Positions 1 to 64,000 of a stretch of DNA of 64,000 nt are shown piece by piece. Both the position numbers and the translations under genes were made by a program. This stretch comes from Cyanophora paradoxa CCMP329 (lineage: Eukaryota; Plantae; Glaucophyta), in the NCBI GenBank assembly GCA_004431415.1, contig QPMI01000470.1, forward strand, positions 310,001-374,000, written 5' to 3'. The notes under the pieces were generated by a model that was given only the letters and a program-made list of their open reading frames with translations, searched no databases and was not told the DNA's origin. Within the stretch, counting starts at the first letter, position 1. Every line of letters starts with the position of its first letter.

Positions 1-3000
1 CGCCTGGGGTTCTTCGGGGGCGGCCGCGGCGGCGCCCCGTGTAGCTCCCGCGCCCGCCGGGGGCCGGCTCGGCCCGCGGGGGCTCCTGGGCGGCCGCGGC
101 GAGGCGCCGCAGGACCTCCTCGGCCGTCGTCGTCACGTCGACCGCGCCGCCCGTCGCGCGGTACTCCACCTCCACGGCCGCCCTCGGGTACGAGTAGTCG
201 TCCGGCCCGCCCTCGTTCGACGGCGTCCAGAGCGCGCCGAACCGCCGCAGGATGACAAAGCGGTTCTCCTGCTGCCCGGAGGCGAGGCCCACCGTCGCCG
301 TCAGCCGCGCAAAGACCGTCGACGGTAGGAGGTCCCCGCGCCGCGTCGCCATCGCCGCCACGACCGTCCGCGCAGGCATCGGGCTCGGCGTGATCAGGCG
401 GATGTGCCAGGGCGCCGGCGGCGGCGGCATCTCCCCCTCGCGCCCCTCGCGGCGCCCGCCCGGGGAGGAGCGACTCCCGCGCGGCCGGCCGCGCCCCCGC
501 TTCGGCGCGGCGGCCACCTCCTCCGGCGCCGCCGCCTCCACCGCCTCTGCCGCCGGAGCGGCCGCCGGCGCGGGCACCGGCACCGCCGCGGGCGGCGGCT
601 CCCTCGGCGTGAGCTGCAGCGCCCTGCGGAGCGCCTTCCGGGGGCGGGTCGCACGGCGGCCGCCGCCGCTGCCCTCTGCCTCCTCCACCTCCTCCCTGTC
701 GCTCCGGCCGCGCGCCGCCGGCTTGCGCGGGGAGCAGCGGTGCCGCTCCTTGCCCCTCGTCGTCCCGAAGATGCGGCAGCACTCGGGGCACCAGCGCCCC
801 TCGGCCCGGGCCAGCTCGCGCTCGACGCGCATGCCCTCTTTCGGCTCGTCCGAGCTCTCGTCCGAGCTCCCGCCGTCCTCGCCTTCGTCGGACCCGCCGC
901 CGCCGCCGCCGCCGCCAGGGGCGCCGCCGCGCGCCTCGCCCGCGGCGTCCTGGTCCTCGCCTCCCGACTCGCTCCCTTTCTCGTCCTCCGTCCCCTCCTC
1001 CTCCTCCTCCTCCTCCTCCTCCTCATCGTCGGTCCCGGCGCGCTCCGCCCGCTTGGCTCCCTCCAGGGCCGCCCGCCCCGGCCCCTCCAGCGCCCGGATC
1101 GACGGTCCCTCGTGCTCGGCGGCGGCGCGCTCCAGCCACGCCAGCGCGGCGCACGCCTGCGCGGCGGCGCGTCGGAGGCGCGCGGGGCGGCAGCGCGCAG
1201 CGACGGGGGCGGGGCGGGGCGCGGGCGGCGCACCTCGCGCTGCGTCCTGTGGCAGTCGTAGTGCATCGTGGCGGTCTTCGGCGTGTGCTGGAGGAGCCGC
1301 GCCGTCCCCTCGATCACGCTGGTGGCGACGTCCCCCTCGATCCGCCCCTTGGCCGCCTGATCGCGCACCCAGGTCGTCACCACGGCGCGCATCGTCCTCG
1401 GCGGGACCGGCACGCCCGTCCAGCGGCAAAAGGCCTGCGCCCCCGCCGCCCCCACCGGTTCGCCTCGCGCCCTCCCCCGACCCCGCGCCGCCTCACCTCC
1501 TTGGCAAACGCCGTCCAGGAGCCGCGGCGAAAGGGCTCGCCGGCCGACGTGAAGAAGATGTACCCCTGGTCCTTGGCGCCCTCCCGGAGCAGGTGCCGGC
1601 GGTAGTTTTCCACGTACTCGGTCAGCGGTTCCTGACGCGCCGCGCGGCAGGTCTTTCTGCGGACGCGGGGCGGGGGGGCGGCGGGGGCGGGCGCGGGGCG
1701 CACCTGGAGCTGCTCGGCCACCGGCACGACCACGGCCCCGTGCCGCTTCTGCGGGCCCCATCGCCGGCGCGGGGGGGCGCGGGGGGTACCCCCTCTTCGC
1801 GCGCACCGCCGTCTTGTGGGTGAGGGCCCCCTCGCTCGGCCCGTCCTGGATCCGCATGCTCAGGATCGACATGTTCCACCGACCGTTGTCCTTGCGCAGG
1901 GTGTCGCCGATCTTCAGGTGCTGGAGGAGGCCCGGCCGCGCCGGGCTGATCGAGAGGAAGCCGAGGAGAAGGCAGTCCCGCAGGTGCTTTGCCTTTTGCC
2001 GCGGCTTCTCCTCGGCGTCGAACGCCTCGTAGGCGTCGGCCCGCCCCCGGAGGACGCGCTCGAACTCGACGCAGTTCGTCCGCTGCCGCCACTTCTTCTC
2101 CGTCTTGGACTCGGCGAGGAGCTGGTTCTGCGCGGTGCGCGGTGCGCGTCGGACCCGGCGCAGCGAGCCGGGAGCGGGCGGGGCGGATCGGCTCACCCGC
2201 AGGTTCCGCAGGGCCTGCCCGTGGGGCCCGTCGCTTCCGGCAGAGGCGCCGCCCCTCACGGCGACAAAGGCGGCGAGATTGATCAGGGTCGAGGCATAGC
2301 TGACGAGCGTGCCCGGCTTCGTCCCGCGCTCCTCCCGCAGGAACCTGCGGCCCGGCCGGCGGTGGGCGCGCCCCCGTGCCCCGCGCCGCGCCCGCGCCCC
2401 GCCCCGCAGCCCCGCCCCGCCCCGCCTCACCTGAAGAAGCGCAGGACGATCTCCACGGCGTCGAGGCGGCCCATCACGTCGAGGGTGAGCTCGCCCTCCA
2501 GCCCCTCGCGCATGCGGACGTAGCCCAGCAGCCGCTGAATGATGCCCAGGTCGTTCTGGAGGCTCGAGTTTTCGATGGCGTTGCCCTTGCGCGAGGCGTT
2601 GAGCGGAGCCTGCCTCCACTCGCGGTACGCCGCCATCTGGTGCCGCAGCGCCCGGCCAAACTCGCCCTCGCTCAGGGCGTACGGCTGCCGCGACTCGGCG
2701 CCGGCGCCGGGGGGCGAGGCGGCCTTCTGCACGGCCAGCGCCACCGGCACGGGCGGCGAGGCGACCCCGCGAAAGGCGGGCGAGGCGGCGCGGTCGATGG
2801 GCGTCAGCGGGCGCCCGTCGGCGTCGCAGGAGCCGGCGGCGCTCGCGGCCTCGCTCCCCGCCCCGTCGCCCTCGGCCTCGCTCTCGCTGGACGCCGAGCT
2901 GGAGGACGAGGAGGACGAGGCGGCCGCGGCGGCGGCCGCCGCCTCGATCGCCCCCGGCGCGCGGCTCGACGCCGGCAGCGCCACGGCCCAGCTGTCGACG

Positions 3001-4986
3001 TCCTCGTCGATCTCGAAGAGGCGAAGGTCGCTCGTGTCCACGATCGCCGACTCCAGCAGCGTCCGGTACGCCTTTCGCCTGCGCATCGGGGGGTAGGGGA
3101 GGGGGGGTCGGCACGGGGGCGACGGGCGGCGCAGGGCGGCGCAGGGCGGCGCAGGGCGGCGGCGGGCGGCGGTGGGCCGGCGAGATCGACGCGCCTCTCG
3201 GCGATGAAGCGTGCGTTCTTCGTGCCGAACCCGCCCTTGTCCGCCTCGCCGCTCTTCAGGAAGCCGATGCTGCCGTCGTTCAGGTACTCGTGCCAGGAGT
3301 ACTGCGTGGCGGCCTCCAGCGCGACGCTCTCCCCGAACCAGAGCGCCCAGATCCCTGGTGCGCGCGCCCCCGGTCGGCGGCGGCGGGCCGCGGGGGCGGG
3401 GCGCGACCGACGGACCGCAGCTGTGCCCGTCCACCTGGAGGCGCTCGGGCAGCTCCGTCACCCAGGCGAACGTGGGGAGGGCCTTGGTGGCCGCCCGCTT
3501 CAGCCGCGGGTCCGGCGGCGCTCCGAGCGAGTCAAAGTAGCGGCACCGCCTGCTCGAAAGGTTCGCGGCGGGGCGGGCGGCGGGGGGCGGCGCGGGGGGC
3601 GTGGCGGTTCGCTATAGGGGGCGGGGCCCCGCGCGCACCGGCTCTCGCCGTCGAGGGCGAGGGTGATCCAGTGGCCGCGCGTCGTCCACATCTTGAGCGT
3701 GCCGCCCGGGACCCCGCCGATGCGCACAAAGCATAGGAGGAGGCCGCCGTTGACGGCGTGCCATAGGTTGCGCCGCTTCCGCTTCTCCTCGCTCATCCCC
3801 GCGTACCGCCGCAGGAGCGAGACGACCGTGTCGATGCTGGCGGGGTACAGCGCCTTTGTGAGCGCGTTGGGCTTCATGCGGTGCAGCAGGAGGGTCATCA
3901 CGTTGGCCATCATGCTGTCCTGCCGGCCCGGCGCGAGGTGAGCGCGGGCGTGGGGGCGGGCGGGTGCGCGCGCGGGCACGGGCGCGGGCGCGGGCGCCGC
4001 GGAGCGCGGGGGAGGGGGTGGGGGCGGCGCGCCGTGAGCCACTCCTCCCGCGAGAAGATGGCGAGCCGCCGCGCCGGCTGAGGCTCGGGCACCATCAGGT
4101 CGATCTCCGCGGGGTCCATGCCGCGGACGGCGAGCGAGGCGCGCTTGAACGCGAGAGCAAAGGCCGGGTCGCGGTCGGGGAGCTTGGCGATGAGCTGCTC
4201 CGTCCCCTCGAGGCTCAGGAAGGACCAGCTGCGGGCCGAGCCCAGGTTCTCCTGCCCCGCCTCGCCGGCCAGGCCGAGGAACGTGATGAGCGTGCGCGCC
4301 AGGACGGAGAACCGCGCGGAGCCCAGCGTCTTCGTCGTCGCCACCCAGCGGTGCGGGCTCCCCTCGCCGAGGTTCGGGTGGCGCCTCCCGATCTCCTGGC
4401 GCACGCTGACCGTGTTCCTCGGGTTCCCGTAGATGCACTCGGCGATGCTGGCGATCGGGCAGTACCACGGCGAGAGCTCCGGGACCTCGATGCGCTTGAC
4501 CTTGAACGCGAAGAAGCGGGCGCCGTCGACGTGCAGCACCTTGACGTCGCAGCGCTCAAAGTCCTCTGGCAGTCGCCGCTCGATCGCGCTGGTGAGGTCC
4601 CTGTAGCAGTCCCGCAGGTTGGTGCTCTCCGACCCCTCCCAGCAGAGCGATGCGAGCTCCTCGACCTGGCCGAGGGCGAGGACGCGCGGCGGGTTCTCCG
4701 TCGGGTGCAGCCGCCCCCGCGGCACGATGCGCAGCATCTCCCACAGGAGGATCAGGGCGTCCGTCTGCGGGCCGCTGATCGGGCGCGAGGCGAGGCCGTG
4801 CGGTCCGGTGAGCTGCTTCCTCGCCTCCTCGGCCTCTGCGGGGGGCCCGCTCCCGAAGATTCGCTGAAGCTGCGGCAGGGCGACGGCGGGGCCGGCATCG
4901 GTCCTGAAGACGAGGATGCGCTCGGGCCCCCCGTATGCGTCGAAGACGATCTTTTCCCACGCGTCCCGCACAAAGGCGAGGGACAT
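1..4986 (-). CDS. Multi-exon tyrosine recombinase gene (Crypton-like or domesticated YR) with putative N-terminal DNA-binding modules; 3' end runs off the window
   Basis: Splicing short GT-AG introns gives CLLLGFLSISPARPG...LTHKTA|KRHGAVVVPV...LQ|EPLTEYVENYRRHLL...YIFFTSAGEPF...KE|AFCRWTGVPVPPRTMRAVVTTW...ARLLQHTPKTATMHYD. This is the R-K-(H/R)xxR-H-Y order of tyrosine recombinases. A helical core-binding-like region lies upstream (PYALSEGEF...IQRLLGYV...RFLREERGTKPGTL). The first exon starts at ATG 4986. Confidence 0.75.
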
Positions 4987-5219
4987 CCGTCGCCCGCCGC
5001 GCCGGGCGCGGCCGTCTCGTTCTCGCTCGGGAGATCGGGGGCGGGTGATCGTGGTGTATTTATGCGTCTCGGGGGGTTTTTGTTTTTGGCAGTTGGTCGG
5101 TGGCGAGTTTTTAGAGATGTTTCACTTCTCGTTGTAGTTCTGTCCACCTTGTACTATATTTCTGTCCCGTCGCATTTTGAATTTTGTTTTGCTGTACCAC
5201 CCCTTGTAGGCCCACCCCT

Positions 5220-5813
5220 CTGCCTCCCATCATTCCCTTGCATTCCTCTCTTCATTCCATTTCTAAATGTATGAGAGAGTAAGGAGCATTCCGTGCGTTC
5301 CCGGCGTTCCGTCCCTCTTGTCCTCCGGCGGACAGCGAAGAGCATCCACGGGCGCCGGCGGCGTGTGAGATTTAATGCTGCGGCACGGGCCGGGGGCCGG
5401 GGCCAGAAGTAGGTCTGGAACGCTGGAACGCGGAACGCGGCAGGGGGTACGGGGCGAGAGAAGCCCTAGGCCTACCGCTGAAAGCGCCGGCGGAGCGTGT
5501 TGCATTTTAGCACGTCTTCACCGTTTTTACAATGTGCACTTATATAATTAAGCTTCAGTACCCGCGGTCGAAGTCCACGCCACTGCAGCTGCCTCTCATC
5601 ATTCCCTTTGCATTCCTCTCTTCATTCCATTTCTAAATGTATTAGAAAGTATGGAGCGTTCCGTGCATTCCAGCGTTCCGCCCCCCTTGCCTCCCGGCGG
5701 CCCCGCAAGTGCACTCACAGGCGCCGGCGGCGTCGATTTTTGTGTGCGGCGACGCAGGGCCGGGGCGGGAGGTAGGTCTGGAACGCCGGAATGTGGAACG
5801 CGGCAGGGGGTAC
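5220..5813. repeat. Two diverged ~230-bp direct repeats (5220-5450, 5589-5813), each with internal inverted repeats
   Basis: Both copies begin ctgcctc..catcattcccttgcattcctctcttcattccatttctaaatgtat and end gtaggtctggaacgc..ggaacgcggcagggggtac. Internal arms are gcgttcc(c)ggcgttcc and ggaacgctggaacgc. Confidence 0.85.
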
Positions 5814-6337
5814 AGCGCTCACAACCCGGCGCCCACCTCAACACGGGGGGTACAGGCCCAGAAGCTGACTCGAGCTCAGTGATGAATCTTAGCCCGCCAC
5901 CATGATCAAGAAGATCGATATTGGACTGACTTCAGCTACAAGAGTTGAGCTATATCTAATTAGTACTTGCGATCGATATGTACGAGTATACGTGCCACCT
6001 AACTTATATATACTTTATGATTATATATACTATGATACTCATGATCATGATCATGATCACTGACATCTTAGCTTCGAGAATACATGACACGAAAGCTTCG
6101 AATTCTCTTTTTTTCAAGCGTCACGATCAAGGTTTTAATTTGGCTTGTTATATATAAGATTATAAGATCGCGATATCATACATAGAAGCGATTAAATATC
6201 TAAATCTAGACCTGTATACGTATATATACGTACATGCGCATGCCGCAGTGCGTACATGTTCCGGTTCATGATCAATTACATAATTGTTTATGATCATGAA
6301 CGTGAAAAAGGGTTGAGAGGTCATGCCATGATCATAA

Positions 6338-6787
6338 TCACTGAGTCAGCGGCCTCTTACGCTTACCCGGACTGTAGCTTTTCGGTAGAGTCGACTTTCT
6401 TACTTTCGAAGTTCCCGACGCCGAGGACTCTGCGCTTGCCAGATCCCATGCGCCGACGATAGCGGATACGGGGGCCCTTGCTGCAAGGCGACCGCTGCAC
6501 GCGAGAAGGTTCGGGGCCCCGAGATAATCGGCGAATACGGCAACCTTGGCCAGCGCCACGAGCTTTGCTAGAGAGTCGTCTGCTGTATCTGAAGGCTCGA
6601 ATAATGACGCTGTGGGAGGGGCTCGAAGGGCGAAGAAGGCACTCCGTAGCGTCTCCGAAGTAAATGGAAGCGGCACGGGAGAAGTGTCGGCGTCACTGCA
6701 AGCTTGCGCATCCTGCAGGACGCTGCTGTCGGCGAGGAGAGCGGGATCGCAATCAAAGACTTCGCCGTCGACGCTGACAAGCAGCAT
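6338..6787 (-). CDS. Skp1/BTB-POZ-like small protein (divergent, possibly degenerate)
   Basis: MLLVSVDGEVFDCD...SSVLQD...PVPLPFTSETL...AVFADYLGAPNLL parallels Skp1 LxSSDGExFxV...S..I...VPLPNV....L...AANYLNIKxLL. Confidence 0.55.
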   Translation of the reverse strand: MLLVSVDGEVFDCDPALLADSSVLQDAQACSDADTSPVPLPFTSETLRSAFFALRAPPTASLFEPSDTADDSLAKLVALAKVAVFADYLGAPNLLACSGRLAARAPVSAIVGAWDLASAESSASGTSKVRKSTLPKSYSPGKRKRPLTQ

Positions 6788-7032
6788 GTAAAAAGCTCAA
6801 AGATTTTTGCTAATCCGAGATCTAGAATGAAAGATGAATTCGAAAACTATATTTTAATAACGATTCGAGAGGTTCTATATGCAGGTACTGCGGTGTACGT
6901 GTCGTTGCGAACGCAAGCTAAGCGCGAGCGACACTGCAAAACTTCATCACAGCGGGCCGGGGTCAGGCGGGCCCGTTTTGAGAAGCCGCCGGGCGCAGCC
7001 GCCGGTGGACTCCATTACGTTGTGCAATCGAA

Positions 7033-10000
7033 TTAATGCTTATCCAACGGCAACCGCTTGCTTCTGCAGCAAGGGCGGCTCGCCAGACCAATCCCCCCGA
7101 CCACCCTAGCCCGCCGGCGCCAGGGCCTCCGAGGGTGACTTCGCTCGCGCCGAGCTAGCCCATTACCTCGCCTCTGTGCCAGCTCCCCGCGGGATGCGTG
7201 CCAGGCTCCAGGGCGCGCTCCGAGCCGCGGCCCCCTCTCCAGGTACGGATCCGGACCGGGGGCCGGGATAGGGGATACTCGGTCCGCGAGAAACTGGAGC
7301 ACTGCGCGTGTAGCTGCTGCTTCCAGCATTGCAACGAGGCGTTCAGTTTCTCGCCAATCGCTCTTCCAGATTTAACCAGACGGAACCGACCAGATAGCTA
7401 CATTGCCCGTAAGGTCGTCGCAGGGAAAGTCGAACGCCACCGTAAACAGCACCGCATCCGCAGACTGATCTGCTCCAGCAGCCCCCTTGGATGTCGAAGA
7501 GCTCGAGGTCGCTATCTCCGCCAATTCCTCGTCTGAGAGTAAATACGCCAGCGGAATTTCGGACGTGCCTGCAGATGTATCGTTCGCGCCTGCAGATATG
7601 TCTGATGCAGGATCAACGTTTGTGTGAGCAATTGATATTGCAATTGTAATTTGCATTTAATTGGCAGGACTGATTTATCAGACGCGGGCCGGGCCGAAGT
7701 CATGGCGCACCAATGGCAATTAGCGTCCGCACGAACGCGCGATCCAACGGAAAAGACTCGGGAATACCGCGCCAGCTCTGCTGCACGCTCACGCCGAACT
7801 CCATTGCAGGGGAGAGGCCCGTTGCGTTCCAGGAATTGGATGTTATATCTTGCCATGAAAAGCGCAGCCCGTCCCTGCCTATGAGCACGACTGTGAAGTT
7901 GGGGGCTGCCCAGCCCGACTGAAAGACAAGTGCCTGCTCGGGTGATCCCGACTGAGCTTCGAATGCTTCCCGAGCGAACTCAAACGACACTGCGCAAGTG
8001 TGAATTTCGAAGCGAACTCGAGCAAACTTCATACATAAATATAATCAAGTAAATGAAAGGCAAGCGAACCCCAGGAGAGAAGAACCCATGAAGGACCTTT
8101 CGAAACTATACGCACGCCATACTTCTGATCATACGATGTGCCTGCGCGCACGAAACATGCTGACAGAATTAATAAATGCGTGCATGCGGGCTTAATTATA
8201 TAATTATAATTATATGCACGTAGCACTGCAGGCATGCGCACGAGGAAATTGGCATGTTGTAGAAACGGAGGGCAGGGATTTTCGATTTTGCACTGAGTTC
8301 GAGCCTTCGTGAAGAACGACGCGAAGAAGGTAAAGTTGCCCTGCCTGCAGTTGCTGATCTTGTGCTCGCATAATGAAAGCGCCCGTGGCTGCCGAGAGGC
8401 CTAGGCTCCCTGACAGCCACTTGGCGGCTTCCGCCGGAAGTTGTGCCAACGTCGACTTCGCGGCAGCTGCATTATTATAATTATGGTACTCGAATGCACC
8501 TATAGCAAATGCAGAACAGCCGTCCACAGGTCCGGCGGTGTGCCACGTTACACCAACGACGTCAATGCCCATTAAACGGGCCTCCAGCTTCCCTACCGTG
8601 CAATCTATAGATGGATCAGACGTACGGCTACTTGAAACGTATGCTATCGCGATCGGCACTTACCGGCGCTAGATCCTAGCCCTAATGGATTCATTATCGG
8701 CGTCGGGATGACAGTCGGCGAAGGGATCTGTGACAGTCCTGGGCTTAAGCTTGGTGAAGGGGTACTGTCCTGAATAACCAGTGCGGTGGGCGACGGGCTC
8801 GCAGTCGGCGACGGGCTCGCGATGGGCGATGGGCTCGCGGTGGGCGATGGGCTCACAGTAGGTGACGGGCTCGCGGTTGGCGACGTGCTCGTGCTCGGCG
8901 ATGGGCTCGCAGTAGCTGACGGGCTCGCGGTGGGTGATGGGCTCGCAATCACCGACGGGCTCGTGCTTGGCTTCGGGCTCGTGGTGGGCGACGGGCTTGC
9001 AGTGAGCGACGGGCTCGTGGTGGGCGACGGGCTCGCAGTAGCTGACGGGCTCGCGGTGGGTGATGGGCTCGCAATCGCCGACGGGCTCGTGCTCGGCGAC
9101 GGGCTCGTGGTGGGCGACGGGCTCGCGGTAGGCGACGGGCTCACGCTCAGCGACGGGCTCGCAGTGGGCGACGGGCTCGCAGTGGGCGTCAGGCTCGCAG
9201 TGGGCGACGGGCTCGCAGTGGGCGACGGGCTCGTGGTGGGCGACGGGCTTGCAGTGGGCGACGGGCTCGCGGTGGGCGACGGGCTCGCGGTGGGCGACGG
9301 GCTTGCAGTGGGCGACGGGCTCACGGTGGGCGACGGGCTCGCAGTGGGCGACGAGCTCGCGCTCAGCGACGGGCTCGCGGTGGGCGACGGGCTTGCAGTT
9401 GGCGACGGGCTCGCAGTGGGCGACGGGCTCGCGGTAGGCGAAGGGCTCGCGCTCGCGATCGGCGACGGGCTGGCAGTCGCCGATGGGCTTTCAGTTGGTG
9501 ACGGGCTCGCAGTGGGCGACGGGCTCGCAGTGGGCGTCAGGCTCGCAGTGGGCGACGGGCTTGCAGTGGGCGACGAGCTCGCGCTCAGCGACGGGCTCGC
9601 GGTGGGCGACGGGCTTGCAGTGGGCGACGGGCTCGTGGCCATGGTGGGCGACAGGCTTGCAGTGGGCGACGAGCTCGCGCTCAGCGACGGGCTCGCGGTG
9701 GGCGACGGGCTCGCAGTGGGCGACGGGCTCGCGGTAGGCGACGGGCTCGCGCTCGGCGACGGACTGGCAGTCGCCGACGGGCTTGCGGAGGGCGACGGGC
9801 TCGCGGTGGGCGACGGGCTCGCAGTTGCTGATTGGCTTGCGGTGGGCGACGGGCTCGTGCTCGGCGACGGGCTGGCAGTCGCCGACGGGCTTGCGGTGGG
9901 CGACGGGCTCGCGGTGGGCGACGGGCTCGCGGTGGGCGACGGGCTCGCGCTCGGCGACGGGCTGGCCGTCGCCGACGGGCTCGCAGTGGGCGACGGGCTC

Positions 10001-13000
10001 GCAGTTGCCGATGGGCTGGCGGTGGGAGACGGGCTCGCGCTCGGCGACGGGCTCGCGGTGGGCGACGGGCTTGCAGTGTGCGGCGGGCTTGCGCTCAGCG
10101 ACGGGCTCGCGGTGGGCGACGGGCTCGCAGTCGGCGACGGGCTCGCAGTGGGCGACGGGCTCGCGCTCGGCGACGGGTTGGCAGTTGCCGACAAGCTCGT
10201 GGTGGGCGACGGGCTTGCAGTGGGCGACGGGCTCGTAGCGGGCGACGGGCTCGAGCTCGCGGTGGGCGACGGGCTCGCGCTCTGCGACGGGCTGGCAGTC
10301 GCCGACGGGCTTGCAGTTGGTGACGGGCTCGCAGTGGGCGACGGGCTCGCGGTAGGCGACGGGCTCGCGCTCGGCGACGGGCTGGCAGTTGCCGACGGGC
10401 TTGCGGTGGGCGACGGGCTCGCGGTGGGCGACGGGCTCGCGGTGAGCGACGGGCTCGCGCTCGGCGACGGGCTGGCCGTCGCCGATGGGCTCGCAGTGGG
10501 CGATGGGCTCGCAGTTGCCGATGGGCTGGCGGTGGGAGACGGGCTCGCGCTCGGCGACGGGCTCGCGGTTGGCGACGGGCTTGCAGTGTGCGACGGGCTT
10601 GCGCTCAGCGACGGGCTCGAGGTGGGCGACGGGCTCGCAGTGGGCGACGGGCTCGCAGTCGGCGACGGGCTCGCAGTGGGCGACGGGCTCGCGCTTGGCG
10701 ACGGGTTGGCAGTTGCCGACGGGCTCGTGGTGGGTGACGGGCTTGCAGTGGGCGACGGGCTCGTAGCGGGCGACGGGCTCGCAGTTGTCGACGGGCTCGC
10801 GGTGGGTGACGGGCTCGCATGCGCAGTTGCCGACGGGTTAGCGGTGGGGGACGGGCTTGCAGTTGGCGACGGGCTCGCAGTGGGCGACGGGCTCGCGGTA
10901 GGCGACGGGCTCGCGCTCTGCGACGGGCTGGCAGTCGCCGACGTGCTTGCAGTTGGTGACGGGCTCGCAGTGGGCGACGGGCTCGCGGTAGGCGACGGGC
11001 TCGTGCTCGGCGACGGGCTGGCAGTTGCCGACGGGCTTGCGGTGGGCGACGGGCTCGCGGTGGGCGACGGGCTCGCAGTCGCCGACGGGCTTGCGGTGGG
11101 CGACGGGCTCGCGGTGGGCGACGGGCTCGCAGTGGGCGACGGGCTCGCAGTCGGCGACGGGCTCGCAGTGGGCGACGGGCTGGCAGTCGCCGACGGGCTC
11201 GCAGTGGGCGACGGGCTCGCTGTGGGCGACGGGCTCGCAGTTGCCGATGGGCTCGCGGTGGGCGACGGGCTCGCGCTCGGCGACGGGCTGGCAGTTGCCG
11301 ACGGGCTTGCGGTGGGCGACGGGCTCGCGGTGGGCGACGGGCTCGCAGTCGCCGACGGGCTTGCGGTGGGCGACGGGCTCGCGGTGGGCGACGGGCTCGC
11401 AGTCGGCGACGGGCTCGCGGTAGGCGACGGGCTCGCGCTCGGCGACGGGCTGGCAGTTGCCGACGGGCTTGCGGTGGGCGACGGGCTCGCGGTGGGCGAC
11501 GGGCTCGCAGTCGCCGACGGGCTCGCAGTGGGCGACGGGCTCACGGTGGGCGACGGGCTCGCATGCGCAGTTGCCGACGGTCTCGCGGTGGGGGGCGGGC
11601 TTGCAGTTGGCGATGGGCTTGCAGTGGGCGACGGGCTCGCGGTAGGCGACGGGCTCGCGCTCGGCGACGGGCTGGCAGTCGTCGACGGGCTTGCAGTTGG
11701 TGACGGGCTCGCAGTGGGCGACGGGCTCGCGGTAGGCGACGGGCTCGCGCTCGGCGACGGGCTGGCAGCTGCAGTCGCCGAAGGGCTTGCGGTGGGCGAC
11801 GGTCTCGCGGTGGGCGACGGGCTCGCAGTTGGCGACGGGCTCGCGCTGGGCGACGGGCTCGCGCTCGGCGACGGGCTGGCAGTTGCCGACGGGCTCGCAG
11901 TCGGCGACGGGCTCGCGGTGGGCGACGGGCTCGCGCTCGGCGACGGGCTGGCAGTCGCCGACGGACTCGCAGTCGCCGGCGGGCTCGCAGTGGGCGAAGG
12001 GCTCGCCGTTGCAATCGGTTGCGGGCTCGGGCTTGGGTGTTCTGATTCGAATTCAATCTGGCAGCGAATGCCGGAGCTATCGACCTGCAGATTCGAAAGG
12101 TTAGCAAGGCCTGCATGTACATGCATCTATAAATATTTCCAGCGAAGTCTGTTTAACGAAGTTTTTGTCTTCTGCGCCCTTAAGCTGGCAGGGATATGCA
12201 TGGCATCCGGAACTGTTTGCGTTCTCGCACGTTTTCTCCTGCCTGGCATGTTGCAACGCAAGAGCTACCGTCCGAAGAAATCTGCAAATGTGCGCGGAAA
12301 AGCCGTGGCATGGTATGTCATGTTCACGATTGCAATATTGTATATGACATACGAATTCTCGCGCGCACATATTCTCCTTCCCCGCAATTTGCGACACATC
12401 GTGTTCCTGCATTACCAACCTGCACAATGCACGATTGTTCATCGAGAGTTACCCAATAACTTGCTATAGATAGCACGTACGTATTCTCCTTCCCCACAAT
12501 TCGCGATGCAGCGAGTTCCCGTAAAGTCGATCTGCGCAAGGCATGGTTGTCAGATGTGCGCATGCGCAAAAGCTGAGTAGGTTATAATTGAGATAGTGCG
12601 CACGTATTCGCTTTCCCCGCAAGCCCAGGCACAGTGAGTGCCGATGGAGTTGATCTGCGCGTGTAATGCTTGAGTGTCGGTTTAAAATTTGTCATAGTTA
12701 TCGCTCCCTTTAACTCCTCACCCCCCACTCCCCATGCTGCCCCCAATACTGCAAGAGCGTACGAATAGGTTATTGCTTCCATGTTCTCCGCATACTGAAA
12801 CGCAACTCTCTACACCCCAATAATCGATCTGTGAGTGCAGTGGCCCCGTCAGCGACTCTTAAGGCCTCCTGCAAATCACAGTTGTGCACACGTATTCGTT
12901 TTCTCCGCACGCCGCGACGCAGTGGCGGCGCGTCTTGTCAACCTGCGCAGCAGCTCTAAGTCGTCGAAAAGCCCCCGTTCCATTTCAGTCTCAGCGCGCG

Positions 13001-16000
13001 CACGTATTTGTTAACTCCACATGTAGGACATGTACACGATTGAACACACTGACGGTCCACCGGGTTTATCTGCAACCGCGGTTAACCGCATTGTCGCAAT
13101 CGATTGCGAGTGTGCCGGCCATCCGGGCGCACGTATTCTTCATCCCCGCATGCTGTAACACACCGCTGGCCTTCCCAATGAATCTGTCCACATCTGCGTG
13201 AGCGACCGCGATCGCGATCATACAATGAAGTTCAGCGCACATATTCGTCTTGCTTGCACTCCGTAACACAGCGAGTGCCAGTTGAGTCGCGCTGATTGTG
13301 GACGCAATTATGATCAGATCTAGAGGGGGTACAGACAGTGCTTCAGGACCCCCAAAACGCACGTATTCGCCATTCCCGCACCACCCAACGCAAACGCGGC
13401 CCGTTGAGTCGATCTGCATTTTCGTATTAAAACATGCCCGCGCGAGCGCTAGCGATCCCTTTGAAATTTTTGGCTAGTTATCATGACTGGTTCCGTTAAT
13501 TATAATATTGATATGCATGCACTCCCTCCGGACTCGGGGCTAGCGTTGAACGCACGTATTCGCCCACCGCACACTCGGCAACGCAGCTGCTGCTTGTCGA
13601 CGGAGAAGTCGATTCTCTGATCTGCGTATGTCCGCGACACAATTTTTATTTCTTCAGTAAGTCTTCAATAATGTGGCATGACCGGACAGGGCGCACAAAT
13701 TCGCCTTCTCCGCACGCAGAAACGCAGCGAGTACCCGCCAAATCGACCTGTACATGAATTGCCCCCCTCGATTAAGCAACCGATCGAGTATCCTCTGCAG
13801 GAAATTTAAACCCGCACAAGAAGTCAAATAACGCACATATTCTCCTGCTCCGCACACCGAAACACATCTGCGACTCGCTGACGCGATCTGCGCGTGCGTG
13901 CAGTAATTATGATTGATTTGTCTTGATCCTCCGGCGACAGCTCGAACGTTGACGCACGAATGTGCCTTGTGGGCATGTAGATACACAGGTCAAAGTCTCT
14001 GAATTGACCTGGTAGCAACATGCTTATACAATGTAAAAAATGTTTTATTCGCCGCTGCAGCACTCACGTATTCGGTTTGTTCGCATTGTTTGCAACCTCT
14101 CGCAAATGTATCGAATGAGTAAAAAGTCTGCGCGATAAATAAGCCAGGTATATATTTAATCAAGCGGCGGAAGCAACGTTTGTGTGACTACAGCTTCTGC
14201 GCACCACTTCGTCATCGGGACACATTGATATGCAGCGAGTCATCGAGCTGTCAATCTGTTCTGGATGGTCAATTTATTTGATTTCAAGCTCCCCGGCATT
14301 TAACGTAAGACAACCGTAATGCACATATTCATTCCAACCGCACGATTCAACGCAGCCATCGCCTGCAAGATCGATCTGAACGCCACATCAGGAGACATCG
14401 TCAGTCGCCGCTCCACTTGTACATGTGCAAAAAACCAAAAGTGTGCGCACAAACGTTCCGGTTTCGCAACGTATACTTGGACGGGGAGACGGACTGGGGG
14501 ATGGGGTTGGAGTCGGGGATGGGCCGGGAGTTGGGCTCGGGGTCGGAGTGGGAGAAGGGCGCCGAGAAGGCGTCGGGGACGGGCTTGGAGTCTGGCTGCG
14601 CGTTGGGCTGGGCGTAGGGCGAGAGCGCACGAACGTCGAGTTTTCGAAGACGCAGCAATATGCACTCTCGAAAAAGGCTTGTCCGTTCCCTTCAGAGTCG
14701 GTTTCAACGCTGCAGCAGTATTCTCGCAACTGGCCGTCGTTCGCAGCGCAAGTCGCATTGGGTCCCGTCGCAACGATGGTGGCTTCCGTCGAGCCGCCAC
14801 GAAGCACTGTGGCGAGCTCGCCGCACACACGCGCAGCGAGAGGCTCACGGTCCGCGACAAGAAATGCCCCCGAAATCGAGAGTTCGATCCCTGCACTTTT
14901 CAGGCTGCCGTGGACGATCGGAAGTGGCTCGATACTTTCAGAGCCATTATAGTAGACGCGATAAATACGTGGGGCTGCGCGTTCGCAAAGAAATCGATAA
15001 ACCAAATTAAATCTAGAATCTTGTAATCCTGAACATGAGTTACCTCCAAGAATTGCGGCGCCGACCGCGGAAAGCGAATTCGAAGTCGACGACGTCGCGG
15101 AAGGAGGCGAGAAAGCATGCACATTGGCTTCGTTGCTAAAAATGTCCACCTCAATTGGCCCCGCGAAATGTGAAAGCTGCGGCGTGGAGAACATGATCTT
15201 GCTAGTCGAAGAGCCTGCGAGTGCTACAAGAGTTGCCAGAATTCCGTGGTCGGCAACCAAGGAGCTTGAGCGCAGTCGCACGACTGGCAGCCCTGCCGTG
15301 GCTTCGAACATGCTACTCCCGCTGATGGTTATGGTTTGCAGCCCCGAAGCACGCCAGTTCTTTGGCTGTATGGCCGACACAGAGCCTGTAAAGGTAAATT
15401 TACATTTCTGTATATACAAAGTTCATGAGATTCAGACGTTATAATTACCTTGAAGGCGAATAGAAAGGGTCGTGCTCTGGCTGCACAGCGAACCTCGCGA
15501 ACCGACGACGACGTGCACGAGCTGGCCGGAGAGAAGAGCCAATCCTCGGGAGGAAAGACTGTCGACGTCCTCCTGGGCTGTTGGGGATGAGGCTATCGTC
15601 TGCAGCGCGGTGCATGCTGTGTCGCGAATTTCGATGACTGGCCACACGGCAGAGTTGACATTGTCGAGAATTGCTGGGGTGGCGAACATGTCGAAGCTGT
15701 AGTTCCCCGAAACGCTCGCTGTGAACGCCCATCGCCCACCGTAAGACGTTGCGACAGACGCGACGAAGTTGCCGTCCTCCTGTGCTTGAAGCGGACGAGC
15801 GCAAAGAGAGCCAAGCACGTTGGATCCAAGGCGGAGCTCTTTGGGCTCGGAGGCAAGAAGGGGGATGCACGGCCCGCGGGGTACATCTGCGTGAAAAACA
15901 ATGAAGAGCTTCTAAGACCTCGAATAGAACGCGAAGCTTGTGCACGGTCTGTGATGTTGACGATGTTGTCTGCAATGAAGGCGATGCGATCATCATCCAC

Positions 16001-17221
16001 GCTGGAAACACGAATAGAGTAGACGCCGGAAGGAAATGTATCGTTCAGCACCACGAATGCAGTCGTCTGCTGGAGAGAGTCGGAGATATTAAGAAGCGGT
16101 ATCCAGATGCCGCTGGTTCCCGATTTGCGCCCGATGCTGACGGAGAATACACGAAACGAGGGATCGACATGCCAGGCTATCTCGTGCGTCTTCCCGTACT
16201 TCCAATAGGTCAAGCTCCCGTTGACCGGACTCGTAATCGAAATCCGCGGCACTGCTTGCGTGATCAGTGAACATGGACGACTGTTTCGCGTTCGAATTCA
16301 ATGCGATTCGCGAATATTAGTGCAACTTATTCGTTTCTTTATCGTTTATGTCACAAACCGGGACGAATGAGTATCGGTGTAGATATTGCCAGAGTTTCGG
16401 GGCATCCAGAACTTGTCAGCGCAAAAACATAGCTCCCAGATTGCAGGGACTCTGGTGGCTGCAAAAGAGGTTGTGGTTGTATACACACTAAAACTTTATA
16501 TGTGGGGTAGGATTGCACCGTCCAGTTGTAGCTTCCAGCAAAATTGCTTCCGGAGGGCGCGTCGGTGGCGATCGTAAGAACATCAGAGAGCGAAGTGGAC
16601 TTCAGGACAATGGTCAACGTAGGAATTGTGCCCTGCCAAGTGTATGAAATAATGCACGACCAGCCTGTGAAACATCTCGTGGGAACGGCTGCCGTTATTC
16701 TCGGATACCAGGCTGCATCAATATTAAAGTGACGAAAAGGCGAGCTCGAATTCGAACCGGCGCAGGTCGTGCGCACAGCATTTTGGGGTTAGGCCGCTAC
16801 AAGAACTCATCGCCGATGTGACCCTCCAGTCATAATGATATCCCGTGTTTGTAGCGGCTGGATTGCCTACCGCCGCGGTGACTCGCGCTGGAAAGCAGTC
16901 TGTGCATGCATACGCGGTCAAGCTGGATTCCCCATTCGGGCACGATACGGTCGTGGTACTTTGCCCAGAGAGCGAGGAAGACATTGCCGCCATTGCAATT
17001 TTATTGGACCTGCAAGGAAAAAGGGACTTCGAAAAATCGCAAGATCGAAGCATGCGCAATAAAACAGCTCGAAATAGTCTTATAAGCACAAGGTGCAAAC
17101 CTCGTGTAAAGCCTGATGGATTCATGGTACGGCGAGTTCTCGCTCGTACACTGCATGGAGTACGTGGCAGAACAACCTGTATTTGATTTGTTAAAAACCA
17201 TCGCAGGTTCATTACCATTGC

Positions 17222-17258
<37 letters not shown>

Positions 17259-19033
17259 TATCATTACCAGGGGGTACTGTGAGGGTCGGCAGGTAATCTG
17301 TTCCCTGGAAGCCTGTCGACGCGTAGGTTGGGGGAACAGTGCCAATTTCGTCGCCCGCCAGACCCGGAGGACAAGTCGGCGTCGAGCTTGTAAGGCCTGT
17401 GCACTTGCTCTGACCTAGAGATTCGAAATTAAAGACAGGCTTATCTAGATGTGTCCAGGTGGCTATCTCAGGGGCGAAAGTGCGTATACCTGTGATTAAC
17501 CAGCGTAGAGTTACCCAAGAGCTGGAAGGGAGGGCTGTGGTTCGAATCGTAGAGAAATCGACAAGAGCGCAGCGACCCGCAGCAAAATCCAGCGCTGCCT
17601 CGCTAAATGTGCCCTTCAGAGCTCGAGTATGCATCGTCGCCGAAGTCTTAAAGGCCCCGTTGTGCACATTGACCTGATCCGGACCAGGTTCCGGGAGACT
17701 GAAATACGGGAACGCAAGCTGCACGCTTTGCCCTTCTCCACCGCATATGACTTTGCAGAGTCCAGCGCTGCCCGCTGAGGGCCTCCACGTGTACAGGCCG
17801 CTGGTCTCTTTGTGGAAGGCGCAAGTGGTTTCGTATGGGATCGGGGCCGGCGTCACTGAACGGGCAAAAATTATCGATGCAATGACAGTTTTGCAGGGAT
17901 ACTTGCAGCGCATAAATGAATTTGAATCGCACCAACAGGAGTCGGAGCAACGGCCGCCGCGAGCCCAACGAAACCCGCAAATTGTCTAGCACCGTCCGAT
18001 GAAAATTTCAGCAGCAGACAGTTGGAGAAGGACAGGAATGAGAGAGCCGGATAGCTTCCGCTGTAGCTGCCGAACTTCGAAGCTGCCGAGGCCGTGGTTC
18101 CTGCACGGCCCCCGTCGAAACAAAAGATGTAAAGGATTTATAATAACGTCTTGACGCGCACCATCAAATACGGTTAGGACGTCATATCCGGCCTCAGTGG
18201 CGAAGCTACTGAAGCCGACGAAAATGCGCTGGCGGGTAGCATTCGAAGCGCATACAAGCCAGCAGCTTTTCGTGTTTGCAGCGTACTCCGAGATCCCTGG
18301 AGGGTTACTCTGAATCGATCCTCCGCTGGAGACGGAAACCGTCGAGGGGCAGCTCCACATTTCATTGAGTGGAAGCGTTGCAGCGCTTGATGTGCTCCCC
18401 GGATCCATGCCTGTCAGAAACATGCTAGTAAGCTCATGAGCATTTCATGATGATCAGAGGAATAAAGTATTAATCTATTCTGTTAAATGCGCACTTCCCG
18501 ACGGGTGACCGGACTGCATCATCGGTTGTATATTCGATACCTTTACATTGAGCTTTCTTGTGGCTGTGGTGAAGAACGAGTCTCTAACAGTAACTGTAAT
18601 CTGAAGACAAAATCGTGAGTTCCTCAAAAAGCTGTGGAAGAGCAGTGCTAGTCGAACCACAACTTCGGCGTTCGGGGCGGAAGCGGCAACCGCAAGCTCG
18701 AGAGTATACGATTTCTCGAATCCTGACAGCGTCCAAGTGATGCTTGAAGATGAAGACTCGATGGTGAAGCTCTCAGGAGAGAAAGTGCCTTTGTTGCGGC
18801 TGCTTGCGCGGATTTCGATTGAGTGTTGTGCTCCTGGTGCCAAATTGAGGGAGGGAGGCAACCCCCCGATCACCGGTGCTGTTACGTTCGCACGATATTA
18901 ATCAGCATCCGTACGCGTCTGTCCATATGCATGCAACGACGACACGCGCGCCATAAATAGTCACGGATTTGAGCTCTATCTCGTCTCCGTTGCTTCTCCA
19001 CACCCTTTCAAGTCGATGAAGAGCCCAGTTGCA
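7033..19033 (-). CDS. 3' part of a very large multi-exon secreted/cell-surface protein gene (CUB, Ig-like and Cys-rich modules, Ser/Pro/Thr stalk); 3' end uncertain
   Basis: A chain of minus-strand exons. It includes a CUB exon ([23 protein letters not shown]...[18 protein letters not shown]), Ig-like exons ([24 protein letters not shown]), Cys microexons and the SPSPTA exon. Splice phases match wherever I checked them. Confidence 0.7.
8786..12010 (-). repeat. Coding 18-bp minisatellite, ~180 copies, encoding (SPSPTA)n mucin/extensin-like stalk
   Basis: The unit ggcgacgggctcgcagtg repeats over ~3.2 kb. ORF 8644..12126(-) stays open throughout and is entered through an acceptor (gcag|GTC GAT AGC). 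Confidence 0.95.
12230..14460 (-). other. Array of ~17 phase-0 microexons (about 51-69 nt), each encoding one xDxxxxxCVxxCGxxEY unit
   Basis: Examples: cag|[17 protein letters not shown]|gtgcgt, cag|[17 protein letters not shown]|gtgtgc, cag|[17 protein letters not shown]|gtacgt, cag|[17 protein letters not shown]|gtgcgc, cag|[17 protein letters not shown]|gtgcat. Confidence 0.85.
17224..17256. repeat. (AT)n microsatellite, probably intronic
   Basis: A perfect AT dinucleotide run just upstream of a ctgcaat/cag-type junction in the host gene. Confidence 0.95.
19028..19033. repeat. Target-site duplication GTTGCA, left copy (right copy at 30631-30636)
   Basis: Left junction ccca-GTTGCA-aaaaaatgagagt; right junction actctcatttttt-GTTGCA-caag. 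Confidence 0.9.
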
Positions 19034-19466
19034 AAAAAATGAGAGTACCCCCATCAGGGTGGGCCCGCCCTCTTTGCCACCCTCACCCCTCCAAAACCAC
19101 CCCATCCCACCCACTCCAGCGCCTTCCCAGCCCTCATTCTTTCCCACTCTCTCGCTACGTCTACCGCCCTTCTCTCCCTCTGGTCTACCTCCCCTTCCAT
19201 CCAGCAACCGCTAGGTAGTATCTAACGTCTACTCCAATCGATCTTGCAAAAGATATAGCAGTGATTTGAGACGGGCCCCCAACGCGACGGTCTGCAGAGA
19301 TAGCTTAATCAGCAGCTAGGCGTTAATACTGTGTTCTTCCTATCTAAATAGCGGAGAGGTTTCCAGGTTCTAGCTAGACGATAAAACTATATAATCGAAG
19401 CTGATTGCATATGCGAGTTTAGGTTCTAGTTAGTCAATAATACTGTGTGGATGATAGCGCCGGTCT
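19034..19466 (+). repeat. Left terminal inverted repeat (433 bp)
   Basis: Reverse complement of 30199-30630. The only difference I found is a C5 versus G4 homopolymer indel. The match extends 8 more bp with one mismatch. Confidence 0.95.
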
Positions 19467-19516
19467 GTGAATCAGCGATCTGACACCTATGAGTGAGGTT
19501 GCCTAGAAGCTTGGAG

Positions 19517-19930
19517 ATCTTGGACGTGAACTTTTGTCCAAAGTCACTAGGCGACCTTGGACGTGAACTTTTGTCCAAAGTCACGAACTCCAAAACGCCA
19601 CCCAAGTAAACTAGCAATTCGTGCAGGCGTCTCCTATAGTGCAAACGAGGCTATACTAGAGGTCGGATCGTGCAAAACATGCGTTGGGATGTGCCAGCAG
19701 GGTTGAGGATCTTGGACGTGAACTTTTGTCCAAAGTCACGAACTCCAGAACGACACCCAAGTCAGCTAGCAACTCGTGCAGACATCTCCAATAGTGCAAA
19801 CGAGGCTATACTAGAGGTTGGATTGTGCAAAACATGCGTTGGGATGTGCCAGCAGGGTTGAGGATCTTGGACGTGAACTTTTGTCCAAAGTCGCTTAGCG
19901 ACCTCTGGACGTGAACATTTGTCCAAAGTA
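19517..19930. repeat. Five copies of a dyad motif TTGGAC-gtgaactttt-GTCCAA, partly embedded in two 155-bp tandem units
   Basis: The motif occurs at 19520, 19557, 19712, 19867 and 19905 (variant). Segments 19557-19711 and 19712-19866 are diverged duplicates. Confidence 0.9.
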
Positions 19931-19960
19931 CTTGTGGACATGCCTCGAAGTTTTTTAAAA

Positions 19961-20157
19961 AATAGATATAACCTATGGGCATTGCCCAGAAGTATTAAAA
20001 GAATAGATATTACCTATAGGCATTGCCCAGAAGTATTAAAAGAATAGATATCACCTATGGGCATTGCCCAGAAGTATTAAAAGAATAGATATTACCTTTG
20101 GGCATTGCCCAGAAGTATTAAAAGAATAGATATTACCTTTGGGCATTGCCCAGAAGT
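19961..20157. repeat. Five tandem 41-bp repeats with the palindrome TGGGCA-T-TGCCCA
   Basis: aatagatat recurs at 19961, 20002, 20043, 20084 and 20125. An inverted partial copy (ttaatacttctggacattgcc) follows at ~20171. Confidence 0.92.
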
Positions 20158-20187
20158 TACTTAATATATATTAATACTTCTGGACAT

Positions 20188-20307
20188 TGCCAGCATAGAA
20201 GTTTAGAAACTAATATTTCACTTTTATGCCAGCATAGAAGTTTAGAAACTAATACTTCACTTTTATGCCAGCATAGAAGTTTAGAAACTAATACTTCACT
20301 TTTATGC
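20188..20307. repeat. Three tandem 39-bp repeats
   Basis: tgccagcatagaagtttagaaactaatayttcactttta starts at 20188, 20227 and 20266. Confidence 0.92.
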
Positions 20308-20361
20308 TAGCTTACTGTAATTCGACCATTTTTCGGGTAAGACTTTCTCTGCGCCACTCGG

Positions 20362-21009
20362 TCACTCCCAGCGATGCCGGAGCCCTAGCTTAGTGAAGCC
20401 GCTCAGCATTGGCTTGTACTCGATCGCCGGCCCGACAGGATCAGCACTGCTAGAGGCGATGCGCAGGATCGATGCGTTAGCTACAGGCAGCTCGCTAGCA
20501 TTCTCATCGACCTCAGGGATCGCAACGATCGTCTTGGCAGGAACAGCAGCTGCAGGAGGGGCAACCTTCTTCTCGATCTTTGTCTTCGTGATCGGTTCAT
20601 TTAAAATCTTGTTTTCCATCTTAGTCTCAGCCGCGATGCCAGCTATAAGGTCACTAGCTCGCTTCTTTGAAACTGTCTTAAGACCGGTCACAGTTTTAAT
20701 GAAATACCTGCTACGATTAGCCGTCTCTGAGATGTACAGCGGCCCATCGTCAGTATCCTTTAGCTTGCTAGTCTTGGTCTTCTTAGTCCGCGAATTCGGG
20801 ATCTTATCAAGAATAGCGTTCTCGTCGGCGGTAAGAGCGTAATCGATGGATGCACCCTCACCGCCACCAGCGCGACGGACTAGCGGGTAAGCACCAGTAT
20901 CACCACTCAAGAACTCGATGTGATTCTTCTTAGTAGGGCTGGAAGCGACTTCAAGCTGCGGAGTGCGCAGCCGAGACTGCATGTCTGTCGACTTCTTTCG
21001 CGGAGGCAT
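20362..21009 (-). CDS. Viral hypothetical protein, Lys-rich (possible core/DNA-condensing protein)
   Basis: Intronless 215-aa ORF starting MPPRKKS, just downstream of the penton gene. I recognise no family. Confidence 0.65.
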   Translation of the reverse strand: MPPRKKSTDMQSRLRTPQLEVASSPTKKNHIEFLSGDTGAYPLVRRAGGGEGASIDYALTADENAILDKIPNSRTKKTKTSKLKDTDDGPLYISETANRSRYFIKTVTGLKTVSKKRASDLIAGIAAETKMENKILNEPITKTKIEKKVAPPAAAVPAKTIVAIPEVDENASELPVANASILRIASSSADPVGPAIEYKPMLSGFTKLGLRHRWE

Positions 21010-21035
21010 CTTTTAACTAAGCAGTGGGAAAAAAC

Positions 21036-21914
21036 TTATGCGAACGATCTGTCGAAGGGGACGTACTCGCTGGCTGCATTCTTAATTGCGGATTTAGCAG
21101 CAGCAGACGTGTAAGAGACATCCTCGATATCGAACTCTAGCACGAACGAGAACTCTGTGTTTGTGACAGCGTCTGTTCCATTATGATAGCGCAGCGATAT
21201 GTCAAGTTCAGACAGCTCAGCGTTTCGATCGAAGCCTGTGACGGGAACACGATCCTCAGATGTGAACTTGATGAGCTCCCCGAATTTTGAGTCGATGTGA
21301 ATCTTTGCGATCGAGCCCGTTGTATAGGGGTTAAGTGTCAAGATCGGGCCTTTGATCTGCTGAATGTACAGGAACAAATACGTGTGATAAAGTAGATCAA
21401 CTGGCATATCGCTGAACAGCTCGTACGAATATTGTACGCCATCGATTGTCTCAGGTGTGTCAAGCTCACTGGAAAGGTCACTGAGAGTCTTCGCAAACCC
21501 GAGCAGGTTCGATAGTTCGGCCGATGTGAAGCTCAAAATAAAGTCCGCTTCACACAGGAACCTAAGCCGCATTGAGATCTCTTCGAACTGAACGACGAAC
21601 TTGCGCTGATAAGTAGTTCCGCCGTAACTATACTGCTGGGTTTTAAGAAGCGTGCTTAGATAGTTTGCAAGGGAGGTTGGCGTATAGACTCCGGGCTTGA
21701 AAGTGTTGGCACGTGTTTTCTCAACGCCAGAGGGATCAAGGGTGCCGGTGATAATTGCGGCTTGTGTGGACAGGTTGAACATGTTATGAAACAGTTCTAG
21801 CGAATCAACTCGCACCGACTTTACATTAACGAGGGGCCTTGGGAGATTGATCTTGAAATTCGAGGACGTGCCTTCGAACCGGTCCCTAGAATCGACATTT
21901 ACGCGGAGCTTCAT
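21036..21914 (-). CDS. Putative minor capsid (penton) protein, DSRDR type
   Basis: MKLRVNVDSRDRFEGTSSNFKINLPRPLVNVKSVRVDSLELFHNMFN...PGVYT..SLA...YLFLYI...LSELDISLRYHNG....EFSFVLEF matches the single jelly-roll penton pattern of NCLDVs and polinton-like viruses. Alternative start at 21932. Confidence 0.8.
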   Translation of the reverse strand: MKLRVNVDSRDRFEGTSSNFKINLPRPLVNVKSVRVDSLELFHNMFNLSTQAAIITGTLDPSGVEKTRANTFKPGVYTPTSLANYLSTLLKTQQYSYGGTTYQRKFVVQFEEISMRLRFLCEADFILSFTSAELSNLLGFAKTLSDLSSELDTPETIDGVQYSYELFSDMPVDLLYHTYLFLYIQQIKGPILTLNPYTTGSIAKIHIDSKFGELIKFTSEDRVPVTGFDRNAELSELDISLRYHNGTDAVTNTEFSFVLEFDIEDVSYTSAAAKSAIKNAASEYVPFDRSFA

Positions 21915-21958
21915 CTTTACAACAATATGCATGAAAATTTTCTGGTCTATAATAGCAA

Positions 21959-23188
21959 ATGGCGCAAGCAGGAACAACTCTAAAGGAGCTCCTCACTACC
22001 AAAGGTTCAAGCGAACTTTATTTATCCCCAGGTCTCACTGTCGGTGTCAGCCCCAAGTTCAAGCCTTTCCTTGAAACGATCCGTCCGCGAGGCAACTCGT
22101 ACGGCTTCGCGCAGACTGCCGCTTTCGACCTTCCGCGCAAGCAGCTTCTAAACGGTGTCTCGCTATACTTTAAGGTCAGCGTCGCTGGCGGAGCTGCCGC
22201 CTCGGTGCTGCCTAATGGCGCTGGTGCATTTATTGAAAACGTGCGCTTTGTTCATGGATCCTTCAAGATGGTGATCCCTGGAGACTGGCTCACTGTGAAC
22301 GCGCTCATTGATAATAGCGTTGCGTCCGCCCAGGCTTTTGCTAGCAGCTACGGCTTTGGAAAGGACGCGGCTCTTGAGATTCTCGATGCGAGTCGCGAGT
22401 ACGTACTAAAGATCCCCTCCCAGCTCTGGGACAATTCGTACTTCCCGCTGCTCGCACTGGCTGACATGCCAACCGTCGAAATTGACTTCCGTTCGGCTGG
22501 CGTGGTTGGAACTGTCGCTAGTGCTGTTGCAACTCTAACGGATTGTGCCCTGGTTTGCCAGTTCGTGAATATCCCTAGCGAAGAGGCTGAGTCTATGCTT
22601 AAATCTGCAAACGAGAGCGGTGGTATTCGAATTCCTTTCACCGAGATTATTTCAAAGCGCTCGAGGCAGTTAAAGACTGACGACGCGGGGAATGCAGTCG
22701 AAATCTCCCTTGCCAACGTCAGCGGCCTTGTGCACGCGATCCTGATGACAGTGCGTAATGCGAATCACCTGGGCACTCGCAATCACAATTCATTTGCTGG
22801 CAACGGAAATGCGCTGAAAATCGATTCGTTTGAGATCATGCACAACAACCGAACTCTCGACATCAGCAATAAGCCAATCTCTGGGTTTGTATCATCGTGC
22901 TATCACATTCCAACTCAATACCGCGGTGCAACCACTGGCAATTCAGCCCTTGGCTTCGAGGACGGAAATGTCTATGGGATTGTGCTTTCGAAATCTGGCA
23001 AAGACTCACTGCATAACGCTGTCCTCGGCTACACAGACTTCTTTAATTCCAGCAGCAGCTACTGCTCGCTAACTGTGACCGGCTGCACAAACGCAGCGCC
23101 AGCAGTTGTTGACTTCCACGTCCTGCGCCACAATGTTCTCGTAATTAACTCGTATCAAATGTCAACTCTAAAGGTAAGTAACTTCTAG
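21959..23188 (+). CDS. Major capsid protein, double jelly-roll, NCLDV-like
   Basis: 409 aa. Blocks collinear with the NCLDV MCP consensus: FDLPRKQLLNGVSLYF, FIENVRFVHG...IPGDWL, LKIPSQLW...FPLLAL...VEIDFR, ALVCQFVNIPSEE, and C-terminal HVLRHNVLVI. It lies between the penton and ATPase genes. Confidence 0.85.
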   Translation: MAQAGTTLKELLTTKGSSELYLSPGLTVGVSPKFKPFLETIRPRGNSYGFAQTAAFDLPRKQLLNGVSLYFKVSVAGGAAASVLPNGAGAFIENVRFVHGSFKMVIPGDWLTVNALIDNSVASAQAFASSYGFGKDAALEILDASREYVLKIPSQLWDNSYFPLLALADMPTVEIDFRSAGVVGTVASAVATLTDCALVCQFVNIPSEEAESMLKSANESGGIRIPFTEIISKRSRQLKTDDAGNAVEISLANVSGLVHAILMTVRNANHLGTRNHNSFAGNGNALKIDSFEIMHNNRTLDISNKPISGFVSSCYHIPTQYRGATTGNSALGFEDGNVYGIVLSKSGKDSLHNAVLGYTDFFNSSSSYCSLTVTGCTNAAPAVVDFHVLRHNVLVINSYQMSTLKVSNF

Positions 23189-23904
23189 ATGGATATCAAA
23201 CTGTTTGATCCTACAGAAATAAAACTGCCTAAACGGTTCTTGTTTGTCGGCCCCACCAACTCGGGAAAAAGCACCTACGTTAAACACGTATTAAATGCAG
23301 TAGCTCCGCAGCTAGACGATATCTTCGTATTTAGTACCACAGCATTTACAGAACAGTGGGACGACACGACTCGCTCAAACAATATTCACGAAGAATGGGA
23401 TCCAGTTTTGGTTGAGAGTCTTCTAGAGCAACAAAAGAAAGGCGACGCAAGAAAGATGAGCGCAAGATTGCAATCGTTCTAGATGATTTGCTCGATAATG
23501 ACCTTGTGAACGTCCACAGCGACCGATTAATGCAAAAGCTTTTTACTAGTGGGCGTCATTATAACATGAGCCTTTTTGTAACCACTCAACGTCTTTGTGG
23601 AATCAGCCCTACAGTTCGAAGGAATTGCGAGTACGTCTGTTTCTCATCAATTCTCTCAAACGTTAAAGAGTTCAACTGCGTTTTCGACGAATACAACGCC
23701 GGAGCGACTCGAGCAAATCTAATGCGTCTTTTCGTTGAATTGAATCATTCGTATCAGGTTTTGATATATGAAGCTGCGACCGCGGACCGCGTTTATTCTG
23801 TTGACAAATCGTCTGGAACGACTTCGGCTCTATTGCGCTTTGTGCGCGTAAAAAAGCAGCGCGATCAAAAGTCGGTAGCCAAGGCTGTCGCAACAACCAG
23901 CTAG
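23189..23904 (+). CDS. A32-like (FtsK/HerA) genome packaging ATPase, split by one frameshift near 23435
   Basis: Walker A GPTNSGKS is in the first frame. Walker B IAIVLDD and LFTSGRHYNMSLFVTTQ...ISPTVRRN are in the -1 frame. Adding one A to the CAAAAG run gives QKERRRKKDERKIAIVLDD. Confidence 0.92.
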
Positions 23905-24055
23905 TATATTCCGGTTTCGCTGAGGCAATCCACAGGAACGATGTGCCCTTGTAAATGCCGAACGAAATCAGATGATCAGGCGATTCGTGAGTTCTTCCAG
24001 GCCAGCAGTCTTCGAGATTAAACTCTTCCTCTACCGTTTCGAATTCGAGTTCCAT
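23672..24055 (-). CDS. Small viral protein with an FGxYKG motif (DUF3820 / ExoX C-terminal-like)
   Basis: LISFGIYKGTSFLWIASAKPEYTSWLL fits the FGKYKG...I....P.Y..WL pattern. The long antisense overlap with the ATPase makes the 3' end uncertain. Confidence 0.55.
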   Translation of the reverse strand: MELEFETVEEEFNLEDCWPGRTHESPDHLISFGIYKGTSFLWIASAKPEYTSWLLRQPWLPTFDRAAFLRAQSAIEPKSFQTICQQNKRGPRSQLHISKPDTNDSIQRKDALDLLESLRRCIRRKRS

Positions 24056-24116
24056 TAAAAAAATAATCGGCAGACAAGCTGCCTCGGCTGCGCCCAAGGG
24101 GTGTTATTCCCTTCAT

Positions 24117-24647
24117 TCAAACCTGTGGGAAGTTCAACCGCAAGAATGGTTTGTCCTCTTCGCTGGTATGTTCCAATGCATATGCATCGCGAGCACGAGC
24201 TGCAGCCTCTGCTGTTTGAAACAGACCGATGTGCTTTTGGCGGTCATTTATCTTATAGTATGCTTTCCATTTACCATGTTGCTGATGGAAGCTGACGCCA
24301 ATGTATCCTGAAGTGTTATCTCGCCGCTGTCCACGATTCAAATTCTGTTGACGAGCTGTTGCTAAACGGAGGTTGTCGCGACGATTGTCTTTTGGATCGT
24401 TGTTGATATGATCTAACGTCAACCCATTCTCAAGATTGCCACTGATGAATGTATGCAAGTACACGCTCTTTCCGTTGATTTTGGCTCGAGCATATCCATT
24501 GTCCAAACTCCAGCGAAATCCCAGCACACGCTCAGCATCATCGTGTGACACGAGAGCGTAGGCGACGATGACTTTGCGTCGATTGCGAATTCCTATCAGC
24601 GGGATCAAAGCAGTGCCCTCTGGTACATCAGGAACGATAACCTCCAT
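24117..24647 (-). CDS. HNH endonuclease with C-terminal AP2 DNA-binding domain
   Basis: HNH part: YLHTFI...LDHINNDPKDNRRDNLRLAT..QQNLN. AP2 part: NTSGYIGVSF...KWKAY...KHIGLFQTAEAAARARD. First ATG is at 24647. Confidence 0.92.
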   Translation of the reverse strand: MEVIVPDVPEGTALIPLIGIRNRRKVIVAYALVSHDDAERVLGFRWSLDNGYARAKINGKSVYLHTFISGNLENGLTLDHINNDPKDNRRDNLRLATARQQNLNRGQRRDNTSGYIGVSFHQQHGKWKAYYKINDRQKHIGLFQTAEAAARARDAYALEHTSEEDKPFLRLNFPQV

Positions 24648-24778
24648 CTGCGCAGCGAGCTGCTTGTCTGCGACTTTTTTGTTACATCTACAGATTGCAT
24701 TATCTTTAAGCCTCAAAAGTCGCGCTAATTTGTCTTAAAAGGATTTATGTCTCTTATTATTGAGAGACAAGCCGAACA

Positions 24779-25123
24779 ATGACTTCTGCAATTACTGCGG
24801 ATTGCGCTGCGGTTAAACGTGGCCGTGGGCGACCTCCTAAGGTTCGTCTTTTAACAATGGAGCCTTATCAGCCGAAGAAGAAGGGTCCTAAACCGATCGA
24901 GGTCACCCCGGAGATTTTAGCAGAGCGACGCAGAAAGAATGCTGAACGCAATCGCAAACTGCGCCACACGAACGAAACATACCGTTTGAAACAGCTTGCC
25001 ATCACAGCGAAGTATCGAGCTGAGAATCCTGATCGGATCCGGGAGTACCACAGGAATGCTATTGCGCGTAGATGCCTCGCGAAGAGCGGAGCTTCTGTAG
25101 AGCTCGAGGTGATGCAGCTTTAG
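24779..25123 (+). CDS. Small basic AT-hook protein
   Basis: AT-hook KRGRGRPPK followed by an Arg/Lys-rich helix (ERRRKNAERNRKLR...KYRAENPDRIREY). Confidence 0.7.
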   Translation: MTSAITADCAAVKRGRGRPPKVRLLTMEPYQPKKKGPKPIEVTPEILAERRRKNAERNRKLRHTNETYRLKQLAITAKYRAENPDRIREYHRNAIARRCLAKSGASVELEVMQL

Positions 25124-26009
25124 CACCTGCTCGTAGCTTTGGCTCCCCTGCAATCTCAAGCTTCTTGAGCTCTCGATACTGCCGGCTTTGGCCGCTGTAT
25201 TTTTTCGTTTCGATCAAACCCTCACGTCTCAATCGTCTCTGCTGTCGCATTTGCACTTCTTCTTTTTCGATTCGTGTTTGAGGTGCAAGCTCACGCGGTT
25301 GACGTATTTCCGATGGTTTAACACGTCTAGAAATTTCCACACCCTGTTTCGTAACGAGTCGAACACGGTTCTTATCAGCGCCAGCAACTATGTACGTCTC
25401 CTTGCTTGGCTTTGTGGTTCCCTTCGCAAAAACGCTTGGCTTCGGCTCGAGAACTTGCACTTCGGTCCCTGTGCGCGGTATGTTCGAATTGTCTCGTTCA
25501 ATATCGTTCTGTCGCTGTCTAACTTGATGCAGCTGCTCGGCTACCTGTGTATTTTCCCGCATCCACTTCGGTGAGTGCTCCCCGCCGAAAGAGCTGTGGG
25601 CTGTTTCATTGTACGCCTTGACAATTGCCGGCAAACGTGAGAGGAAATGCGGGGAGCCACGAGCTTCTGTATCAGTCTGAATCAGTGCTCGCAATGTCCT
25701 CGCGAACCTGTCGATAATTCCCAGCTTGGAGCCTTTTGAAATGTGATCATCCTTAGCCACATCAGTATGCATTTTCAACGAGTTCTCTTCAGCCATTTCC
25801 CGAATTGCCGCTGTGTTGAAGCCGTTGTCTCCTGAAAAGCCCCATATTCCAGGTAGCTGCTCGATCATTTTTGGAAGCTGCTTAAAAGTCTCGAGCTTAC
25901 GTACCACAGCGAAACGGGTTGCAATCTCGACCGCTGCGAACAGGCGAAATCTCCCAATGAACAGCACGTCAATTTGCCACGCACCCGGTGGCGCAGTAAT
26001 CTGGTACAT
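25059..26009 (-). CDS. Retroviral-like (rve) integrase
   Basis: WQIDVLF...AVEIATRF...FSGDNGF...LGIIDRFARTLR...LPAIVKAYNETAHSS...SP is the RNase H-fold integrase core. The third acidic residue is D, and there is no HHCC domain. Confidence 0.9.
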   Translation of the reverse strand: MYQITAPPGAWQIDVLFIGRFRLFAAVEIATRFAVVRKLETFKQLPKMIEQLPGIWGFSGDNGFNTAAIREMAEENSLKMHTDVAKDDHISKGSKLGIIDRFARTLRALIQTDTEARGSPHFLSRLPAIVKAYNETAHSSFGGEHSPKWMRENTQVAEQLHQVRQRQNDIERDNSNIPRTGTEVQVLEPKPSVFAKGTTKPSKETYIVAGADKNRVRLVTKQGVEISRRVKPSEIRQPRELAPQTRIEKEEVQMRQQRRLRREGLIETKKYSGQSRQYRELKKLEIAGEPKLRAGAKAASPRALQKLRSSRGIYAQ

Positions 26010-26018
26010 CGTTGTAAA

Positions 26019-29000
26019 TCAGGCGCGATTTTTATAATGGCCAATCGCTCGGGTGTTGATCCCGTCAGTCTCGAGGAAGCGTTTGGTATCAAGGGGATGG
26101 AGAGCCTGGCGCGAGGTTCGTTGTAAATAAATCTCATGTTGTTTCGAGCGGAAACCGAGAATTCCTTTGATGTCATACGATTGCTTTTCTCCCTCTTTAG
26201 GACAGACGCACCGGAGGAATACATCCCTTGTGAGTCTGTTGTAGTACGTCTTTTGAATACCCTTGCATACCTGCTTGTCCGTGCAATCTTCACGCGAATA
26301 ATAGTAAGATTTCGGCCGGTTAGCGATCCACTCTGTCATTTGCAGACCATGGAGCTCATCCTTGAATAATCCCGGAGTTTTCCCCATCGATCGTAGAGCT
26401 CGAACCTCATCGGCTGTCATGCCATCGAAGAATCGATGTGTCTCTGGGTAGTCGCTAACATCCAGCTCATGCTTGATTGAGCATAAATCAGCATAGATAT
26501 CTTTGGTGCGAACCTCGATGATGAGACTGTCAGTATCCGTACCTAATAGTGTCAGCCGCTGGCCCCAAAGCGGCTTGAGCACCTGGTAGTAAAAGCGGTA
26601 CATGTGCAGCTTGGAAAGTTCGAGGATGACGAACCCGCAGTAGATAGGTTTGTTCAGATTGTACTCACTTTTGCGCTTGGAAACGAATACAAGGTTCTCT
26701 TCGTACATCACCACCTGCTTCAACCGATTTGGTTCGCTGTTGATCTTCACCAGACGGTCTCCCGAAGTCACAAGCTCTGAAAAGCAGTGCTTTCTCACGT
26801 TCTCCATCGTCTTTCCGAAGACACTGTTGTTCATCAACTTGTAAAGGTCCTTCTGGTATGTGAACTGCGATTCTTTACGTTTTTGAGTATTGAGATCTAT
26901 GAAACGCCCTAGCCATGCGCTTTGTTCGTACGATAGGACCCGATGGATGTTGGTTACTATCATTCCCAGTGACGTATAGAGCTGAAGCAAGCGTCCATCA
27001 ACAACATAATTCTTTTTGGAAGCAGATTCGGAACGAGCTTTGGAGTTCGTTCAACTGAGGTAAGCTTCTCGTCGTTAATCATATCCTGTTGTCGCTTTGA
27101 TAGGTGTTCCTTGGACACACACATCCGTTCAGGGCCAGCGGATAGTCTGAGAACTCGTCGTGGAGATGCTCAGGCATGTACATATCGACTTCGAGAGCAT
27201 AGCCACGAGCTCCATCCGCGTCAAGGCTTGCAACGTATTGCATTACATCGACGTCTTGATCTAGTTTATCCCAGCGGAAATCTCCTGTGGGTAGCTTGCG
27301 CTTCATTGCGACGCCGTACAAGTTGTTTGCATCGAGGTACATGAGCCACGATTCCTTGTGTGTTCGGTAGTAGTTAGACATGCATGTAGACTGTGAGACT
27401 GTAGGCTCAACAGCGTGGGTGTATTTGTTGAACTTTATGCTCAAATATTTGTTCTCAGCTTGTGCGTAGCGTTTTGAGATCATTGAGATTCCGCCCCTGA
27501 TCCCCGATTCTATAAATCTGTGCATATCCTGCTGTCCCTCGTGAAAGAGCTCGAGCTTCACTCCAGTGTGCTTAAGTGCTGCCTGCCAAGCAAATCCCGG
27601 CGATGACATAAAATAGCTAGGATCTAGGCCATACGTTTCAATACACGTATCGCGATAGTTTTCGAACACGTCCGCTAGTAACGTGATATCTGTCATCATA
27701 TACTCCATTGTATAGTCTGATAGCATTCTGCAGCCGAGCTCTCGCCAAACATCCTTGGCATGTGCGTACTCATCTTTCGAGCATTTCTTCTGTTTAAGCT
27801 GATTTTTGAAATAACGACGTGCAGGTAGTTTAGTCTCTTGAAAGCGAGCCCAGCTCGTCATGTAATCATAAGGGTAAATGCCTTTGCCTGTCATCAGCTT
27901 GAACTGAGTCTCGTCCAGATGCAGCGAGCGCGTGATCTTCTTCTTTTCCGCGGGCAGAGCCTTTGCTAGTTCGTCCAAGCTTGCATTCAAGTGCTGAGCC
28001 GAGTCGCGTAGAACGTAAATTCCATACTTGAACTGCGAAATTCGCTCGCTATTCTGAAAGAACTGATCGAATTTTATCGAAAGGAGACTCTGCGGGCGGA
28101 GCCGGCGTTCGAGCCCCTTCTTCACCTTCTTTTTCTGCTCTGGGGTCATCTCACGTCCACCGTACTTGCTTTCAAACTCGCTTTCGACATGTGCTTGAAA
28201 CTCCTTCCAAACTGCTAAACGGCGATTATAGCCAGATGCTAGAGCGCGCACGAGCAGGTGGAAGTCAAATCCTCGACCATTGTGCCAGAATATTGGAACG
28301 GCTGCTGCCTTTGCGCGACGCCGATTGCACGCTCTGCAGGCGGCCCCGAGGTATCGTCCAGAATCGTGGCAGTGATCGCGGTGCTTGTCTTTCGCATCCT
28401 TGAACGTGTCCGTGCACATGTAGCACTCGGTCCTCGTTTGAAAACGCTGCTCCTCTTCCTGAGTCATCTGGATTGGTGCAGTCTCTCGCAAGAGCTCTCG
28501 AAATTGTGGTTCCATTTCGTCCAACCATTGCACGAACTTCTCAGCGCAGTCCTCGCTCTCCGAACCCATGTATTTGAAACAAAATTGTTCACCTTTCGAA
28601 GATACAACCAGACAGCCGACTGAAGCAATCACATGCACACCTTTCTTTTCGGTCTTTCCACTAATGCAGGGAATCGGCATTGTAATCGTCTCTGAATCAG
28701 CATATCCGACCAGACGTTGCCGGATTGAGTACTCATAGTTAATAAACTTCTGGATGTGGGCTCCTTTTCTAGGCAGAACATCTCTCGCATGCTCGTCTCG
28801 ATCGAGGCAACGGTCATATTTAAGATGATTCTCAAACGCAGCACCTGAGCTAAAACCTGTTTGACACGCAAGACAATAGTGTTTGGCGGGAGAATCATGT
28901 TTTCCAAACAGACGTGAGATGTTCTTGATCCAGAGATAATGCCCTACATCATTGTCGCTGCCTGCAGGTACATACAAGATTGGTATTGCGTCTTTTGCTG

Positions 29001-30074
29001 CGCTGATATGGATTGGTACAATGTCCTGTTCATCTAATGCTGTCGTATAAATACATAGGTTTACGTTGTTAGCCTGCTCGAACTTTTTGAAAACCTTTGA
29101 ATCTAGCGGGGTGGGAAATGTGAGCATAGTGCAGTCTAAAGAGCTCTCATACGGTCGATAATGACAAGCACTGCGTGAATCCTGGCCCGGTCGTAGCGCG
29201 TGCTGAGCTGCAAGTACAGCATACTTGAAGCATTCATTGTTCGGAGCATCGATATTGATGAGTGCCTGCTTCTCCACAAGCCACCGCGGGAGTATGAACC
29301 TACGTCCACGACCACCCATGCGGCGGAAGTATCGCACAGTTTTAAAGACCAGATGTATCCATGTGTCGAAAACTGAGGAATCCCTGCTTTTCTCTGTCGC
29401 AAGAATGTCTAGTTCTTCCAGCTGTGAGCGCAGAGCAGTCTCGATGCTTGCCCCTGGCTCGATGCGATCGAAACGACGATGCTCAATAATGATTGCAATT
29501 GTTGTATCAGTCTCTGGCTTTCTGTATACCGCTAATCCAGAGATTTGTAGTGCAATGCCCATTCTTACCGCCTCTGCAAGATTTACCTGGGCGCTAACGA
29601 ATGCTATTGCGTTCTGTTTGAAAAGTTCGTTGTTCTCAAATCGGGCTTGCATCGAGGTTACGCGGCCAGAACCGCGAGGCAATTGGTATTTCCACTCCGC
29701 ATATCGCCCGTCAAGCGCTGTAGTCGTATTGCTGTCATTGATTTGAACATCATCTCCACCGTCAACCTCAGGTAATTCTGAGAACCCTCGAACAATGTCG
29801 GCCTGGCCTCAGCAATCGCTAGCTCTAGTCGACGACCTGACACAGGACGCGCTGACCTAGGAAGTCTTGCAAGTTCGTTCAAAAGTGAAGCGTACTTTTC
29901 CAAAGTTGCAAACCGTGTTCTCGACCCTTGTGCTGAAATTCTAATCAATTTATTTTTGAAAGCTCCATGTATGACGCGTCGATTATACAATGAAATCGCG
30001 AGCGCTTCGATCTGGTCTTTGATTCTGGCCAACCGGAAGCGCCGAGTCGCTGCATTATTTTGGGTAACGTCCAT
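26019..30074 (-). CDS. polB: Protein-primed family B DNA polymerase (~1350 aa after repair of three frameshifts), with N-terminal TP/vOTU-like region, Zn finger and EndoVII-like insert
   Basis: Exonuclease motifs YADSET, WHNGRGFD and YMMTDITLL; KGIYPY; GIRGG; motif A YLDANNLYG; motif B KLMNNSVFGK; motif C GTDTDS. N-terminal INIDAPNNECFKYAV...GHYLWIK. Insert CYMC...RDHCHDSGRYLGAACRACN. Frameshifts near 29805, 27133 and 27015. Confidence 0.95.
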
Positions 30075-30198
30075 TGGAAGTATATATCACAATTTTTTTG
30101 CTTGTTCCAAACGCAACTTCACATAGCAATATTGGAAAGGGATCTCTTTAAGACAAAATAAGAGAAACCTCAATTGCGGTGACCCGTTGGTGATTCAA

Positions 30199-30630
30199 AG
30201 ACCGGCGCTATCATCCACACAGTATTATTGACTAACTAGAACCTAAACTCGCATATGCAATCAGCTTCGATTATATAGTTTTATCGTCTAGCTAGAACCT
30301 GGAAACCTCTCCGCTATTTAGATAGGAAGAACACAGTATTAACGCCTAGCTGCTGATTAAGCTATCTCTGCAGACCGTCGCGTTGGGGCCCGTCTCAAAT
30401 CACTGCTATATCTTTTGCAAGATCGATTGGAGTAGACGTTAGATACTACCTAGCGGTTGCTGGATGGAAGGGGAGGTAGACCAGAGGGAGAGAAGGGCGG
30501 TAGACGTAGCGAGAGAGTGGGAAAGAATGAGGGCTGGGAAGGCGCTGGAGTGGGTGGGATGGGGTGGTTTTGGAGGGGTGAGGGTGGCAAAGAGGGCGGG
30601 CCCACCCTGATGGGGGTACTCTCATTTTTT
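30199..30630 (-). repeat. Right terminal inverted repeat (432 bp)
   Basis: Reverse complement of 19034-19466; ends ...actctcatttttt. Confidence 0.95.
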
Positions 30631-33600
30631 GTTGCACAAGTCTCGGAGAAGCGAGTTCGCAATTTCGCATAGAGGCTCGCTTGCGACATTGTACGCATTC
30701 AGTGTGTACCCCCCGCTTATAGTAATCTGAATGCACACGCAGACCGGAAATCTCGGATCAATTGCACCAATGTCGATTTCATTGAAATCTAGATGGGGCT
30801 AATGTATACGTAGCTGGCTTACCCCGGTTCCGCCGTAGGCATCTGTTTGCGCTGCGACTCGCATGTAAAAACCAGCGGGAAAGTAGGAGGCTTCGAATCG
30901 ATAAAGTAACGGTATTTGAATAATTAAACTGAGTCTGCAATCGTGCAGCCACATCAAATTCATGAAGATATATGCTCACAGGGTATGCGTACCCTGGAGC
31001 GATGTATGCGGTGATTGAATTCGAGTCGGGGCATTCGAGTCTTGGTTCGAAAACGGGTTTTCCGATGCCTCCTCTTTGAACCTGAAGCGCTCAGATTCGT
31101 GATCACGCGTACGGTGGGGTCGCGATATCCATGATTTTGACTCAATGCATTTTGCGCACGACTCCATAATCAGGACTTTTGTCGGAATAAGGGCTGTAAA
31201 TACCCTGCTTGTAGTAGATTCCCCTGTATTCCAAATTTGAACCCAGTGTGTCAGAACAATCGCGAGTCCATTGCACTCTATAGCTAGATCTAACGTGGCG
31301 CGCACATGTAAAGTTCTTCAGATTGCATGCGAACGTCGAGGTACGCGATAATTGGTGTTCTCAACTCGAACTCAACTTTACCTGTAACGCCGAGGAACGC
31401 CACAAGATCGATCTGGTCAGGAAATGCGCCATCCATTGCGATCAGATCTACATGCAGAATTCGCGTAAACATCATGCGCGAAGCTTGAAGTGAAACTCGC
31501 CTTCGCGCCGGCAAGATTCGGGGAAGTCGAGAATGGAATAATCGGAATCAATGGAAAAAGACTGCGGAAATAGCTGAGAATGGCCGTGTGAAGCTTTAAG
31601 GACACACAAATATGTTGGTTACTCAAACGAAATTTCTGCAAATACCTCATCGTGAGCTTCCAGTCCATTCGAAAAATAAAATCTATACCAAGACCGATGT
31701 CGAAATATATGCTTGGGCGCTCCCATTTGCGCTCTTCCGACCAGAAATCCACTGTAAACGCGACTTTGACCTCGAGCTGCAGATAGATCGACATCTCGAC
31801 CGAGCAGGGATCGCACTGGAGAGTCACTCCTCCGCCGAACGTATTTCTATATGGAAAGTTCTTATCTGCTCGCAAACAACACGCATGGTGTAAGCGTAAG
31901 CTTTTCCAGATGCAGGCGCTGGCGCGGCTCTTTCTTGTTACGACTGAGTCGCGGTTGCGCACTGATTGCGTACGGAAACCGATATCGCATGACTGGAAAT
32001 TCGATCTCGTACGTCCAAAGTAGCGAACGCAATCTTTCAAGCTGTTGCCGTCGGACATCACTGCTTCCGGATCCTGAATCTTGATTACTGGCGTTAACGT
32101 TCACGTTGTGCATGCTCTCTTCATTTTCCAAGTGGTCCGGGTTTGAATATGTGTCCGTTTCTTCGAAGGGAGTACTAGTGTCCACAAAGAGCTGGATGTG
32201 GGCGGCATAAAACAGGTCCTATAGCGTTGACAAATGAGTTGCACGTGCGAGTACTAGTGTATCACGCGAAAATGATATATATATAGCCCTGGTCGAACCG
32301 TGAAAAGCACTGGGATGGAGCCAACTGCTATGGAAGCCTCCGTAGCACTCGTGCTCGAGCTCCGGATTGATATCCGGTCAGGTTCGTACGTGTGTTGTAG
32401 AACAGCCGGAACATGCGTGACTCGTCGGATGATGCTTTGGAGCTCTAGATCTCCGTTACCGGCGCAGTTGTGTTCGCCACCAGAGCTGAGCAGCGCCCCT
32501 GGAGTCCACGCGCCGATGGCGTCCGCCGCCGGGGAAGGCCAGCGCGTCCGGAAAATGAGGCGATGCGGCTCGCACTCGATGGACAGAAGCCCGGGTGCAG
32601 CAGCGAAGACGTCGTCCAGGTGGATGCGTTCCTTGCGGGACTGCACGGCGTATCGCAGCATGGCCGCCACAGGCTCAGGCTCTGGCTCTGGCTCCTCGGA
32701 ATCGCGATCGGAGTCCTCGGAACGCGCGCGATCTCGTTGCGTGGATCCATGGGCCCGTCTACGCCGTTCGCTCGTGCTGTTGTGTCTGGTGCCCGCGTGT
32801 GCGTGGTTGCAAAAGCGGGCCCTCGTTCCCACTGGGTGGCGTATGGTTTCTTCGAAGACTTGCCACGGAGCTGAGGGATGGAAATGCATCTGCTCCGCAT
32901 GATCATGATCACGATGATCATCAGCCGTAGTGGCCCCATTTGGGCCTGTGTGGTTCTTTGATCGATATCCTAACCGTGTGGACAGTTAACCGAAAAAGAG
33001 GCGTTCGTGCTTATGTTGAGTTTAGAGACGCCAAGAGTTGCGGAGGCGAGCGCTGCAGGGGCGGGGATGCAACTTGAATCACTTGAACGTTTCCCCAGCT
33101 CGAGCTCGCGATCGAAAGGGTGCGAGGGACGACGATGCTGAGAAGCGTGCATCAATTCATCAAAGGTTATCCGCGGCCGGCGGCTATCCTGCGAGCTCGG
33201 GTCACTTACGCTTGCGTGCGCTCTTGATCTTGATTCGGATCTGGCCTTATAACCACCACTGCTGGCATCCTGATTATAATGAGACTCATCGCCCTCGAAG
33301 GTCTCGTCTGCAGTGTAGTGCATGTTGGTTTGGCATGTACGTTCCGCGCGCCAGACGCTGTCAAAGTGCTTCTTTACTCGCGCATTTTCCTCCATATCAA
33401 AGGGTCTTCTGGCGAATGCCGGAGTATCTCTATACGACCGCACGGTGCGATGCCGCGCTCCAAAGCCAGGTGGAGTGCTCGTTCGCGTTCCTTGACGAGA
33501 GCGAGAGTCTGCAGTCACGAGAACTTAGTCAGATCGATGTCGATCTTATATATCTGCCTGTTCATAAATTGCATTAGTTGAGTGCCTGTGCGCGCACCGC

Positions 33601-33784
33601 GACTGGTGCCAGCTGCAGCGGAGTCGTGATGAGGTTTGCTGAAGCCTGACGTGTGCCTTTTTGAAGCGGTTGCAGCAACTGACATGCATATGTGCAGAAG
33701 GAGGCACAATTGCAAGCCGATTGACACACACATGACCGCGGCCGAGGTTCGCATGCGAGGCGCGCGCATCGCTTTGGATTTCAT
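30631..33784 (-). CDS. 5' part of the large host surface-protein gene interrupted by the virus
   Basis: Signal-like N-terminus (VMCVSIGLQLCLLLHICMSVAATA) and beta-rich exons. The exon starting at 30726 (cag|ITISGGYTLNAY...LLRDL) continues in frame across the excised element as [12 protein letters not shown]. The start codon is uncertain. Confidence 0.65.
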
Positions 33785-36249
33785 GCTCGCGACACTATAC
33801 ATGCTACGTATACGTTTGAGCGATGCAGATAACAGCCGCTGAGCGATGCACGTGAGCTGCCGCTGGGCCACGAAATAGGCGGGCGCCGGGCGCCCGGCGC
33901 CGGCAAGCCTTATACTGTACTGCAGCGGTACTACGGTACTACCGGGTAGTGCTTGATCTTCTGGCGCCGGCAGTGGGCATGTACTCATTGTAATATCGTA
34001 AATCGTACTACGGTAGTGCGTTTACAGTACTAGTACGTCCAGGCAGCCCAATAAGGTGAGTAATTATAATCGGACTGCCTTCAGTGTCCGTCGACGTCCG
34101 ACGGTCGTCAGTGTCCGTCGACGAGAAACGCCGGCGCGACCCCGGCGGCGGATTCGGCGGCGGGCCCGGCCGGCGGTACCGGGCCGGCGGTACAGGGCCG
34201 GGATGCCCCGGATTATGCCCCCGATAATAATGCCCGGGCTCCGGAGTCCGGACTCGGGCCCGGCCCGCCGGAGCTCGAGCTCGAGGCGGTCGCGGCGGGA
34301 CTTGCTGTGGGAGCCTCTGACTCAGTGACTGCCACTGGCCAGGCTGATGAGCCTCGCGATGCGAATTCGAAATATTTACTACTTAAGAGGTTGGAATCCG
34401 TTGGATATTTATAGTATTAAAGTTCTGAAGCCTGAGTTCTATAGTTTATGATATTACTAAGTTATGATACTATAAAACCACAAACTTTATTTGAATTCGA
34501 ATTCGTGAGTCATGACTCATGATCATGAGCCGCCCGTCGACGTCGCTGGCGTCGAGCACGTGCACCCCCCCGGGCCCCTTGCACGCGCCGCGCCCACATG
34601 CACCCCGAAACCCCCTGCAGTTGCTCAAGGCTTCCGCGACCAACTTCCGGACTTAGTATACGTACTAGTGCAGGATCTGATCTTGATCCTACTCATATAT
34701 ATAGTGGGCCGTGGCCCGGGGCCGGCGCCCGGGGCCCAGGGGATCCGGAACTTGCAGATTTCGACTATAATTATAATTACGATCCGTCGACGTCGGACAA
34801 CCCAAAAATATTTCCGAAATTCGCAATGTCAAATTGAGCTGCGAGCCTGTGACTTACGCCGTCGTAGCTCGTCGGCCGCCGGGCCGAGGGGGCGCCGTAG
34901 GGGCCCGGGCCGCCCGGCACGTACGGTGCGGCACCGGGCCGCGGCCGGCGGCCTATCATTGAATTTCCGCTACCCATTCGATTTTTATACAGCACCCAAT
35001 CATGAGTTTGAATCTGACCGGGACCCCCCGCCGCGGCGCGCGCGCATGAGTCCCGCTGCTGACTCCTGCTGCTGACTCAGTGAGTCCTGCATGACTTGCA
35101 TTGACTTCGAATTCCGAGTCACGAGTCATGAATCTCCGAGTCACGAATCACGATCACGAAATCGATTCACGCACTGGCGGCATACTACCGGTATGATACG
35201 ACCGTCGACCGGTGTGACATGATACGGGTACCGGTGAGTCATGACTCACGTGCACGAATTCGAATTCGAATTTCGAAACGACGGGGAATTTGATTAACCG
35301 CCGGGTTACCGCCCTAAGCCTATCCTCGTACCGTATACGTAGTACCTTGTGCTACCCAGCTAGCGCTGCAGTGAATTTCGAAGTACCCACTGGCACCACT
35401 GCCGCAGTGCTAGCCTAGTAGGCTAGTGCTAGCCTGGCAGTGCTAGGCTGCTAGCCCACTGCTAGGCCACTGGCCAGTGGCCAACTCCGGGCCCATGGGC
35501 CATGGCCAGTGCCACGGTGGCCTGAGCCGCCTGACAACGGCTGACGTACGTATACGGTATACCTCATGAGTCCGACGGTCTTGCATGCAGCAGGAGTCTA
35601 GATCTTGCAGGAAGTTGCAGCTCTTGCTCCCGCCGGGCCGGGTCGACGTCCGGGACGGTACCGCCGTACCGGTCCGGCCGGGCGGCGCCGGCGGGCCTCC
35701 CGGAGTCCGCCGGCCCTCCGCCGCCGGACCGCCGGGCCTCCGGTCGTTTCACTTTCAGAGATTCGCATCAATGATACAAGCTTTTTTTTAAGCTGCGGTT
35801 GCTCCGTCCGGCAGTTTCATACGCAGAGTTGAATGATGTTTCGCACGCGAGTGCGGCTGGTTCAGGTTTCGCGATCCGGCAGCGACCGATTCGCGATTCG
35901 AGCCTTTTCTAGGGGAACTTTCTCTCCCCTAGAACTGCCAGCCTGTGCCAGGCTGCATCAGGCTGCCATCACTGAGTCAGTTCGACGGTCTGCATGCCGA
36001 GCTGTCCGAGGTCCATCAATGAAGTTGGCAATGAAACTGACGTCGACTTGATCATCGCCGATTCATCGGACATCAACTGGCAATCATGCACACAACACCG
36101 TATTTAAATTTAGAATCATGATCAATGAATGGATGCGCAGCTGCGAATCTCATGATCAATGCAATATCTATTAAGCTCAAACTAGCATTTGCATCCTTAT
36201 AATTATGGTTAATGTGTCTCTTAAGAGATCTATAGCTAGAGCTCGAGTC

Positions 36250-37555
36250 TGCGCCAACGAACGTACTGCGTCTCCGGCTCCAGGTCGGCCACGAACGTGC
36301 TGCCGGGCCGTCCACGTGCACGTCAGAATTGCAAGGGCGAATTCGAATTCGAAATTCGAAGGGGCGGGGCCTTCGATTCGCACTTGGCGGAGGCGCGGAA
36401 GGCCTCGACGAGGGGGTCGGGGGCGACGCCGGCGCCCCAGATGCACGTCCCGAAGGGCAGCGTCCCCGCCTGCACGGCGCCCGTCGCGTGGTACGTCGTT
36501 TCGAACGCCAGCTCGTCAGAACCGAAATTCGCACGTCAGATCCAACCGAAATTCGCACGTCAGATTGAATTTCGCGCACGGGCCCGGGTGCGCGATTTCG
36601 CGCCGGGGGCCAGGGCGGCGAACGCGCGTGTTGAGGTGGACGTCGACGCCGAGCTTGCGGTAGCGCTCGAAGGCCACCTCCCGCAGCTTCTTCTTGAACT
36701 ACGCGGCCGGGCCGTGGTCAGCCAGCGCGCGCGCGGCGGAAGATTCGAATTCACCGCGAAATTCGCCACAGCGTTCGAATTCGTCGAACGTCGAGCGCCT
36801 GCGGCGGCCGCGGGATCGAAGGCCACAATCACGGAATATATTGTATAGCTAGTAGATTTCGCGGATGCGAGATTGTTTTCACGGCAGTCGCATTTGAGTA
36901 CTCGACTTCGAACTCGACGTCCGCGTCTGTCTTGATCTTGTAGGCGTCCTTCGCCGTCGGCCGGCAGCGCACCAGCTGCCCGCCCGCCCGCCGGCGCCCG
37001 TCAGTCTCAGTCTGGCCCCGTGTGGCGGTGCGAGCCCAAGGCCTAGGGCCTTTGAATCCAGCTTGCCTTGCCGACGGGGGTCGACGGCTTCGTAGTACGT
37101 CGCGTGTGGCTGCGCCTTGTACATGTGGATCGGTTCGACGATCTGCGGCGCGGTAGCGACCGCGATCGGGATCAGGAGAAGCCGCTGGCCGATCGCGACG
37201 CGGGTGAAGCTTAAGAGTGGCGCTCACCGATCGGAACTCGACGGACCCGGCCCGACCGCAGACGCAGGGACTCAGGGAGGAGGGGCGTGAAGACGAAGCT
37301 GAGCGGCGAGGCGATCGCGAAGAGTCGGAAAACTCGACGAACTCGAAAACGGCGCGCGCGATCGCACAACCGTCGGACGTCGGTCATGCTCGGGTCGAGA
37401 TCCTTGGCAATCGCGTGGCCTGCGGTCCGGGGGCGTTGGCTTTTATTTCGTTCAAGATTCGAACGAGCCTCGGATCCCCCGGAGCTCGAGGCCGTTAACG
37501 AAATCGAAGAAAACGGACCGCCCCAGCCCGTGCCGAGGATGACGACGCGTTGCAT
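36250..37555 (-). pseudogene. Degenerate type II NAD(P)H dehydrogenase (NDH-2) fragment
   Basis: Recognisable pieces: RVVILGTGWGG, FVFTPLLP, VEFRS..IVEPI, EFEVEY, FKKKLREVAFERYRKLGVDVHLNTRV and LPFGTCIWGAGV. The frames are broken and the central GGGxxGxE dinucleotide-binding block is absent. Confidence 0.75.
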
Positions 37556-38574
37556 TTCCCCGCGGAAGACGCGCGGCCGCTGGCCTGCTCATGTTCACTG
37601 AGGCCTGCTCGCAATTAATATGATGAGCTGATATTAATATGAATCCGATGCAAGCGCCACTGGACCGTGCATTCGCTCACGACCAGCGATATCTATCGTG
37701 AATCATTAATATTAATTTTAGCTTGGTCGCGCATGCGCACAGGCACTGCGGCTGGGCGACGCCCTTGCGGCCGTACGCGCGTGCTCGAGGAAGTGCCACG
37801 CGTACGGTAATCCACAGCGCTCTGGTACACGGAGAGACCTTCACGGCGCGCGCGTCAGAAGAAGGCTAGGGTAATTGTAGAATAATTTATTTCGCTCATG
37901 ATCACCTGTTTGGCGTTGGAGATTGCCTGCTCTTCTGCGGCCTTCTTCGAGGGATGTGACGACGGCGTCGGCGTGGAGTCGCCGAGTCGAACCGGTACCA
38001 CTCCGCCGACGCCGACGGCGCCGGCTGCGCTGCAGCTGCCTCGCGCGGGCGGCAAAGGTTCGACCACGGCCGGCGAAGAACTCGCGCGCGGCGGCTCCCG
38101 GAGTCCGCAAGGCTCCGCAAGGCTCCGATATCGACATTAAAATATCGACGCCCTTGCAATTAATCATGAGCTCGAATATAGCTGCCATCAGTGCGGCAAG
38201 CAGCTGCAGCTGCCGGGCGCGCCGGCGCCGTTGCCACCGGCAATTAACGACGCGTACTTGTCTTTCGCTTGTACTAGTTCCTGTGATCATCGGATATGGA
38301 TTCATATGCGCACGCATGATCACGGCCTGTTTCTTCTGATTTAACGTTTGTCTCAGAGTCTTGCACAAAGATCCCTGCAAGACTTCATCTTCAAAAGGCT
38401 TCTGTGCACGTGTTAACGTTCTTATGCTCACTTTCCGAAATTAAGAAAATTCGGTTCGGCCGCCGGGCCGCCTGTTAATTCCCTGTTCCGAACATGTGCA
38501 AAGTTCGAAGCACGTCGCACTAAACTGATTCACTGAACTTACACTGCGACAAGACATTGGCTCCTAGTAGCCTC

Positions 38575-40915
38575 CTACGCGGGCTCTGCAGGCGCATGCG
38601 GCACGGCCGCCGGCACCGGCGCCGGCGGCCGCGCGCGGAGCAGCCGCTCGCGCAGCTCCCGCTCGCGTTCCAGGCCGCCCTCCGGGGGCGCGGGGGCTGA
38701 GGGCGGCCCGGGGGCCCCAGACAGGCCCAAGCCGTGGCCAGAGAGGAGCCGATGCGCCGCCGCCGGGTCGGGGGGAGGGGGGTACGCAGCGGCAGACGAG
38801 GGGCCTAAGCCCGAGAGGAGCCGCTGAGCCGCCGCCGGGTCGGGGGGAGGGGGGTACGCAGCGGCAGACGAGGGGCCTAAGCTCGAGAGGAGCCGCTGAG
38901 CCGCCGCCGGGTCGGGGGGAGGGGGGTACGCAGCGGCAGACGAGGGGCCTGAGCCCGATAGAAGCCGCTGCGCCGCCGCCGGGTCGGGGGGAGGGGGATA
39001 CGCAGCGGCAGACGAGGGGCCTAAGCCCGAGAGGAGCCGCTGCGCGGCCGCCGGGTCGGGGGGAGGGGGGTACGCAGAAGCAGATGAGGGGGTCGCGGCT
39101 GGGGAGTCGAGTGGACAGGAGGAGCGGGAGGGGGAAACGCTGGAAGGGGTACCGGAGGGATACGGGGGCCGAACGGGGCGCCTGGCCGTAAGCGCGTCGA
39201 CCCCGGGGGGGTACCACCGCGGCCGCTTGGCCGCGGGGCGGGGCTGGGAGCCCCATTCAGGCGCGGGGCGGGGAGGGGCGGCCGCGGCGGGGCTTGCCGG
39301 CTCGCAGCGGCGTTCGGAGGGCGCAGGGGAGGAGGGAGACGCAGCATCGGAACTGACTGCCTCCGGCAATGGCTCAGGCTGGCACTGAGGTCGAGGCGGA
39401 GGCTGAGGTTCAGGCGGGCGGGGAGGGGGGGACGGCGGCCGGTCGGGGACCAGGGAAGTCCGCGCGGGGCCCCCACGGGCGATCCCCACGGGTTGCGGCA
39501 GCCACCGCGGCCGCTTCGGGCGAGGCTGCGGACCGCTGTGGGGAGGGGCCCCGCCGGCGCTGGGGGGTACCCCGCTTTCGCTGGGGGGGCGAGGAGGCGA
39601 CGGGGACCGGTCGTGGCCGGTTGGGGGGTACGGCGGCGTCGCCGAGGGCCGTGGGGCGTGCTGGAGGGGTGGGGGCTTGGAGGGGCTGTCGAGGGGCCGG
39701 TGGCCCGGGCGCCCCCGCGCCCCCCGCGAGGGTCCGGAACGGGGGTACGTGGGCGAGGGAGGTCTCGCAGAAGGGCCCGAGGGGTACGGTGGCGGCCCGC
39801 CGCGTTCGCTGGGGGGCGCGGGCCCGGAGGAGCGGGGGCTGGGGGATACGCGATCGGTGCGCCCCGACCCCAAGCAGGGAGAAGAGGAGGGAGACGCGGG
39901 GGAGGAGCGGACGGGGGGTACCGGGTCGGCGCCCGGCGTGGCGGGAGCGACGGGCTCGCGGGGAGGGGAGGCGGGGCAGGGGGCCGGCCGGACGGGTACG
40001 GGAGGGGCGCGGGCCTGGCGGGGCGCCCGGGGGGGAGGGGGCGGCCGGGAAGGGGGTACGTTGACCGGAAAGATCCGCTGGGGGGCTACGCTCAGTACCT
40101 CCACCCCGCAGGGAACGTCACCGGACGGCGGAGGCTCCGCGAGCTCCTGGGAGGGGTACATCGCCGGCATGGCGATGGGGGGGTACGGATCGCTCTCGTC
40201 GGGAAAGGAGGGGGCGGGCGAGCCGGGCTCGAAAGGAGCGTCCTCCGAAGGCTCCGAGGAGGGCGGGCCGGGGTAGGGTACGATTGCGCCGCTCCGGGGG
40301 GAGAGGGGCGGGCCCTCCGGGGGCCGTGACGGGTCTGGGGGCGTCGAGCCGGTGGACGCGCCGTTATCGTCCAAGGGACGGCCGGCGGCCCCGCCGCGGC
40401 CTCCGCGCCGCCCATGGCGCCCGTGCCCACCTCGCCAGCCGCCGCGCCGCAGATCCCCGTACCGGCTGGGCTGCGCCGGCGGTTCCGGCGGACCGTACGG
40501 CACGCCAAACTTGACCTCGTTGTACCACTGCTCTTCCGCAACGCGCTCGCGCTCGTACGGAGGCGGCGGCCGCTCCGACCGCGTTGGCGCTGCACGGCCG
40601 GTCGGCGGGTCGCGCGGCGGCGCGTGAAAAAACCTCAGGAAACTCACCACCGCGATCGCTGGAGACCCCCGCAGCGCCTCCGTCACCGCCGCGCTCGCTG
40701 GAGACCCCGCTAGGCCCGCGCGGGATCTCGGGCGACGTCGCTCGCTGAGGCAGCGCGCTGCAGGCGAGGTTACTGGAAGGAACGGGCCCTAATTCAGCAC
40801 CAGGAATGGCGCCCGCTGCGCACCGTTGGCGCTGTTGCCGCGGCACTCGCACGCCATCCTCTTCGAGCACCCCCTCGAGCTCGCACTCGTCCGGCTCGCG
40901 CCACCGCTTGCTCAT
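38575..40915 (-). CDS. Proline-rich, apparently intron-poor protein of unknown function
   Basis: A 703-codon open frame (38575..40686) is preceded by MSKRWREPDECELEG in another frame (ATG 40915), which needs a frameshift or intron to join. It is low complexity, with no recognised domain. Confidence 0.4.
38741..39092. repeat. 72-bp tandem repeat, ~5 copies (PSSAAAYPPPPDPAAAQRLLSGLG on the minus strand)
   Basis: gagaggagccg-type unit starts recur at ~38741, 38813, 38885, 38957 and 39029. Confidence 0.9.
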
Positions 40916-40998
40916 GCTGGCTCGTGCATGCGCTCTTCTCGCTCCGCGTGTTTCGTCTGGTTCGCCCGGGTACGACCGCACGACAAGTTCGCAACGAA

Positions 40999-42413
40999 AT
41001 GCTGGGACGCCTAGCCGCCGCCTCCGTCAGCCGGGCCGCTCTGCGGCTGACGAGGCCATGCTCGGCAGCACGCATACAGGCCGCCGCGACGGGTGCTCCG
41101 CGCCCGCCGCGCCGCCGTCCGCGCGTGACGTTCCGCCGCAGCGCGTGCGGCGTACTCGACGGCCGGCGGCCCCACACCGGGATCTAGCTCCGGTTCCAGC
41201 TCTGGCTCTGGCTCCGGCTCCAGCGCGCCGGTCAAGGAGCTCTCCGCATCGACGAAGCAGGTGGGCGATGCGACGTCATGCGCCCCGCCCCGCTCCGCCG
41301 AGCCCGACGCCGACGCTGCGCGCAGGCGAACCGCATGACACTCCTCTCCGTTCTCATGTTCGGCGCTGTGAGCGGCGGCCTGTATTACGTCTTCCACGAC
41401 GAGAAGAAGCAGGTCGACGAGCACCGCACAGGCGAGCGAGCGAGCGAGCGGGAGCGCGCGCCGCCGCCGTGTGGCGCGGTGCTAACGTACATATGCACGC
41501 GCGCGCGCTCGCGCAGGCGTTCGCTCGACGGGCGCCCCGGCTCTCGGCGGACGCTTCCAGCTTCTCGACCATTACGGCCGCACCGTCACGGTTCCCGACT
41601 CGTACCTCGGCGACTGGCTTTTGATCTACTTCGGCTTCACGAACTGTCCGGATATCTGCCCCGACGAGCTCGAGAAGCTCAGCCAGGCTGTCGACATCAT
41701 CGGCGCGCCGCGCCCGCCCGCCCGCCGCGCCCGCCGGCTCGTGCCGCGGCCGCCTGACGCGCGGCGCGGCGCAGACTTGGACGAGAAGCTGGGTCCCCGA
41801 GTCGTGCCTATGTTCATCTCAATCGACCCCGCGCGCGACACTGTGACGCAGGTCGCCACCTACGTCAAGGGCGCGTTCTCGCGTACCCCCCTTCCAGCGC
41901 CCCCCGCCGCGCGCTCACGCGCCCGCAGAGTTTCACCCGCGGATGGTGGGCCTCACGGGTACAGTGGAGCAGGTCCGCGAGGCCGCCAAGGCGTACCGCG
42001 TCTACTTCTCGAAGGGTCCGTAACCCTCCCCCCCCGCTTTTTGCCCCCTCCACGCGTCGAGAATCCTGGGTACAGGCGAGGTCGTCGGGGAAGATTACCT
42101 GGTCGACCACTCGATCATCATGTACCTCGTCGACCCCGAGGGTACCCGAATTCCGGTTATGGTTCTCAAAGTCCGGGTTCGATTCCCCTCGCAGGCAATT
42201 TCAAGGAGTACTTCGGCAAGAGCTACACTGCCCCGCAGATGGCATCGAAGGTGCGCGGGTCCCCATTCTTAAGCCCCGGACGCGTTTGAATTCGATCCGA
42301 ATTCGATCCGGCAGATCGCGTACCTGATCCGCCAGCGGGAGTCCGAGCGCCCCTTCATGGACCGCGTGAGGGACTGGATCCAGCGCCGCTACACGCCCAA
42401 GGCCCCGACCTAG
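40999..42413 (+). CDS. SCO1: SCO1/SenC cytochrome c oxidase copper chaperone (multi-exon)
   Basis: Transit-like N-terminus, a TM helix, [19 protein letters not shown] (CxxxC), [30 protein letters not shown] and [17 protein letters not shown]. Confidence 0.95.
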
Positions 42414-42655
42414 GTTTGGACTTCGCCAGGCCAAGTGGCTGCAGCTCTTGGAATTCGAATTCAAAATCGAATTCGGCCGCGGCGCATGGACGGGGCGCTG
42501 GCGCGGCTGCCGGGCGCTGAGCGTGTGCTCTAAGAGGAAAGCCGGGCCGTGCGATAGGGATCCGGACGTCAAATGATGATCATCAGATATTACGGAACTC
42601 AAGCATCAAATTCATGATCAGGCTTAGCAGCGGACAGGATCGTCTGACTCTATAT

Positions 42656-43404
42656 CTACCCAAGGCGGATGATGAGGTGCAGCCCCGACTCGGTGTCGAC
42701 GACGCCGGACATCTGTCCGACCTGCGCGGCGGGGCGGCGGGGCGCTCAGGGACATCGAATTGGCGGAGGAAGGGGCTTGGCCACCTGCAGGGCGAAAGAC
42801 GCATCCTCGAACGGCTTCTGCATGTCGCCTGCGTGCGCATTCGAAAGCCATTAGACTGGAGCCCAGCCGCCGCGGCACCCAGCGGTGCGAGCCGCACCGC
42901 GCCCGAAGAAGCCGAGGTCGCCGCCCGCGCGAGCGGAGCTGCAGTCGCTCTCCGTCTTCGCCAGATCCTGAAGAGTGACCTCCCCGCGATCGATCCGGGC
43001 CTTGTGTGCTGCGGGCGCTCGAGAGCTCAAGACAAAGTTCTCGCGGGAGAGTTCCAGGATGGGGGCTCTTAGGGGAGAGGCTGGGCGTGGGACCCGGCTC
43101 ATTGTTACGTGCGTCTCTGGCGTACACGCGTACCGAGCAGAATCTGCATGGCCTCCTCTGCGGGCAGCGATCAGCGCGGCAGAAGAGGCCAACGGGAGCT
43201 GGACGGCGTGGGGTGCCGTTCGACGCGTGCTTGTCGATTCTAGAACGCCAAATGGCGCCGCAAGCCAGGACGCAGCACGCCGCAAGCCTCGCGTCAGCGC
43301 GACGAACCTTTCGAGCGGGTAATATTCTGCTCCTTCCACGACGACGGCCTCCGCGAGCCGCGGTGCTTCACTAGCAGGTGCGCACAGCGAACTTTGTCGG
43401 GCAT
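42656..43404 (-). CDS. PIN1: Pin1-type parvulin peptidyl-prolyl isomerase lacking the WW domain (multi-exon)
   Basis: [32 protein letters not shown]|EEAMQIL...[18 protein letters not shown]...[13 protein letters not shown]|..[18 protein letters not shown]. Confidence 0.93.
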
Positions 43405-43488
43405 GGTTAGAATTTGTTTGAGACGAGGGGTACAGCGCCATTTCAGACACACCTGTCGTCAAGCGGCCAACCGAGCCCCGACAACGCG

Positions 43489-46400
43489 ATGGCGGCTCCC
43501 TCAGCGCCCGTCGCGGCAGCGGGCGAAGTCCTGCTTGCAGGTGCGGCTTCCGACTCCCGCGTAATCCTGCCGCTTCGACCGTCAGTCTCGGGCTCTCGAC
43601 GGCTTCTAAACCCACGTACACACTATATGGGATCAACATCCGGGCCTCCCCGCGTCCCCACTGAGTCCGCGGCCCGCGCCATGAACCTATCATCGACCTC
43701 TTGCCCGATCCGCTTGCCGCACGACTTCCCTTCGATTTCTAGTGTACCGGACCTTTCCGCGAACCACCCCGATGACCGACCTTGTCGCTGCTAGCCAATG
43801 CGGACCTCGGCTCACACGGGACGCGCCTCTGACGGATTTCCGCCGTGCCCGCAGGCTGTACATCGTGGGCGATCACTGGGAAAGACATGCCGGATCCTGC
43901 CGGGAACCTCTTTGCCTTCCACCGCATCAAGCCGCTCATGGGGACCCGGATCAGGCGGGCGGTCACCGGCGGCACGGCGTCGCACAGCATGCTGATCACC
44001 GAAGACGGGAGGTGCCTCGTGTTCGGCAAGAACAACGACGGGCAGCTGGGCCTCGGGGACACGCGGCCGCGGCACATCCCCACGCCCCTCGAACTCCCCA
44101 ACGGCGAGCGCGCCGTCGACTGCGGCATCGGACGCAACTTCACCATCGTGCGTGACTGCCCCCGCCTCACGGCCCGGCCCGGGCCGACCCGGGCCGCCCC
44201 GCCCTGCCGCCGCCGCCGACGCGCGGGCGGCAGGTGCTCACTGAAAGCGGTGCCGCGTACGGGTTCGGCTTCAACAAACGCGGCGAGTGCGGAATCGGTA
44301 TACCCCTTTCCTTCTCCTTCCACTTCGTTCGCATTTCTGATCTCTGCCGCGCCCGCAGGCAACACTAGCGACAAGGCGAGCACGCAGCCGCGCCCCGAAT
44401 CCCGCCCCTTTCTGAGCCCTGGCCCCAGGTCTTGCGGCCTACGCCGGTCAAAATCTCCTCGAAAATCGTCAAGGTCGCGTGCGGGGTGCGCAGATGTACC
44501 CCACCTCGATCCCTGTACCCCGCGCGACCCGCCCCCTCGCCCCAGGACTACTTCACGATTATCATCGATGAGGCGGGGCGCGGTGCGGCGGGCCCCGCGG
44601 GGTACGGCGACCCGCGGTCGTCTCCGATGCCCCCTCGCAGCGTTCTCGTTCGGTCACCCTGAGAAGAACGTCCTCGGTACCCCCACGCCGCCCGCCCATC
44701 CACCCGCCCGCCGCCGCCCCCGCGCCGCCCGGCGAGCCGACCCGCCACGCGCGCAGGCCACGGGACGGACTACCAGTTCATAGAGACGAACAAAGTCTCT
44801 TTCGCACCGCAGCCAACGCCCAAGCCCGTGCGGGTGCGCATCGTACTCCCCGTCATCAAATCCCCCAGCGCGCGCTCGCTTCTGCGCGGGCCGACGTTGT
44901 GGGCCGCACGTACCCCAGGGCCTCGAGGGCAAGAAGATCACGATGGTAGCGTGCGGCAACCAGCACTCGGTACCCCCGTCTCGCGATCCGCTCCCTCCCC
45001 CCTCCGCTGATTCGCGTACCCAGGTGGCGGTGGACGACCAGAACCACGTGTTCAGCTGGGGATTCAACGGGTACGCGTATCCCGCGGCCCTCGGCTTCGC
45101 CCTTCCCGCGCACTCGTTCGAATCCGGTACCCAGGTACGGCCGCCTGGGTACAGGGGACACGAAGGACCAGCCCAGTGCGGTCGAACTCAAGAGCTTCAA
45201 GCCGCGCGAGGGTACCCCGCCCTCCCTTCTCCCCCCTTGTGCCCGCTTCTCTGAGCCTGTCTTCTCGCAGGGTACTCCAGTCTCAAGGCCGTCGCGTGCG
45301 GGTCCGTTCGCCCCTCCGCCCCGTACCCTCCCCTCCACCCTCTGATCCCGTACCCGTACCCCAGGGCTGCTGTTTCGATGGCTATCCTTGCGACGAAGGA
45401 GTGTTACATGTGGGGCCAGGTCAAGAAGACGGGCGACAGCTGGTGCGCGCGCGCCGCGCGCCCTCCTCCGCTCTGCTTCGGCCTGCCCGCGCGCGCGTCT
45501 CGCGCCTAGCGCCTCCTCGCGCCGCCCGCCATCCTGATGCATCGTACCCCCCGCCAGGATGACTCCCAAGTCTCACCCGGAGCTCGCTGGATGGGACACC
45601 AGGTGACCCCGCCCTCCCTCCTTCACCCTCTCCCTGCAATCGTACCCCTGACGCAACGCCGTACCCAGGGCGGCGTCCGCGGGTTCCTCGACGTACTTTG
45701 TGGCGGCAGACAAGAGCACTATCTGCTGGGGTATGGGATCCACGGGCGAGCTCGGGTGCGGTACCCCCGTCGCCTCTCTTCCCCGCCGAAGCTCATCTCG
45801 TACCCGCGCAGCCTCGGCGTCGGCGGCCCCAAGTCTTCGGCGAACCCCCGCAAGGCATCTCCCCCCGCTTTTTTTTCACTTTCACCCCTAACCTGTACCC
45901 CCTTCCAGGTGGACGGGCTGGAAGGCCTGGTCACCCTTTCGTGCGCTACCCCCCCTTCCCGTTTTCTCGAGGTTCCCGTATCCCCCTGACTCCCCCGAAA
46001 AAAGGGTCTCGGCCGGCCAGTCGCACACGCTCGTGGTCGTCGACGCGGACGCGGGCGCGGCGTTCCTCGAGAAGTGTGTACCCCTCTTCCAAAAAAAACA
46101 CTCGGTTCTTGCATCCTTCTAGCTAGCTGAATCACTCGCAGGTTCCCCGTCTACGAGCCGGAGGAGAAGGCGTACACGCCCAAGCCGGGGATGGAGGCCG
46201 CCGCGGGGGGGGAGGAGGGCGCCGAGAAGAAGAAGGGGCGGGGGCGGGCCCCCGGCGGCGGCGCCGCCGCGCCGGCCCCCGTGCGCACCGCCCCCTCCTC
46301 TCCCCATTCTTCATCCATCCATCTCTAAGATCTCTATCATAAGATCTCTAAGATCTCTATCCTTAGATCTCTATCCTAAGATCTCTAAGATCTCTATCCT

Positions 46401-46583
46401 AAGATCTCTTGGATCTCTAAGATCCCCCCGCAGAAAAAGGCGAAGCCGACGTACAATGAGGAGGACGAGCTGGGCACGGACAGCGGGGAGGGCGAGCCGG
46501 ATCCGGACGACGACGAGTGGGGCAAGTCCAAGAAGAAGAAGGCAAAGGGCAAGGGCAAGGGCAAGGGCAAGGGCGGCCGCTGA
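43489..46583 (+). CDS. RCC2: RCC1-repeat protein, RCC2/TD-60-like (many short exons)
   Basis: SHSMLITEDGRCLVFGKNNDGQLGLGD, VACGNQHS|VAVDDQNHVFSWGFNG|YGRLG, MWGQVKKTGDSWMTPK and GPKSSANPRK|VDGLEG, followed by a basic/acidic tail. Confidence 0.85.
46320..46423. repeat. Intronic simple repeat (atctctaag / atctctatcctaag units)
   Basis: A visible tandem array just before the last RCC2 acceptor. Confidence 0.85.
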
Positions 46584-47021
46584 GGGTAGGGTAGGGTAGT
46601 GGGAATGCGTTTGCTGTACCGGTGTACTTGAACAACACGATGCGGCCCGCGGCCCCGGCCCCGGCCCCGGCCGCTTGTGTTGCCCGCCCATGCACTGAGC
46701 TCTAGATCTGCTGGCGGGACCGGTTCTGCTACCGGTTCATGCGTGGGGGAATTCGCCAGGCTGCGCCCGGCGGCCCAGTGATATGATTGCGATCGCGAGC
46801 CCGGGCCGGGTCGGCGCCGGCCCAGTGATATGATTGGTCACATGCGCTGGGCCGGCCCGAAGGGCGGGAGGAGAGCGTTTGTTGTATCATAGTATTGGCG
46901 TACTCGAGCAACACTGTGACACGCCGTGACGTGTGCCCCCTGCCCGGCCCTAGCCCCCCCGCAGGGCTAGGGCTGCATTTGAGGGGACGGAATTCGCCAG
47001 GGGACGGGCCGGCCCGGCGGG

Positions 47022-48246
47022 TCACATGCGCGCGACGCCCTCGAGGGCGGCGACGGCGGAGCGGAGGTACGGCTCGCCCAGCAGCACGCAGAAGGAGAGC
47101 TGGTGGTGCGCCCTGTACACGCGCCTGGGCCGGGCCCTAATTATAAATGAAGCGGATCAATTTCGCTTTGTTAGGGAGCGCACCGGCGGCGCTCCCAGCC
47201 GGGGCGGGGCGGCATCGCCGCCGCGTGCGCCGCGAAGCAGGCGGACCCGAAGGAGGAGGCGAAGAGCGACATGTACCCGAGGTCGACCTCGGGGTCGCCC
47301 AGGTATCTTTCGGGGGAAGTAAGGGGGGGGTACGCGGATCGGAAACGAAGTAATCGCGTACCCCGCGGGATCGAAGAAGGCGGGCTCGCCGGAGGAAGAA
47401 AGCTCCGCCACGTTGCCGAACCAGAGGTCTCCGTGGACGACGCTGGCGCGGGGCGGGCCCAGCCCGTCGCCCTCCTCGGCCAGAACGCGGCGGGCGGCCT
47501 CAAGGAAGGGAGGGGCGAGGTCCGCCAGGGCCGGCGGGAGCGGCCCGCGGGCCGCCGCCAGCGCCTCAAGCTGCACGCGGAGGCGCCGCTCGACGAAGAA
47601 CGAAGGCCAGCAGCCGCTCCAGCCGTTCGGCTGCCGCGTGCTCCCAAGGAACGTGTCGGATTCGAACCCGAACGCGCGGTCCCCGAGCTCGGGCGGCGCG
47701 CCCGCGCGCGCCTCCGCGGGCGGCGGGGCGGAGTGCAGCCGCGCCAGCGAGGCGCCGAGCCGCCGCTTCGCCTCCTCTGAAGGGGGGGAGAGGTCCAGAC
47801 GCTCGTAGATTCCGAAGGCGCCGTCGACGCCGTCGCCCGCGCCGTCGTCCAGCGCGCCGACGTGCAGCGGCTCCGGCACGCGCACCGCTCCCGTCGCTGC
47901 GATGCATCTGTGGACGCGTCAGCTGCAGAACGTGCGTGGCCGCTCGAGCTCGAGCGCACCGCAGCACAGCGGCCTCCGATTCGAACGCCGCGCGCGCGAA
48001 CGGCGACGCGTTCGCCTTCACGAAGAGCCCGACCCGCTGCCGGCGCTCCCGCGGCCGCGAGCTCCCGTCGGCGGTCCTCCACGACCATTCGCCGGCAACA
48101 GCGAAGGCGGCGTGCGTGAAGCCGCCGCGCACGGGCTGCAGCTCGATCCGCGCCGGCGGGACGCCCAGCAGTCGGCCCAGCGCCTCGGCGACTTGCTGGC
48201 CGAGCCGCGCGCCGGCGGGGGCAGGCGTGGGGACTAGGCCGGGCAT
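47022..48246 (-). CDS. Fructosamine/ketosamine-3-kinase family protein (multi-exon)
   Basis: LFVKAN...FESEA, LARLH, FGFESDTFLGSTRQPNGW..WPSFFVERRL, VVHGDLWFGN, FDPA..GDPEVDL. The start codon is uncertain. Confidence 0.9.
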
Positions 48247-48908
48247 GCGCGTGCGCTGGCTGATGCTTTAGCACGCTGCCCAGTGGATGGCTAGGATGGC
48301 GAGGCCGAGCATCAGCAGTGATCCAATCGACGCGCGTCCAGCTGCAGCAGCTCCAGCTTGCAGGCTGGACGTCCAAAACGGTCCAGTTGTGGCGCGCGGT
48401 TTCCGGCCTCGACTTGCGAGCGACCCACGAATTCAAAGTCTCCGGTTCGGATTCAGACTGAAGAAATTCGGTAGTTCGCGTCGGCTCTCGCGAGATCTCG
48501 AGCCAGGAGGGCGGGTAGGACCCGGTAGGTGCTCATCGGGGCGCCAGCACGAGCCCAGAAGCGGCTCATACGAAAAACCTGCTCGCGGCAAACGTGGGAA
48601 GCAATCTTCCCGTCTTCCTCCAGCGATCGGCAGAGGCGAGTTCTGCGAGCCCAGCACGCTCTGCGAGAATTATCTACGCGAACGACCGCGCTCCCAGCGC
48701 CTCCCCTACCGAGTGACGGCGTGAGTTCCTTCAGCTTCATTGCAATTCGCCGGACGCTCGTCTCCTGCAACCCCAGATCGCTCTATCTAAGTCTAAGCAA
48801 ACGTTTCTCGTGCGTCTCTCATGCCACCGCGTGCTGTGCTGTGCAGGTTGCGTAGATTGTTCAATTGGCGCGAGTCGGCGCGTCCCGTCTGTTCCCACAA
48901 ATCGCCTC

Positions 48909-51803
48909 ATGGCGGCTCCAGCAGCAGTGGTCCAGCCACCAGAACCTCCTCCCGCACTCGCAGCCGAGTCTCCAGATCTCCGTCTGAACAAGCTCTCCAC
49001 ACCTGACAAGCTGCGGGTTAGCATCTCGAAGCAGAGCAGCTCCAGCTTGAGCCCTAAACTTCCTCCGGCCACGACAACCAGCGACCCGCCATCCCAGACG
49101 GCAACGAAACCAGCAGCATCCGATGGCCCAGCAGGCAGGAAAACGCCGCAGGCTTCCACCAGCAAGGTGGCCCGCACGCCCGTCGAATCGCAGGAAAAGA
49201 GTGCGGAAGATGTCGCGGTAACACCGGAATCCGCCCTGGTCACCGTGAAAGCGGAGCCGCGCAAGAGCGGCGAAAGCCCGACCAGCAGCAAGGGTGCGCA
49301 CCTCCGCTCCATTGCATCGCAGGATCGCTAGAGAAACTCTTCGAATGCAGAATCATTGAATGCGCTTCGGCCAGCGCCCCGTCCGCGATTTTGCAGAGAT
49401 TTGATCCCGGCCTCGCGCAGGTCGCAAGGATCCCGAGGGGGCGCAGGCGCAGCTTCAGAAGCGGCTCACGGAGCCGATTCGCAAGACGATCGAGGTCGTC
49501 CTCGGGACTCGGACGTACCAGCAGCTCGCGGACGTCGTCACGAAGGAGCACCTCGAGACCGCCATGCGCGCGCTGCGGCCCGAGCGCATCACGACGTCTC
49601 TGTCGCGCCGCACGCTCTTCGAAGAGATCCGTCGCAACGCGGGTCCCGCCGAAACCGAGGACGTTCAGGCGGCGATCAAATCTGCGCAGAGCTACGGGGA
49701 CCTCCCGGAGTGGATCACGCGCGCCCAGCTGCAGGCGCTGCTGAAGCGCCTCCGGCCGGAGCGCTCCGTCCAGCCGCTCTCCCGCGGAGCGCTGTACGAG
49801 GAGCTGCGGACCGTCGTCCGGCAGGCCAGCGCCTCGCCCTCCAGCAGCTCGCCCCCGGGCTCTTCTTCCTCCCCCGCCGGCTCGTCCGGCTCCCCGCCAG
49901 CTGCCAGCAGCGATCGCTCCAAAGATCTGCGTGCGTACCCCTCTCGCCCGCGCCGCCGCCGCCGCATCCGACTCGGCGCGCCGCAGCGACGCCCGAGCTC
50001 CCGCCCGTCGGCGAGCCCTGGAACCTGACAGAGGAGGAGACGCAGCGGGTGAGCCAGCGCGCGCTCGCTCCCGGCCCCCACGCGCGCCGCCGGGGCCGAC
50101 CCGGCCGGCCGGCCCGCCCCGCCCCCTCCGCCGCTGCAGGTCCCGACGGCGACGCTTCGCGAGCGGCTCGAGCTCGTGCGGCCGGACCTCAAGCTCGACG
50201 GCTACTCGCGGCGCAGCATCCTGGACGCTCTGATCCGCGCGGACCGCGCGAAGCCGAGTGCGCCCGCCCGCCCGATCGCTTCGATGCGACGCTAACCGAC
50301 GCGCCCGACGTTCCGCCAGCAATACGGAAGCCACGGGAGAAGGACGCGAGCAAGGCCGCGAAGGAGCGGCCGCCGAGCGAGCCGCGGGGCGTGGCGACGG
50401 GCCGCGGCGAGCGGCGCCCGCGCGCCTCGGCGGCCGGCGCGCGGCAGGCGACCCTTGCCGCCCGCAACGGCGGCATGGGCGCTTCGGAGGAGGAACCGGC
50501 GGAGGGCGCCATCGTCCCGGCGCCCTCTGGCTTCGGGCCGGCGGGGCCCTCCCGCCCCCGGCGCTCCGCCGCGTCGACCCCGCCGGACCGCGAGGACGGC
50601 AGCGAGGCGAGCGGGAGCGGCAGCGAGGCGGAGGGCGAGGAGGCGGCGGAGGCGGAGGCGGAAGCGGAAGTCGGCGGCGAGGCCGACGCCGACGCGGACG
50701 CTGAGGAGGCGTCACAGAGCGGCGGGGGCGGCGGCGGCGGCGGCGGCGGCGGGAGGAAGGGCAAGGGAGCGTCATCGGCGGCGGCGGCGGCGGGAGGGCG
50801 CCGGGAGTCCTCCCGCGCCCTGGTCAAGTACGAGCCGCCGTCCGAGTCGCCGAGCCCGCACGAGGGCACGTCGGCCCGGACGCGGCCCATCGGCCCCAAG
50901 CAGCAGAAGTCCGCCTCGGGGAAGGCCTCTTCCTCCTCCAAGATCGACCCGGTGACCCTCATACCCCTCGCGACGCTCGAGAGCCTACCCCCCGGCGCGG
51001 AGGCGTACCTCCCCTTCGTCAAGCGGGGGCGGGGCCGGCCCAAGGGCAGCACCAAGTCCAACCCGGCGTACGTCGCGGCAAAGGCGGCGGCAGCCGCCGC
51101 GACGGCCGCCGCGCTCAACGCGGTCAAGCGGAGGCGGGATGCCAGCATCGTCGGCGTCGGCGGAATGCGGGTTGGGTACGGCCACAGGAAGCTCAAGAAG
51201 CAACGCCTGGCGGACGGCTCAGCGGCTCCGACAGCAGCTTCGGCGGCGGCGGGCAAGGGTCGCGGGGGCGCGGCGGCGGGGGCGAGGCGCGGGGTCGCCG
51301 GCAAGCGGCGCCGGGAGGACGAGAGCGGCGAGGAGGAGAACGGGGAGGGCGGCGCCGGGGGCGACGAGGACGAGGACGAGGACGACGACGGCATGGACGA
51401 GGGCGGGCCCTGGCGCGCCCTTCCCACGTGGGGCTGCTCCAACACTCCCTCCATGGCCGAAGAGGAGGACACGAGCGAGGAGGAGGGCGAGGGCGGGGAC
51501 GGGGTCGGCCGCGGTCACGGGCAGGGCCAGGGCCACATCCGCCCGCTCCCGCTCCCCTCGTCCTCCGGAGAGGAGCAGCAGCAGCAGCAGCAGCAGCCGG
51601 CGGGCCCCGGCGCCCTCGCGCTGGCGCGCGTACCCCCCAGCGTCAGCGTCTTGGAGGGCGAGCTGATGATGGCGTTCGCTGCGCGGGCGGCGGCCGAGCG
51701 CCCGGCGGCCGTGTTCGCGGCCGCGGCCCCGGCCCCGGCCGCGGCGCACGCCCTGCCGACGGCTGCACAGCCCGCGACGGCGGCGACGCCAGCGGCGGCG
51801 CCA

Positions 51804-51836
<33 letters not shown>

Positions 51837-52271
51837 GAGGAAGGAGCGCGGCCCGCGGCCGTGCCGGTGGCCATCGTTGCCTCTTCCACGGGGCCGGCGC
51901 GGCCGCTGCGGCCCACGCCGCCGCCGGGGACCGAGCAGGCGAGCGAGCCGGCGGGAGTACCCGGCCCCGTCAGCGCCCTCGCCCTCCGCGAGGGGGGGTA
52001 CGACGCCAAGCCCTTCGACTGCTTCCTGCGCGAGGACGTCGCCCCGCGGCTCAGCGTACCCCTCTCCGCCGACGAGGAGGCCGACCTCGTCTGTAAGGTT
52101 GCGAACGAAGGGAAGCTGGGTACCGCAGGCGACCTCCGCCGGTACCTCCGCATGGCGTCGCAGGGCCTTCTACCCCCCCACGTCTTCGCGGCCGGCCTGC
52201 CTGCTCTCTTCACCCGCCCCGGCGTCCTCGCCGCCGTCTGTACCCTCTTCGGCCTCGGCTTCGAGCTGTGA
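48909..52271 (+). CDS. Large low-complexity nuclear protein with an AT-hook (multi-exon)
   Basis: KRGRGRPKGS, NLS-like basic tracts, acidic and poly-Q runs, and a globular-looking C-terminus. Consistent + strand exons. Confidence 0.6.
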
Positions 52272-52602
52272 TCATATGAGCCTTCGTCCTTTCTTCCCCC
52301 TCCGCTTTTCGATCGATACTGTAGCTAGAGAGCGGCCGGCTCTCAGCCCAAGCTTCAGCTTTCAATGAGATCATTCATTTGCAGTTACCGTTCCAGTATT
52401 TGGCACGCAGCCCTCCGCCCCCATGCACGTCAGTTCGTTACTTCTAGATCCAGGATTGGTATTGCAGTCGCTCGCGCATGATTGCATCATTGCAATTCCA
52501 AGAGATTTTTTTCCCTCGATCAACAGTGACCGAGGAAACGCGGCGCGGGTGCGGGCGGGCCGGGGCCGGGGCCGCTTGCCAGCATAGTTGCTGGCTGGCT
52601 AG

Positions 52603-55600
52603 CTAGCGTTCGCGATCGAAGAAGGGCGCCTTCGCCACGCCGCGGGGCCCCTCGAACGTCCGGCCCGTGCACCGCTCCACCCGCGTCCGCACCGCGCCCC
52701 GGACCTGGAGCGCGGGAGGGAGGGAGGGAGGGCGAGAGGTCAGGGCCGGTGAATAGGGGAGGGATAAGCAGATAGGGTGTACCGGGATGTGGTGGTGGTC
52801 GGCCCGGCGGATCATGTCTGGTCGGAACGGGTCAACCTCGCGCTCCGGAAAGGGGCGAAATCGAAAGGGCGGGCGGACCGGCTGCGCCCTGCGCGGCTGC
52901 CGAGAGCCGCTGGTTGGCCCCCGGCGTCGGCGCACCCGGGCGCGACTCCGGCGCGTCCTGTTCGCCTCCAGTCAGCGCGGGCCGCGTACCCCCCCGCTTT
53001 ATTCCCCCCTGCTCACCTGAACGAGGACGGAGGCGAGGGTCTCGTACATCCAGGACATGAAACCACGCTCTCCCTCTGTCTTCTGGCTCCCGTCCCACAC
53101 TGCGGGCAGGCGGAAGGGGGGTACGTCCGGTTACGAAGGGGACGGCGGCGGCGGCGGGGGGTACGGTATTCTCGCGTTCGCGGCGCACGTGCTTCGGCGG
53201 CGCTGACGTGGACGAAGGCGCGGGCGTCCTGCCCGGCGGCGAGCCACATATGCGCGACGTTCGCCTGCGGGATACGCGAATCGAAGGCCAACCCGAAAGC
53301 GGGGGAGGTGGGGGGGAAGGGGGAGTACCTCGATCCAGATAGGGCCGCGGCCTACGCGGGTGGTACCCCGGAGGCACGCCTCGAGCTCCTTAAGCACCTC
53401 TGGGTCCTGAGGTACGGAGTTCAGAGGGTTCGGGGTAGGGGGGTAGGGGGTTGGGGTGGGGTGGGGGGAAGAATACGGACCCGGAGTACAGAGGCGGCGT
53501 ACACGAGCGTTGAGTAGCTCGCGGGTAGGCCGGTCTTGCCCTGGGGTACACGATTCAGATGCATAGGGGGGGGGGGGACGGTATAGGTCCCCGGAGGAGG
53601 GAGGGGGGTGGGGGTACCTCCGCGTGCAGCGCGTTGAGATTCCGAATCTTCGTCATCATCCAGTCCCTGGGGGGGGGGGGGGGGGGGGGGGAAGGTCGAC
53701 GGGGGCACGCGAGTTGGAAGGGGGTACCCCCTCCGCACTTGGAGTTGGGGTCGAGGACAATGCGGCTCGTCTTGCGGGTGTAGTGCAGGATAGTACCCGT
53801 CTTCCGACTGGGGGTACGGGAACTCTCAGGGGAGGGGTACGCGGATCGTCGAGGGGGGTACGGCGCACTCGACGAGCCCAGGCTCCGCGAGGACCATGTT
53901 GCAAACCTGCCGCGGGGGTAGAATGAGCGAGGCGAGGCCCAGAGGCCAAAGTGGCGCAGGCGGTCACCGTGTAGCACTCCTGGTACCCCTCAGGGGACCG
54001 TTGGGCCGTGAGTAGGTTCACCTGGCCGCCCCGTCAGTCAGGATGATCGGGGGGGGGGGGAGAAGGCGGCCGGGGTACGCGAACCCAGCGGCGAACGAAG
54101 CCCGAGAGGTCGAAGGGCTCGAGCACGGGCCGGTCGACGGGGCTCGGGGGGGTACCGGGGGGCGCCGGCGCCGGCGGGGCGCGCCCGAACACGCCGGCGA
54201 TGGGCGCCGGCTCCTCAGAGGCAGAAGCAGAAGAAGAGGCAGCGGCGGGTGGAGCGGCGGCAGGCGCAGGGGACGATCCCGCCGGGGTCGAAGCTGGAGC
54301 CGTCGACGCCGCCGCAGCCTTTCCAGAAGAAGAAGGAGGAGAAGAAGGCGGAGAGTCGTCCTCCTCCTCCTCCTCACAATAAGAAGCAGGGGCCGAAGAA
54401 GCCGAAGAAGCCAAAGCCGAAGAAGGAGGAGAAGGGCGGCGCGCGAGGATCGCCTCGTAGAGGCGCCGGGCGAGGGGCGGGCCCAGCAGCGGGTCGGCCA
54501 GGACGTCCTCCAGCATCCTGCGCCGAAAAAGACTGAGCGGAGAAGAAGAAGAAGAAAAAGGGCGAGAAAGACGACGGGCGACTCCCCAAGAAAGAGTAGA
54601 CTAGCTAGAGGAGGAGGAGGAAGAGGAGGAGGAGGAGGAGGGGCAACACTAGACTAGACTGGACTGGACTGGACAGCAGTCTCAAGGCGAAAACCGAGCG
54701 TTCTCTAAGCGAGGACCGAGCGTTCTCCTAGAACGACTAGACTAGCTAGAGATCGGACACGGTATAGATTAGACGATCTCTAAGCGAAGAGCGAGCGAGC
54801 GAGCGAGCAGGCGAGCAGACAGATCTAATCTCCTAGAAACAGCTAGAAACAGCTAGGTCCTCGCCTTGAGACTGCTGTCTAGTCCAGTCTGGTCTGGTTT
54901 AGTCTTTTGCCGAGCGGGCGGGGGGGCGCACCCGCAGGCGAGGTCCACGTCTGCCTAGAAACAGCTAGAAAACAGCTAGAAAACAGCTAGAAACAGCTGG
55001 AGATAGAGATATGGAGATAGAGTGAAACAGCTAGAAACAGCTAGAAACAGCTAAAACAGGCGAGGACCGAGCGGGCGGGCGGGCAGGCGGGCGGGCGCAC
55101 CCGCAGGCGAGGTCCACGTCGGCCTTGGAGCTGACGAGCGCCGCGGCCTGGGTACAGGGGAACGCGGGTGAGGGGCGGGCGATTGCGGGGCGGCTTGGGG
55201 CGACTTCAGCCATCCTTTAGGCCATCCTTTAGAACTAAAAAGACTAAAAGACTTGGGACTAAAACTTTGGGCGGGCTCCTTTTTTTTGGGGGGGGGGAGG
55301 GGGGGGGAGCGATGGCGGGCTCCTTAGGGTGCACGGGCAAGGGGTAGGCACGGGGGAGCTCCTTAGGGTCCCATTTGGAGCTCCTTAGGGTACGCGGCTA
55401 AGGGGCGGACGATGGCGTGGCGTCTTAGGTCTCCTTATGGTACGCGGGTAAGGGGCGGGCGATGGCGACTCAGGGCGCGGGCTCTACTTATGGGGGGCGG
55501 GCGATGGCGCGGCGACTTGGGGCCCCTTGGAGTACGCGGGTAAGGGGTGGGCGGCGGGGGGTGCAGGGAAGGGCGGGGGCTCTCCTCAGGGCCTCTTTAG

Positions 55601-57683
55601 GGGCTCGTTAGGGTAGGCGGGTAAGGGGTGGGCGATGGCGCGGCGACTTAAGGCGGCCTTTAGGTACGCTGAGGGTACTCCTTAGGGTACACGGGTACGC
55701 TTTTTAGGGGGGTACAAGGAAGGGCGGGGGCTCGCCTGGAGGACGTGGCGGGTGATGACCTCGGCTTTCGCGCGGTCGCCCCCCGTACCCCGCCGCAGCA
55801 TCGTCTGAGGCGGGGGGGGGCGCCGGCCGGTCAGGTCAGGGGAGCAAAGGCGGAGGGAGCGGGCTCCGCTCCGCTCGGCGGTCCCAGGCCCCCGACCCCG
55901 ACCCCGCTGCAGACTTCTGCGCCTTGGATGGTCTAACGATGTTCTAGAGGCGTTCGCGCCCAGGGCTGGGCTTTGGACTCCCCCCCCCCCCCTCCTCCTC
56001 CCCCCCCCAGCCACGCGTACCCGGGCGACGTCGGAGGCGATGAGGAACTCGGTGCGGGCCGGCGGGGGGCCCGAGCCCGGCGCCCTGAACCGCGCGAGGG
56101 TCGCGTACACCGGCGCCGGGTCCGCCAGCTCGTTCCTCGCGCCCTGCGGTGGGGTACGGGGTACGGAGGTTTAGTAAGGGGGGGGGGGAGAGGGCGGGGT
56201 AGCGCGCGCCTGGAGAAAGCCGGCGAGGAGGTCCATACCCAGGCCCGGGGCGGCCTCCTCGAAGGGGGGTACGACGAGGTCCGCGAGGGCGTCGATGGCG
56301 GAGGGGGGGACGAGCGCCGGGTACAGGCGGCGGGCCCAGTCGCGGGCCATGTTTCGCGTGTTGCCGTACACCGGCCCGCTCTCGACGAAGTGGGCGGCGA
56401 TGGCGCGTATCCGGGCCCGGGCCGCCTCGACAAGTTCGGGGTCCGGGGGGGATTGAAGCGGGGTGGGGTCCCGGGACCGGCGCCCATTCAGTCCCAGAGC
56501 CCGCCGAACGATCGCCGACGTCGCGTACCTAAAAATAGAGCGCCGCGTAAGGACCGGTACGGGGGAGGAGCGGGAGGGGGATACGCACAGCATGGCCCAG
56601 TCCACCTGGCGGCGGATCTCGGGTACGGACGAGACTTGGCGCCTGGGGGTACGATTTCAGGGCGCGCGTGGGGGTACGGGGATCGAGGAAGGGGGGTTAC
56701 CGCGCGGTCTCGAAGTCGCCGAGGAGGACGTACCCCGCCGCGCGGCTCTGGAGGAGGGGCCACTCCTCCTTGCCGCAGGGGGATACAGGGCGTGATCCGG
56801 TACCCGGGGTCAGAACGCTGGCGTCCGTTTCGCCCCTTTCGATAGCACCGGCGAGCCTGCGCCGAAAGTCCGTAAGGATAGGGGCGGGGCGGGGTACGGC
56901 GAAGCGCAGCGGACCACTCTTCGGCCCTCCGCCAGCTGGCCGGGTCGTCCCGACACACGTAGTGATACATCACGGGGTGGAAGTGCTTCGCGGTGATCTG
57001 CGGGGGCGGTCAGGGGCGGGCAAAGGGACTTGGGAAGGGCGGGCGGGGACACCTTCACGCCCAGCGCGGGACAGGAGCGCACGAGCGCCTCAGCGCGAGC
57101 GCCGTCCGAGTGCTTGGTTGCGAGCTCGTGGATCTGAGCGGGGCGCGCGCGCATGAGGCGAGCGCCGCGGCGTCCGCTTCGGGCCGCTGCGCACCACCCT
57201 GGCCGCGACGGCCTCGCGGAACGGCGGGGGCACAAGCTCCTCGAGCGCAGCCTTTATCTGCAGCGCCTGCGCGAGCGGCGTGCCGCGTCGGGGGGCGCGG
57301 ACGGGCGGGCGGCGGGCCGAGAGGCGGCGTAAAGGTACCGCGGGCTCGAAAGCCTCGGGGCTCGACGCGAGCGCCACCTCGACGCCGCGGCGGATAGCCT
57401 CAGAGAAGATCTTGATCCGGAACACCTCAGGCTTCCCCCGCGGCCGCTGCGTCCACTTCCCACGGGCTGGCGAGCGGGGCGCCTGCCGGGCCTGGGCCGG
57501 CGGCGGTCCCCCTCCGATCCCGGCGGCCTCCGATGCCAGCGTTCGTATCACAGGCCGCCCGAGCAGCGCGCCCGGGCGCATCCGGAGCGCGAGTGCGGTC
57601 GGGTGCTGTGCGCCGGTCGGAGAAGCTCGCATTACCGTCGCCGTTCGCGCCAGCGCCAGTGGAGCTGACCGCGCCGCGCCCAT
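52603..57683 (-). CDS. Multi-exon gene of unknown function, possibly organelle-targeted
   Basis: Ala/Arg-rich transit-like start (MGAARSAPLALARTATVMRAS). Many short minus-strand exons with splice sites (ITAKHFHPVMYHYVCRDD, IPQANVAHMWLAAGQDARAFVHV). The exon chain is not fully resolved. Confidence 0.5.
54590..55690. repeat. Intronic repeat-rich tract: ctaga/ctgga and ctagaaacag arrays, an inverted repeat pair and degenerate cttagggtacgcgggtaagggg units
   Basis: Directly visible. 54661-54690 is nearly the reverse complement of 54861-54890. Confidence 0.75.
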
Positions 57684-57764
57684 CGCTGCGATCAAAATCC
57701 GAGTCGGCGGTTCGAAGTCGGCGGTTCGAATCCGCCGCGCTGACACAGGCTACTTTGCAACAAC

Positions 57765-60422
57765 ATGCTCGGGCCAGCCGCGCCGGCCGCGGATCCCCTC
57801 GGCCTGGGCGTCCCAGCGGCGAGTGTGTCGCGCAAAGATCCTCGGTGCACCAGTTTGACGAGACCGAGCGCGGCGGCGGCCTCCTGACCCGCTTTCGCAG
57901 GGTGCAGGCGTACGAGGATGCTCTGCGCGGTCCGGACGCGAGCTTCGAGCGGATACGCAGCCTTGCGATGCAGGGTGAGCGCCCGCAGTGCTCCCTGGGC
58001 GAATCTGGTTCGAGCGTGCTGTCGTCGCGCTGACTGCCCTCCCCGCCGCAGGCGTGCCCGAGTCCTCGAAGGCGGCGGGCCTGCGAGCCAAGTACTGGAA
58101 GGTGCGGCGCTTCGGACCGCGCCGCGACGCACAGCCGCCGACGTGGACGCTGAGCCGCAGCCGACCGCGCAGATCCTGCTGAAGGTGCTCTCCCCGGACC
58201 CGAGCAAGTGGGCAGAGGAGACGCGGAAGCGGCGGGAGGAGTACAGACGCCTGTGCATGGAGGTCCTCATCGACCCGAGCCGCATTTCGAAGGAGGTCCG
58301 CACGCTTGCTCTGCCGCGGCGGCCGTTCCGGCGCGAACTCAAAACCTGCCCGCTCCCTTGCGCTTCGCAGGCAGCCGAGGACGATCACGTGCGATCAAAT
58401 CCCGCTCCGCCTGCGTCGGTCGCGTGGCCGTCTTTTGATCGCCGCGCAGCCGCTGAGTGACGCGAAGTCCAGCCGCTGGGCCGCCTACTTTCAGGGTACG
58501 CTGCCCGCCTTCCCTCGAAATACCGGATTCAAATCTGATTTCGAATTCGGAATTTCGAATTGCAGACCACGATCTCATAGAGCAGATCCGCCTCGACGTC
58601 ACGCGCACGCACACTGAGCTCAACTTCTTCGCGTACCCGCGTTCCCTCCCCTTCCCAGATATTTTCCGAGTTCACGTACCCCCGAACCCGCAGCTCGGAC
58701 GAGGCGACGCACCAGGAGTCGCTGAAGCGGATCCTGTACCTGTACGCCAAGCAGCACCCCAAGATCAAATACGTCCAGGGTACGACGCTCCCTCTTCCTA
58801 CCCTTTCAACCCCCTTCCCTTGAATTTCCCTACCCCCCCCCCCAGGCATGAACGAGGTGCTCGCACCGCTGTACTACGTTCTCTGCGTGGAGGAGGCGGA
58901 GGACGAGGCGAGGCACCCTACCCCCCAAGCGGATGGCCCCCGGGGGGTAGAGGCCGACGCCTACTTCTGCTTCTCAGCGGTCCTCGCGGACGTCGGGGAC
59001 CGCTTCTCGAAGGCCGTGCGCCCTGTACCCCCCCGCCTTCTCCCGTCGCCTACTAGGGTGCTAAACGGTATTGAGCGGCCCTTAGCGGTGGCCTGTCCGT
59101 GCTTCCGGCTTCTAGGCCTTAGCCTAAGACGCATAGAGCAGCACAGCCGCCGCAGCTGATCTTGCCCGGCCGCTCCCCTGGCTTCTAGGCTCATGTTTAG
59201 AAGCGCTCCGCGTTCGCTAGCCAGCTAGAGACCGCTCCACGCTCCCTGATAGTCTGGGGCGTTCGCCCCCCCCTCCCCCCCCTTCTTCCTCATCATTCCT
59301 TCCCCCCATCTTTCCTCAGATGGACTCGGCGGCGTCGGGGGTGCGGGGCCTGCTGGCGGAGCTGGCGGCCCTCCTCCGCGCCGCCGACTACGACCTCTCC
59401 GCCCACCTCGTGCGTCTCTCCCGAGGGAGGGCAGGAAAGTTGGCGCTCTAGAGCTAGGGCACCCACAACCCCGCCGCCCGCCGGCCCGCCTAAGGGATTC
59501 TAGAGCGACGAGTTGCAGCGATGGGATCCCAAGCGCTCCCGCTGGAGCTCCCCCGCGCCTCTCCCCCCGCCCCTTCGCCCCGTTCCGCTCACAGCGGACG
59601 CGCCGGCGCAGGCCTCGCTGAACGTCGACTTCCACTTCTTCGGGCTCCGCTGGGTCACCCTCCTCCTCTCCCAGGAGTGCGCGTACCCCCCTCGAACTTC
59701 TTTTCCCCCTGCCAGCATCCTCAGTCTTAGAGGGCCGTGCCCGCAGGTTCCCCCTCCCCGACGTGCTCCGCATATGGGTGCGCCCTTCTCCCTCTTTCCT
59801 AGATCGAATCGGGGCCCGAGCCGCCCGCCCCCTTCAGCTTAGCTTTGTTCGCAGGATTCCGTCCTCGCGGACCGCTCCCGCTTCAAGTTCCTCCTCTACG
59901 TCTGCTGCGGCATGCTCATGTGAGCCGCCTCCCCCCCCCGCGCCTCCTCGCAGATCCGAGCCCACTTTGACGTTCCTTGAAAGCTGCGTGCGGGATCGGC
60001 TCCTGGGAGGAGACTTCGCTGTCTGCGTCAAGACCCTCCAGGTCCGGATACCGTACCCTCCCGGCGATCGCGTATCACCGAGCCGCTCTGCCTCGCAGCG
60101 GTACCCGGCGGACACGGACGTCGCTGTGATTCTGAAAGTCGCCTGCGCTGTGCGAGACCGCCTGGAGGGCCGCAAGGGCGAGGCGGTCCTGGGCGGGGGG
60201 CCCGTACCCCCCAACATCCTCCAGCTCCCCCTCTTCGGGGGTACCCCCCCGGCGTCGCCCGCCAAGCCGGCCGTGGCCGAGCCCTTTGGCGGATCCGCGC
60301 CCTCCAGCTCCGCGCCGGGCGCCTCGGGCTCGGGCTCGGCGCCCGCGGCGACAGCTTCATCCAAGGCTAAGGTCACGCTGGACTTCACTGGGACGGGGCG
60401 CGGCCTCGAGCGCTTCGAGTGA
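57765..60422 (+). CDS. TBC1D13: TBC-domain Rab GTPase-activating protein, TBC1D13-like (multi-exon)
   Basis: GLRAKYWK|ILL, IEQIRLDVTRTH (IxxDxxR), RILYLYAK...YVQG|MNEVLAPLYYV (YxQ), EADAYFCF and FFGLRWVTLLLSQE|FPLPDVLRIW|D. Confidence 0.88.
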
Positions 60423-60746
60423 CCTCGCCAGCCCCGCCCGGCGCCGGCGCCGGCGCTGGCTGGCCGGCGCGCGCCGGCCACCGCGTGTGATCGATGTTCT
60501 GTAAGAATCCGTGCTGGCAGCGCCGCTACAGCTACTGGTGGTGTTGCACTGTGGGCCGGCGGGCCGCCGTGCCTCCGGGAGATGAACACGCAGTAGGCCG
60601 ATTAGGTGTGTTGCAAACTAGCCCTAGGACGCGTCAGCACAGGTTCATCTGCCTTGAGCTGCCTTCAGCCGCCAGCTGAGACTTAGCACGAAGTTGGCAG
60701 ACAGTTGAAGGCGGTCAGTGAGCCCCTCGCTCGGCCGCGGGGCACA

Positions 60747-63700
60747 ATGGAAGACCCCGACGCGGACTTCGTCCTGGTCGACGCGCCGGAGCTCGAGCCG
60801 CGCGCGGCGGCTCCTGGCATGAACGACCCCGACTGGGACGACTTCGTGGCCACCTGCCTCATCGGCGGCGCTTCCGCGCCCGCCTCTCTCGGGCCCGTGC
60901 TTCTCGAAGAACCCGGCGCTGACGTCCTCCGCTTCGACGCGGCCTCGCCGCTGCCGCCAGCGGCGGCGCTGGCGATCCCTGGGTGCATTTCTTCTCCTCA
61001 TTGATGTCGTTCGCGCACCCCCTGACATCTGTCTCTCCAGGTTGATCGCGCAGGTGGACACGGCGGCCTCTCAGCGCTCCCCGGATCGCGTTCTCACGCC
61101 GGAGCTCGTCTCTGTTTGCGACCCGACGTCCCCCTCGCGGAAAAGCCCCGCGCTTTCCTCGCCTGGCGCTCCGAAGCCGGCCCCGCCGCTGCCGCCCGGC
61201 ATTCCGCCCACGATCGGCAAGCCGGCGGCTCCTATCGTCATTGGCGCTGCGCCTGCAACCGTTCCCATCACAGTCGTCTTCGGACCCGGCGCCCCGCCCA
61301 CAGCTCCGGCAACAGCGAACGCCAGCAGCGCAGCCGTGCCCGTCACCCCAGCGCCCGTTCCCCCCGCGAACTCCTCGCCTGCTCCGGCGTCCTCGGCTCC
61401 GCCCCCGGCGAAGCGCACGCGCGGCGCACAAGGCCCCGTGAAGAAGGAGCAGCTGGAGGACGCGACGACCGATGACGAAGAACAGTTCGCGGGCATGACC
61501 GACGCCGAGCGCCGGCAGGCGGAGAAGCGCGCCCGCAGGTGTCTTTCCTTGCTTCTTCCTTTCTTTCCTTCGGCGTCGTCCGATGCGCGCGGCGCAGGCT
61601 CGCCAAGAACCGAGAGTCCGCGCACCAGTTCCGGCAGAAGAAGAAGGCGCAGTTCGAGCAGCTGCAGTCCACCGTCGATGTGCGAGCGATGCTGTTCTTC
61701 TTGTTTCTTCTTACGCGAGTGCGCCCCGCGCGCTGCCGGCTCACTTGACCGCGCAGAGCCTGCAGGAAGATAACGCGCGGCTGCGGGTGCGGCCGCGTTC
61801 GCCGCTCGCGCCTCTCTGCGCCGCTCACCGCTCGCTTCGGCAGGAGGAGAACGCGCATCTCCGCTCGGAGAACGCTCGGCTCCGCGCCTCGCTCGCCTCG
61901 GCGGGCGCCGCCGCCCCCGCGTCTCCTGGCTCCCCTACCCCCTCTCTCACCAACTCCTCCGCCGCCTCCTCCTCCGGCCCCCCTACCCCTCCCCAGACCT
62001 CCATACCCGCCCCCGTCCGCCTTCCCTCTACCCGGGCCGCCGGCCTCGCACTCGTGCGCGAAGCCCTTCTACGTACCCCTCCCGCTCGTTCTCTCCAAGC
62101 TGAAGCGTACCCCGCAGATGGTTCTCTTCTCTGTGGGTATCATGTTCAATCTGGGCCCCGTCCCGCTCGGCTCGGGCCCGCTTCTCCCGCACGAAACCTC
62201 CTCGGCCCTCTCAACGGTCATATCGGCCCCGCCGGCCCTCAACCCGGCGACCGGGTCGGCCCTGTGCGTAGTCTTACCCCGTCTGTTCGCCCACGGCTTC
62301 TTTCTCACGCTTCTGCTTCGCTCTGCGTAGGGTCAGGAGAGGTCGCGTCCTTCAGTCCTTCACAGAAAACCAGACGGCGGACCTGGCAACGATAACGAGC
62401 TTAGAGCCCGTCACCGGAGTCACGCCGCGTCACCACAACGAAGGAGGGTACGACGAGACGGGCGTCCAGGCGCGGCCGGAGGGCGGAGTCGCGAGGAGGC
62501 GCGCCGGCGCGGTCGGCGAGAGCGGGCTGCAGGCGCGCGCGGACGGGAGCGTGGCGCCGCAGCACGGCATCGTCAGCGGCGGCGGTGCGGCCGGCGAGAG
62601 CGGGCTGCAGGCGCGCGCGGACGGGAGCGTGGCGCCGCAGCACGGCATCGTCAGCGGCGGCGCGGCCGGCGAGAGCGGGCTGCAGGCGCGCGCGGACGGG
62701 AGCGTGGCGCCGCAGCACGGCATCGTCAGCGGCGGCGCGGCCGGCAAGAGCGGGCTGCAGGCGCGCGCGGACGGGAGCGTGGCCCCGCAGCACGGCATCG
62801 TCAGCGGCGGCGCGGCCGGCGAGAGCGGGCTGCAGGCGCGCGCGGACGGGAGCGTGGCGCCGCAACACGGCATCGTCAGCGGCGGCGCGGCCGGCGAGAG
62901 CGGGCTGCAGGCGCGCGCGGACGGGAGCGTGGCGCCGCAACACGGCATCGTCAGCGGCAGCGGCGCGGCCGGCGAGAGCGGGCTGCAGGCGCGCGCGGAC
63001 GGGAGCGTGGCGCCGCAACACGGCATCGTCAGCGGCAGCGGCGCGGCCGGCGAGAGCGGGCTGCAGGCGCGCGCGGACGGGAGCGTGGCGCCGCAGCACG
63101 GCATCGTCAGCGGCGGCGCGGCCGGCGAGAGCGGGCTGCAGGCGCGCGCGGACGGGAGCGTGGCCCCGCAGCACGGCATCGTCAGCGGCAGCGGCGCGGC
63201 CGGCGAGAGCGGGCTGCAGGCGCGCGCGGACGGGAGCGTGGCGCCGCAGCAAGGCATCGTCAGCGGCAGCGGCGCGGCCGGCGAGAGCGGGCTGCAGGCG
63301 CGCGCGGACGGGAGTGTGGCGCCGCAGCACGGCATCGTCAGCGGCAGCGGCGCGGCCGGCGAGAGCGGGCTGCAGGCGCGTGCGGACGGGAGCGTGGCGC
63401 CGCAGCACGGCATCGTCAGCGGCAGCGGCGCGGCCGGCGAGAGCGGGCTGCAGGCGCGCGGCGACGGGAGCGTGGCGCCGCAGCACGGCATCGTCAGCGG
63501 CAGCGGCGCGGCCGGCGAGAGCGGGCTGCAGGCGCGCGCGGACGGGAGCGTGGCGCCGCAGCACGGCATCGTCAGCGGCAGCGGCGCGGCCGGCGAGAGC
63601 GGGCTGCAGGCGCGCGCGGACGGGAGCGTGGCCCCGCAGCACGGCATCGTCAGCGGCGGCGCGGCCGGCGAGAGCGGGCTGCAGGCGCGCGCGGACGGGA

Positions 63701-64000
63701 GCGTGGCGCCGCAACACGGCATCGTCAGCGGCAGCGGCGTGGCCAGCGAGAGCGGGCTGCAGCCACGCGCGGACGGGAGCGTGGCGCCGCAGCACGGGCT
63801 CGTCTCCGAGGCCCCTGCGTCGTCCGAGCCCGAGAAGGCGCTGGATCGAATTCTTGGCGTCGTGGCTCCCGTCGAGAACGAGGACGACGGCGCCGGCGCG
63901 TCGGCCCTCCCCGGGGGCGATGCCGATGGCCTCCCCCGCCTCTCCAACTCCTCGTCCTCCTCCGCCTCGCCGCCCTTGCCCCTGGTCTCCGAGCGGGGCC
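60747..64000 (+). CDS. Membrane-tethered bZIP transcription factor (ATF6/bZIP17/28-like); 3' end beyond the window
   Basis: EKRARR|LAKNRESAHQFRQKKKAQFEQLQ...LQEDNARLR|EENAHLRSENARLR, then hydrophobic AL|MVLFSVGIMFNLG, then RRGRVLQS. The + frame stays open through the repeat array. Confidence 0.85.
62515..63797 (+). repeat. Coding tandem repeat, 75/78-bp unit, 17 copies (GESGLQARADGSVAPQHGIVSG[S]GAA)
   Basis: ggcgagagcgggctgcag recurs every 75 or 78 bp from 62515 to 63745, and the copies are nearly identical. Confidence 0.95.

Follow-up and report, generated by a model that had tools for sequence, protein, structure and literature searches.

A recently mobile, probable polinton-like provirus of 11.6 kb with an NCLDV-leaning capsid protein in the glaucophyte Cyanophora paradoxa

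An integrated element of 11,597 bp (~11.6 kb; positions 19034 to 30630) was identified in a 64,000-nucleotide stretch of Cyanophora paradoxa CCMP329 contig QPMI01000470.1, here called the window, and is best read as a recently mobile, mosaic polinton-like provirus whose capsid lineage is unplaced; a role as a bridge to giant viruses is unproven. With a probability of roughly 60%, it is a multi-copy endogenous polinton-like element that copies its own DNA, integrates by an rve-type integrase, and has a predicted small double jelly-roll capsid but no adenain. The mosaic reading draws on terminal inverted repeats (TIRs), a 6-bp target site duplication (TSD), a gene set, and several insertion junctions that are seen directly and on a predicted fold of the major capsid protein (MCP). 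The features are as follows.

19028..19033, no strand: left TSD, GTTGCA, an identical hexamer standing at the right end
19034..19474, + strand: left TIR, about 440 bp, from the TIR alignment; other genomic flanks abut the same end
19556..20311, no strand: non-coding tandem arrays, left end only (155 bp x2.2, 41 bp x5.0, and 39 bp x3.2)
20362..21009, - strand: basic hypothetical protein, 215 aa, pI 9.7; no Pfam, PHROG, or NCBIfam match
21036..21932, - strand: probable penton (minor capsid protein), 298 aa, from ESM Atlas feature match and position
21959..23188, + strand: MCP, 409 aa, predicted double jelly-roll, NCLDV-leaning, from AF2, Foldseek, structure alignment, and hhalign
23189..23904, + strand: A32-like packaging ATPase with one frame break near 23432; weak Pox_A32 match
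23672..24055, - strand: FGxYKG-motif protein, 127 aa, from the ORF list; overlaps the ATPase 3' end
24056..24683, - strand: optional HNH-AP2 endonuclease cassette, with ORF 24117-24647 inside an inverted repeat
24779..25123, + strand: very basic protein, 114 aa, pI 10.7, with AT-hook-like RGRP motifs seen by eye
25059..26009, - strand: rve-type integrase, 316 aa, triad D-D-D, from BLAST to the integrase (INT) ORFs of relatives and the acidic triad
26019..30074, - strand: protein-primed PolB (pPolB), about 1,350 aa; DNA_pol_B_2 (E 4.8e-9) and Endonuclease_7 (E 7.8e-7)
30191..30630, - strand: right TIR, from the TIR alignment
30631..30636, no strand: right TSD, GTTGCA, identical to the left hexamer

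The TIRs pair over 441 and 440 bp, interrupted by a single indel and a single mismatch, and GTTGCA stands on both sides, which bears out the ends, TIRs, and TSD proposed in an earlier first-pass annotation. The nine genes make up 81.6% of the element, and gaps of more than 131 bp occur only at its two ends, where they are occupied by the TIRs and the tandem arrays. The left-end arrays differ between copies, with loose contig ends at positions 19461 and 20362. In DNA run X1, read depth was ~1,100 to 3,200 over the element versus 85 to 89 in the flanks, an excess of about 20x that does not equal copy number; the ratios in runs X6 and X10 were similar. Assembled contigs from four DNA runs join the same element terminus to four other flanks, two of which, by our reading of the junction table, pair as a second 6-bp duplication. 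The element is thus multi-copy, present at several genomic sites, and recently mobile. The first-pass annotation had gone further and proposed that it may still be active; near-identical TIRs and several insertion sites indicate recent mobility only.

All nine genes listed in that annotation were located, but it had overlooked four frame breaks. One, near 23432, divides the ATPase ORF into pieces of 97 and 124 aa, and three, near 27012, 27131, and 29806, divide the pPolB ORF into pieces of 138, 857, and 314 aa; the pPolB length given above was obtained by arithmetic across these three. At all four sites, every covering contig of runs X1, X6, and X10 shows a one-base indel relative to the window, and because the contigs of three DNA runs differ in this way at each site, the breaks are probably assembly errors. 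Contigs lose rare variants, so that some mutations may be private to the window copy, which is broken as assembled, and the open frames in pooled contigs may come from different molecules.

An AF2 model of the MCP, built on five sequences, reached a pLDDT of 63 and a pTM of 0.71, with 129 of 409 residues below a pLDDT of 50 (single-sequence AF2 gave a pLDDT of 30). Foldseek matched the model to the SGIV/PBCV-1 capsid with an E value of 2e-17, and structure alignment gave a Z score of 30.6 to the PBCV-1 capsid chain (rmsd, 2.8; 341 residues aligned) and 17.5 to the Sputnik capsid (rmsd, 4.0; 343 residues aligned). The model thus supports the double jelly roll on which the first-pass proposal depended. 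In hhalign, the MCP family profile matched the NCLDV MCP profile with a probability of 97% (E 7.6e-11; 336 columns), compared with 1.2% for the Maverick type, 0.3% for the virophage type, and 0.15% for two Gossevirus-like MCPs labelled by eye from their Table S3 sequence, in a comparison of unequal profile depths (20 versus 2 to 5 sequences) whose controls comprised types other than Aquintoviricetes. With three sequences each, the family still reached 91% (score, 56) and three Maverick-type MCPs reached 21.6% (score, 35). As single sequences on the same NCLDV profile, however, one Maverick-type MCP (12.6 bits) outscored the window MCP (8.6 bits); the closer match to NCLDV MCPs is seen with profiles but not with single sequences. 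The Maverick MCP family PF21738 was absent from the window MCP and its four relatives and matched three control MCPs at E values of ≤1e-41; likewise, the virophage MCP families PF21915/PF22031 matched two controls and not the window MCP.

These profile values, together with Capsid_N in 12 to 18% of the members of the MCP's ESM Atlas neighbours, would fit a surviving intermediate, i.e., a polinton with a capsid module sister to that of giant viruses, both of its modules being co-inherited. We regard such an intermediate as very improbable, given the single-sequence scores and the fact that NCLDV top matches are usual for the MCPs of protist endogenous viruses. Of 15 rows covered in Table S2 of Bellas 2023 (PMC10120064), 13 name a match, and for 12 of these the top match is an NCLDV MCP, so that such a match is not diagnostic. 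The element showed neither VLTF nor HUH nor any further NCLDV gene, and the glaucophyte ATPases tabulated in Bulzu 2025 (PMC12220804) matched a PLV profile in 107 cases and an NCLDV profile in 1, counted in bulk and not by family.

Relatives of the MCP are few: a set of 1.84 billion representatives yielded four, of which one is a C. paradoxa protein and another, P0003, comes from an ENA assembly, a separate source. A sequence search of a 5.8-billion set returned nothing, and a five-sequence profile returned P0004 only; neither the MCP, a three-sequence MCP alignment, nor P0003 had a match in IMG/VR, nor did the MCP alignment in JGI metagenomes or the MCP among PDB sequences. This scarcity, with no close relative in either metagenome collection, and the missing maturation protease would suit a self-synthesizing transposon that spreads inside the nucleus only, its capsid genes being relics or rarely used. 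That explanation is improbable, though less so than the intermediate, since neither the MCP nor the penton frame is interrupted in the window, no indel inside either appears among the indels listed, and MCP, penton, and ATPase stay together as a tight module. It is also opposed by the separate source of P0003 and by the several diverged MCP versions reported within C. paradoxa in Bellas 2023, which suggest long-term selection. Particle formation by the element, in turn, is a prediction from its genes and the MCP model.

The penton and MCP genes lie head-to-head, 26 bp apart. No sequence homologue in the 5.8-billion set and no Pfam match were found for the 298-aa protein, which is a probable penton on the basis of this position and of ESM Atlas features (0.97 to 0.98 to viral clusters, including DUF5901 in 17% and Sputnik V18/19 in 26% of members). 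Pox_A32 matched the two ATPase pieces with E values of 0.028 and 0.0032, both under the curated cut-off; Walker A and Walker B fall in different frames in the window, and an ATPase piece had no match in IMG/VR. The FGxYKG protein weakly resembles the exodeoxyribonuclease X C terminus (E 0.032), and the 215-aa basic protein is a candidate core or DNA-binding protein. Of the initial gene labels, that of the integrase is backed by BLAST and its triad and that of the penton by ESM Atlas and position; these two and the AT-hook protein have no Pfam match.

The HNH-AP2 ORF (HNH_3, E 2.9e-9; AP2, E 1.4e-5; Pfam) sits between the imperfectly matching arms, 24056-24093 and about 24649-24683, of an inverted repeat of about 38 nt, the score of which was reached by 0 of 5,000 shuffles. 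Contigs of three DNA runs skip positions 24072 to 24676, in line with an optional cassette. A study of Tetrahymena Tlr elements reportedly provides a precedent in the form of HNH-AP2 insertions. Tetrahymena HNH-AP2 proteins are also mentioned in a review.

The pPolB comprises an N-terminal region, a vOTU domain, an exonuclease with an EndoVII-like insert, and a palm. Its Exo/Pol motifs align with those of 12 relatives, and the vOTU-type Cys/His pair is kept, as it is in all 12. Among the 13 pPolB relatives in IMG/VR, the MCPs were of Maverick type in three, Sputnik type in two, and Gossevirus-like (by eye) in two, and none was identified in the other six; the window MCP family had no match at any of the 13 loci. 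A C-terminal pPolB piece had no match in IMG/VR. The integrase, for which no match was found in Pfam or JGI metagenomes, shares 22 to 26% identity with the INT ORFs of four relatives, L001 to L004 (BLAST E values, 6e-18 to 4e-9). Its third triad residue is Asp instead of the Glu present in 6 of 6 relatives, and it is missing the N-terminal extension that all six possess; because of these two differences, the integrase may be supplied by a sibling element. A readthrough fusion of pPolB and INT, which share a frame with one TGA between them, was rejected as a conserved trait, since by coordinates the genes are in frame in only one of L001 to L004.

The linkage of pPolB and a DDE integrase with changing capsids is documented mosaicism, and 28 viruses with the Polinton gene set are spread over at least eight clusters. 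Most likely, an NCLDV-leaning capsid module and a widespread pPolB-INT module met by module exchange, and their pairing marks such exchange, not an ancestral intermediate. A tree built from 13 pPolB sequences over 764 columns, without an outgroup, places the window sequence on a long, unresolved branch and does not show the direction of exchange.

In the search for an adenain-type protease, five protease-like ORFs taken from related loci were combined into a shallow profile, which gave a best E value of 0.81 against 347 six-frame segments; the element has no unassigned coding space. The initial statement that no protease is present applies to a capsid-maturation protease only, as pPolB carries the vOTU Cys/His pair. 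Outside Polintons, virophages, and Gosseviruses, such a protease is normally lacking, and Bulzu 2025 lists no match to nine protease profiles in 156 Glaucocystophyceae elements.

The mosaic provirus would likely copy itself as linear DNA and be inserted by its own rve integrase. By family knowledge (Krupovic 2024), the pPolB N terminus would serve as a terminal protein and prime DNA synthesis at the TIR ends, and the vOTU domain would cut this protein off pPolB. The A32 ATPase would load a genome of 11 to 11.6 kb into a small double jelly-roll capsid that matures without adenain. With no transcription genes among its nine, the element would depend on the host's nuclear RNA polymerase II. The same lack would fit a helper-dependent, virophage-like provirus that is silent until a giant virus infects, uses the helper's transcription, and may cut helper yield, as Gezel-14T, Chrysochromulina parva PLVs, and endogenous Tsv-S elements do. 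The arrangement of pPolB and rve in mavirus and HNH-family matches in NCLDV loci point the same way, although HNH genes are widespread. This way of life is unlikely, if less so than a purely nuclear transposon: the capsid protein is of another type than that of virophages, and no helper for this host came up in the searches.

Among known systems, Mavericks/Polintons (Polintoviricetes, including adintoviruses with a vOTU-PF03175 PolB) share vOTU pPolB, rve, long TIRs, a 6-bp TSD, and the A32 ATPase, but the element differs in its non-PF21738 MCP, lack of adenain, shorter genome, and non-animal host. Mriyaviricetes (Yaravirus and NCLDV-dwarf-like viruses) likewise combine an NCLDV-like capsid module with a small genome, which in their case is 35 to 45 kb with HUH replication, VLTF2/3, and no integrase, as opposed to 11,597 bp with pPolB and rve. 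Virophaviricetes have another MCP type, and Gossevirus (GKS1) carries a GKS1-type MCP and, in most cases, a cysteine protease, which is absent here; the element fits Aquintoviricetes (PLVs in the strict sense) in having an MCP, a minor capsid protein, and an A32 ATPase without a protease. The VC20-type amoebozoan "Polintons" of Bellas and Sommaruga 2021 (PMC7805220) also place pPolB and RVE beside an MCP with an iridovirus HHpred match (90.2%), in another host group. Bellas and Sommaruga 2026 (10.64898/2026.06.19.733378) described small viruses related to NCLDVs, and pPolB or rve occurs in some of these. Zoravirus VC102, Zephyrvirus, VC40, VC134, VC218, and Alpenseevirus GKS2 similarly have a small genome, an NCLDV-leaning MCP, and a variable replication module, rve being common in Zora and VC218 and pPolB present in some Zephyr genomes. 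Those with a stated size, however, span 15 to 30 kb, many carry Mriya48, HUH, VLTF3, methylases, or lipases (HUH, VLTF3, methylase, and lipase being absent from the element), and no endogenous form of Zephyr was found, whereas the window element is endogenous.

The MCP itself had already been catalogued. Its residues 27 to 396 are identical by eye to row gene_58741 of Table S2 in Bellas 2023, a C. paradoxa entry with an HHpred match to an ascovirus MCP (96.91%), and that study assigns C. paradoxa MCPs to two "new" unnamed clusters, 21 and 29. Bulzu 2025 counts pPolB (PF03175) in 49, rve in 85, and HNH_3 in 40 of the 156 glaucophyte elements. No account of how this family is built, how large it is, what TSD and copy structure it has, or where it belongs was found in the main text of either paper. 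Neither the first-pass view of an undescribed system nor that of a bridging lineage is supported: the MCP is already listed, an NCLDV top match is not diagnostic, protease lack is usual, and pPolB and rve with varied capsids are known mosaicism. Novelty is limited to an annotated member added to already catalogued protist endogenous viruses, with a gene combination reported before and an unusually small size.

The relation of giant-virus capsids to polinton and PLV capsids is a standing question, and small viruses with NCLDV-leaning features are mostly known from metagenomes alone, with no host attached. More tentatively, glaucophyte elements could form their own deep branch of Nucleocytoviricota-related small viruses, with the 11.0- to 11.6-kb family as a minimal, still-mobile member in which a full TP-vOTU-pPolB and rve module is joined to a giant-virus-type capsid and which carries an exchangeable HNH-AP2 cargo slot bounded by inverted repeats; this is doubtful, but if true, the group would gain an endogenous representative whose host can be cultured. 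A compact multi-copy element in a cultured glaucophyte makes it testable whether nine genes without a maturation protease form particles and whether they need a helper.

The virus-like element is bounded by terminal inverted repeats (TIRs) whose 441/440-bp alignment contains a single mismatch and a single indel. A copy of GTTGCA lies directly outside each end, bearing out the TIRs and target site duplication of the first-pass annotation. Its nine genes account for 81.6% of the length, and the non-coding remainder comprises the TIRs, a left-end region of three tandem arrays, and intergenic spacers measuring 9 to 131 bp. The genes for the penton and the major capsid protein (MCP) are arranged head-to-head, 26 bp apart.

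Features of the element, in window order
19034-30630, whole element, 11,597 bp, 48% GC
Gene 1, minus strand, 215-aa basic ORF
Gene 2, minus strand, probable penton
Gene 3, plus strand, MCP
Gene 4, plus strand, A32 ATPase
Gene 5, minus strand, 127-aa FGxYKG ORF
Gene 6, minus strand, HNH-AP2
Gene 7, plus strand, AT-hook-like ORF
Gene 8, minus strand, rve integrase
Gene 9, minus strand, protein-primed PolB (pPolB)

The tandem arrays (units of 155, 41, and 39 bp; 19556 to 20311) are confined to the left end, and contigs of other copies part from the window sequence around them, at 19461 and 20362. The 215-aa ORF has an N terminus that varies among copies, since run contigs carry deletions of 15 to 18 bases and a 42-base duplication toward its 5' end (20944 to 21019).

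As assembled, the window has one frame break in the ATPase gene and three in the pPolB gene, which were checked against assembled contigs of public sequencing runs. About 0.7 of the element's words are present in 20 of the 24 runs listed, all under one organism label. At positions 23432, 27012, 27131, and 29806, every covering contig listed from three DNA runs (X1, X6, and X10) has one base more or fewer than the window. The simplest reading is that the four frame breaks are assembly errors, an artefact also reported in such elements by Bellas et al. (2023; PMC10120064). Rare variants drop out of assembled contigs, however, so the window copy itself may still be broken. Because of the break at 29806, the N terminus of pPolB appears as an extra 138-aa ORF; once this is joined to pPolB, the earlier count of nine genes stands.

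Only four relatives of the MCP were found among 1.84 billion representatives (26 to 30% identity), one of them a Cyanophora paradoxa protein. An AF2 model built from five sequences (pLDDT, 63; pTM, 0.71) was most similar in Foldseek to the SGIV and PBCV-1 capsids (E, 2e-17; TM, 0.63 to 0.68), with mavirus ranking below them (TM, 0.49). VIA-align gave a Z of 30.6 to a PBCV-1 chain (rmsd, 2.8; 341 aligned), 17.5 to Sputnik, and 12.5 to the adenovirus hexon. The predicted double jelly-roll fold, on which the first-pass annotation had staked its proposal, thus holds. To ask whether the likeness to giant viruses (NCLDVs) exceeds that of any double jelly roll, we used an NCLDV MCP profile of 20 sequences. 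These were retained out of 52 complete MCPs encoded at 146 loci that a motif search had collected. The MCP family profile matched it at 97% (E, 7.6e-11), and at 91% when cut to three sequences, versus 21.6% for Maverick-type, 6.6% for virophage-type, and 0.9% for Gossevirus-like controls. Against this, when single sequences were scored with the NCLDV profile, one Maverick-type MCP (12.6 bits) outscored the window MCP (8.6 bits). The MCP leans toward NCLDVs relative to the Maverick-type, virophage-type, and Gossevirus-like controls, the only ones compared.

The pPolB shares 26 to 41% identity with those of 13 IMG/VR contigs. Its exonuclease and polymerase motifs and the Cys/His of its vOTU protease domain align in all 12 full-length relatives (the fragmented L015 was left out). 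The vOTU has been proposed to cut off the N-terminal terminal protein of pPolB (Krupovic 2024). The reported lack of a maturation protease is thus correct in that the element has no adenain-type gene, but the vOTU Cys/His mean that it does have a cysteine-protease domain. Beside the 13 pPolB relatives, three MCPs are of the PF21738 Maverick type, two are Sputnik-type, and two are Gossevirus-like (by eye); six contigs have no identified MCP, and none of these MCPs matched the window MCP family. Pairing of pPolB with a DDE integrase is described as persisting across capsid types (Barth et al. 2026). The integrase keeps two catalytic Asp residues, has Asp at the third position versus Glu in 6/6 relatives, and lacks the N-terminal extension found in relatives. 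It shares one frame with pPolB, separated by a single TGA (26019 to 26021), an arrangement in the same frame seen in only one of four relatives. One pPolB-bearing contig (L016, 6207 to 7595) has an ORF combining phospholipase A2-like and ADP-ribosyltransferase-like domains.

The HNH-AP2 ORF lies in a cassette (24056 to 24683) between imperfect inverted repeats of ~38 nt, whose score was reached by none of 5,000 shuffles. Contigs of three runs skip 24072 to 24676 at about one-quarter of the local depth, the gene thus being missing from some copies. Other contigs diverge at the same edge (24060 to 24097), which suggests what looks like an exchangeable, variable cargo slot. There is reportedly a precedent in Tetrahymena, where HNH-AP2 genes are inserted in Tlr elements.

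Summed contig depth of the element is ~20 times that of the flanks in three DNA runs, a ratio that does not equal copy number. A flank contig continues into the left TIR in 4/4 DNA runs compared, and in four DNA runs the same terminus is also joined by four other flank sequences. Two of these have reverse-complementary hexamers at their ends, and we interpret them as the left and right flanks of another insertion that also made a 6-bp duplication. Many substitutions separate the copies, at least 40 among those listed and 219 more in run contigs. Just left of the insertion lie one or more host genes (8644 to 12126 and 14388 to 18444, minus strand) with 177 copies of an 18-bp repeat, Ser/Pro/Thr/Ala-rich, and weak IPT/TIG and CUB matches. 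Farther left, a block of 72 to 80% GC (394 to 5121, minus strand) has intron-split ORFs resembling, by eye, a tyrosine recombinase; five ORF pieces from it had no Pfam match.

Part of this family is already in print. Table S2 of PMC10120064 includes a C. paradoxa protein with an HHpred match to the Trichoplusia ni ascovirus MCP (96.91%), which by eye equals residues 27 to 396 of the window MCP; NCLDV-type matches are given for five further C. paradoxa MCPs. In one part of that table (15 rows), the top match is to NCLDVs in 12 of the 13 rows with a named match, and the discussion states that most Polinton and polinton-like virus (PLV) MCPs resemble NCLDV capsids. Table S4 counts 366 MCP hits for clusters 21 and 29, each of which is labelled "new" and has no name. 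The host is accordingly likely to be this glaucophyte. The first-pass annotation would have yielded its undescribed lineage to an MCP without the fold or inside a described group with the same gene set; the fold holds and the MCP lies in a published cluster, but one that is unnamed and, in the available parts of the source, has no described gene map. Among 156 Glaucocystophyceae elements, the available counts of Bulzu et al. (2025; PMC12220804) give pPolB in 49, rve in 85, HNH_3 in 40, a PLV-type ATPase in 107, an NCLDV-type ATPase in 1, and a protease in 0 across nine profiles; a module without protease is there called typical of Aquintoviricetes (PLVs in the strict sense). Related PolB/INT variants were noted in C. 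paradoxa contigs by Starrett et al. (2021; PMC8502044). Our literature search, mostly without subscription papers, found no main-text account of the element family of the window MCP, which may already appear in the maps or data deposits that accompany PMC10120064 and PMC12220804.

Among other small viruses, the available parts of Bellas and Sommaruga (2021; PMC7805220) describe a Polinton gene set in 28 viruses and amoebal elements whose MCP match is iridovirus-like, and those of Bellas and Sommaruga (2026; 10.64898/2026.06.19.733378) cover groups of small viruses related to NCLDVs, a few of which encode pPolB or rve. The element is smaller than the ranges quoted in these papers (15 to 30 kb and 14 to 40 kb), but we do not claim its size as a record. 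It would function like a Polinton, and packaging, if it occurs at all, would use an NCLDV-leaning capsid without adenain. Membership in Polintoviricetes, Virophaviricetes, and Mriyaviricetes failed. The most fitting assignment is to a lineage of polinton-like viruses from glaucophytes that has been catalogued before but is unplaced.
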